In this document: positions 1-64,000 of the stretch, in pieces
How the letters are laid out: each line of letters opens with the position of its first letter
Position numbering within the stretch: the first letter of the stretch is position 1
Assembly (NCBI GenBank): GCA_003344405.1
Contig: NOWV01000012.1
Span: forward strand, 310,001-374,000
Length of the DNA: 64,000 nt
Reading direction: 5' to 3'
DNA from: Trichoplax sp. H2
Taxonomy: Eukaryota
Made by a program: the position numbers and the translations under genes
Notes under the pieces: model-generated
Told to the model about the DNA's origin: nothing
What the model saw: only the letters and a program-made list of their open reading frames with translations
Databases searched by the model: none

Positions 1-3000
1 GGTTATCAAGACGAGTATCTTGATTGACATGAGCCAAAGAACTATCCTAAAATCAATTATATTAAAGATTTTTGTTGCTATTAAGAAAAACAGTACTATC
101 AATGTTATTTGTCACTTATGTAGGAGCAGTAGTTAGTATCAAATGTTCTAAATAGAGAAAAATTTAAATTTTAAGGTTTTGTTAGAATACCTCAGAAGAT
201 TGGTCAACACTTCTAGAAGCATCATCAATTTGTAATGGCAATCTAGGAGCGGCAAGACTTGCAACAAACAACTAAAATAGCCAAATATATAAGGACAAAT
301 TAGTTGCAGGATGTAACTAATACAGGTAAATAATTATAACTTGTATAAATAAAGAATACGTATGTACGAGTATTCTCTCAAACCGTTACCTTATTGATAT
401 GTAATTCAACATCTTGTTGACTGCATGCTTCAATCTTAGTTGTAACTGCCTTGACGATACCTTCGACATCGACAACAGACTCTTTGTTTACACTGGTTAA
501 TAAGCAAAGTAATACATGCAATCAGTTAAGCAATAAAAATGTGGTGCAATAACATGACAAAGTAAAATGATACAATTTTGAACATGCTCATAGGATAGAT
601 TAATAAAAGCAAATAATTACTTCGATGCGAATTTAACCATGGCTTTGCTGACAGTTTCACTAACTGCTGCAATACCTTGAATACTGTAACTTTGTTGCCT
701 TAAAACTAAGAAACATTGTTTTCCTATAATAGTGTAATATAAGTTATGATGGTTAATAATTATTAGAATAATAACGTGTATTATAAATAAATTTTTCGTA
801 ATTGTCCATAAATATAGACCTTTGCCACGGCTGTTATGTAATCTAGCTCGAAGAAGCACAGATTGTCCCGCCACTTTTTCATTCAAATCGCGAATCTTGG
901 ACCATTTGCGACCTGTACAAAAATGTCGAATTTTGTCCAGATACTTAAAAAGTTTGGAACTAAGTTTTGATAACATTACTTTCATCTTACATTATTCTGC
1001 GTCTCTTGTGAATATTATATCATATCAAGGTACACAGTGCGATACATGGAACATACTTGGCAACATGATTGGTGTAAAATGTGATATGAGAACGTAGCTA
1101 TAACTATATGAACTTAGTTCTATTTGTAGTCGTAAAAAAATATATACAGTGTTGCAAGATCTGTACAATAGTACTAAGAGGTAGTACCTGTTTTCTCTGT
1201 CGACTGTATTAACTTCATGATCCCATAATTGTCTTTAGAAACATCCTAAGAGAAATAGGCGAGTAACAATGGGACACACAATTAAGATAAGCTATCAGAT
1301 ATCGATAAATCCTGTAGCAATTTGTCGTAATTATAATTATCTAACACACGACTGATTAAGGCAATTTAACTGCTTAATAACTTAAAGAAATGACGCTAGG
1401 CTGGCATAAAAGCATAAGGGTTTAAATAGGGTTGTAGTTATACCAATTTCAACGTTTCACTTGCACTAGGTACAGTATTGTCGTTATCATGTTTAGTGAT
1501 TTATCTCTGTTGCGGCTAATATCGGCAGTAAAATACGGACTACCGGTACTATTGGTACTACTTGGATAAATTCGGTGTAATACAGCGAATACCAATAATA
1601 ACTGTCTAATATTCATATAAATTGATAATCCTGCTAAAGCAAATAGCTGTATCATCTCTATATTACTATCAATAAATATAAACACAATATGTGAAATAAG
1701 GACTGCAAAAATAGAATTAATGAGCGGAAATCTTTCCTTTGTATCAGATAGTATCAAAATCTATCATTTATAACTGTTACTAATCACTACTTCATTGAAG
1801 TTTGTTACAAAACATGAAGTGCTACAGTACATACCTCTGCATCTGCTTCGGCTGCTTCAGCACCCTGTAGAGAAAAATATCAGTAATGAGCGCAAAATCA
1901 TTATGCACCAACATTTTTTCTGCGTTTTAAAGTATACAGTAGCAAAACTCCACGTGCTATCAGCTTGCAACAGAATTAGTTATAGCAACTAACAAATACT
2001 GTTACTTTAGAAATAGATGAATTAAGTAATATTTTCATTGTCTCACTCGTTATTACAATACCGGTAATGTACGCATATATATTTTTGATACTCTTCATTA
2101 TGTTACTGATATAGATCTAGGCTAGAATTTTTACACTTGGACACTTGCATGTTAGATAGGATAATGATTTACCTTCCTAGCTGCTTCTGCTTCAGCTTTT
2201 CTTCGTTGTTTTTCCTTTTCCTTTTCTAGCTTTTTGAGAGCGTTCTTGGATAAAGGTTGATCACCAGATCTATTGTATCGAAAGTATTAGGAAAAATATA
2301 TACGGGTCAATTTTATTATACTTTTGTACGTTTTTTTCCTATCTACAGCCTTCCCACATTTAAAATACCAACCGATTTAACATACTGTACTCATATATAC
2401 TATATCAACGTCCGAAATGTTATCACTACTAGTAACAATAGTCTCTATGCGTTAGATTAGCTATAATCATGATCAGTAGATGATTGAAATAATTGCAGAA
2501 CTCGTATACTTGAGCGCAGTTTACGCGTACATGTATGAAAACGAATATCGCACAATCTCTCTGCAGCCAATTAATTATAGTGCATCCAAAAGCTTTATAT
2601 TAACGTAAGTATTAGGATGGCAAAGGAAATGAAATCTTTGTAGCGTCCTTTTAGCATTAATGGTTTCAGATACGTACAATAATACGTGTTCTACAGTTGT
2701 TATCTGGAAGATATTACCATTCTACTTCTAGTACTTATACTTTCACAGTCTCATGCTGCATTATGCATACTGTGGTCGTCGTCTGATTAGGAATTTTCAT
2801 TAAAGGAAATATCAATCCAATTGAAACATAGATTGCATACAATATTCGTACAAATAGTATATAAAACTGGCTAGAATGTATATTTTACTGTCGTAAAGCA
2901 TAACAATAATTAATTAATTACTGTAATGAGGCATTTATACTATACAGTAATACTAAACTTGCTTATAAATTAAAACTGAGAAATAACTAATTATCCATAG

Positions 3001-3888
3001 GAAAGAAAGAGTATCAGATGATCAGATTTGTAGTACAGTCCTCGAAAGTACTGCATTATCTGCGCTCCTTTTTTTTTCTGTCGATAAGTAGTCCAATTTT
3101 TCAATCTACATATCACTACGCTATAGCATTAATTCAATGTCTAAAATAGCAAATAATTCCTCTAGTATTATTATCTATATCATCTTTGACGATGCAACGG
3201 GCATCGATAATGGGATATGAATGGATTGCTACTGAATTAGTATTGAACTAACTGATTGCACAGTAGCCAGGATTGTCTAATCAGAGATAACCAATTATAC
3301 GAGTCATTATTATTACTGTTTACTGTTCTGTTTAATCGATGATTACAGTATACTAGTCATAATTTTTGATTCTACTATTATTAAGGGAATGGATGGTTGG
3401 AGAAATGATCCAACTACGCTACAATCTCATTTCTAGCGTTTATGATAAATTACTTAATATCGCAATCATCGGTATACGTCGATAATGGAGAATTAATGAA
3501 GAATCATTGCATCATCTTGACACAAATCATTAGGGAATACTATGCTTGTTATCTCTTTATTTTACATCATCATTCTACGACTGATATAGTGGTGCTGTAA
3601 GATTTACAGAAAACTTCTCTTATAGACTGTACAAATACCGAAACTATACCAAAAAAGATCAGCAAGGATTTATCGATAGCTTAAGAATAGCTGCATAAAG
3701 CCATCACATTTAATAAGCTGCATTCATTAATACTAGAAGTCTATCATATCAATGCTAGAAACTGAATATTTGGTAGACTTTCAACAAACGCTAAGCTAGG
3801 ATGAAAGTAGGATCTGTTTCTTGATCAAGATATAATTCCACTATACATACCCAGATGCTGAGTTATTTGCTTTTTGTGTATCTGCCAT
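1..3888 (-). CDS. DARS1: Cytosolic aspartate--tRNA ligase, 5' part; continues beyond the window start. Exons 3851-3888, 2173-2269, 1835-1864, 1188-1245, 820-912, 621-723, 390-492, 191-271, <1-46
   Basis: Phase-consistent GT-AG exons give [33 protein letters not shown]...[21 protein letters not shown]...[11 protein letters not shown]...CSQQDVELH...[10 protein letters not shown]...VNQDTRLDN. This matches the eukaryotic AspRS anticodon-binding OB fold and hinge. Confidence 0.95.
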
Positions 3889-5466
3889 AGCTCTTATGAC
3901 GATCGATAGAAAAATCTTCCGTCTTGCGAGTAGAGTTCACCAATTTTACAATTTTTTTCCTGATTTATAGGCAGCGAGGGATTAACTTCCTCTTCTCACG
4001 GTACGGAATAGCATCCAAAGTGAAAAATACAAAAAGTGATCAGGACGTACAGTACTCAAAGCAGCCTCTTCTTAATAGAGGATGATATCACTAATTATTG
4101 CCAAAGTGCGTCTAATATGGAGTAGACTGCAGCCTTGGTACGCTGGATCGCGTGCTACCATAGACTCCTAGGTGGGCACTGTCGACAGGCAGTATCGTTG
4201 TTATGGAAATGAGCGAGTCGTCAGTCTAAAAAAAAGGAGAGATCGCTGAATAACAGTATTAAGTACGGAACTGAATCAGAGTGAGTACTGTACTCTGTAA
4301 AGGAGATCGCTAGGTTGCTGAAAAGCGAAATGCCATTGCAAATAGTTTAGTATTCTTACTATACTTGTACTCAATCGGTCAAAGTATTATCCTATCGGTT
4401 ATACTCTGCTGCAATATTGTAGTTTCTTCGGGTTTTTTGTAATTAATTGAACTTAAAAACCTCATAACATCACCCGAAGTTGACCAGAAAATTGTAACCG
4501 TAGGAATAGAGTTTGTTACAGCTATACTGTACTCAAAATTTATAAACTACGTTAAGTTGTACAGATAATTAAAGATGAAAGATATCAATATTTTAAAATG
4601 CAGTACAGTAATATCTCTTATACCTTTATAACTTACCAACTACGGTAATTCTAAAAATTACTAAACTTACACTACAGCATCAGTTACTAAATACGCGTAG
4701 TACAACTTCAGTAGATATGTGATTCACAACGCATAAAGAGATCACCAACGATTCAAGCTCCATCAAGAAACTAAAGGATAGCACAGGCAAACGCATCTAG
4801 AAGCGACAATGCGCGACTAATTCGATGGCAGTGAACAATCATCATCAATTTTCAAACAGCAATAACACTCAAATCAAACAAGAATATCTACCTTTTAATA
4901 ATAATTGTAAAAAATTGCTCAATTATAAATACCACATACGTAGATATTACACGTATTTGTTATTAAAAAATATCGAAATAGAGATTAATGTAACCATGGT
5001 AGACAATATTATGACCCTTCTAACGCTACAATCTGGCATGTGTCTCTTTATCGATTCAGTCTCAAACTATAAGACAATTACGAAACCTAGGATGAAGTAC
5101 TTATACAAATACTTTTTACCCGATAGTCAAATATACGTATAATAATATTCATTAACTGTACATTCGAGTCTTACATAAATCTATCGTTAATGGAGATTTC
5201 AGATGTATAAATATTTATATATTATTACAGTATAATACAAGCTACTGCGGTTGGTTATAGCCTGACGTAGTTGATAAACTGTGCCAAGTTAGCATAATAT
5301 GTGATAAGATATCCATAAATCAGAAACCGATCTTGATATCTGCAGGATTCCCGGCAGCACTATTCCTTCACATACATTAATTAACTTTAGTATAAAATTA
5401 GTTATCCCGTAAGAATTTTCATGACTTATGTATATATATATATATGCATATACGATAATTCGTGCT

Positions 5467-8400
5467 TTAGAAGAGGCTACGGCATAAGGGACATGTTGAT
5501 TGATTGCTGGTATTGAACCATTTATACTATCAAAATATTGAAAAGCAAATGTCAGAACTGAAATTGATAATACTAACAGTTTAATGTTACCATATAGCCA
5601 AATTACTTCATTAATTAAATAAAGTAACATAACTGTCAAGTAAACTGCAAAAGTTATTTTTACATCCTTGTAAAAAATAGCAACTTACCAAACATGTTGA
5701 ATGAAATTTTTTCTTACAAGTTTTGCAAGTAAGTTTGGGTAATGCCAAGTTTGAACTGTGTATTACAGAGAAGCAAATCATGCATTCTTCAAGACCTTCA
5801 AATTTCTTGTCAATATTACGTTTCCATAAAGCCAAGCTATCAATTATAGTTCCATTCTGTAAGATCGTTTAACAAGACATTACGATAAAAATATAACGTG
5901 AATTACATTAGTAACATAAGTGGTTGATTTTTAATCGTGTAGAATCTAGTCTTGATCATATTATTACATATCCTTTTAATATAATAACGTATTTAATAAT
6001 ACTGCAATGGCTTCTAATGCTACGATATCACCCTACTTGATTTGACAAAAAGGTGGTCATTTGCAATATCCAATTCCGCCATTGTCCAATAGGCACACCA
6101 ATTCTCTGTCCAGTCTCAACAATAACAGTACGGAGAGGATGATTTGCGGCAAGTCTAACTATTAGCTCCATCGAAATTTCACCCATTGTATATGTAGCTA
6201 TGACTTCATTTAGCGAAGTTCTTGTTCTTATCTATATTCATTAAACCAGCAGTTTCCGGACGTGAATATATAAATTTTCTACGATTAAATTTCATTGTCT
6301 AGTCAAGTATAACTAAATTAGTTCTAAATCACTATCCAGAACCTAAAATGTGTTTATCACTTCCAACAGCATCATAAGTCTTTGATAAACGTATACTCAT
6401 TTTATAATACCTCCATGTTATCAAGAACTAAGGATGAACTCTGCACGAATTCCATTTCTTTACGGACCAAAGAAGGACTAACATAGTTTATGGTATACCT
6501 AGAACAAATAATTTTGCATAGTACGTGTATTAAATGTCGATTAAACATATTCAAAATAAAAATATCCGACAGGCATCACCGATATTACACAACTAAGAAT
6601 TCACTTAAACAATAAATTAAAAGCATTTCGTAGTGCAGATGGTGAAAGCAATAAATTTATCAAATGCTATATCCTAAAAATTAATGATACAGTATGTGTA
6701 TGATTATGTAAGCACCATTTCGACAATTGTTTGCATAACAATGCTGACAGTTTCTAAAAATATTCAACTGAATAATACCTTTCTGCATCGATTGCTCGCT
6801 TCTTCTCTAGACTATTCCACCACTGGCGAACTACTACCGGCATGTATTGCATGATGTTATAGCAAACCATACACGATACCATTTGAATTAGTTCCCATAA
6901 TGACTTACAATCTAAACGTATAACATACAACACTTCAGTATCAGTAACAGCAAGTAATTATATACTGTACTGTATTCTATGACTACAAACCTGTAGCATC
7001 AACATGCAATGATTCACAGAATAACTCTTGAACGGTATATTCAGAATTTCCAAGTTGGAGATAAATACACTTTTCCTTCGTACTCGCATGTGGTTTTATA
7101 CTCCGTTTTGCTGACGGCATGATGTAAAATAGAGTATCCAATAACATCGTCACGGAGGTACATTGTTTTAAGTAAGCGATATACAGTAAACGTAGCTATA
7201 AAAATCAAAGAAATTTACAAACAATGTTTCAGTTGGAATAATAAAAGAAAATATGGTATAAAATATTTGATTAATTGCCAGCTGTGTTATACCTTAAGAC
7301 TAGATTTGGAAATCATCTCGATAATTAACCGCCATGAAAGGAGATAACTTAAAATCGATCTTTGATCGCTGTCACTGAATTCTTCTTCGTTTAATTCTCC
7401 CTTACCTACTGACTTCGTAGGTATACTTTGAATAACTTTTAATACAGAATTGATAATCTCAAGTAGAGGAGCTGGTAGAGACCTGAAAATCAAGGACAAC
7501 GTAAGAGTTAAACTTCATTTGCTAAACTCTGAAATTTTAGACAGTACCTTGTCATATCATCAATGTCCTCAGATAAAGACTCTTCATCCATCGTAACTGT
7601 ACGAGGTACTGTCCTAATAGCGTTATATCGTATAAATGAACGATATCAGTACGATTGTGCACAACAAATTTAAAACGAATTGCTTAGACACAATTAAATT
7701 TATGGCGATCCTGTAACCTCATTAAGAGATGGAAGATAGTCACAGAAATTGAGACAGGGCGCGATTTCATTAATGGACATAAATAATCCCACAACGAATT
7801 AGAACTTGATTCACCAAATGACAAAACTTCAGAGAGAATCAAGATAAAGTTATCAGAGTTCAAAAAGGTAACTGGCATTTTCAAAGCAACGGCTGATACA
7901 TTCTTTAATAGATACGATAATGGAATCATATTGCTGAAGCCTATTCCAGAGGAATCTAATGCAGCTTGAAAAAATATTTATTTATTAAAAAGTTGAATTA
8001 GCAATTAAAACTGGCGATAGAAGATAACGTACTAGCTAACTGCAGGAAGTAGCTCATCGTTACTGAAAATGCAGACTCCCTGTAAACATCTGACCACTCC
8101 ATTTTCAAATTTGACGGTATATAGGGTTGATTTCGTCGTCTTGCCGAAAGTGTCGACGTATGCATTAGGCAACCATCCATCAACAGAAGGAGCTTAAAAG
8201 CTTCATTAAAGAACTTCATCTTTATGATTGAGAAACTGGCGCCGCGATTATATTCATTTGCATTCTGACATGACTGAAATATTATGATAAGAATGCTTTT
8301 TCAATTGTTCATACATATGAGAATAAAAAAACTTAGTAATATTTTACATTACTTGGATTCTAAACGACATGCGTAAATCGTATTTTTTAGACTGCTAAAT

Positions 8401-11400
8401 AACGGTAGTACAGTACCGCAGTGGTCACAATCAATTATACTTAAGATGTAAGGAAAAGAATACGAAATAAAAGTATTGTAGTGACTAATCATTATAAACA
8501 TTATCCTAAATACTTAATAGACTTACCTGAAGCCAACCCACAGTACAGCATAATGCAAAGTCCCACATTAAGTCGTCGAACAAAATTATTCCAGATGAAA
8601 TTGCGTTATTTATAAAGCATATCATTGCTTCATTTAAGGAGACTATTCCAGTGGAAAGCTCATCGATATTGCTAGATACAATAAATTGCAATAAATTTAT
8701 CATATATGTATGTAGCCTCTTAAACGGCTATTTTATACTAAAATAAAGCATACCATTGAAATGCGAAGATGTCTAAATGATTATCTTTAAGAGCTCCCAG
8801 CATGCTTATTACATTTGCGATATAATCGACCATAGATGTTGGATTTTGATTTTGCTTTTGCATAGTTTTAAATACGCATGATATAACGTTTAAGTACGAG
8901 CCTATTTCTATATTTAATCACACAGAAGCGGCGATAGTAAAGATCATTTTAGAGCTACCGTTAAAACATAGATAAAACATACAGTGCATGCTAATAATAA
9001 TTAATAGAACGAGTACTTACGTAGCAACCAGTCTACGGATACCTCCATTTCCATGTTTAACATAGTTTTAACTTGATTAAAGCACATTTCTAATATCTTT
9101 GAATTCTGTGCCAAATCTAAATAAGATACAATAACTTGCAAAGTATGCATGTTACCCATGTTCATAAAGCCCCTGCACAAGCAAAAATACAAGTATCACA
9201 CAGCAGAAAATCACGTACAGGATTAGCAAATATTTTCTCAAAAATTTTCAGCTACTGATTTCGCACCTTGAAATATAATCAGAAGATACAATTTGATCGA
9301 TATGAGTAACAGGTATCCCTTTACGGAGCGAACCGCACAAATCTACATATACAAAAGGCCATATTCCTCCATTATCCATTGATCTATTTGGTAGAGATTA
9401 TAATTATTATGGCAAAACTTGAAGACGGTTACAATAATAAGGGGCAGCATTAAAATCATGATATTGCCTAAAATTACCTCTTGTAACATTCCGAAATGAG
9501 ATAGTCAGTATCGATTTCAGAAATTTCTGCAGTTAATACACTAAGATTGCTTTTAATAAGCTCTAACACCTTTTTAAGAAATGTTTCAGTTGAGATAATG
9601 GGGCTTTTTCTCACCTAAAGAGAAAATCATACCACATTAATAATCCTTTAAAATGACGTATGTTGTTCATGTATTTCGTAAAGTATACCAAAAATGTTTT
9701 ACATTTACGTCTACATAGAAGCATCATTAAATGTATTACCATATACGAATGTTCTGACTCCATTGATGTTATCGTAAGTTTGCATAATTCCTGACAGTAG
9801 ATAATATCTAGCAGGCAATCATTGCGCGATAAATAGTTATCATATATTGAAGTTAAAACTTTAGTGCTAGTTTCCATGGATTCAATAAAACTGCAATGTG
9901 CCAGAGAATGGTTTTCGGGCGTAGCCTGTTCGTCTAGTAACTCATAATCTTCGTCTGACGAATCTGTAATGTCTTCGATATATTCTGTCATGTCACTCTC
10001 TGAATCAGACAAGTTTGATTCATTATGGCATTTAACAACTCTCATACCGAGAGAAGAAACAAACAGCATCTCCTTAATGTAGGATGGAAAAGCCTTTTGA
10101 GGCTCATCAGCGAATATATAATAATCCTGTAACCACGATTCATCGAAGGAAATAATACCTTCGAAGTATGGGTAAATCAACCACTAAAACAATGGATGAA
10201 TACAATTTATGATTTCAAAATATTAAATTTGATATGGAGCAGAAAAGACATTTTTATTTGATATATAAAAATTCGTAACATTGCGGTATAGATATAGGGA
10301 ATATCTCATTAATTCAAATTTTTTGTACCTCTTTGTATGACCATCTGCATGCCTTTTCTCTTAATTTATCAAATTCTTCACGATTTCCAAGCAGAATCTT
10401 CATTATATTATCTTGCGGGTTTCTCAATACATTATCTGAGCCTGCATTAGTTTTTGTTTCAATTTCCAAGCACAATAACAGGATTGAACTGTTTACTAAA
10501 TTCTGAATCCTAATTAAGAAAACACCATAATACAAATTCTATAATTCAAATAGTGATTAAACGGTCAAACAATCGAATAATTCAGTAATTACCTGACAAA
10601 TTGTTGACATCCTTCGCTGTGAAGGCATTCCTTTAACCACATAGCGGCTTTTTCGATGAAAGATAGGTTAAAGCGCGTACTATATTGAAGTATTTCTTGT
10701 ATCTCTATTTGCACTTCAGCTGAAGGTTATGAAATGGAATTTAATCTGATTATTATATGTCCGTATCATTAAAATTTTATAGATTGAACTACATAAATTT
10801 TGTTATACTTTCTACGATAATCTAAACCCAATTTATCTACATACAGCAAGCTACGTGTTTAGTATACTATACATAACTTAGACAAGAATAAGTTAGAAAG
10901 GATTTACCGTCTCAATGATTCGATACCTTCAAATTTTATATCAATTGTTTACGTACTTGCAATTGGTTCCGTACAGCAGGTCAGTTTGAAGCATTCATAT
11001 AGTAAATCCTCCACAATCGCTGATAAAATTTTTCTGTCCTAAATACATACACATGTAATAATCACTTCATATTCTCCATGTGGTTAAGCTAACACATACA
11101 TGTATTCCGCAAAACTTCAAACTACAAATAAATGTCTTGCAACATTAACGAGCTGTCACACGGTTGAGATACTATTTTTAGCTGATGATGAACACAAACA
11201 GACCAAGTAATAAGTACTTTAACAGATGAAACAATACCTCAATTAATTTCAAATAATGTCTCAGTGTGCAAATCGTTGCAGCGATTTCTTTTGAACGACC
11301 ATAATTGGTGGTATCTCTTATAAAGTCGTGAAATTGTGAAAGAACGATTTCGATCGTATTTGATTGCAATATAAAATCTGAAATAAAAGAAGTAATTATC

Positions 11401-14400
11401 TCAACATAACTTGAAGAATTATTAAAATACACAAAATAGGCATCACAGAAACAATGCGACATTTTGAATAATTTACAAACCTTGATCTAACTTGTTGAAA
11501 CATTTTGTTAAGATTTTCCACTCATCACTACTGTCGTGATTTGGCCCATTAGAATTTGCACTACCGTACAAATTATCCACTAGACGCAATATAGACTTAT
11601 TGAAAATGGTACTTTTCAGCCATACTCTGTTGTTATTCTGAAGCACCTACAATAAAATTTGTCATAAGCAAGCAACAGGTCAAGCAAAAATATCATATTA
11701 AACATTGAAGAAATAAATAAACGTCTTTTACCTTACTAAGATACAGCTGTATCATGGAGACATTGTCCATATCCTATTGATACATAAAACCAATAAATTA
11801 TACATGCCGTAATTCTATATTAGAAGCAGTTTCTTCTTTTCGATGAATTGTATTTACACTACCTTCCATAAATCTTCCAGCACTTCTAGTTGTAAATCTT
11901 GAGGTAGAAGGTTTAAGAGTGAATCTGCTAACTGTGAAGCTGAACTTATAGCAATTTTAGCCTTATTCCTATCAATTGAAATGATGTCATGAGCCCAAGG
12001 TATAATATTTCCACGCATAAATGACGAAACATTCTGTGCCAATGTCTTCGTATCTTTTTCAATAGGATCGACATCGATTAATTTTTTGAGTATTTCGGTA
12101 GAAGCAAACTTATACGTTAATTTAGATAGAAATACCAAATGAGGGCACTTTCTGTTCGAAATAGTTTGACTGGTAATTTTGTGACATAGGGAAGAGGTTA
12201 ATTTATAACATTCTTGGCTCAGTAATTGTTGATATTTTGAAGATACTTGATTAGCTGATGGCTTATTATTCATTTCCCGATCGGAATAGTTGCGACTGCC
12301 ATCAGTAAATGAAACTGTTTTTCTTAACATTTTAGTCGCTGAGCCACCTTGTAGTCCACAAGTTAAAATCAGGTCTGCCAACCGTTGTAATGAGTGAAGA
12401 TAGTCCTATTCAATGGATATTTACATAGTTAATAAATTATCTACCGATTATTTTCTATCGGTAAATATTACTTTTTAAGTAATATTTACATCGATTACAA
12501 CTAATACCTCATTAATGCCTTGAAAAGATTCGTCGATTATGTCTCCACATATACACTCAAATTTATTCCAAAATTTAAACCACAAGGAGTTTTCCTTATC
12601 ACAAACAGCAGTTTCATCTTCTCTCTGATCAGAATGTATTTTTGCTAGTTTAAGAAGGAATTTATTCGTATTTGTGTACAAGCACGAATTAGCCAATAGT
12701 GGAGAATGAGCAATCAAAGAGACCTTCAGTAGTGGTAACATCTATGTGAATGATATAACCTCAGTTATTAACTAATCATGAATTGTATTAAAACATTTTA
12801 ACCATTAGAAATATCGATCATTTACCTGGTCAGTTAAAACGTATGATGCAACATCATCGAAAGTGCCTGTTGATGAATGCGAGGCTATAGTGTGGTAAAT
12901 ACACTCAACAAAAGCCGACACAATTGCTGAACACTCCGCTATACCTTGGCTAATGTGTAAATTATTCAACCTAATATCATTGAGTAATAAATCATCAGTC
13001 ACTTAATCTTAAAACAATTTAAAAGTTGAAACTTATGTCCCTGGTGATAATAATACTTTTATAAAAGGGAAGATTAGGTATGTCAATCGTTATGCACGTT
13101 CTATAATAAATGCTAACCCTTCCCGAATATTAGAAAAAAATAAGCGATAAAATTCAGTGCCACCACCAGTGACCTAAAAAGATAATTTGAAAGTAAATTT
13201 GATTTTTTACTAGCAATTAAAAAATAAAAAAGGCATATTTTTTAGAAATAGCATCATGCATTTAAGGACAGAAGTACATTGCAGTAGTTCACTTAAAGAG
13301 TAGGTTACGTGAATTTATCTTGCAGAAGTACTCAAGTATAGACTTTTCAATCAGTGCAAATTTCGCTAGGTCAATGAATTAACGATATAGCATTGAGTTT
13401 GTAATAAGCGGAAAAATCTGTCTGATACCTCAATAGGAATTTTACTTAGGAATGGCAGCAATGCTGGAAATATCACAGAAGCTGAACCATTTCCATTCGA
13501 ACGCAACAACTGCCATAATTTCGGCAAGACACTTTTCCTAGCACTCACATGATCCCAGCAGTCCTTAGTATTTAGGCATACGATTAATATTTACAATTGA
13601 AGGCTTTATTAACTTTTTAAGATTGCAACACATAACTGCTATATATTACCTGTACTTGAGTGACAACAAGTAAGATTGCATCCCATAAGGACCGGCAAAC
13701 TAATGGTTCTGTATCGTCAATAGAACCAAGTATTAGAGGACATGCTTTCGAGTTGCTGTTGCTTGAAGTAGATGGTAAATGCTGATAATAAATTGCCATC
13801 AATGTGAAAAATGCTGATCGAATCTGGAAATAGAAAAATAATTAATTTTGAAAACCTGCTTGATCAAGATGAAAAATAGAAACTAATAAAAACTATCATA
13901 GCATAAGAATTATTTCAAAATAAATAATAAATTTGCTGTACCATAGGTGAATCACTTTTTCCGAGTTTCCAAAATTTTGCTGTATCTAAAATTTCCGAAA
14001 AAGGGGCTGTATCGAAATCTTCGATATCATTAGGAGCCAAAGTATTAATTACTTGTCCTAATGCTAGTAACGATGATGCAACTACCCGTTGATACTTCGA
14101 TTCCATATCATCCGTAGAAATATTGCTAAATATATGTATAAAATAAACGGCGGAAATATTTATTCTGTCAATAATATCAGGGATATTGGTCAAAAACGCC
14201 AACTGTACCACTCGTGTAAATAACACATTTAAATCATAGAAACTCACCCTGTATTGCTTAATGTCGCAGGAGTATGGACAAAGAGATTCTCCTTGATGTG
14301 CTACAAAGGTGAATCAAATAAAGCGAAAGAACAAACATAAGTTAAATAGCATTAAAGCCGTTACAGCAGTTACATTACTAATCAATAAGTACGTCTTTTA

Positions 14401-17400
14401 CTATATAATACTTTAATACATTCATCAAATAGTATCATAATTAAATCTAAGTACGAAAAACTATAGATTGTTACCGTGATGGTCTCCTCTAAACAAAATT
14501 TCATAACTTCAGCTCTCTTTAATGGAGGAAAAGCAGTATCAAAAGCAACTTTTGCAGCTGTTGCAGCAGGAGCATAGCTATCATGATGACTACATAACCA
14601 ACAACCAATGATTGACTTAAGATGCGGAGCAAGTCGACGGCGCACACACTTAACAATACTTAGTAAGGCCTGCTGTGTTGCTTCTCGTACCTTTCTATCA
14701 ACATCCTATATTATTATTTGAGATAACATAAATCACATTATAAATTAAAGAAACATATTATGATCGTTATAAGTTTATTATAAAATACAACAAGCCTATG
14801 ACCGAGATTTGTAATGCTTTTCATAAGACTTTACAGAAAACAATAAAGATTTCAAGATATTCACTGCTTATATATACAGTAATATACGATGAGTACAGTA
14901 CAGCCTCTTGGATATACAGTACACTATCCTGCATTTTATCAGGGGAGATTGCAATTACAAATATATCTTACGTAAGCTAAACGGTTGTAACTTCTTGTCC
15001 AAGAATGCAGCAATCCGATGATTTCCTCAATCGGTTTATCCAAGCATAGCTCCGCTAATTCTTGTAATGCCTGAAATACAGCGAGTGACATATAGATATC
15101 AGTAATTTCTATTATCATGATGATAAATCAAATGTAGCCAACTACCAAAATCGATGCTACGAATAAAGACTATATCGAAAAAAATCATTTCAGCGCGCAG
15201 TAACCGTACAGTTAGAACCGCTAGGTGAATTTAGCAATTCATTATCCTCAATCAGATAATTGATGTCATACAGTAAGATTTTCAAAGTTTATGTATTGAA
15301 ATAAAATTAATTACTAAGTATCGTAGCTTGTGTAGGTTTTATGGATTTGCAAAGCAGATATCACCAATTGTAAACTGGCTATATCATCTACCACGGCTAA
15401 TTTGCAATAATTACTATTCTAAATAAACGACTACCAAGTCAGAAATTGTTAGCACAAAATGGCTAATTTGTAATTAATGTAGACTAATAATAATTCCAGT
15501 ATTTTTAATTAAATTCCATAACAAAGGTTAAGTTTTTCATCCATAGGTCTCTGGAACTATGTACGTAATCTTTCTAATAATAAATCTAGCGAGTCTGCTT
15601 TGGATGTTAGTATTAGTGAAGAATGTCTTTGCAATACTATTTAATAAACTGTCTAACTATAATCAAAATTAAGTTATACCTTCAGTCTCGTCAGAGAATC
15701 CTTCTTAGATAATTTCTTGATTATAATACGGAAATCGGGACTAATATTACTATCATCTTCATTAGGAGGCCCAGAGCCAGATACAGTTGCAAAGCCAATA
15801 AAACCAGTCGTATCGGCTCCTTTTCTAGCCAAATGATCCGCCGCTCTACCACTGTTGGAAGCCTACAACATTTAAATTGCAAAAATATTTTTCGATTACG
15901 CACTACGTCTATAATAAAATGGTAATTATGATATTTGCCATATACGTAAGTATATCATGTATAGTAGTTCTACAGTATCATTTACGTGTATAACTAACTG
16001 TCTATCTAAACGTCTACTGTATAAGAAAAGTAGCATAAATGATCACAGCAACTTATTATCATAATTTTCATTACACAGAACAGTATAATATCATGTACAG
16101 TAGTTGTACAGTATCATTTACGTGCGTAGCTGACTATCTATCTCAACGTCTGCTATGTACGAAAAGTAGGTGTAATAAATGCGTCTCACCATAACTATCC
16201 TAGTCAGATGGTATTTTCTAAAAGACTTTTATTACAAGGTTTTAGGAATAGTAGAGCAATAATTAATTACTACAAGAATCTAGTCTAAAATCTAAAGTAT
16301 TACGAGCTCAAAGCGAAGTGAAGTCTCTTCTTCCCTGTGAGCTCATCTCTGCAGTTCTTATAAACATTTCCTTAAATCCATTTATGACAACTTGATTAAT
16401 CTACAATCAGATATGAGTCATCAAATAAAATAGTTTTCTCTAACAGTACATCATTATTTTCTACAATCTGAATCATTCTACTTAAGATGGCACTATTCTT
16501 CTATTAACATCTAGGCCCTTTCTTCGAAGGGCATCTTAACTACAGCGTTTCTAGCTACATCAATCTTGTACCATAATTAGTCAACTGGCTACTATTAGTC
16601 ATCAATGATTTCTAATATAATAGTTAGCAATCATCTAATAATAGCTTCACGGTAATATCTATTCAAAGCAACCTAACTATATCAAATATAGCTATCCGTA
16701 TAATCAAATATGGGTGCATCACTACAGTAGGATAAATGATCACAGCAATTTATTATCATAATTTTCATTCTACTGTACAGTATAATAAAGTGATAATTAC
16801 GATATTTGCTGTAATATGTAGTTCTATAATAAGGGATTATCCATCTAAATGCCTGTTCTATCGCATATCAGAAAAATAATAACTGTAGTTATAGTCTGTA
16901 ACAACTGTGTCACTTCGAGTATTGTTACCCATGAACGAAAATTGTAGTACCAATATTTTTATGTGATTATTTTGAATCAAGCAAATTCACTTGTCATGCT
17001 ATTTATAATAACAATAGTGTATGAACTACTAGCAATGTATGATATAAAGCATTCATTGCAGGACGTTATCATGTAAAAGCCGCTATCACGAATGGGAAGC
17101 ATGGTGATCACACTACAAAATACAATATATAATATCAATTTACTTGGGGGGAACGAAAAATTTAGATCGCTTGTGATCTGTGCTGTGAGCGAGTCATGAC
17201 GATCACTCCATTTACAATAGTAAATACTGTAAGGACTCAGCAATTCAATACTTATTATTAGCATTGATTTGACGATCTAGTAACATAGATGGCTTAACCC
17301 GTAGGAATAATAATATTAGTGATGCTATATGTGCTTCATTACTAGCATTAGGGATTGTACTACAGTATAAGAGGATAACTTGTTGTGCTCGAGATCTCCA

Positions 17401-17502
17401 GTATGACACACAATTTGTACGATTGTGACCAAATTCTTCTTCAGTACGCTTGGTGCTTACCCGTAAATTTCCTTTCACTCTTTGCTTGTTTTTATTGCCC
17501 AT
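5467..17502 (-). CDS. LTN1: E3 ubiquitin ligase listerin (ribosome quality control), about 30 or more exons. First exon 17461-17502, last exon 5467-5526
   Basis: The N-terminus [22 protein letters not shown]...[18 protein letters not shown], ...[12 protein letters not shown] and the C-terminal [61 protein letters not shown] are hallmark listerin sequences. Confidence 0.96.
15953..16787. repeat. Tandem duplication of a ~137-bp unit in LTN1 intron 1; the second copy is split by a 556-bp insertion
   Basis: Copy 1 spans ~15953-16089 (tatcatgtatagtagttctacagtatcatttacgtg...aaaagtagcataaatgatcacagcaacttattatcataattttcatt). Copy 2 has its first half at ~16090-16170 and its second half resumes at ~16732 (ataaatgatcacagcaatttattatcataattttcatt). 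Confidence 0.85.
16171..16726. mobile_element. 556-bp insertion with TGTA...TACA ends and a 5-bp target-site duplication (GTAGG); solo-LTR-like
   Basis: gtagg(16166-16170)|tgtaataaatgcgtc ... gggtgcatcactaca|gtagg(16727-16731). It interrupts a duplicated unit whose other copy is uninterrupted. Confidence 0.65.
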
Positions 17503-17639
17503 AATTCTACCAATTTATTCGTTGCTATAACAGCTTTAGATTACAGCCACAATAACAGCATAAATATAATGTCCTCAATAATATATAATGATGATAATAA
17601 GGAAACTATATGATAGCAGTTGGATCTTAAATGGTCTTC

Positions 17640-17880
17640 TGCTGCACGGTTGCATGGACGACTAGAAATTTTCATGCGCAGTGATGCCACTGGTGACGTC
17701 AGCGGTTGGGTGGATTAGGCCATCGAGGTGAGCCTCCACTGGTGTGTATCAAAGTACGGTCAGTGTAGAAACGACACGTGCGCTCGTCCGGTCGTGTTGC
17801 CATACTATACTGTACTGTATACTGACCTTAGTGTCATTGCAAATTTTTTTTTTCAGTATACAGTACAGTAGTCTCGCTAA
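17640..17880. promoter_or_regulatory. GC-richer putative promoter between the divergent LTN1 and TIMM13 genes
   Basis: CRE palindrome TGACGTCA at 17694-17701, NRF1-like CATGCGCA at 17673-17680, E-box CACGTG at 17775-17780, then TACTGTA/TACAGTA runs. It lies 140-380 bp upstream of the LTN1 ATG. Confidence 0.5.
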
Positions 17881-19133
17881 AGTTGAAGAATTTGATAGAA
17901 CTTCGTTGTTTCTGACTCTAAAAGTAACAATCATGGATTGACAAATAATTCATTAACGATACTTATGTACGTGCAAATATCCCTGAAATTGTGTCACGTA
18001 GAGAATGACTTTGTACATTTACAATAAAATCTATCTACAGGTGTAAGCACAGTATGGTCTGTTGTCTGCTTACCTATGACCTGATTGGGGGTTGGCTCAG
18101 TTGACCCAATACCTGGCAATGAGTGCAATTAGCAAAAGTCATGTCATTACCACATGCTAATACGCATATGAAATATTGTCTACAGGGTGACATTTGGGGG
18201 AGGGGAGAGCGTTGCGGCTAACCGTGTGCTGGTGCTGTACTGTACAGTACATTTACAGGACAGGTTGAGTCCGAGAAATACAGTACTGTACTGTACACTG
18301 TACAATAATACTTAAGCATAAGCGCAGCTCCACCGCCTTCTTCCTCGTCTAGGTGAAATAGAAGCCTTCAAAATTGGTAATCCGATCAATTTTTTGGTTA
18401 TGTTGCAATTTTATGAACAGCAAATAATAACATTCAAGACTACAACAATATTTAAGTTTCATATTGAAATCTTGCAGTAATATACTGTACAGTAAACACA
18501 ATCTGCAGTCAGAGTAGAGCACTTTTATTGCATGATGAAATTGGATATTGCAGAAGTAATAACCATAGATAGCACTATTATTAAAATTCTTAATTTCGCT
18601 TTTGCAGTAAATAGAGCTGAGGTATAGGCTATCAACTGTACAACGTATACTGCATAATATAGTTTATAAGTATCAAGCCTCATGTTAGAACTAATTTTAC
18701 GTGCGATAGTAGCAAACGTGTGCTACAGACCAAGCACTGGAATACCGTCTTGAGATACATACTATATCTCCAATACTGCATGCTTCCAACAACTAATTCA
18801 TCTCGCAAACGTTTTACTCATATGCTGAAAATTTCATTTTATTATTTCTGTAAAATTGTAACTTACAACACTTCTAATTGCACATCTTGACCTCAGACTA
18901 TAGCTGTTTATTAATTGAATGAAAAATTAATGGTACGATTAGTGCTAGGATTAGTAATTTTCGTCTTAACAGCATGAACGAGGTACAAAATTATGAACTA
19001 ATTGATACACGGCCTACTGCATATTCGAATAGTGCTTAGTAATCCATAGCTAAACTAACTACAGAGTTGATATCAGTAACTATACATACATTGTAGTGAT
19101 TACTTAAGGACTTCAATTGATTACAGCTGCAGA

Positions 19134-19932
19134 ATGGATAACTATTCCAGTTCCTCTTTCGGTGGCGGTAGTATGACAAGCAGTCAAAAAGATCAGGTCT
19201 TACAGGAACTCAGAAGTCAGATCGCTCTGGCAAATGCTCAGGAATTGATGCAGGTAGTTATTAAAGTGTTGTTATACGAGCATATAAGATTGCGCTCCGC
19301 TTACACGCGCACATCGCCAGTAACAGTAAACCTTTAGCAACGATAAAGAATATTCAAGTGCTGTTTTGATAGATCAGATACTGTATGGTAATCTAATTCT
19401 CTTATCATGCATTACAGTATTCTATAAGACTGCCTTGTAAATTACCCTTTAATTGTTTATGACTCTGTTATTCGTATACTTTTATCTTTATTGTTCATAG
19501 AAAATGTCAGAAAAATGCTTTAAGAAGTGTATATATAAACCTGGAACCCAATTAGACAACTCTGAGCAGGTACAACAAAAGTATAACGTATCGACATGAA
19601 TCTAGCTTCCAATTAGTATCAGAATGCAAAACTAATTGATAATAATAGAATCATGGATATTTATTATTTTCAAATGATGTAGGTCATTTTTAACTTTACA
19701 TGCTATAAATCGAAGCAAATTACAGTTTGTTTCATCCCATTCATTTCTTCGTAAATGGTACAACTATTTACGGTATTAACTCCGTATCGCTACAGCTAAT
19801 TAAACACCGTGTTTTCTATCCTAGAAATGTCTTGCCATGTGTATGGATCGATATATGGATGCGTGGAATACAGTTTCACGTACATATAATGCACGATTAT
19901 CAAGAGAACATTCAAGTGGCGGCCTTCAATAG
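19134..19932 (+). CDS. TIMM13: Mitochondrial import inner membrane translocase subunit Tim13. Exons 19134-19253, 19501-19569, 19825-19932
   Basis: Spliced product ...[63 protein letters not shown] shows the twin CX3C motif and the Tim13 consensus. Confidence 0.96.
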
Positions 19933-21403
19933 AAAGCTTGCGTTAGAAACTACTTCCATATCAAATACGCGTATATTGGCGTTAATCTCACTGTAATTTA
20001 ACATGCTTCATATCGCGATGCTTATTCGTTCATATTACGAATGAGCGTGAATAACTTTTATGTAGAATTATAAACGCCATAGGAAGAACTTTCTTTGATA
20101 TGTTTCCGTTACATTGCGATACACAGTATATCACTTGGGCCATGAATTAATTTATCAACTGTATTATGCAGAGCCTATTGACTTCGTATGACACTTAACG
20201 TGATATCGTCGCTGAGCTGTATGCATAGTTTCTACCTTTCGAGCATGCAATCCTGCTGGTTGTCAATCTTATGATTCAATAAAAGCAATTATTGGTTTTC
20301 ATAACGATCTGGACTATTTAATATTTTTGCTCCTATTCTAGACTTACCAAGATAATAAGCATGTTCACTAATTAATACTAATATGCTTGTTCTATTTAGC
20401 TTTTAAATCGAATAATAAGAACTAAACCAAAAATAGGTACTATGTACCGTTTAAATTAGTAATGGACCTATACTTTAATACGAAATCGTCCAAAGATTCT
20501 ATTTCATGTTATTAAATATAATTATAATTATTGTAGGCGATCTTCCATGCCTGTCTAGTATGATCTAAGATCCAATATGATTATCATGTTCATGCACGCT
20601 TTCAAATTATTACAAAGCATTACTACATAAACCTGAATGTTATAGTGCTGTAAACAGGTAAACTTGAACAAGCTCTAAATCTGTGCCCGGCACTTGGAGA
20701 ATCTTTTTCTCGTGATAATTCTGATTAAGCAACAACTAGTAAATAATCAAATTGTGCATATATTTTACTATATCAAATTCAATGCTTGTAATTACAATAA
20801 ACAGCTACGTTATAAATTTTTCGTTATTATTCTCCCATTGAGCACCACTTTCAGATTCCGTGAACTTTAGTTTTCATCATATGTTTAAAGTGATAAAATT
20901 TGGATCTTATCGATAAAATTATACACCAATACATCAAAAACATTTTAGGCTGTAATAGCTCCTATGATGCCATAATTAACGTTATATCAAAGTAAAAGCT
21001 AAAAAATATCAATAATTGTAAAAATAAAAAGCAAAAGCAACGTGCAATACGCATTCAAAGGTCATATAAATATTGGATAGTTTCTGTATTTATGAGTAGA
21101 GAAACTATAAATTGTAGCAATAAAAATATTGATATGTGTTAAAGCTACTGTACCCACATTGAAGGAGTAAGAGCTATTTTTCGGTTATTTTTCTAGTTAG
21201 ATAAATGTACTGTACTTATAATATTACTAATGAACGTTTTATTATCCATAATCCCAGCAATCGTTTTTGTAAAGTCTTATTTATCTAACTTCATGCATCG
21301 CATGCTTTACAAATTTTTAAATTTAATTCGAACAGAAAACAATTGCAGCCCTAAGCCTGAACAATTACAGAAAAATAGTTCGTATAACATCAGTCCATTT
21401 AAC

Positions 21404-24400
21404 TTAACATGGATAAACCTTCTCTCGAATTCGATCTACGTCAACTTGCATAGTAACTCTCAATTTTTTTTCTTCGTCTATCTCTTTTCTTAATGAATTC
21501 ACAGTTAACTCAAAATTTTTCCTCATCTGCTCTATTATATCCTGTAAACTCTTGATTTCAGCCTTCAACGCGGTAACTTCCTCCTGTTTCGCTTTAATAT
21601 CACCCGTGAATATATTCTCAGATGTTTTGGCAAGTACGGGTTCTTTAATGGGTTGAGGAACTGAATAGCCTGAAGTACTTGAGGTACTTGAGGATAGTTT
21701 CGGTTTTCTTGGTGGCAATGTTTGTGATTTAATCTTTGCTTCCGTATTTGAAGTATCAACTTGCGGTGATCTCATTGGTTTCTAGTAGAAACATGTAAAG
21801 AAGTAAAGAATGTAGTTATCTTGGCTAATTTTCATAGTTCTGTACCGAATATCTATGTCGAGAAAGTCTGATAAAGTATTATGGCTAAAAGATCAAATCT
21901 TATCAGCATCTGCAAATACCTGATAAACCATTGGCAGTAACGATAGCTGAAATATACTTAAATATTGATGCTATAATTTCGAAACGCACCTTCATAAACT
22001 TTGACCATGGAGGAAGATCTTGCTTACAATCACGATCATTTTCTTTCAATTTTTCAGAGGATTTTTCAACGCCGCTCAAAATAGGTCCTTCAGACTTTTC
22101 AGGCTTTTCACTTTCAGGCTTTTCAGGCTTTTCAGGCTTTCCAGGCTTTCCAGGCTTTCCAGGCTTTCCAGGCTTTTCGGGCTTTTCGAGCTTCTCAGGC
22201 TTCTCAGAATCAGGTATAGACTTCTTAGACTTACTTGTTTCATCTTTCATACCATCGAAAACATCCTAGATATGGTATCAATTCAAATAGTACTTCAATT
22301 AGAAACAGTTTTAGCGCTTTACAGCAAATGATAAAGTAAGGTTAGTAAGTAGTAAGTGCCAACATAAAGATTTATTTTAAAATTCTACGTTACTGCGATC
22401 TATACCGCTCTCCTTAAATTTCATGCATTTTAAATATATCTTACTAACATCGGTAACATCATTGTGAAGACTGCTTCTCGAAGGAGGAGTAGATTTTGCT
22501 TTCGTAGGTCTACTTCTTGTCAGATTTGGCAATACGCTTATTTCATTCACATCATCAAAAGTGATATTGCCTAAGAATGATACATAGGCAGTATTTAGAT
22601 AGTTATAACTTTAAAAATGTATAATTCCTGTACAATAGTATCAGTAATACTGTACTGCCAAAGCTAATTGAATAACTTTCAAATAATGCACTATTATGAT
22701 TACTGCAAGCATTGCAGCGCTTTTCCTTGGTAAGACAAGAGAACAATTAATCATCACCTTTATCTGAAGGAGGAGCCGGTAATGGAGTCCGAATAATATC
22801 TGATTGCTTGTATTCCTAAAGATAAAATCTCATAATTATTCTACTGTTCTATTAAATTTATACTTCTCAGATTGCAATGTTATGTTACACCTCAAGACGT
22901 AAATATTGCAAAATTTTGAGGATTTTTTAAGACGTATTCATAGGTTCACAGTTACAAAATGACGCACATTATCAGCCGCTTCCTCTACGATGACCTTTAT
23001 AAAATTATTCGGGAAAAGGCCTTCCTTTCCATTTAATGATCCCCTCCACCATCCCTCCATAGCATCTTCGTCAAGAACGGTAATAATATCACCTTCAGAA
23101 ATGTCTAGCTCGTCTTCTCGTTCAGCTTTATAGTCGTACAGGCACTGGCATTCTTTCTTCTTCGATTTATCTACTATAAAAAGACATACCACTATTAATA
23201 TTCCATAACCATTTAACACAATTTAAACAGGAAAGATTTCTATTATGTAGAAAGCTAACAATACATGATCAAATATTTAGTACGTCCAATTCTTAATAAC
23301 ATTATAAGAAAATTATTTACCGGGAGGCCTACTCGGCACAACAGGCGTAGCATCCTAGAAATTAAATTTACAGTTAATTCAATTTAGAATAATTATAATA
23401 GATCAACAGTAATAACATAGTCGTTATAGCTGATACTCCTAGTAGTGCGTGCTATCTATAACATAGAAATAAACCACAGATTTAAATATCTAAATAAAGC
23501 ATAAACAGTTGCACAGTATTATAAACAAAGTACTACGACCGGTTATTGTTACTGGATTTGATTTTACTTGTAAACAAAAGAGCGATCTAACGCTATACAC
23601 ACAGCTCACACATTCTAGCAATAATATAATATTTTGTTCATATCACACATATATTATAAGGACGGTATCGTACAATAACTAATATTGATTAGGATTTCTT
23701 AATACATTGATATGTACTATACAGTATATACTCGTACAGCACATTAATAGTATAAAGAAATATAATGCTGTAGTGAATACCTTCCTATCTAGCTCTTCTG
23801 CCCTCTGCTGTACTTTCTGTAGCAATGGACTACCCTTGGAGTCAGCAAAAATATTGCCAAAACCTGGAGTATTCAATTTACTTTTAGCTAAAATATTAAA
23901 GAAAAATTTAAAAAATCAACCCAAAGACCGTTATTTACTGTTTTGGTAGCATAAAAATTTATTATACAGATCTTGAAGAGAGATCATACATTAATTAAAG
24001 CTTCATGCTAATTTTTAATGTAAACACTATGTGTACATATGTGTACAGAATACTCCAAATGTAAAGAAACAAGTAATTATAATCAAAAAGTTTGGCACAA
24101 CTAATATAAACATCTCCATCAAACTGGAAATCATTATAAGGATAGACTTTGAAATAACTATTTCTGTATTGCTTGAATCCTTTGGATGTAATCGGTGTAT
24201 TACACATTGGTGAAATACGCATACATTTACAGCAGTCCATAAGAAAACTTACGGGGTTTTGCTGGTGGAGGAGGTGCAGGTGCTCGATCATGCTTTTTTA
24301 CGAAGGTAGCTGGAAAAAGTCCAATTTTACCTCGGAGTCTTCCGGTACACCAGTCTTCCGAGTCCCATTTGACAACACTTATAATGTCACCTTCCCTAAA

Positions 24401-24462
24401 TGAAATCTCATCGTCATCTTTAGCGTCATGGTCGTACTGTGCCTTGACTAAATCGCCAATAG
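21404..24462 (-). CDS. CIN85/CD2AP (SH3KBP1)-like adaptor: SH3 domains, Pro-rich region, capping-protein-interaction-like motif and C-terminal coiled coil; first exon not located
   Basis: SH3 exon 24253-24462 (VKAQYDHDAKDDDEISFREGDII...WCTGRLRGKIGLFPATFV); linker PGFGNIF; SH3 at ~22967-23172 (CLYDYKAEREDELDISEGDII...GWWRGSLNGKEGLFPNNFI); LPNLTRSRPTKAK; C-terminal LRKEIDEEKKLRVTMQVDVDRI coiled coil typical of the family. Confidence 0.85.
22093..22206 (-). repeat. Coding 9-bp tandem repeat giving (E/G)KP tripeptides
   Basis: On the plus strand, aggcttttc/aggctttcc is repeated about 11 times; the translation is EKPEKLEKPEKPGKPGKPGKPGKPEKPEKPESEKPEK. Confidence 0.9.
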
Positions 24463-25319
24463 CTAAAACAAGTAGAAAACCATTACTTGATAATTAAATA
24501 CGTACACAACTATCTTGATGAGTAGCTTAATGCAGAAAATATAAAATTAACATATTGCGTTTGGGCTTGTTACGAGACAAGTTATTAAGGAGAATGTAGT
24601 AAAAGTGCGTTTAAGACTAATTTTATTGTTAAAGCTACTAAAGTACGTACATATGCACACATCAAAATAATTTACATTATTACATATCAATATGAGAATG
24701 CCTACTCGTATATAGTTAACCTTTTAATCTTTTAATAAGCAAATCTATATCTATTGCTACAGTACATCTTCTGTCATACATACTCATAACAAATCATAAT
24801 TAGTTATCACCAATGCAATAGTTAACAATAATATAGACTCAATTGCTATAAGCGACAGTGCTACAACACAAAATTGCGAAATGTATCCTTTCGACTTAAA
24901 AAAATAAAAAATAATAATACAATCAAGGTTTACTATCTCCTAGCTTATGCTGCAAACTATTTCTAGGCTCGGCACAACCCAGCCATTTTAAACTTTGCTT
25001 TGTTTCTTCAAAAGTTGCTTTATTAAAATTAATCCTCGAATAATACTGTAGGTTGAAAACTGTTTTAGTACTGTACAGTATAATGCGGCACTCAGATTGC
25101 CATGACACCATGACCATATTAACCAAAATACCTAGAAGCAACACAATTCTGATCCTACCATCACATCAATACAGTGCCCATAATGCACGTAGAACTGTGA
25201 ATTACTAGAAATGCTACGGTCAATAGATGTGCGTATGTACTAGGCAAAACAAGGCACAGTGCTTTTCCTGACAAGATATGTTGAGTGTAGACTATATAAA
25301 GCGCACAATGCATCAGTAG

Positions 25320-25620
25320 ACAGTTCCGGATGGTACCGAAAATAGCAAAGCCAATCACTTTACAGCAATACATTAAGAATAATCCATTTACGTACTGTAT
25401 TCATTATTCCCTTTCTCCTTACAATCATTGCTAAGTATACTATACTGTACTATGGTATATCGAGAGAGAGAGAGAGAAACAGTTCCGGATAGCACCGAAA
25501 GTAACATCGAGTCTATCACATAAATACAGTCAAGAATAATTAATTGATTACATCCACAATATACAGTATTAATGGATGATCAATTATTCATCTTTCTCTT
25601 ACAATCAATAATACTAAGTA
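25320..25620. repeat. Degenerate direct duplication (~120-140 bp) separated by a (GA)n microsatellite
   Basis: acagttccggatggtaccgaaa...attattccctttctccttacaatca at ~25320 and acagttccggatagcaccgaaa...attattcatctttctcttacaatca at ~25479; (GA)8 at ~25462-25477. Confidence 0.7.
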
Positions 25621-27320
25621 CGGGTATATTATACAGTACACTGTACTAATTAAGACTGATGAAATTTTAATATCAGTAAACTAAACTCGCGCGGTAGATC
25701 ATCAAATCTTAACGTAGTTTAGAATACAACAGTACAGGATACAAAGTTAGAGACGGAAGTGGCAACCTTTGGTCTAGACTAAAGTATTCATCTAATCTAG
25801 ACATGTACAATTGTACATTGTACAGTAGATGGTCATTAGAAACGGCTACAGTAACCGATCGAAAAAATGCATGCCAAAGACAAATACATTTCTAATGATT
25901 AAGTATTCATTTGCATGTTTGTTTCATCTTTCTCTACTGTTAATATATGAGTAATATACTATAGAGATTGAAAAATTATCCAATCTTTTAAAATTGTTAT
26001 TCAATTGAAATATGAGATGGCAAAACTGGCAGGAAAACTGAAATGTCCATGGTGTGCAGTATAGGCTGTACTGCATACTGTACTGTACAGTATGGTCGAT
26101 GTTAACACACATTTAAAGTACTGTACAATCAGTACAGTACAGTACTTTAAATCTAAATCTACAGTACTGTACAGTATAATCAAGTACTGTACAGTACTGT
26201 ACTGTACACTACAAAGTCGAACGCCCATCCCATCAGTCCGCAGCCGATCTTGTAGAGTTTTTTCCATTTTCAGGTAAAAAAACACAATGTCGAGGTAAAG
26301 CTACGGACTGCATAAACTAGATCGTATTTATACCTATCTTCTATGATAGAGTTCTACTCAATGTGCTGACTGGCACGCATAAAGCGAAGGCTGGTAGATT
26401 CACACAGAGGAAGCGAAAGCTATGAAATGCGAGTGTAGTATTTTGATTTAATTTCGGATATTAAATTATCATTTACAGATAGTTACGAAAACAGCCAAAT
26501 CAATGTAAGATATCACACAGTTGCATCTTTACTTAAGTAGGGTGTCAATGTGTAATGGTTAATAACTTTCAAAAATAAGAATATAAAATCATTGTCAATG
26601 AAGAACGATCTAGAAATTTATAATCCGCGTACGGTTACAGATATACGTTTGTGAGCTCTAATGCTTGAACTCACATTTGCCCAGGCACCATTTCAAACTC
26701 TCTTTTATCCATTTAACAAGATAGCAGTTGATCCATTTTTGATCGGATAGTGTACTATACTGTACTGTATACTATCAGCTCTACTCTAATTTATATAGGA
26801 TATGATAATATGTCAACATTTTGGTCAAAGAGATTGAAAGGAGTCAAAATAAAATGCATACGACTCGTAAAAACCAAGTCACGAACGAGTCCCTGCAAAG
26901 TGTCAATTTGGGGTATTATTAAAACGGAAGTCAGTATCTTACCAAACATTTTCCTTATATGATGCCCAGCCTTTTTATTGAAAATAGACTATCGCTGTCC
27001 AAGCTATTGTGATCTAGAACTATTGCTACAATGAATTATACAGTTTTCGACTTTTTGATACTAAAATTGGACTTGAATGAATTGGATAGGAACCTCCACC
27101 GCTGTTGATTTTAATCAACCAGAAGCCAGTGGGCGATTCACAAAGTCTGCAGTCCCTTAACCAACGATATTGTTGTACTAAAATACGAGACTAGACAAGG
27201 CAAAATACGCCACGGGTGCAAAGACTGTAACATTAATATAAGTTTGTATCAGACTACAATACAGTACTGTACAACGTACTGTATAGACATACTGTACTGT
27301 ATACAGTACTTTTAGTCACA

Positions 27321-27721
27321 CTAGTACTGCCGTCGCTTTGCTGACGGTTTACGATAATGTGCCCATTTGTTAATAATTAATAGATAGTATTAACCATGTG
27401 ATAATGTATCCATTTGTTAATAATTAATAGATAGATAGTATTACCATGTGATAATGTGCCCCATTTGTTAATAATTAATAGAGATAGTATTACCATTGAT
27501 AATGTACCCATTTGTTAATAATTAATAGATAGTATTACCATTCGACATTATATCTATCTACACTTTTACAGTACTGTACATGTACAACGTACTGCATACT
27601 GTACACTTGTACAGTACAATACAGTACTGTACTTTTAGCCACATTACAGTACAGTACAGCGTATGTACAGTGTAAAGTACTGTAATATCTCGGTCGGCGA
27701 AGCGACAGACGTTTTAGCTAG
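27321..27721. mobile_element. Cassette bounded by two outward-facing Helitron-3'-like termini (hairpin + CTAG|T)
   Basis: The minus strand ends ccgtcagcaaagcgacggcagtaCTAG|t at 27321. The plus strand ends gtcggcgaagcgacagacgttttagCTAG|t at 27721. The tandem array lies between them. Confidence 0.45.
27353..27542. repeat. Tandem array, 4 copies of a ~45-50-bp unit
   Basis: The unit gataatgtgcccatttgttaataattaatagatagtattaccatgt occurs four times with small indels. Confidence 0.92.
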
Positions 27722-29078
27722 TACAGTAATGTACAGTAATTAATTCATTACTAACCCTAACTATCACGGCCTACAATGACGTCTCAACTGTGCGCTGGAC
27801 TAACAACATCATTCGGCTTACAAAAATACTACTTCGGTATGTCTGTCAGGGACTACTCAAGAACAAATTTTACCTCTCAACTCCTTCTCCACATTCCCCG
27901 CTGTTCCCAACTACAGTACAGTACAGTATTACATGCTGTAATATTGAAAGGGGTCTGTCTGTATGTCTGTCTGCCCGGCAGACTTATTACTAATTAATTA
28001 TTAGCACTTGATTACGCTTATCCAGTTTTATGAAGTCTGTAGTCTGTACTATGTATAGTACTAGTCTCAATTTGTACCATCTGTACTACAGTATGACTAC
28101 TAGAAGCAGACCTGGACTGATCAGTAATTTTAAATTAAATTAAATTAAATTAATTAATTAAATAAATTAAGAAATATCGAAAAATAGCTACTTAGTATGG
28201 ATCTTTCGTGTCTGTTTTCTAATCACTGGTACCAATTTTAATACCATTTACGATCTTATACGACTGTTTCTAAGCAGAATTTACTCACGGATAATAAGAT
28301 TTAACGTAATATTACTTCATTTCGAAAAATGAGTCTCTATCAAATCGATCGTTTGCATACTAAAGTACTGTCATACCCAAGTGCTTGGAATAATCGTCTA
28401 TCTTGACGAGATGACAAGAATGGGAACTCCCCTCTCTTAGAAGCAGACCATGTTATGCCGCACATACTGTAAGTACTACTAGTAAGTACAGTACAGTATT
28501 GCCCATTACAGTTCAGTACTGGGCAGTCTGGTACATCACAGCCATGGTATATGGACCTCTAGAACGATTACAGTTACTATATATCTGTACTGGATAATAA
28601 TTTCACTTCACTACCGCCATGAACGTCTTGTTCAATGTTCATTTACCTGTACTTGCAGATTTCAGGTAGAAATGGCCTACCCTGAGTCCTTCATACAATG
28701 TACTGTACTGTACACTGTACAGTACTGTACATCAGTAATACTACACCTACAGTACAGTACAGTATTGTACAAGACACTACTGGAAGACCGCTGACTACAC
28801 TAGTAAAATTCTCAAATTTCAGTTGTCCATGCTACAGTACTACTGTACCGTACACTGTACTGTACAGTACACTTATTAGGCTACAACCAAATATAGAATT
28901 TATCTAGTTTGGGCCTGATTTAGCCTATACAATTATATGTTTTCGGGGTGCCATCGAAAATAATCACACTTGTACTGTACAGTGTACAGTACATTAGGCC
29001 CAGCCATTCTATTACGTACAGTACTGTATAACCCCGATTACCCAGATACTCAGCGTAAATATACAGTACTCTACTGTA

Positions 29079-29288
29079 CGGTGGCCGAGAAGGGCCACCA
29101 TGTTACAGTAAAAACTTGCTCTACAGCGTGCAAACTTCCTCTACAGTGCGGCGCAGCTACACAGCACACAAACCACCTCCATAGTGCGAAAACCTGCTCC
29201 ACATGTGCAGCTGCGCCGCACTGTGGAGGAAGTTTGTACGCTGTAGAGCATGTTTTTACTGTAACATGTTGGCCCTTCTCGGCCACCG
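29079..29288. mobile_element. 210-bp foldback MITE with ~85-bp inverted arms and TA flanks
   Basis: ta|cggtggccgagaagggccaccatgttacagtaaaaac...gcggcgcagct pairs with agctgcgccgc...gtttttactgtaacatgttggcccttctcggccaccg|ta, with only a few mismatches. Confidence 0.8.
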
Positions 29289-29576
29289 TACTACTGAGTG
29301 TACAGTACAGTACTGTACAGTGTACTGTACATTAATTAATTTCAGAGGTTAACCCGTCAGTTAACCTCTGATCGGCTACTTGTCAAACTTGTCAAATGAT
29401 TTGACTGCATGTTTCATCATTCATTTATTTACAGTACAGTACAGCCAGTACTGTACATTACAGTAAATTGCGTACAGTATACTGTACACTGTACCGTACA
29501 GTATACAGTACTGTACTGTCCGAGAGTCTGGCTCTACAGTACTGCTGTACTCGGTCTCTGCATACAGTTATCAGCG

Positions 29577-31535
29577 ATGGCGTTAATGGCTAGTAAAAGA
29601 ATTCTGTCGTCTTCTACCCGTAACTTTCTAGCATTAACGGAAATTTTACGTTCTCGATCAATGGGAACGAAAGATATTTCATCCAGTTTGAAATTTTCTG
29701 CAATGCTTAATCAGGGCCGCTGTTTCAGTGTCACACCTAGACAATTACAAAACAAGTAAGCGAACTACTTCATGAAGGTGGACAGTACGGTGATCTCAGT
29801 ACTGCATATACTAGTTTAATGAGTCTGCAATTAAGAATTTCATTTAAATTGAATCATATACAAATTTGATTCTTTCGGAATCATTCTATAAATGCAATTG
29901 TCTTATTGTGCTAAAAATGATAGTGATGTGATGATAATACATGCATGTTGTAATCTCTTAGAACTTTACTAATTCTTCGACTACAACTGTGCCATTGAAT
30001 ATTGTACACTAGTCTACAGTACAGTATAAGAATTTTCCTTATAAAACTTCCCCTACCCGCTATTCACATATACCGTACGCAATACTAGCGCGTTAAAGCC
30101 CGAGCTATAGAGTTTATACTGTTGACATCAATTTTGATATGCTACAGACGTATATCACTATTTAGATTAGTTTTTACTGCAATAAGAACTGTACATCACA
30201 CATGTCCCACAATGACTAAAGTCTTTCTGATAAATGTTACTAGACTGTATATCGTTTAGTCCCTTAGAAATGATATGATACAATAACATCTTTAACTTGT
30301 TGATTTATTGTACTTCACATGTTTGTAAGTGATACTAACGGAAAGAGCTGACGTATGACTTCTATTTTCTGCCTTAGGGTTACTATTAATTTTGTTGAGC
30401 GTGATGGTGAAGTAGTCAGTGTCAAAGCTAAACTTGGAGAGACGCTACTCGATGTTGCAAAAGATTACGATATTAGCCTGGAAGGTCTGTTTGCTAATAT
30501 TTGCCATACTTTGCTTAGATCAGAAATACTGTGACACGTACATAGAGGCGTGTTCCTTCTTGATTATAATATTCAGATACACAAATTTGCAAGAACTGAA
30601 TATCTAAATGCAACTATATCTGTTTCTACTTCTTATAATTCTGGCGTGCACACGGTATAGTAGTAAGTGTGATACAATACCAGTTCCATGCTAACTCAAA
30701 TTCTGTACTGGACTCTTGCGTTTGACATAGCTGATTCTGTAATTCTAAATCGATAACGTCAATTTTTATTAGATGGCTATTTACGTAATCCTATTCTATA
30801 ATACCATCATTTACTATTTAACAATGATTAACTAATATAATACCAATATCGAATGACATCATTTAATGGTGCCCTAAATAACAAATCCACAATGTGCGTA
30901 AATTCTACTGTGGAATAGACCTACGTGCTAACCATGGTGCTCATTAATAGTTATGCTACTTGCATAATATTTGATAGGTGCTTGTGAAGGAACTTTAGCG
31001 TGCTCGACATGCCATCTCATTCTTAAACCAGAAATATATGAAACTTTACCTGAACCAACTGATGAAGAATTGGATATGTTGGATTTAGCTTTCGGACTTA
31101 GTGATACGTACGTATTGGATAGCAACAGAAATAGGATAAATTTTAAAACTTACTATGTAATAGTCCATCTTTCATGAAACTAAACCAATGTCTAGCACTT
31201 ATTGCAATGAATAAATAGCCTATATTCACCGATAAGTTTGAAGTTTTAATCATAAAACGCCTAATTTTCTTTGCACCAAGTACAACACATTACCAGTCAG
31301 ACAAGATTGTGTATCAAATTTAAACGATATCATATTTCAACCTATGATACTGTGTATTAACGGTCGTTCTAAAGTATAGTTTTTCTTTTAGTTTATAGCT
31401 CTGATCGCTATCATGGTGAAATAAGTGCTTCATTTATCTTTCAGATCCCGCCTAGGATGTCAAATTACTATTACCCAAGAAATGGATAATATGACAGTAG
31501 AAGTTCCTAAGGAGTCTTACGACGTGCGACAGTAA
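29577..31535 (+). CDS. FDX1: Mitochondrial [2Fe-2S] ferredoxin (adrenodoxin type). Exons 29577-29755, 30378-30484, 30978-31107, 31445-31535
   Basis: An Arg/Ser-rich transit peptide precedes [16 protein letters not shown]...[23 protein letters not shown]...[22 protein letters not shown](F/Y)GL and DNMTV match FDX1 rather than FDX2 (CEASLAC). Confidence 0.93.
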
Positions 31536-33497
31536 AGATTAACTAGTCTTCAGTTGGGCACTGTTACGGCCATAATTGCGCTGTAATTATTTATAGCGAT
31601 AAAAATTAATAGCTGATATAAATTATACGTTTATAAAAAATATACTGGCTAGATTATCACATATTAGCAAAGTAAATGTGATCAGTATTCTGCTTGGATA
31701 AAATCTTGCAACTTCAGATGTTACTTGTTAATTATTTGACATTTTCGACATTGTGAATGCTTGATATCTGCTAAATATTTCTTTCTATACATCTAGATGT
31801 CCGTAGTTACTTAAAATATTTAAAGTTAATGCTATGGTAGTATCTATTTCTAGAGTAACGCCCCTGCTCCTTAGATAGCAATCTACGAATGTTAACTAGA
31901 GCTTAGAACTCATAAAATTTTTAAAAATTTTTATAATCTTATTACAACCGAGTATGTCTGTGAAAAATTAACGTTGTATGCAGTATCTTCGTGAAACAAG
32001 TAAATACCATTTCAATTACTAATTACAATTTGTTCCATCTACATGATAATATAACTGAATAATATATTTCGAATATGGACTTAGGATTGCGTTAATATGA
32101 CAGCAGCCGTGTTTGCTAGTATTCAAGTATAAAAATTTGTAAAATTTTCAACCAACCTCTTAGTATGTGTAATAATTGACTTATCCTGAGGTTTCGATCA
32201 GTGTATGTGCTGTATTTTCTGTAGTACCTATTTCTAGGCGCCTTATTCTTCGCCATAAATTCTATTGAAAATCAACCTACGCCGTCATCACAGCCTTTTC
32301 ATGGAAAATTGTTACCAAACTCCGAAACTTTGATGTCACTCAGTATTTACTTCTGCTCTAAAAATATTTTAAAACCTATTATCACTAAGCAGTTTAGTAA
32401 ACTAAATTGAATTAATTAACAAAACATTTAACAACAGCTTATATTATCATATTGTACTACAATCAGACGTATACATGCACATTGTATGCAAATCAAAGGT
32501 GGTTCATAATATTTCACATACAAATTACAATCAAAGGCATTCGAGTTTGAAGCACTATTAGGGCGACTAGATTTAAGGATACCATCACTTCAATAAACTC
32601 GAAATACACACGCTAGTCTAGGCTGTAGAGCAAATTGCTAGCAAAACTCCATTAATTAAGAAGTAATTCTATATACTACACTGTACTGTTCGTCAACTCT
32701 CACATGTACAGTTCTATGTACTGTACATTGTACAATGAAATTCCTGTTCCGCCCTGTTACTGAATCAAGGCTGATACAATTTGTGACTACTTCAATCACT
32801 CAATTTATATGAGGAATCCTTCGTATCGATAGTACAATCAAGATTATATAGGAGTATAGCCTAGTAAACACATGAATACGTGATATAACTAATAAATGAG
32901 TATTTGAGATTGAACTCGTAACTGAGTAGCTTCAAGTAGCCACTTGATTTGATCAATTTCATTTTAAAATTGTCAAACTAGCCAGCACTGACAAGCCAGA
33001 TGCAGACTAACCCTTTACGACGCCATTAATTCTTTTTTTACGGTAAAAGCGATACTGTTTCATGTTAAACATTTATTATGATAGTTATGTCATAAGTTAC
33101 AGCTTAATAGGTCACTCTGCCAATTGGCATTTAGTGAAATACAATACATAACCAATGATTCATCAATAATTGTTGCCAACTTATCACTATTAACGATCAG
33201 AAAATTAAATTAGCAAATAATTCCACTTCACAGAGTTCAGGAAAACAATAACAGAAGCCAGAATTTTAATTATGAATATTAAGTAAAGTCAGAAATTATT
33301 CTGATAGTTACATACAATCAGTAATAAAATGCATAACCTTATGATAAGAAAGAAAGCCGTAATTGAGATTATAGTAATCAAGAGCAACGTAAGTTCTAGT
33401 CAACTATTAAATTATGATCGTGTGAATTATGCCAAGTTATAGGTAACCCAGCATGTGGTGAACGTAGCGCCATACATGCATTACATGGATTATTAGG

Positions 33498-36400
33498 TTA
33501 AGCGATAACGACTTCTTCGAAGGCTTGCTTTACTTCTGGCTTATTTTCTAATTTTTCGGGCTTTTCGGGCTTTTCTGGTTTTTCAGATTGTTCCATATTT
33601 GGGTTATAAACCAGCTTAACATTATCAACATATGTTTGCTCGGCAGAGCGGCTACTGCTTGATCGACAACATAATTTATATAAGCCGAAGAGTATCAGTA
33701 AGGCCAAGAAGCCAGATCCAACATAGATAGCAATACGAGCGGGCATTGGTAATTTTTCAAAAGCACTAACAGCCTCCTCAGGGAAGGTCTCGGGTCTAGA
33801 TTCATGATCTTTGTCTACAAAGAAAGAAAAGTATTATAATAGAAGATGCGACAATAAAATCGAAGTAATGAACTTTGAGCGAAGTGAAATACGGTTAATC
33901 TTTAGCAGACCTCCATTATATGGACGATCGTTTCCAGGATTTCTGTGATGAATCTCACTGTCTTCTGGTTTCTTATCATGGAGTCTATAATAAACAAATT
34001 TATTTCCACGACATCCCAATTCCAAGATCATTTCCTTAATATTAATCTGAGTAACCTATGATAATTAATTAGTAAAATTGGAAATTAGCGTTCCTCCCGA
34101 CAGTATCACTTGCGAAATAAGTTAGCAAAACTGAAATTAGTACAATTGCAGTATAAATAAAAAGCAGAAAAAGTTATCGATTCCTTATTGCTATGGCATT
34201 GTTCAACCATCAATCGTCAAGCGAGTACAGTATTGACGATTTCAAATAATTATATCCATTGCAATATATCGTACCTTATTTCCATCAACCGATATGATTT
34301 GCTGTTCTAAGAATAATCGGCTGCTCTTCTTCCAGCCTTGCCTATAGTAACGTCTATTGGCCAAGACTCGCACCAAAACTGGAACACGACGCTTATTTAT
34401 CTCATTTTTCTGCGGGTTAATATCAACTATGAAACAAAGTACAAACTATTAACATATTTTACGACAGTCAAATAAGCACTTAACACAATAGCACTACAGA
34501 GTACTGTTTATAAAATTTCACCTTTTAAGTAGGCGCTAAATGAGGTATAATCAATAGCTAACTTGATATTATAGTGATTTTACTTTAGCGATACCTTTGA
34601 CGGTAGTAAATGCGACTGTATAGCACATGAAGTATTGTATCACTGCCACACACGATTAAATTGTCTCGAAAGTATCACATATTACAGTATGTAATATTAT
34701 CTAAATCTGGCTTCACTCAAATACGGTACTCTATTTCTATTTTTAATTATATTTATATCTATTTAGTCCTAATTCTGATTATTGTTATCTATGAGTGGTC
34801 AGAGAGCACTACTTGTCATTGGAGATAACTTACCAACAGTAGCTGGAGTTTGAAAAGACATTACAGTCGATGTTTGGATAGGTATTCCATTAACTGAAAT
34901 TCTTCCATCTTTGTAAACGATCTTTAAATCAACCTAAATCCAGGAACATCAGAAATATCATGCAATACCTACATATATGAGTTATTTATATTAATTTTAA
35001 TTAAAAAGTAATTACTAGTACAATTCAAGTTTATACTATTGCAGTAACGCTATAGCATACACATCATGCTCCGTTCGCTATATCGTTACCATTGTAAAAC
35101 TATTTCATCACTACATCGGAAGCAACGGCTAAGCATAGCTGATCATATTCTAATACTGGAATAAGCTTTACGCGTACATAACACATATACAACTTTTTAA
35201 TGCAGTACAACCGACAGAGTCGACTGAAAAAGAAGCAGATTTTAGTCATTTTTTTATTTTTATTTACCTAGATATTCATCCTCGATCTTAATTAATAATC
35301 TTTAGTAAATACTTTAATATGTATCGTTAAAAAGATAATGTAGATTGATGAAAGAGTTGGTCATCGATATTCGTAGGTGATAACAGGAATTTTAAAATTT
35401 CAAATTTTTCCTACTCTCTTCTCAGCTAAACTCAGATGTTTCGTTCAGGGGAATCAAGTCCCCTGCGCAACGCACAACTTGGGTAATTTGCAAATTTACG
35501 TCTAAAGTACAGTATAATTGTTTTCCTTATACAATATACTGTACTGTACAGTGCAATATAATACCTACTGTAGTATGCAACTACGGCAAGGTTTCAACTT
35601 TGAATTCCAATTTTGGATAATTCAAAGGGTCAAAGATATAAACAGCAAGCGAGCAGACATTAACAAAGGTATCAACAATAAAAAAAAAAACATGAATCTT
35701 TAGCCTCCTAAATCAAACGATAAAAATAAATAATAATACCCAAAATTGTGGACTAAATTGAATCAAACGAAGCCACCAGACTTGTTACTTTTAAATGGTC
35801 GACGACACATATACTGTACAGTAGACTGTTAACTGTAAATTAATTAATAAAATCAATTCAATGCAATCCTGAAGACCATGTGAACTGTACCGTACGGAGC
35901 CATTCGGTAAAGTACCAACCACAGTCAAGCGGATGATAATTATAATATGATAATAAAATACTGTACTGTACTGTCGATTTTTTTTTTTTCTCATTCGATC
36001 TCTTTCGCGTTCAAAGCTAAAATTATAGTATAATTAAACAACTTTTTTTTCAAAGCCACTCTACCAAAGAACAAATTCAAATCTTAGGATCAAACCCGAT
36101 TTCGTATCTTACAGCACATTGACGTAGTTGATATTACTTTATTTGATCATATTGAATCCGTGCACATTGAAGATTATTAAAATAAACTTTGAGCAGTAGA
36201 GTAAACGTATGTTCAAGTTGCGGGATAAAAAACTTTCGCGATATTTTTATCATGTCTAGTGGAAGATTTACTTTCACTCTATCGGTAAATGGATTGGTAC
36301 GAAAAGTAATGATGATTTTTTTACGCGTATATATTGTACTACAGCCAGCCATTGTATCGTCAACATTAGGAAGAAAAAGTAGCTCAGAGCCTCCGATGGA

Positions 36401-36691
36401 TCGTTAGTTCGTTACTCATTTTACATTTAAGATACTGTATAAGAACAGTAATGTTTTTCTGTCATTGCATTGGCTACTATACTGTATTTGTATTCGTTTG
36501 CTTACTTTCATCCATTTCTCATCTTGAATGCCCTTGGAATTTAACTTGACTTGAACTTCTTTAACATCGATTCTCAAGACTTCACCATCACGTCTCATCA
36601 ATTTACCCTTATTATGATATCCATGATACTTGTGAGAAAACACTTGCTGGCAAACTAACGCCAATACCAAGCAAAATAAAATCTTCATCAT
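33498..36691 (-). CDS. Uncharacterised 299-aa single-pass type I membrane protein. Exons 36506-36691, 34834-34933, 34275-34426, 33911-34055, 33498-33814
   Basis: Five phase-compatible GT-AG exons total 900 nt. They encode a signal peptide MMKILFCLVLALVCQQVFS, a beta-rich ectodomain, the TM segment IAIYVGSGFLALLILFGLY, juxtamembrane KLCC and a tail with EKP repeats. Confidence 0.75.
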
Positions 36692-36948
36692 TCCCTTTTC
36701 AATCTTGACTGGGTTGAAAATACGTAAGCATAAACTGAAACAATTTCTGACCAGTGCTTGCCTGTACCACCTATTTAAAGTCTGGTCAAACCTCAATAAT
36801 AATAATAAAACAACAATAACAATACAGAAACATTCGGTAGATAGTTGTACGAGGTACAGTATGCAAATTACCGCCGTCTGCTGATAACAAATAAACACCT
36901 CTAATCAATTGTTGTACGGTACTGTACCACAGTACTTTATCGGCGTAT

Positions 36949-36956
36949 TGACGTCA
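36949..36956. promoter_or_regulatory. CRE palindrome upstream of the orphan membrane-protein gene
   Basis: TGACGTCA lies ~260 bp upstream of ATG 36691; a TATA-like TTTAAATA lies on the minus strand at ~36772-36779. Confidence 0.3.
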
Positions 36957-37292
36957 CTCTACTGCACAATAAGGACTTGAAGTTGATTGGACGAATAGAC
37001 TAGACGATTCAATGACTGTAATGACACTGATTATACATACTGTGCTGTATTGTGTTCACCAATACAGTCGTTTCAATAATTATCTTGCATTCATATCACA
37101 GTTGATTACGTTGCATTAGTAAGCAAACTATTCTCTTATCTTTCCACATTCTGCTAATAATGTAATCGAGTTGTTCCCTGATAGATTAATACTAATTAAT
37201 TCTACTGCAGACAGTATTGATCTTGTATTCATATCGGCCATGTTATTTTAACTTTGCACCATATATAACAATATACAGTCCACTAATACATT

Positions 37293-38071
37293 GTACAGTA
37301 CTGTAGTAGTAGTTGGTCAGTGGAAGATGGAGACGTTGTGAAAATGCTTAAATGCTTTTAGCAGTTCTCTATCCGACTTTACTAGTACAGTGTAGTAGTT
37401 GTTGGTAAGTGGAAGATGGAGACGTTGTGAAAATGCTTAAATGCTTTTAGCAGTTCTCTATCCGACTTTACTAGTACAGTGTAGTAGTTGTTGGTAAGTG
37501 AAAGATGGAGACGTTGTGAAAATGCTTAAATGCTTTTAGCAGTTCTCTATCCGACTTTACTAGTACAGTGTAGTAGTTGTTGGTAAGTGGAAGATGGAGA
37601 CGTGGTCAAAATGCTTAAATGCTTTTAGCAGTTCTCTATCCGACTTTACTAGTACAGTGTAGTAGTTGTTGGTCAGTGGAAGATGGAGACGTGGTCAAAA
37701 TGCTTAAATGCTTTTAGCAGTTCTCTATCCGACTTTACTAGTACAGTGTAGTAGTCGTTGGTCAGTAGACGATGGAGACGTGGTGAAAACGCTTTTAGCG
37801 GTTCTCTATCCGACTTTACTAGTACAGTGCAGTAGTCGTTGGTCAGTGGAAGATGGAGACGTGGTGAAAATGCTTAAATGCTTTTAGCAGTTCTCTATCC
37901 GACTTTACTAGTACAGTGCAGTAGCCGTTGGTCAGTAGACGATGGAGACGTGGTGAAAAAGCTTTTAGCAGTTCTCTATCCGACTTTACTAGTACAGTGC
38001 AGTAGTTGTTGGTCAGTAGACGATGGAGACGTGGTGAAAACCCTTGTAGCTGTTCTCTATCCGACTTTACT
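37293..38071. repeat. Minisatellite, ~9 copies of an 89-bp unit with 81-bp variants
   Basis: The unit ctagtacagtgtagtagttgttggtaagtggaagatggagacgttgtgaaaatgcttaaatgcttttagcagttctctatccgacttta has anchors at 37381, 37470, 37559, 37648, 37737, 37818, 37907, 37988 and 38069. Confidence 0.97.
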
Positions 38072-38351
38072 GTAAGGGTCTCTAGTCATCGACTTCTAAG
38101 AGTATTTTCTACTGTACAACTTCATGATACTGTACTCTACTGTGAAATTCAACAGCCGCGAGAAGGTGAATGGAGAAATTAATATTATTATGATCATTAT
38201 TATTATTAGAATAATAATGATTAAACTAAGAATATCAAGCTTTCAATAGATGAAGTTTTTTTTTGGTGTTGAATTCTATCAAATAGCGTAGGGCTTCCTA
38301 ATTTTATTCTATTAATTTTCCCCTAATTAAATTAAACTCTGCCTATATATT

Positions 38352-38715
38352 CTATGAAATAAAATATCCTTATTTATGTGTTATTTTCCGTAGGGAAATT
38401 GTATCGTTCGCTTCGAAGCAAGCCGGTTGTAGCCTAATTGTTACAATGATACGAAAGTATAGAATCATTTAATTCGGGAATTATGACAATATTAAAATTG
38501 TTAATGTAAATTCGCATCGATCGACATAGAACTATGAAATAAAATATCGTTATTTATGTGTTATTTTCCGTAGGGAAATTGTGTCGTTCGCTTCCAAGCA
38601 AGCCGGTTGTAGCCTAATTATTACAATGATTCTATACCAAAGTATAGAATTCGTTAATTCAGGAATTATGACTAATTAAAATTATTAATGTAAATTCGCA
38701 TCGATCGATATAGAG
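38352..38715. repeat. Two tandem copies of a ~180-bp unit
   Basis: ctatgaaataaaatatc...gtgttattttccgtagggaaattg...cgttcgcttc(g/c)aagcaagccggttgtagcctaatt...aatgtaaattcgcatcgatcga starts at 38352 and again at 38532. Confidence 0.92.
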
Positions 38716-38857
38716 CTACTGTGTATTGTCGTAGTCATAATACTGGCGAGGCTATTTCCAAGGGCCTCAAGGATAGCTAGTTACACACTTCGATACGATA
38801 CCATGACTTCGATTTATACAACCGATGTAACCAATTGATATCAATAGTACCAATATT

Positions 38858-38961
38858 AGGGACTACTAAATCTCTTTCTCCCACCCAAAATGAAACTCAC
38901 TCTATAATTTGGGAGAGAGTGAGCCATTTTCGGAAAAAGAAAGAGAGATTTAGTAGTTCCT
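38858..38961. repeat. ~100-bp imperfect palindrome (small MITE-like element)
   Basis: Outer arms are agggactactaaatctctttc / gaaagagagatttagtagttcct; inner arms are aaaatgaaactcactct / agagtgagccatttt. Confidence 0.75.
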
Positions 38962-39817
38962 GTGGATAGGATCTGCTATCCATGTCCTCGTGAGTCACAG
39001 AAAATGGCCAGATATTGACGCGATATTTGATTAATTCGATATCGTATGAAATAATTAAAAGTGATCTTGGACTTTAAAGTACAGTACTGGAATGGCACAA
39101 GGCATATAAGCAAAGTATCACGAGCGGGACAATCTTCTAATAAATGATAATAAATAATTAGTTTACTATTTCCAGGCCTACCGTAGCTTATAGACAGTAT
39201 TTGTAGACTAATTTTAATCATGTTGTACCAGTCAACGGTACCAGATACATTATGTTGTTCCAAAATACAGTATATTGAGCAGCTCTGCGAAGAAAAATTA
39301 TAATCTGACCTCACTATGTCGACATTTTAGTAAAAAGAGCAAAATAAGCCTGTTTAGCCAACTATAGAGTAAGCTAGCGCTAGCCATTTATGATCGGTGT
39401 CTAGTTATGCCCAAAAGAGTGACAACTGCTACGTGGAATAGTTTAACAATGCACAACAATGTATAAAAGATAGAAAAATCTTACTAGTACACTCGTATAA
39501 ATCTAAATTACAAGAAATAGTGACTAAAGGTCTGCATAATAACTTAATAGTAAGTCAAATCAAAAATTAATATTTCTCGCATTAATAAAACTGATATTAA
39601 CATTAATCTAAACTTTAGGAATTAGATAAACTGTCGTATGACTCCTAAACAAAAATTGCTTTAATTGTATTGCATTGTAACTTATAATCAGTTTAAAAGT
39701 TGCATATGAAGGTTCCACTAATGTTACAACAGTATGCTCCATTTATTCAAGGCTAAACTTTCTGACTTGAACCTAAACTCCAAAAATAACTTTAAGTGAA
39801 ACGAGTAGATACATCGT

Positions 39818-40371
39818 GGACTACTAAACAAGAATTTCCCTCTCCCTCCCTGTTACAACCACTTTTGTAACATGGAAACTACTTTCAACGGCAGCTTAGT
39901 ACAGACACCAATCTTCACTAAGATCAAAACAAGAGCTCTCTTTATTTTAAAAAGTAACTCGCTTTTATACCTTCTACCTATTCGCGAACAACTACAGCAT
40001 ACATATATATATATATACATGGATGTTAATACTGATAAATCGGCTGCCATATATTCTTCTATCTAAATTAGTATAACTTTAAGCTCTACTTTAAAGTACG
40101 TTAGAGCACACATATAACATGAGAGTAACCGTGATCAGAACACGATCTGACCTTTAAGCTCTCTTATAAATTAGCTATCTAACTAATTACTAACAATCTA
40201 CATATACTGGTATGATAGAACTTGGGGCGATACGAGTAGCGTGACACTCCGCCAGTCCCGATTTTACTCAACAAAAATCTTCCCCACGCTAAGTCAGGGA
40301 AACAGAAGTTTTCATAGTAAGGAAGAACCAGTAGTTTTCGGCGAGAGAGGAAATTTTTTGTTGAGTAGTCT
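39818..40371. mobile_element. Possible ~550-bp non-autonomous element bounded by diverged GACTACT(A/C)AAC inverted termini
   Basis: ggactactaaacaagaatttccctctcc at 39818 (+) resembles agactactcaacaaaaaatttcctctctc read from 40371 (-). An extra arm, tactcaacaaaaatcttcc, lies at ~40265. Confidence 0.4.
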
Positions 40372-43300
40372 CTAGATACACACACCTAGTGCAGTTGTTA
40401 AAAACTTTAATGAATCAAGTTTTGCTTTCATCGCTTTACATCTTTCACTATTAAGGAGTTGAGGACAGTCAGAACTGAAACGGGCAACGGGGGGGGGCAA
40501 AAAAATTTTTATGTTTCCTATCTCTAATCAAAATACTATCCGCGACACAGATTGTACGCACGGCATAATCCTCCTCATTTACAGTGCATTAAAATCTTAT
40601 AACACGCGTAGGTATTATATTATTTAGACACATATTTACAACAAATTTATTAAAATGAATACCATATTGTTGTCATTAGAAACTGAATCAATAATAACAT
40701 GTAGTATCTACAATAATCTCGTACAACGTATAGCGTTAAACAATTTAAGAAGTAAAATTTTTTATAAACATTTGTACTCGGTAATATTGTGAATTATTAA
40801 AGGATCAATTTACATCAAAGCCCAGAAATACTGGGCATAGCTAAGACTTAAATATTTCGACAATATGATGGATAAGGTAATAAATTATTGATGACCTAGT
40901 TCCTTATCAAGATTTGACAATATTTGATATGGCTAACATTTCAGTATTTATTTTAAGATATGAATTTCATAAAGTTTAAACTACTGCATTTATGATACTC
41001 CTTTAAGCTCGAAAGAGAGTGTTTTAATCCAATAAATAACTTATGATCAGTTAAAATTCAATTGCAGCTTCTACAAAGTGAACTGATTTATTCGCATCGA
41101 ATTATCAGAAATTATATAAATCGATTACCTCAAATCGTTACGCACAGCAAATTGTAAATATCTACTAGCAACTAGACACTAGTCATCATAGGTAATTAGT
41201 GATCCGAAGAATTATCGTGGGAGCGATACAGTCACAGAAGGACACGATTTAAAATTACAAAAAATGACGTAAATTAATTAAATAAATTAATGAAATAACA
41301 GCCACCTATCCCTTACTTGACTAAAGTTCGAGACAATCATGATTACGTACTAATGTTTGCCACTTCTATGGTTAGTATAGATTAGAGATCACAAAACCTA
41401 TACTAAATAGTCACGAAATTTATTGCAAGAAATCTAAAACTACTGTATAGAGTAGCTGGTGAGATAAACATACGATTATTTATATTTTATAGAGCACACA
41501 AACTACTGCTTATAGATCTTCAGTGAAATACACTGATAAGAATCTATTATAATAATACAAGCGATGATTTTTATCGCGCCGGATATGGAAAGATTTTATT
41601 ATAATTTTAAATAAGTTTTCAATGGGCAAAAATTTTCTTCATGATTGGAAGGGTATAATAAAGATTAATAAACTATCTTCGGGTAATACTGTCATAAAGC
41701 TACTAGATAGATTATTGTTCTACTTGTTATAGTCAATACGTTTTTGAACGTAACATTCGTTTCGAGTCAAAAACGAAAATAAAAATTTGACGTAAATTTG
41801 CAATAATAAACATAATAAAAAGATGTAACTCTTGCTTTCAACAGCTATACAATATATTGATTTTAGAAATCTGTGTTAATTATAGTTTCGAAAGTTCTTC
41901 CTTATGATAAGAGAAATAATTTACACGTGTAATTCGCTTCTTCCTATCTGCAGAATTAATCCTTAGAATTGAATAATTTGTGGTTTGAAAAACTCACTGT
42001 CTACAAAAACTTGAAATATTATTACAAGTCATTTCGATAGCAAACCTATAATAAAATTCGTATTGCTCCCTGACGACATTGAACTCAAAGTGTAGTGCAG
42101 CCTAACTAATGAACTTATTAAAGTATATTCTGCGCAGGATAAAAGGTAGACTAGTATCGATTATATCAGTACAGAGACTGATATTAGCAGAGTAATTCTA
42201 CTTATACCAAGTTACAAAGTAGTTTTGCTGGATCGATGAGGGTCAAGAATACCCATTTTATATTATCTCCTCGTGTCACAACCTCGGTCGCAACATACTT
42301 CTAACCTTATTTGTATCAATTGTAAAGAAATCAGCGAAGCAAGTTCCGACGCTGTATCATATATTATACCTCTTGTATCTAAAATGTACCTATAATACAC
42401 TGACTGCAAGGTTCAACAGCCGATTTTTTACTTTCATAAAATTTTACAAGAGCATATCTGCCAACATGTAAGAAGACGACTAAGGCACTGTGAGTAATTA
42501 TGTACCGTAATTCTTCCCATTACTATCGTTGGGCATTCTAAAATAGTTTTAATAAACTTTTCTATTTGAAAACAATCCTACTGTATATAGTACGCCAAGA
42601 CTACACATATAAAATTGAATGAATACCATTGTGATAAAATTTGCATACTAAAAAATTACTGACAGCAAAGGAAAAGATCGACTTTATAATTTTTATCGTA
42701 TTATTCCGAATATATGGCGATTTATTATGATCTCCAGACTATTATGTTCTCATGGTGATCCTAATCCTACAACTAAAAGATTTGGCCTTAAATTGATACA
42801 TTAGGGAAAAAGTAGGCCATAGAACATATATAAAATAATATTTCTCTGAATGATTGCACTGTAGTTCACAACAACAATCTTGGCTTACTGTTCATTAGTC
42901 TGAAGTCATTATCGATGGCAATACATTTCACGTCAAAGAAAAAATCGTAGACAAGGGTTGAATATTATATATGATTAACTATAATTATGAAACTTCTATT
43001 CTCTAACACATTCCTTCATTCCGTAGACTCGAAGGCAATTTCATAATTCGTTGTATACTCTACTTTCTTTCATAAATATAATATATCATAACTGTTTTGT
43101 TTTAATTGGAATGGCATCGCTGATAATTACTAAAGTGCATCTTATATCAGTATCTTTTTCATGTTGTTCTGCTTTACTACTTCCCCTTTTAGGAATTATC
43201 GTTAACATATCTGTATAATTAGTCAATGACAATTATAATTACATCATAGGTATTAATATAATCAATAAGAATTACACAGTTACCGCGTCCTCTACTATCA

Positions 43301-46300
43301 TAATATACCCATTAAAAATATCGAAATGAATTTCGCAATGAATAGGACTTTCTAGTATTAATCGTATTGACAGCATTATTCCGCTCATATAAATTAGATA
43401 TCATTTCATGTTTCCACTGACATTTTCCATCTGTATTTTGTCTATACCAATGTAGAACTAATAAATTTATAAATTCTACCATAAATGAGTGTGTACTGTA
43501 CTATAAATTTTAGTAGATTATTGAATTCACGGAATAATTATTGAATAGGTATGATTTAGACGTAGCATTCAATATCTATATTTTGCTCAATGATACTCAT
43601 TTCTCTATGTAGATATAACCAGGTAAACTGAACGAAACACAGATATTGAGTTCTATGGTAATGTACGCACACATACAGTACTGCTGCATATTCGGTTCTT
43701 TCATCGATTGAATACTAACTATAGCTAAAAATTTTGACATATCGACTTACATCAACTATAATGTACTGTAAAAGAATGGTTCCCGAATACAAGCTTTAAT
43801 AAGATTGATTTTTTTCTTAGCCTCTCATCGTTAACTTATGCGGTACCGGATGTGCATATGCATATAACCGTGTATTATTCTATTATTTACGATAGCACTA
43901 TAGTATTACTAACGCATTTCCCAAGACATTGTAGACTGATAGCTAAGCAATGAACTTTCAAGATCATTGATTTATAAAAAACCTCAGCTACATGCGTATA
44001 AGTATCTAAGGAATCACAGTATGATAGTGCATAAACAGTTTACTCTACTGCAGATTAATGATGTTCTTTCCATTGTTTCAATATAAGCTAACACCATCAT
44101 TATTACCATCATACAGAATTCAATTGATTAATAATATTATCGATACTAATGTTCAATACAGATATTATTCAAGCTGATACACTCTATTTATATGATATTT
44201 ACTGGTTATAGCCCCAAATTTTGGCTACATAATCAATAACTACCAATTGGGCATATTAATGACCGTTTATGATGATAAGAAAAAGCAACAGATATAAATA
44301 TTATGATACAATTGTCGTATTCGTGATCATCCATCTGATAAAATTCCTATTTGCAATGCTTCATTTTCTCTTCATTTAGGATTACATCAAAACACATTAT
44401 CTATACCACTTTAATTACATTTCCTATCATACGTGCACATATAAAGATTTAAATACTAATATAATTGTTATCATCAAGGAAAGGGGAAACGTCTATTTAT
44501 GGTCTGCTATTTGTAAATTTTCATTTATGTTGACTGTATTTATTAATTTCTATCCAATTACAATAATCATCCAACGCATTTCGATAACCTTTATATTGTC
44601 ATTAATAGTATTATATTTCTATTCTGGTAGATATTGTTGAAATAATCTTATTGATTTTCTATTATTTCTCTTATTTAGTAATCACCGTGTCATTGTTTAG
44701 ATTTCGGTAAAAATATATTTATTGGAAGTATATTTATAGTTTTCATGCTTGTCGTAGTGGTATTGTGTTTGTCGGTATCTAATGAACGAAAAATTACTCA
44801 CTTAATCAGAATTCATTATACTTAAAAGCAATACAAATCTACCAGTAAATAGAATAGAACTCTTAAACTTTTGATAACAGAGATAACTTGATGATATTTT
44901 CTTACTTCCATGGCTACTAACTAGATTAAAATCAATCAATACAATAATCAACGGAGGAATGTTGCCAAGGACGACTCAAATTTTTTATGCAATAAATTTA
45001 ACAACGTTGTAATGTAGATTAAAATTGTGATCAACTGATCAAATAGGACTAAAGTTTATAGCTTCTATATAATGTAATCCTAATATTGTTTTAATTTTAT
45101 TAAACATGCCGATTTACAAAGAAAGCGAATTTTATATCTATAGTTATAGGAGGCACTTTGTCATTAGTGATCTAATATGGTATAAAATCTTAAATACAAT
45201 AAATAATATACATCCCATTTCATAATTCATCATGTTGTAATAGCAAAAACTCCTACTGGTACTCAAGTGCAAGTAATGACAACTTAATGTATCAAGTAAT
45301 ACTACAATTATCGTAAAATAATTTTAGAATAACCGAAATTAATCATCTGGTCTTTGAGATTAGCTATTATAATTATTAATACGACAGAGAGAAAGATCGT
45401 CTTTCTTAAAAATACTCTGTTGATCCTATCATGAAACCTTTAGTAAAGAAATTTCTTGATCAGAAGAATATTATCTCGCAATAAAACAAGCATATCGTCG
45501 CTTTATTTCTCAATGTATCTCAAAACGAGTTTATAATTAGTTAAAATATAGATTCATATTTGCATCCTATTGATATCGATCCGAAATTAATGATGTAGAA
45601 AATGCTAAATTATTCTTGATAATAATTAGTCGCGTAGATTGTACAATTACTACAAAATTACAATGAAAAATTAATAATTAGTGCTTAAATAGTTATAAAA
45701 TGTAGCAATGACGCTATTGTAAACTACGCATAGATATATAGAGATAAAACAGATGGATCAAGTATGCAGTAACAAAACAGAAGATATAAAATAATAAATA
45801 TTGCAATTAGAGACAAGAGGAAATTATTGTAATCATAAGGAACGTATCTTATTAATGTCAGGATAGCCATGGTTACAAGCTGGCCATAAACAGTTTCTAT
45901 CATCTAAATTTACTATCGTTACCATAATTATTTACTGGAAAGATAACTGTCTATTTTAATTTAATTACAATACAAACTGGTAGACAACCACAAACTGGCA
46001 GAATTACCTCTAATTAATATTACATTAGCGATCAATCCGAACATAAAATCTTTCTTTGTATGCTTTTGTTCTGTTTTTGATTAAATCCTCACCGTACTAC
46101 AACCATAAATGAAGAAGTTTACAGCTTTTAAACTATTATTAATTTATAATCTAGAAACGAGGATATCAATGACGAAATCAACATTTTGAATTTTGAAATG
46201 AAGAATCTTAATTACGATCTAATTTTGATAGATTTAGCGCCATATATATTTTTACGTAAATATATGTTATTGTTCTCATCTTTCCGCTTAATGAAAAGGA

Positions 46301-48029
46301 TGAGCCTGTTACACCTGTGTACGCATGCATCTATTTATCTCTCATTATATGACAAGTTATGATTTGTACGTATTTTCTTAACTCTGCACGTAATAATTTA
46401 GAAAGGCCATTCACTTCCTTGGTGATACAGGCATACCGTACTTATTTAGTCTACTTGCTAGCTTGACAATCATTATAGATCTATTAAGTTAACAATCGTT
46501 AAGATCTGAAGTTAATAGATTTTATTTTTATCTTACCTTGAATCTTACATAGAATGAGAGAAGAAAATTAATATCTAATTATTTCTCTAAAATTCGTAAA
46601 ATAAGTTGTATTAAATATAAAAAAAGATTATTTTCCTTCCTCTGCTTATCTGTGTATAGCCAATATACTATTATTCCAAAACAAATTTTGGATTCTGTTT
46701 TCTCTTCTTCAAGCATAGGTAAGCCTTTAGAATATGAATTTATTCGACAAATTTTAGCTCTGTTCAGTGTCTTAATTATAGTTATTATGTAGTTACAATT
46801 TTTCATTCCTATATATATTACTAACAAATCTTTCTCACACTTTTACTGAATAATAAAGCTAAATTAAACAATTTTTTTATTTAAGTCGTACATTATTTAA
46901 AGCTGTAATGCTGTAATCGGTTAATATGTATTAAGTATACCATTGCCATTACATGAGCATTATATAAAAGTGACCTAATTTCATCAATATAATTTCAATC
47001 GTTCTAGTATAGTTGATATCCTTAATAAACTTTTAATTGAAAGGATTAATTTTATCTCTAACAACGTCATTTGGATTTTATGAATTTTTCTAATACATAT
47101 ACTGTATAATGTACATATCTGTTCTTATACATAGATCATCATTGTTAACGCTAGCTACTCATATGTACAATGATAAATCATATAAGATTTTTAAAATATC
47201 ATGCTTGCTTGAGTGTTTAGTCATATTGTGAGGTAATGCAATCATAATTCAAGTATAACTTCGTCATAACTAGTTAATTCTTTAGTGTGCTCAAATTCGA
47301 TTCTTATTCGAATTGAAAATCGGCTAATATCGCCTTATTCGTCAGTCTTTAGTTATGTTATTTTTATAAATTAGATATGAAAACAGATTTTACATTTGCT
47401 TAGAATAATTTTACGATAGTCAATCTAATACTTTCGTTAGCTGAAAAAGATTCCAAATTACGATATAATTCTAGTTCAATGAGAATTAGTATTATAAGTA
47501 TATCAATTTTTATCAATTTTGGTCTATAGATATTACAATAACTGTGCATTATTTACGATCGAAGTAACTAATCCATTTGTATTTGTGCCATTATCTACGT
47601 TATGTATATATATTTCATCAACAAAATAAACGTTTATCTGATCGTCTGAATTGAGTAACAATTTAAGTAGAAATTAAGACAAAAATTATTTAAACAATTA
47701 AACCATTTGGATTTTGTGATATGAAACTTTTATTTAGTAGAGTTGCTCCTCCTATTTTCTAGGATAACAAAAAAGGATTCTACAGCTTTATCCATGAAGT
47801 CAAACTGTCCAAATTAATATCATTTCTGTAACTATATTCAACGCTTAATAATTGTACTCTCTTATATTCATTGAAAATTATCGCTTCTATTGCAATTAAA
47901 ATTTTAAAAGTTAAATTCTATCAATTCTATCCTGAGTTTAACCAACTTTTAGTTAAAAAATTATCGAATTGATAAGTTTTTACTCTTATCTTCCATGCAC
48001 TGCTATGCACCAAAATTGATTTGAGTATC

Positions 48030-49259
48030 ATGCATACAAGCGATCATCCCAGCGACATTACTAATCATGAGGATGATGATTTCATTACAGTAACCAGTAC
48101 GATAAATTATAATTATTTAATATCGAATACTAGCAAGAATTTCACTTGCCAAGATATTACGGCCGGTGCTGGCACTATGGCTTTATCTGTACTTCTTGTC
48201 ATAATTACCGCTACCATTGGAAATACTGTAGTCGTAATTGTTATATGTAAACATAAAAGGTTACAAACTGCTACTAATTATTTTATCGTCAATCTAGCCA
48301 TTGTAGATATTTTAACAGCAATACTTAAACTACCATTTTATATAGTTGCATTTCTTTGCAATGGTTGGCCACTTCATGATTCATTATGTAAATTTACGGC
48401 AATCTTAAATTCTCTATTTCATATTCAATCAACCTATTCCGTTGCTTTTATCGCAATTGTTAGATACATTGTCTTATTCCATCATTCTAAATGTAGATAT
48501 TTATGTAATAAAACATTCATAGTCATTATTATTATAGTTTCATGGATAGTATGTATAGCATTATGTAGTTTACCTCTAATGGGATGGGGAACAATTGTCT
48601 ACGACTACCTGGATTTTTCATGTCAACAGGACTGGTCCTCCTATCCTGATTATACTCTTACTGCTGTTGTTATTGGTTGGACTGTTCCATTTATTATCAT
48701 GGTTGCCTGTTATACTAAGATTTCATTCGGTGTTTCACGCTATATGAAAAATTTACGGGCAGCAGGTATTACGATCGACTTCAGCCATCCTCAACACAAT
48801 ATAACATCGACGACAACGAGTACAACTTTAACTTATCATCGTTTACAATTAGCCCACAACAGCGTAATATCTCGCTCACAACTGAAGGAAAATATAATTG
48901 AAAGTAAATTAACTAAATCATCGTTTATAGTTTGCTGTACATTTATTATTTGCTATTTACCATATAGCATTGTCGTTATGATTATAGAACCTTTTACCGG
49001 TTATCGATTTTCACAATTAATACACTTTTTACTTCTATGGTTAAAGTTTATTAATAGTTCTATTAATCCTGCAATCTATTCCATTTTTGATCCACAATTT
49101 AGAAAAGGTAGCATTTCATTATATCAAACATTTAGGAAAATATGTTGTCATTGTATGGCTTTTCAAGCTCTACCAATTAACCGATCTCTACGAATATATC
49201 CCAACAATAATACTATTCAAAATATAAGGCAGCCTATTGACAGGAGTTTTCACACTTAA
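48030..49259 (+). CDS. Intronless class A (rhodopsin-family) GPCR, opsin-like (placopsin-type)
   Basis: Seven hydrophobic segments; TM1 GN; TNYFIVNLAIVD; TM3 Cys and AIVRY (DRY variant); ECL2 PLMGWG...FSCQQDW; TM6 FIICYLPY; TM7 NPAIY followed by DPQFRK. The first ATG is at 48030. Confidence 0.93.
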   Translation: MHTSDHPSDITNHEDDDFITVTSTINYNYLISNTSKNFTCQDITAGAGTMALSVLLVIITATIGNTVVVIVICKHKRLQTATNYFIVNLAIVDILTAILKLPFYIVAFLCNGWPLHDSLCKFTAILNSLFHIQSTYSVAFIAIVRYIVLFHHSKCRYLCNKTFIVIIIIVSWIVCIALCSLPLMGWGTIVYDYLDFSCQQDWSSYPDYTLTAVVIGWTVPFIIMVACYTKISFGVSRYMKNLRAAGITIDFSHPQHNITSTTTSTTLTYHRLQLAHNSVISRSQLKENIIESKLTKSSFIVCCTFIICYLPYSIVVMIIEPFTGYRFSQLIHFLLLWLKFINSSINPAIYSIFDPQFRKGSISLYQTFRKICCHCMAFQALPINRSLRIYPNNNTIQNIRQPIDRSFHT

Positions 49260-50890
49260 AAAATCAGTTGTCGTTGTACTTGTTGAAATATATCGCTATT
49301 ATCTAATGGATCCATAAGTTTCTTGTAATAAGGTACTATAATTACCATAATGATAATACCGTTACCAAAATTAGTAAATTGGTGCCTTATGTAATTACCA
49401 GAATTTTTTATTTTTAAATTAACTTTAAAATAAATTTCTATCTAAATAATCTCTTTGTTTCCATCTATCGTAGTTTAACTCATAAATAATATTTATGACA
49501 TAGTAGATAATAAATCCAGCTGAAGTATAAGTGTGAACAGAAATAACAATAGGCCTGGATATTCTGACAAGCTTGACAGTTTTCTGGCCACATAAGTCAA
49601 CAATAAAATCTTTTCTATTTATGGAGAAGTTAAATTTAAACTAAGCCATCATAGTTATCTTAGCATATTTATTCTATAAAAATAAATAAGCGATGATGCG
49701 GTATTTCTTACCCAATAAGTTTTTATATTTATAGTATCAAAACGAGGATGAAAGATGAAACGTTAAATTGAATAAATGATCAACATAAGGAAAGGTGCTT
49801 GTACACGTGATGGATAAACGCTCTTCTATTATTTATCTAACCTTCGAAATTAGTTTCATAAACATTTAATTTTTAAATTTATTTACAATATAAATTTAGT
49901 TGATATTTATACTGGGCTATGATTAAGGACATAGCCATCTTGACGTTCAAGTATTGATTATTTAATCCGCAAATAAATGAACTGATGATACGACTTGAGT
50001 TATCTCTTTAGCAAATAACATAAGATGGGTACTGTATAGTTTGTTTGTGACCATGCTGTAAATAACATGGTATAGTGCACATCAATTTATAGCTATCAAA
50101 TAACACGTAATCACCGATCTAAGAAATCGATTGTACTTAAGTCGTAGTATCGGAAAGAAAAATTAGTGGCTTTCACATTTTGTTCGACTAATACAAATGT
50201 TTTTAAAAGCTGGATATTTAACACATTAACAAACCTACTTTAGTAAATCGTCATAAATAGTACTGTATATTGATTGAGTGATGACTTTGGCAACAGTATC
50301 AAAAATTTAAGTTAGCTTTTTACTTTAGTCAATATCGGAAGAGAATTGGCTAACTTCATGGACACTGAAAATCAAGCATGATTCACTTAGAATAGTTCTT
50401 AGTTTGAGCTTTAAGTTACCTTAACAAGCAACTAAGACAATCTTAAACAAACATCATTTACAACTATAATAAAAGCAGCGCTTTTAATGATAGTCGAGGC
50501 CTATTGTAGAAGATCCTTTATCCTTTCAAATAATTGAGTACATTTTTATACATATTTGTATTAATATAAAGCAGTAAACCCAGCGATAACATACTACTGC
50601 CAGGTGATGATATAATTCTTAAAAGCAGAAATTGATATAAATAAAGGGCACTCAGTTTGAACCGCTAATTAACTCTGAATTTTAGGTGTGCAACTAAATG
50701 GTAATCGACGATTTCCATAAAGATTTTCAATATTGTAAAGCATTTTGTGATCAATAATGTTAGAATACTAAAGCAAGGATAAACTTGTAATATTGTATTA
50801 GACAGAATAATTTGCACAAATTAATAAGTGAATAACTCAATAATAGGGATATTAAAATAAAATAAGTCTATTATTCTATTGAAAAGAAAC

Positions 50891-50952
50891 GCTATTGGAT
50901 TTGAACGCTACTCTCCGTATTATGCGCTTCTCTATGCAAGTTAGCTAAGAAT
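50891..50952 (-). pseudogene. Decayed tRNA-like or SINE-head sequence
   Basis: The minus strand reads tagctaacttgcatagag (A-box-like)...cataatacggagagtagcgttcaaatcc (B-box GTTCAAATCC). No convincing cloverleaf forms. Confidence 0.25.
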
Positions 50953-51639
50953 CTCATTTTTAGATTAGGTACTTACCAAGTACTGTTAAAAGCTTCTCAA
51001 TAATTGATTTACGACAAACAAAAATCATTAATAAACCCTAACGTACAAAAGATGCTTTTGTTGAATAAATATACGTATACAGTTACACTTAAGACATTAA
51101 TTCAAGAAATAAAATATAATTTTCCTACATGCATACGTATTATTATATCCGAATTAATGTCAGCTCGTGAATTTATAATACAATAAATTTATATACTATT
51201 AAGCTCAAGTACATTTAGTGACCTTTCAGCTAGACCTGATTGGATCGTTATTGCATACTAGAAAAGAGATTCGAAAGTAGTCACTAGTCTCACTTCACAA
51301 TACCAGATTCAATATCCGTCCTAAGCAAATACAATTAGGCTACAAGACGCATTAAAAATGGTAATAAATTAATACGACCCATAACTTAATTGCAATTTTA
51401 GTAAATATTTACAATAAAAATTTCATTTTATAATCTTTCATAATCAGTTGCAAAGTTTACCCATAATGAACTTGTTTTAGATGACTAATCAATACATACA
51501 CATGTTAGTATCGTAAGAATCACATTATATTTCGCCCTCGTCATAGGGTTAACATTAGTACAAAGGGTGATTAGATTACTGATAAGTATGTAAGAGTTAC
51601 TTCAGCAAAAGTAGCTATTTTATCAGTTGGTTTTATATC

Positions 51640-53920
51640 TTATAAGTGAAAGATTTTTAATCCGTTCATGTTTGTTATTACAATTTTCTCTAGGGCAGTT
51701 TTTGCATCACAATCTTGAAAGTATGCTAAGGAATCCAACAATTTTGATTTGTAGGTTTCGTAAACAGTTTTAACTTCGTCAAGCACCAATTTTTGATGTT
51801 TATAAAACTAAGACATTAAATAAGAAATCAAATCGTTGTTCAGAAGTTATAAAAGCTCTGTCAATTATATATAGTAGTATTTATCACGAAGTCAGTTACT
51901 TGAATATTTGACGAGAATAACGTAGCTTTATCTTCTGAATTTTGCAAGGCAAGGAGTGCCGGTAAACTTGTATAGTCTATCTGACTTCCAGTATCATCCA
52001 ATTGAAGTGCACTTAATTCTAAGGATAACTGTCAAATAAGAGTAATCGTTATAGAACGGTATGGATTTAAGCAAGTAATTTCTAATTAACACTCGTACAT
52101 TCAATTACGAAATTGTTTGGAAATAGGATAACCTGTTGAGTATAAGCCAAGTTCTGTCCAAAATTGTTAGCGACCATTTGCGCTTCTTCACTATGATTAA
52201 CTAACTTTAGAGCACATTGACAACTCTTTGATAATAAACTACCCTTTCTTAATAATGTTCGTTGCTCCCATAAATTGACATAGTCCATAATATCCGACTT
52301 AATTACATCTTGAATCGTAGAACAAAGAAATTCACCTTCCATCATTTCACTTATGGCTTCGGACATGAGTTGTACAACCTGCGAATAGAAGGAGAAAAAA
52401 TAATATTTCATTGATATTGTAACTAACTTATAGCACATAGATTTCTGTAAAATAATAAGATATGACAAAATATATATTAGTATTTACGTAAAAGCATCGT
52501 TCACTATATCAATACAGTAGCTAGCTTGAATAACAAATATCTTCGACTGCAGACTTAGAGCTACCTTGATCGATTGATCGATCGGTTGCTGCGGCATGCG
52601 ATCAAAGCAGAGATTTATAAATCATGTATGTAATGATGACAGTATTTATGATATAGAAATTGCTATATTTAAAAAAATGTTACAATATATTAACAGTCTA
52701 AAAAAGTGATACTAGGTGATCCGATGAAACATAAGAAAAAAATTTCGAATCCGTAGAAATTTTCAACATTATGTAATATCGATCAGTTAATCTACAACCT
52801 GTGTATTTTCTAACTTAGCCAATCCATTGCTGGCTTTGGCCAACAAGAAATCACCAATTAAAACAGCCATTTTATTGCCTAGCTGCAATTCTTTGTCTTC
52901 TTCGGAAGCAATCGGTTCAGGTAAATTAACTACTCCAGTGTGAATTATTTGTGCCATGCGAATTATTTCAGTAATTTCTGCTAGTGATCGCTGAGTTGGA
53001 TAGATTCCATCGACGCTTTGTTCTTCAATCATTTGACTTTTACCAGCAGCTTTAGCAATGAGCAAGACAATTAAGGAATATTTAGCTTTGTTTTCGTTAT
53101 AACTGTTATTGATTAATCCCCTATCAAATCATAACCGTTTATATAACATTAGTTGCCATAAAGGTTTCTATAGCAGGAGTATAGTAGACTGTATATAGTA
53201 AATTAGACATTAATTGATTAGTTCACTTTAAATTGGAGATTCCATGCATTGTGTCAATGGTATGACTCAAAGTGTAATAGTAATCTTAGCAGAGATGCTT
53301 GATGGGCATGATCTTTAACCCTGGACATTTAGTACCGTAGTATGCTGTTGATACACGTGTTATAGAGAGGCTTAACTTACGAGTACCTCAATCTTCTAAT
53401 TGATAGCATACGCGTATTCACTATACAACTGTATATCATTTTATTGCGTAGCAAGCTTAAAGATTCGCTACCTAAACAAGTCTAGATATCGACTCGTGTC
53501 TATCCAGGGACTACAGTACCGTATGGTGTGATGATCGTGTCCAATTATTACCATTACGATAAGCTTACAACTCTTTTATTAACACAAACTGATTGACTGA
53601 ATAGTTACACAAACTTCTAGAAGGGTTTTTACTGACCTAATAGTATGCATTAATGGATGACGGCTACCGAGTAATTTCTTCATATGCACTGCAACATTGG
53701 ATACTTCGTCTGTGAGTAAATGTCGAAAGCTAAGGAAAGACGTAGGATAACCAACGATTTTTTCAGCTTCAGAAACCGCTTTAGCTTCATGTGTCTTGGG
53801 ATATGCAGAAAATGTACCATAAAATTGTCCATGGACATTATATGTTAGGTTAATGACAGTCTTCTTTGGGTGATGATTCCATTGCCGCCATAATAATCGT
53901 AAAATAGCATTACTTATCAT
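51640..53920 (-). CDS. PDSS2: Decaprenyl-diphosphate synthase subunit 2 (CoQ side chain). Exons 53637-53920, 52799-53120, ~52134-52378, ~51899-52030, 51640-~51808
   Basis: AVSEAEKIVGYPTSFLSFRHLLTDEVSNVAVHMKKLLGSRHPL; GIYPTQRSLAEITEII...IIHTGVVNL (lacks the DDxxD motif, as in PDSS2/DLP1); GNKMAVLIGDFLLAKASNGLA; GSLLSKSCQCAL. Confidence 0.94.
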
Positions 53921-54587
53921 GATGATTAATGTTGAGCAGCAAGTAGCTGCAGATCTTGGCGAAGAGTTGAGGATGATGAATGGATGAGCTCAGCAACTAG
54001 AGCTCAATCTGAGCTGCAGACTGCAGTCATGGTGATGAAATGTTGCGTACTGTACGCGCGATACTTGTAGTTGAATCTATCTGTCGCTTGCGTTCCCATA
54101 GTGCATTATAGGCATAAGGCACCTGTTTGCGTTATGATTATTACAGACCACAGTACATATTGTACAGTGTACAGTACATCATGTACAGTACAGTACTGTA
54201 CCAGAAGTCGTGGATCTGATTCGAAGAAGAAATGGAGTCCATTTTGCAATGAAACGAAAGAAATCAATGAACTAAAAATCCAGTAAAATCTTTCATAGCT
54301 TCAATTTTTACCTTGTAACAGTTACACTAGATTGATGTAGATATTCTCTAGTGACATTCTTCAAAGACTCTTGACCCACATACTGTATAACAACGTGTTC
54401 ATATTTTTGTATCAGGCATTTATTAATAGATTAGCGATAGTAGCTAGCATACAGTGATAGCACTTGTACCCTGGTCGCAGTGTCCAGAATTAATATAATT
54501 TGCTAATTTGGTCATTGAAAAGATACTAAAGGCTGTCTCTTTAATAATCTTGCTAATATCTATTTTATCCAAGGCTATCTTAGCAGA

Positions 54588-57500
54588 ATGATACGTCGAT
54601 ATTACATCATTGTCTACCTTATGATTATTTCGTAAGTAATAATTGCTTAGCCTTCAACACTTCTAATATAAATGATGAATGATGCTGTCGTATGGATACA
54701 GACAAATACTCATCTAATGTCAGTAGGCTCCTTACACTGCATAATAAAATGAAATCGTGATATCGTTTTATCTTTGCAACCAGGGATAGTTATTAAAATG
54801 AATAGTATCTTAGTTGCTGGCAGATTTAGGAGATTCTGTAACGATCCATTTACTACTCAGTCGTACAGTCTCGTGTTAGACATACAGTATTACGTAGTAA
54901 CTTAAATAGTTAATATCAATTATATTATGAGCAATTATTTAGCCCTTGGTGTTGAAGTTGATTGCAAGAAATGATTTATGATTAGTTTAGCTACTACGTA
55001 TTTAACAAACTCATTTTCTGTCTATTTCCTCTATGCAATGCTATGCAATTTAGTAAAATGATCCAGCTGGGTATTATTGTATTATGATTCTATCTTCTGA
55101 TTTTAATTAAATTAAATAAATTCATGGTCGTCCTTAGGTTATGCCTGTCAAGTAGCCAAGACAACTTTTTTAACCAGTTTGCTAATCAAGCTTTTCAATT
55201 TGCCTATAAATCATGGTACGCATGACTATAAGATATCATTATAGTAATGTCATAATTACTGTTATAGTTAAATATTCTTATTATAGCGTACGGAGAAGAT
55301 TTAGTAATAAATCCAATGACGGATTAGATTAAAAAGTATATAGCGTATGACCATGAATTAAATTCAACGTGTCACATACTGCATATCAAAAAGTTACATA
55401 TTATATATAATAGTATTAAACAAACAACAAACTGAATTAAGGTTTGGAAATAACATTAATAAATTCTCTAATAATGCTTAATTTCAGTATCACATATTGT
55501 ATGTAAGTGATATATATATTGAGATATTACGAAGCATTTTTTTAAAATATTCAGTAGCAATAAACTGCACTAATATTAGAAGATAACATATTAATGGTTT
55601 TGTCAATATAACTTGTTACCATTACAGTGTACTATTGATGCTGTCTCTATATATGTTATGATATAAATTGTACTTTAGTGTTGTACTTCTGTAATAATAA
55701 TTTATTAAGAAGCCTTAAAACGATTGCAGTGATTAATATATAAAAATAGCACCCCAGGTACGTAAAATTTTGATAGAAATTGATCGCAACCATTGATTAG
55801 GATGATTCATATTTGGTAGGAATAATCAAAATTATCGTGAAGTCAGGCATCTAAATAATATTGATAAACCATCGTATGTACTAGCAACCCCAGGTGGAAG
55901 TTTATACATTTCAAGGTAATTTAGAAACTTAGAGTATCAACTTTTATATCGTCCGATTACATCGATCTGAATTTGATGAGAAACGTTTGATTGCTGGTAA
56001 TACTGTATGTTATCTAACAACAAATTATTTTAAATATTAATACCTATAACTAGTTATGAATTTGACATCCACATATAACTCGTATGTAACAAATTAACAC
56101 CATTTCTATTTCATTTTTAGCTTCATGAAAAATGAAGTAAGTCATTACAACCAACCAATTGAAGAAAACTTAAGTTTATTTTTCGACCTATAAGCTGTAC
56201 AAATATTTAATTGTAAATGGATAATTGAAATTTTAATGTGTAATCAAACGATCAGTAGCGCTAACGTAACATAGAAACGATTATACGTACTATGCGTCCT
56301 ATGATATCACCTATATGAGTACAAACGAGGTCTCATTAAATTAAATATTTCAAGTTAATCTTGATTTGTTTAAAGATTTGCTCTAATATACGTTTATCAC
56401 ATTCTAGTTGTACTCTACGGTGTTTAAGGAGTAAAACATGTTATAAAAGCTTATTTAGCATTGATTACCTAACCGAAAATTTTATACAAGACTAGCATTT
56501 AAAAAATATGACTGGAAAGTTTTATTTTATTGTAATACTATTGACCTTTTGCAGGTTTATTGGATACCTAATATTTATAAATCTCAGAGTCAAGCTGTTA
56601 CACTGATTCATGGTTCCGGTTTAGATGGTCCATGGGGAATGGTATTGGGTAAGATTTTATAATACCAGCTTAAAGTGCAGATACTGTAGGATTATATAAA
56701 CATGTAGAGCAATTTAGTCCACCTTTTAATTGAAATCGGGTCAATCCTATATGAGGGATCAAACATAAGAAATTAAACTTAAATCAAATACGATAGTTTT
56801 GTCAGTTGTACTATATTTATACATATGTATGCGTATTTTGCATGTTTTGGCAAACAAATTTTTATTACGTTACAATGCAAGCCGATGTTTACTTTAGGAG
56901 TTTTATAAGACATGTCTTTGCTTATGTTCTTGCATTAGTAAATTTAAACAATTGCAATATTTAATAATGTCTACAAATTTATTTATCACATGGGATGATT
57001 ATAATTATTTAAATATGTAAGATAACTTAGTCTACTTATCAAACTTAGATAATAAGATATTATATGTAGCAAGCTTTGCAACTGACGAAATTCGGAAGTA
57101 TAATTCTACGACTGGGGAATTTATAAATTCCTTTGGCGGTGAACAATATTTGGATTGTCCAGGTTATTCACATATCATTTTAATTTCATCAAACGTCATA
57201 CAATTCCATCTATTTGCTGTAGCTGATTCGTGATTATAACGCAGTCGTTTCTAAAATTATAGCAAAATACACTTATTAAATACTCTTTTCGTTTGTATAC
57301 TGCTATTCGTAAGAGTTGTGAGGTATAGGTATACAGTACAGCATATTTCGGTGTAACTGTCAAATACGACTGTAGATATTACAATTCTGATGTAATTATA
57401 AATATGCATCTTGTTACAGTATTTATCAATCTATTACTAACCTAAGACTTTAAATATTGATTTTCTATTACTTGCTGTAATTTCGGTACAGAGGGAATCG

Positions 57501-58949
57501 TATTAGGATCTAACAGAACTCTCTATGTTGCCAGTTTTCTGAACGATAAAGTAGTAAAATTTAATTTGGAAGGTGATTTCTTAGGAGTGGTACGTATATA
57601 TTCCATCATTACATTTAATTTATCCTTTAGAACTCATACTTCATACTGCTAAAATCGGTTCTACTCCAAATTTAATGCACATAATGTTTAATCTATGCAT
57701 ACATATATATATGTTAGGTAGCGGATGGGAGTAGCGGTTTAAAAGGGTATGCATACGAAAATATAAGTAGAATATAAGTAGTAGTAGAATATTGTAAGAT
57801 CTCTAATAAATAAATTTTGCCTTAATGCTACATTCATATAGTGACAAAACTTTAAATCATGCGATTATCCTGTTGAATGTATAGACCAGAAGACGTTTTG
57901 TTGATGAAAGATGGAAGCCTATTAGTTACCAGTCATTATAGTGATAATATCCTCAAATTTAATTCTCAAACTGGTAAGAAGAATAAATATTTCAAAGTCT
58001 TTGATATAGTATATAGGGAATGACCGGCCATTCCCGGGAGTAGCCAGGATTGACCGTAACATATATAGTAGTAGCCTACTACAGTTCGTAAAACTTCCAG
58101 GTATTTTTTATAATTGATAATTCTTTAATGAGACATACTTACATGTGCACATGTCCGTGTCAACACTACAAATAATTAGTTGAAAGATAAAACAATCTAA
58201 TGAAACGAAATAGCATTAAGTAGTAGGCTTAAGCGATTCACTTTGGACCTACTAGAAATGGCTATTAGCAAATTTTTAAAATCGCATTATAGCTGTACTG
58301 GGGTGTTTATTATGCTGTAGGCAAATTCTTGGGTGAATTTGGTAAAGTTGATAGGCCTGTAGGACTCGCTCTTGGTTATGATGGGTAAAACTCTGAGATC
58401 TATTATAGGTTAATGCTATATTTTGGATATCATTATTAGCTGTACCCTGAATTTCGTTTTCTTTTTTAGCTTTGTCTATGTAACAAGTTATTCCACGGAT
58501 AGCATCGTAATTTTGGATAGCAGCGGTACGAATATCTTATTGACGTGAAAAATTTTGAAGATAATTTCTTATCGTATTGAATGTGTATTCCTCTCTGCAT
58601 GGTACATGCAGTGTGCTGTATTACAACAGTATCTTATATTGTATGCACCCGTATAGTTCACTTATTATATATTAATTAACAAAAGAAATTTTTTTACCGC
58701 TTTATTCCATTCCTCGCTAAATATCAATAAGGACGCTTTGTTGACGTGGTAGCAAAACATGGAATGAATGGACCTTCTAGCTTAAGGCAAGTTTAACTTC
58801 AAATTACTATTATAAATTATATAGTTCTTCTGATCGATATTATGGTTTTGGATTACAGTTTTGCCAGTAGCCGAATTATATACTGTTCCAGCTATGGGAA
58901 TGATCGAGTCTTATCAATCAATATCTCATCAAGCGCTGTAATGAATTGA
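54588..58949 (+). CDS. Secreted NHL-repeat / six-bladed beta-propeller protein, 307 aa, 13 exons: 54588-54631, 55138-55215, 55820-55915, 56121-56136, 56555-56648, 57049-57162, 57492-57589, 57718-57746, 57885-57973, 58321-58384, 58470-58525, 58732-58786, 58859-58949
   Basis: The ORF track misses this gene. Phase-consistent exons give a signal peptide MIRRYYIIVYLMIISLCLSSS and six repeats such as GLDGPWGMVLDNKILYVASFATDEIRKYNSTTGEFINSF, LDCPEGIVLGSNRTLYVASFLNDKVVKFNLEGDFLG and LKGPEDVLLMKDGSLLVTSHYSDNILKFNSQTGKFLGEF. Confidence 0.85.
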
Positions 58950-59723
58950 TTATAATGATCAACACTGTTGCGAAGCCAGTTTTACTTTGATTCGGAGAAT
59001 ATAATGAAATACTCTAACTAATATGTTATTATTGTTAAGAAACCTAACAGTCATGGTCCTGTATGCCAAGCTTTATGAGCTTTGTAGTGATTAAATCACT
59101 TTTAAGACTAGTTTTTACTATGAAACAGGATAATGTAATTTACCTTATGCTTTTATCTAAATTACCTGCCTCTATCAAATTCCAACTACATGTACGTATT
59201 CTAAAAGAAACCTTTGTTTTCAATCTGACAGCGGTTGTGCTTCATTTATTCTGCTTCTAAGCAGTTTCGTACGCAGATGTAACCAAACATTATATTGTAT
59301 AAATGTTGTTTATTGTCATTTAAAGCTAGTATTATACCCCATTTTACACATCAAATTGTTTTCTTAGCATTTATTACTTTACTAACGGGAGACCTTTAAC
59401 CAACAAATTGATTTAATCAGTAGGTGAAGTATTTAATTGAAGCAGAATGGCAATTCGAGATGATAGTTTGCTCCATGTTTAACGTTGATGAAAGTACCTA
59501 TCATTGTTTTTCCTGCCATTTGTAGTGACAGTGCCAGTTGAAATTATAATTAAATTAATAGTAAATAATACTGATATATCGGTTTATTTAATCTAGTTTA
59601 CTTAGACAGTTGACATTCAAAATGCAATATCATGATAGATAAAAAATGGGTAATGTTTGAGTAAATGAATAGTTAGTATTTGATAAATCCCATCATTAAG
59701 TACAGACAATTAATTATTAAGAA

Positions 59724-62700
59724 CTACTTAATATCGCAAAGCAATGCTACGCCACGAAGTGTCCAATGATCAGGGGGTTGACTTGTTTTTAAATATAAAG
59801 AGAAGATATAATTTAAATCTGTACGTCGTTTCTTTCTGTAAACGGGACATTCGTACAGGCGATTATTTTCGCGAGCTGTTGTAACATTGACAGCATAAAT
59901 ATGGACAACCGGTAAAGGAGTGTATAGGACTTTAGGTGAGGGTTCTGTAAGCCTACAAGCTCTTCTCTCCCAACCAGCTCCTTCAAGGTATAGTCCATGA
60001 ACATAGACACCTTCCGCTGGCGGTGTAGCAATATCATCATTATAATGTTTTGTAACATCGTTTGCTAGTACCACGTTGTCTAAAGCCCAACCTTTATGAG
60101 CTCGAGTAACTTCTTGGCGCATTGCAGTCAAAAAGCCTTGTGGATTAAAGAAGCTAGTCATGTGGAAAACATTAGGACGCCCTTCAAAGAGCCATGTATG
60201 AAATTGAGCATTTCTCTCAAGTAATTCAGTAAACCAAAAGCCTAAAGTAGAAGATTCCCAAGAGACTTTTCTCCAAGAAACTGGCACCCTAGCATCATAC
60301 ATATTATCTAAAGCATCGCGTAGTATCTCACTCATAATGATGGTGCCATCAATCGCTAATTTAAGATCAGTTAATGTCTGCCTTACAGCAGAAATAACAC
60401 ATTGCATACGATCAATCTCTTGACGTAAGAAGATATTCATAGGTGATAGCAAGCCCATTTTCTGTAATCGATCTTTAACTTCATGGGCTATATAATCGGG
60501 GGGTAATTTCTCTAACATATCCATTGCTAACTTTAATACTACGCTCTCGCGTGTTTCACCGCCGCCAGATGCGCTATCTTTCGGTTGGATGTTGACAATT
60601 GTATCTAAAATATCGGTAGCAGTTTTAGTCTGGTAAGTGATATCAGCATTGGGATGCAGGCCAAAGGCTTCCGGCGAATCTACTAAGGGTAGACTATCAA
60701 TAGCTGTGCGGTAATCCTCTATGGTTTTACATTTAGGGATTCGATAACCCTCATAAAATCTGAAATTATCGGCAAACATGGCATCACTAAACCAAGTACG
60801 TGCAAAAGTATTTATCAATCGTTTGTCAAAATCATCTGTTACACGGCCGCCATATTGGACTTCTCCAATCATATATCTTACTGTATTCCATGATACTCCT
60901 TTCTTAATATCCATATCGTCTAAATGATTTTGCACAAATTGGACTGTTGCAGTAAGATCGGCTTCGTTAAATTCGTAAGGGATATTCCAACCTAATGGGC
61001 CAAACTTTCTCCTTTCTTGTACAACTGTGTGCAAGAATGCCACACCATAAAGCATTGGCTTCCATTGTGGCATGTTAGTAATATCTAATTGATCCTGAGT
61101 AATATTACCATACGTACGTTTAAGACCTGCCTTTGCACCTTGAGGTGGTTCATTCGTAAATTTAATTGAATGCTGTAAGATATTAATGGGAAATTGCGGG
61201 TGAACATCAGTTGTCATCCAAACTCTAAAGCTGTCATCAGCATTTTCTGCGTTTAATATGGTCTCTAGCAATTCTTCCATAAAATTAAGACCTAAATGGC
61301 AATTTTGTAGCATTAACCATCCTCCTTCAGACATTGTTTGAGAGAGTAAGCGACGAGCGTGTATTTCTTGACCTTGGCCCATAGAAATTGCTCGACATTC
61401 TAGTTTCATTTTCTTGGCTAAAGCCTCAATTGATGCTGTAGGATCGGAACCCATAGATAAGAAGCATATCATTGGTGTGCGAGTATTACTTTCTTCCCAC
61501 ATATTTTCTAAATCTAAGATTACTCCTTCGGCATATCTTGAACCAATCGATTCAATAATATAATGTCTCGCTTGTGGTATAGTACGATCAGGACACCAAC
61601 ATCGCACCAATAATAATTTCCGAAGTGTATCAAGAGAGGTACTATAACCATCAGGGATGATAGCTTCTTCAGGTGCGTCTTCATCATACCAACTTTTCCA
61701 ACCACGATCATTTCTCGAAATTTGACCTAAGATTTGAGAAAACTGAGGTAGTTTACTCAACTCAACCAGATTAAGCCAGGTAATGTCGGGTATCCATTTC
61801 TTAGGTTTAGGATCAACGTTGTTTAAGTCAAGGGCAGCACCACCTTTAATGAGTACTTGAAATTCGTCTGATTTTACACGGCCCTGCTGTAAATCAATCT
61901 TTAAAGCCAGTAACAACGTAAATAGGAATTTATGATTCTCATATAATCCTCGAACTGTATATTTGAATACTGCAAATGTTAGATAATCGATAACATTTTG
62001 TATACGTTTAGCTGGAATTGGCGATTTTTGTGAGCGTACCATAGAGAGATCAAACAATTTTAAAAACTGCGCTAGTGATGTTTGATACATGACATTTACC
62101 ATTGACATTTCTACAATTAAGAAATATAAGATGCTTCCACGTGTTGCTACTGGGCGATACTCCTCACGTGCAATATTAATTTTAGTTTCTGTTTCTGCTG
62201 CTACAGCTAATTTATCGCGTACTTCTTCAGCTGTTTTCTTAGTATTAGCCAAGACAGCGATTAATGATTCATCATCGACCAAAGATCCTTCAGTGCTGGT
62301 TAGCCGTAGTAAAAGGTTATCTTCCAAATCCTTTATTTTACGCCTATTAAACGTAACTTCTTCGATCAATTTTGTACGCTCCAGTTCTAATTCCTAAATA
62401 TCATCCGAATAGAAAGTGAATGTGTATATCAAAATCGTGCAATATTGATTAAAAGCTTAACATATTCATATTCGTGTACGCGTATACATTTATACAATAT
62501 GTGCTAGCTATATATTTGTATAAATTAAGTATTGGTGTATTCAGAGTGATTCTGTACCTTCTTCTCAGTTTGTATAACACGACCAAGCAATTGTCCTTCT
62601 AAGCCTTTCATCGTAACAGTGAAATCGATAATAGATGTTCTAGCACTTATTTCGGGGGTATATGCTGGATTGGGTAACTTGGTGGTAATATATAATCGGA

Positions 62701-64000
62701 AACCTTCCAAGATATCAATTTCTTTATCACCGACCTTGACTTTTAATGTTTTACCGATTTTGATAAAGTTCTTTTCTAAGACATTATCCAAGGCTGGATC
62801 GAGTTCTTCGTTAATGTCCTCAATCAATAATGGCCGACCTAAGGATAAACAATCTTCTAAATGCGCTCTGAAGTACTTATGATTTAATGAGGTCACTTGT
62901 AACTCATTGGGTGCTTCTCTATTTTTAATCCAAACTTTGCCTTGGCCCTGTGGATCGATAAGCAAGGGAAATCGTGACGCTTTGGTAGCTATTAGACCAT
63001 TCTCGATGGATAATTCATCATTTGGTAAACCTTGTAGATTCCACTCACCAATTGTAGCACTATCTGTTAGCATAGTTACTAAATCGAGATCTTCGGTGAA
63101 TGGGATTTTTTGACGTCTCATTTCTTTCTTCCATACATTAGATAAGTAAGAGCGAAATTCTTGGTTAAATGGACCAGAGTAGGATAAGAAACCGGTAGCT
63201 AATAAAACATCGCCAACAAGTCTGTTAGTTTGTTCTTCAAACATTTTACTCTGTTCTGTCCATCGTATCTTTTCTCCACCTAATCCATCAATTAAAGTTG
63301 TAGCATTATTCATTTTGCGCCTACAAGTTTCTGCATCATTAATTAGATTCTGCTTTTCAGTTACAGCTGCTTCATATTGCTTTTGAACGGCATCTAATTC
63401 AGCTTGCTTTTCGTCGAACTGATTCTGAGCCTTAGTTAAATTTCCATTCGCTTGATTTAATCTCGCTTCTTGCACCATTAGGTTAGCTTTGAGTGGCAAT
63501 ACTTCTTTATTAACAGCATAAAATGCACACATTGCCTTAGTCCACGATAGCAAACCTGCAACATCACCACAAGCTTTCTTAGCTGTATCTATATTGTAAT
63601 CTTCGTTTGCAAAATAGATTTCCAATAATTCTACAGTTTCATCATTAATGGAATCTTTCTGAAATTGAACCAAGGATTGTAAAAATCCACTATTATTCAT
63701 CATTCTTAATGCTTCACCCCATGATGGCTTAATAGTCGGCTTTTCTGGATCAGGTTGAGTAGGATCAAGCCGTTTATTAAATAGTAATAAGACACAATCC
63801 ATAATTCTCATAATTAAATGAGGCGGCTTGGCTAATTTACGTACGGTAGCAATATGCTGTGCTTTAATAGTTTGCAATGCGGCTTCAGCTTCTTCGAGCG
63901 CTGGTTTAGCTGCTTCAAGGCGTTCCTCAGCTGCAGCTTTGTCGACAGCAATTTCATCTACAATAGCTTGTGCTTTCTCTTTTACTTTCAGAACTTGTTG
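59724..64000 (-). CDS. DNAH5: Axonemal outer-arm dynein heavy chain (DNAH5/DNAH8 group), 3' part: stalk, AAA5, AAA6, C-terminus. Exons >64000-62558 and 62393-59724
   Basis: [17 protein letters not shown] (microtubule-binding domain), [50 protein letters not shown] and the terminal [14 protein letters not shown]. The DNAH5 and DNAH8 paralogues cannot be distinguished here. Confidence 0.95.

Follow-up and report, generated by a model that had tools for sequence, protein, structure and literature searches.

A divergent placozoan class A receptor, best explained as a relative of melatonin receptors, with a lysine at position 7.42

The stretch of DNA analyzed here (hereafter the window), 64,000 nucleotides of a contig of Trichoplax sp. 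H2, contains an intronless gene for a class A GPCR. The best explanation of this protein is a melatonin-receptor-related GPCR, a divergent and early-branching relative of a placozoan receptor expansion, and not an opsin. Its TM7 carries a lysine, Lys339, at position 7.42, one residue before the site that corresponds to the retinal-binding K296 of rhodopsin. The reading that we prefer, and hold with modest confidence, is that of an orphan class A chemoreceptor in which Lys339 would pair with an anionic group of the ligand. The preliminary description, which proposed a displaced-lysine retinylidene receptor, had given binding of an anionic ligand as its fallback, and this fallback is now the best reading, as a prediction. 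The gene is thus likely to be one more orphan placozoan GPCR, with a rare pocket lysine that has been retained.

Gene, protein, and residue registers

The gene is a single open reading frame that encodes 409 aa and ends in a stop codon (Table 1). The protein matched the Pfam model 7tm_1 over its entire length (positions 1 to 260 of 260) and scored 150 bits (cut-off, 30.5). The cysteines C120 (TM3) and C198 (ECL2) were invariant in the 124 rows of the alignment that served as input for AlphaFold2, and an NPxxY motif is also present, which identifies the protein as a class A GPCR. The AlphaFold2 model (mean pLDDT, 85.5; pTM, 0.82) showed seven helices and a helix 8, with TM7 as one unbroken helix (residues 329 to 353) and ECL2 as a beta-hairpin with strands at residues 189 to 192 and 197 to 200.

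Registers were taken by comparison with the bovine rhodopsin chain, and Ballesteros-Weinstein labels were set from conserved anchors. Two registers given in the preliminary description held. An Asp had been placed at the E181 counterion position, and Asp192 indeed lies six residues before Cys198, as E181 does before its own ECL2 Cys. A lysine had been placed one residue off K296, and Lys339 (codon AAG, positions 49044-49046) lies seven residues before the Asn of NPxxY, while Phe340, six residues before it, takes the place of K296. Downstream of NPxxY, helix 8 reads DPQFR.

Table 1. Features of the receptor gene, in positions of the 64,000-nucleotide window
Feature	Position	Strand	Basis or remark
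Class A (7tm_1) GPCR, protein P0001	48030..49259	+	ORF, Pfam, AlphaFold2 model
Lys100 (2.57, rhodopsin G90 register)	48327..48329	+	basic residue common to family
Asn127 (3.32) and His131 (3.36), rhodopsin A117 and G121 registers	48408..48422	+	no aminergic Asp3.32
VRY replacing D/ERY motif	48459..48467	+	translation, family comparison
ECL2 beta-hairpin with Asp192, Asp195, and disulfide Cys198	48582..48635	+	codons, AlphaFold2 strands
Asp192 (E181 register)	48603-48605	+	codon GAC
Asp195, acid three residues before ECL2 Cys, family-conserved	48612-48614	+	family comparison
Tyr309 (6.48), rhodopsin W265 register, Trp toggle replaced	48954..48956	+	residue counts
Lys339 (7.42, rhodopsin A295) and Phe340 (7.43, rhodopsin K296)	49044..49049	+	rhodopsin register
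Non-opsin TM7 end: Asn342 (7.45), Ser343, Ile345 (7.48), NPAIY	49053..49079	+	residue counts
QFR, helix 8	49095..49103	+	not opsin-specific (20/168 rows)

How far each mark exceeds background

The comparison set was made of the query, its best matches among 1.84 billion representatives, and 30 matches from its own genome, the highest-ranking of 124. Rows longer than 700 aa and locus ORFs shorter than 290 aa were left out, and the 175 rows that remained include about eight duplicate or near-duplicate pairs. Of the 162 rows in which TM7 could be read, the query alone has a lysine at 7.42. At the E181 register, Asp was the most frequent residue (25 of 175 rows, including the query), and it is also present in GPR161, which aligns there without gaps. 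The helix 8 motif xxQFR, described as opsin-like, is present in the protein but is not specific to opsins: out of 168 rows, 19 besides the query share QFR, and none of them is an opsin. Most rows (143 of 162) carry an Asn at 7.45. Lys339 is therefore the only unusual one of the three opsin-like marks, since the Asp at the E181 register and QFR are common in non-opsins, and this lysine lies off register in a non-opsin pocket. The term “opsin-like” was given up: the ECL2 Asp and QFR do not discriminate, the residues of the retinal site are not those of opsins, and three trees place the receptor elsewhere.

Phylogenetic placement

A phylogeny with opsins, placopsins, and melatonin receptors, suggested as a check in the preliminary description, grouped the receptor with a melatonin-related placozoan expansion and with neither opsins nor placopsins. 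In the FastTree phylogeny of 172 rows, it was found with this expansion and with orphan receptors mainly from echinoderms, beside the melatonin receptors, and IQ-TREE gave the same placement under LG+G4 (59 rows; SH-aLRT, 93). Under the C20 model (37 rows), the query, the expansion, and the mainly echinoderm group were united at 95/86 and joined the melatonin receptors at 82/83, the direct sister relation of the query to the expansion being weak (81/34). All three ML trees left the receptor outside the opsin clade (99/96 in the C20 tree), and the aminergic clade of the C20 tree (100/99) excluded it as well. The AU test rejected the tree in which it was forced into the placopsin clade (P = 0.022). 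Trees in which it was forced with opsins were not rejected (P = 0.379 and P = 0.184) under a thin opsin sampling, which amounted to 3 to 6 rows from two subfamilies (melanopsin-like and Opn5/Opn8). A non-opsin origin of the receptor is thus favored by the trees, short of proof. The best identities of the receptor were 32 to 34%.

Two labels were discarded along the way. Our first guess, a GPR161 orthologue, was dropped, because the trees place GPR161 elsewhere. An orphan clade of 13 rows had been labeled moody/GPR84-like; there was no GPR84 match at E ≤ 1e−22, which leaves this label unsupported, and the three of its members that are singled out are echinoderm or unnamed.

Paralogues of the receptor within the genome share 99.7 to 100% of their residues with proteins named as Trichoplax. 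One member of the expansion, L019 (G000:C641:3740-7285), is identical to XP_002114830, which is annotated as a melatonin receptor, and the query is 26% identical to it. L019 is probably the tryptamine receptor Tadh170, because its F156, the Pro and Tyr of its ECL2, and its Gly3.33 fit the description of that receptor (bioRxiv 2025.04.18.649542). Since L019 fits Tadh170, the comparison suggests that the expansion corresponds to the group that the same source calls “melatoninergic” in placozoans. That work screened 56 receptors and places 18 receptors in the melatonin-related group of T. adhaerens, with Tadh153, Tadh165, Tadh168, and Tadh170 as trace-amine receptors, in a melatonin clade without the DRY Asp (bioRxiv 2025.04.18.649542).

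Pocket and family signature residues

Residue groups were taken from the FastTree phylogeny of 172 rows, which included the signature columns, so that the following counts are partly circular. Position 2.57 was basic in 27 of the 29 expansion rows (Arg in 21, Lys in 6, and Gln in the other 2), and besides the query, only 1 of 142 other rows had Lys or Arg there. A bulky residue (Phe, Tyr, or His) occupied 3.36 in 27 of 29 rows, as His131 does in the query. Neither D, E, nor N was present at 3.49 in any of the 29 rows, and the query reads VRY. Position 6.48 was not Trp in 29 of 29, whereas Trp was found there in all 6 opsin rows and in 93 of 97 ungrouped rows. The query shares each of these four marks (non-acid DRY, basic 2.57, bulky 3.36, and non-Trp 6.48) with the expansion. 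It also has the ECL2 acid three residues before the Cys, which is present in 27 of 29 expansion rows (Glu in 26) and is fairly common elsewhere too, and a GW-type hairpin of equal length. The query differs from the expansion by Lys7.42, where the 29 rows have V, L, I, A, or T and none has Lys, by Trp7.40 and Phe7.43, by Gln200 instead of the ECL2 Pro (26 of 29 rows), and by Ser128 at 3.33, a position at which Gly varies within the expansion. It is also the sole clear GPCR match in the 64-kb window, whereas many members of the expansion cluster on one contig (C563).

Within the expansion, 7.43 is Asn in 18 of 29 rows. The combination of Arg or Lys at 2.57, the ECL2 Glu, and Asn7.43 may be a route to amine binding without Asp3.32; the accessible part of the source on these receptors (bioRxiv 2025.04.18.649542) makes no mention of it. 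The members of the expansion in this genome include L002, L003, L007-L012, L014-L017, L019-L026, and L030, many of them on G000:C563, C441, and C199.

The comparison with opsins gave a different picture. One study takes K7.43 as the defining mark of opsins and did not recover placopsins as their sister group (PMC9368030). All six opsin rows have Gly3.32, Gly or Ser at 3.36, Glu181, and Trp6.48, and the five with a TM7 have Ala7.42, Lys7.43, Ser7.45, and mostly Tyr7.48; the query matches none of these residues exactly. Like the opsins compared (bovine rhodopsin, melanopsin, and Opn5/Opn8), the receptor has a class A fold, a gap-free ECL2 bearing an acid at 181, a Tyr at position 268, and QFR in helix 8. 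Unlike them, it lacks K296, replaced by Phe340, has Asp at 181, where all six opsin rows show Glu, and carries Asn127, His131, and Tyr309 where opsins have small residues at 3.32 and 3.36 and Trp6.48; Asn7.45 and Ile7.48 also set it apart. Readable Opn5/Opn8 rows all have FAK followed by no Asn (118 of 118). The two counterion sites hold Thr at 113 and Asp at 181, the latter being common in non-opsins. Nor are the aminergic residues Asp3.32, Trp6.48, and Tyr7.43 present, their places being taken by Asn127, Tyr309, and Phe340.

The placopsins (XP_002112437, XP_002112438, and XP_002113363) resemble the query in being placozoan intronless class A receptors without K296 and with an ECL2 of similar length. 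Unlike the query, their clade has D/E3.49, Cys3.36, Trp6.48, Ala7.42, and Met7.43. XP_002112437 corresponds to L013, and XP_002113363 was not identified in the sequence set used. The contig of L013 (G000:C191) also carries L006, a member of the placopsin clade with an open frame of 262 aa that ends before TM6, perhaps because of an intron, a frameshift, or an assembly error.

Structural matches and position 7.42 in solved receptors

The PDB sequence search gave 757 matches, and no opsin was found among the best 60, which were adrenergic, GPR161/GPR101, melatonin, serotonin, and similar receptors. GPR161 and GPR101, among the best of these matches (E = 5e−26), share with the query a gap-free ECL2, Asp at the E181 register, and Phe7.43; unlike the query, GPR161 keeps DRY and Trp6.48, has Ser7.42, and is found in another part of the trees. 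The top structural match was melatonin MT1 (Z, 32.4; rmsd, 2.3; 280 residues aligned). Since jumping-spider rhodopsin (Z, 31.6) lies within 1 Z unit of it, the predicted fold does not settle the placement. Foldseek ranked many class A receptors about equally, and the Atlas search returned generic class A neighbors with mixed names that do not discriminate either.

By analogy with solved receptors, Lys339 should line the pocket floor together with His131, Asn127, Tyr309, and Tyr312. In rhodopsin, G121 has a steric role in the retinal pocket. Because Phe340 and His131 occupy the places of K296 and G121, a pocket for 11-cis retinal is unlikely in this receptor. In adenosine receptors, the residue at 7.42 forms a hydrogen bond with the ribose of the agonist, and at A3 agonist binding dropped most with S7.42A (bioRxiv 2025.01.12.632629). 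Gln7.42 of histamine H4R connects the ligand with Trp6.48, which is pushed aside by the bulk of this Gln (PMC11946611). A literature search for Lys or Arg at 7.42, which the usual superscript notation would escape, found nothing, and one for relocated-lysine mutants returned G90K passages only.

A second lysine, Lys100, which was absent from the earlier account, lies seven residues after Asp2.50, as G90 does in rhodopsin; we assume that the TM2 bulge of rhodopsin leaves this register intact. The sequence resembles the engineered G90K/K296G rhodopsin (Devine et al. 2013, via PMC13466386 and PMC3879442) in having a lysine at the G90 register and no K296. The engineered protein retains the whole retinal pocket with Gly at 296, whereas the query has Phe at 296 and changes at 117, 121, and 265. 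Light activation of transducin by G90K/K296G bovine rhodopsin is nearly that of the wild type (review PMC13466386). Because that protein works, the Lys100 register would be a better precedent for a Schiff base than 7.42. Accessible parts of PMC3879442 and PMC13466386 place the relocation sites that work in helix 2 and ECL2 and do not name 295. The role of Lys100 looks electrostatic rather than that of a Schiff base, because among the 29 expansion rows Arg at 2.57 (21 rows, including the probable Tadh170) outnumbers Lys (6 rows).

Orthologue and retention of Lys339

Among 24 listed sequencing runs from seven studies, 20 contain the stretch or part of it, and four of the runs were examined. Run X23 has a 1134-base contig that begins at 48510 and shows 16 differences in 82 bases and 39 in 238, the segment 48592-48867 being diverged and of the same length. 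We take this contig as a diverged orthologue of the receptor gene, because the nearest paralogue in the own genome is just 32% identical at the protein level. In codons 293 to 345 (TM6 to TM7), 26 of 53 codons differ, 20 of them synonymously, and 6 of 53 residues are changed, counting only differences listed away from the contig ends. The codon of Lys339 is AAA instead of AAG, and the lysine is retained. Conservation of the lysine, one of the checks put forward earlier, is thus borne out in one diverged orthologue by a synonymous change. Since most changes are synonymous and AAG is replaced by AAA, the gene is under purifying selection, and Lys339 is neither an assembly error nor a recent change. 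For a special importance of Lys339 this retention is modest evidence, because only 6 of 53 residues have changed and a lysine would be kept about 89% of the time anyway.

Other searches for orthologues were negative within their scope. The word-based protein search returned the query itself and six distant matches only, none of 28 candidates among shorter proteins was an orthologue, and no metagenome stretch out of 52 was confirmed. The 90% cluster of the receptor protein has one member. HMMER against the 50% representatives, where orthologues above 50% are hidden in the cluster of the receptor itself, gave no match above 37% identity. A 182-base contig came from run X19, which is on record as RNA, and further contigs came from two runs guessed to be RNA; the gene is intronless, so these contigs may derive from DNA.

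Candidate roles of Lys339

Judged from solved receptors, position 7.42 should lie on the pocket floor beside 3.36, 6.48, and 6.51, where it could link a ligand to the 6.48 switch, and the smaller Tyr6.48 may leave room for the long lysine side chain. Lys339, His131, and Asn127 would ion-pair noncovalently with the carboxylate or phosphate of a small ligand, and binding at Lys339 would be coupled to TM6 movement and G-protein activation. [quoted passage not shown] Our leading guess is an aromatic amino acid or an aromatic acid, because the probable sibling of the receptor detects tryptamine. Under such a mechanism, deorphanization would lead to acidic ligands in a family known so far for trace amines only. 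Lys339 also offers a single-residue control for function (K339A).

A more doubtful reading, but the strongest competitor, is that Lys339 is a built-in cation that pairs with Asp93 (2.50) or with Asp192 or Asp195 and sets the basal activity of a receptor that is orphan or self-activated. The residues of the sodium site (Asp2.50, Ser3.39, Asn7.45, and Ser7.46) are all present in the receptor, and its ECL2 shows a gap-free alignment with the loop of GPR161, a receptor with ECL2-driven constitutive activity. The DRY Asp is missing, which is said to raise basal activity (bioRxiv 2025.04.18.649542). The paralogues, however, function without Lys7.42, with V, L, I, A, or T in all 29 rows, and in solved receptors 7.42 contacts the ligand (bioRxiv 2025.01.12.632629, PMC11946611).

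It is improbable that the protein is a receptor for tryptamine, tyramine, or phenethylamine in which the ECL2 acids hold the amine and Lys339 is unprotonated or peripheral. Four placozoan receptors of the melatonin clade do respond to trace amines (bioRxiv 2025.04.18.649542), the probable responder L019 has Arg2.57, so that a basic 2.57 is compatible with amines, and Asp195 stands at the acidic ECL2 position of the family. Yet a protonated amine should be repelled by the additional Lys and the His at the base of the pocket, the query has Ser3.33 where Gly3.33 is reported for the four amine-responsive receptors of this clade, and 14 of the 18 clade members are orphans (bioRxiv 2025.04.18.649542).

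A natural displaced-lysine retinylidene pigment, with the Schiff base at Lys339 or Lys100 and Asp192 as counterion, is very improbable. It can appeal to the working G90K/K296G rhodopsin (PMC13466386) with Lys100 in the same register, to the opsin-length ECL2 hairpin with its acid at 181, to the AU tests that leave an opsin grouping unrejected (P = 0.379 and 0.184), to some light response reported for Trichoplax (bioRxiv 2025.02.09.637293), and to a motif scan of the genome that found no GPCR with K7.43. These points are outweighed by the replacement of K296, G121, A117, and W265 by Phe340, His131, Asn127, and Tyr309, by a TM7 motif that is not that of opsins (FAK without a following Asn in 118 of 118 readable Opn5/Opn8 rows), and by ML trees that exclude the receptor from the opsin clade (99/96). 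Moreover, 2.57 is Arg, which is incapable of forming a Schiff base, in 21 of 29 relatives, position 295 is unnamed among the working relocation sites in the accessible text of PMC3879442 and PMC13466386, and one placopsin is itself a tryptamine receptor (bioRxiv 2025.04.18.649542). We give equally little credence to a retinal light receptor, or a covalent sensor of another aldehyde, that arose outside the opsins in the melatonin-related lineage and would use a Schiff base at Lys339 or Lys100 with Asp192 as counterion. Were the pigment real, it would be an opsin-independent retinal photoreceptor in a phylum believed to have no true opsins, and nature would have used a lysine relocation so far achieved by engineering alone.

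Genome scans and neighboring observations

Opsins with K7.43 were sought with the DNA pattern K-x5-NP-hydrophobic-hydrophobic-Y, which overlooks TM7s divided by introns as well as motifs like NPAIY. It gave 66 matches against 74 in the control; the 40 without an in-frame stop were inspected, the other 26 being left out by eye, and none of the 40 was in a GPCR frame. The genome-wide pattern for Lys7.42 gave 21 matches against 15 in the control, which is background level, and the only ones in GPCR frames were the query gene and one broken, distant GPCR. The latter (L048:1359-2600, minus strand; G000:C763) is a class A receptor gene with weak similarity to the family; its reading frame changes past TM2, and an in-frame stop interrupts it ahead of TM6. 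Two further GPCR copies, L004 (G000:C563:313431-317234) and L043:3-958, have internal stops or a frame change and are likely pseudogenes. An intron-blind search of the genome for a carotenoid oxygenase/RPE65 (PF03055) gave no candidate, and the literature search was likewise empty. In the database melanopsin-like protein P0021, which has no TM7, TM2 to TM5 are internally duplicated, probably through a gene-model error.

The nearest gene downstream of the receptor lies on the minus strand at 52085-53989 of the window, where exons resemble what we take to be a polyprenyl diphosphate synthase subunit (PDSS2-like). On the same strand, the long exons at 59724-64000 presumably correspond to the 3′ part of an axonemal dynein heavy chain, and those at 5614-17514 to listerin, a RING E3 ligase. 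A putative small Tim chaperone is found at 19080-19334 (plus strand), and the segment at 21407-24493 (minus strand), with a lysine/proline/glutamate repeat, presumably encodes a CD2AP-type SH3 adaptor.
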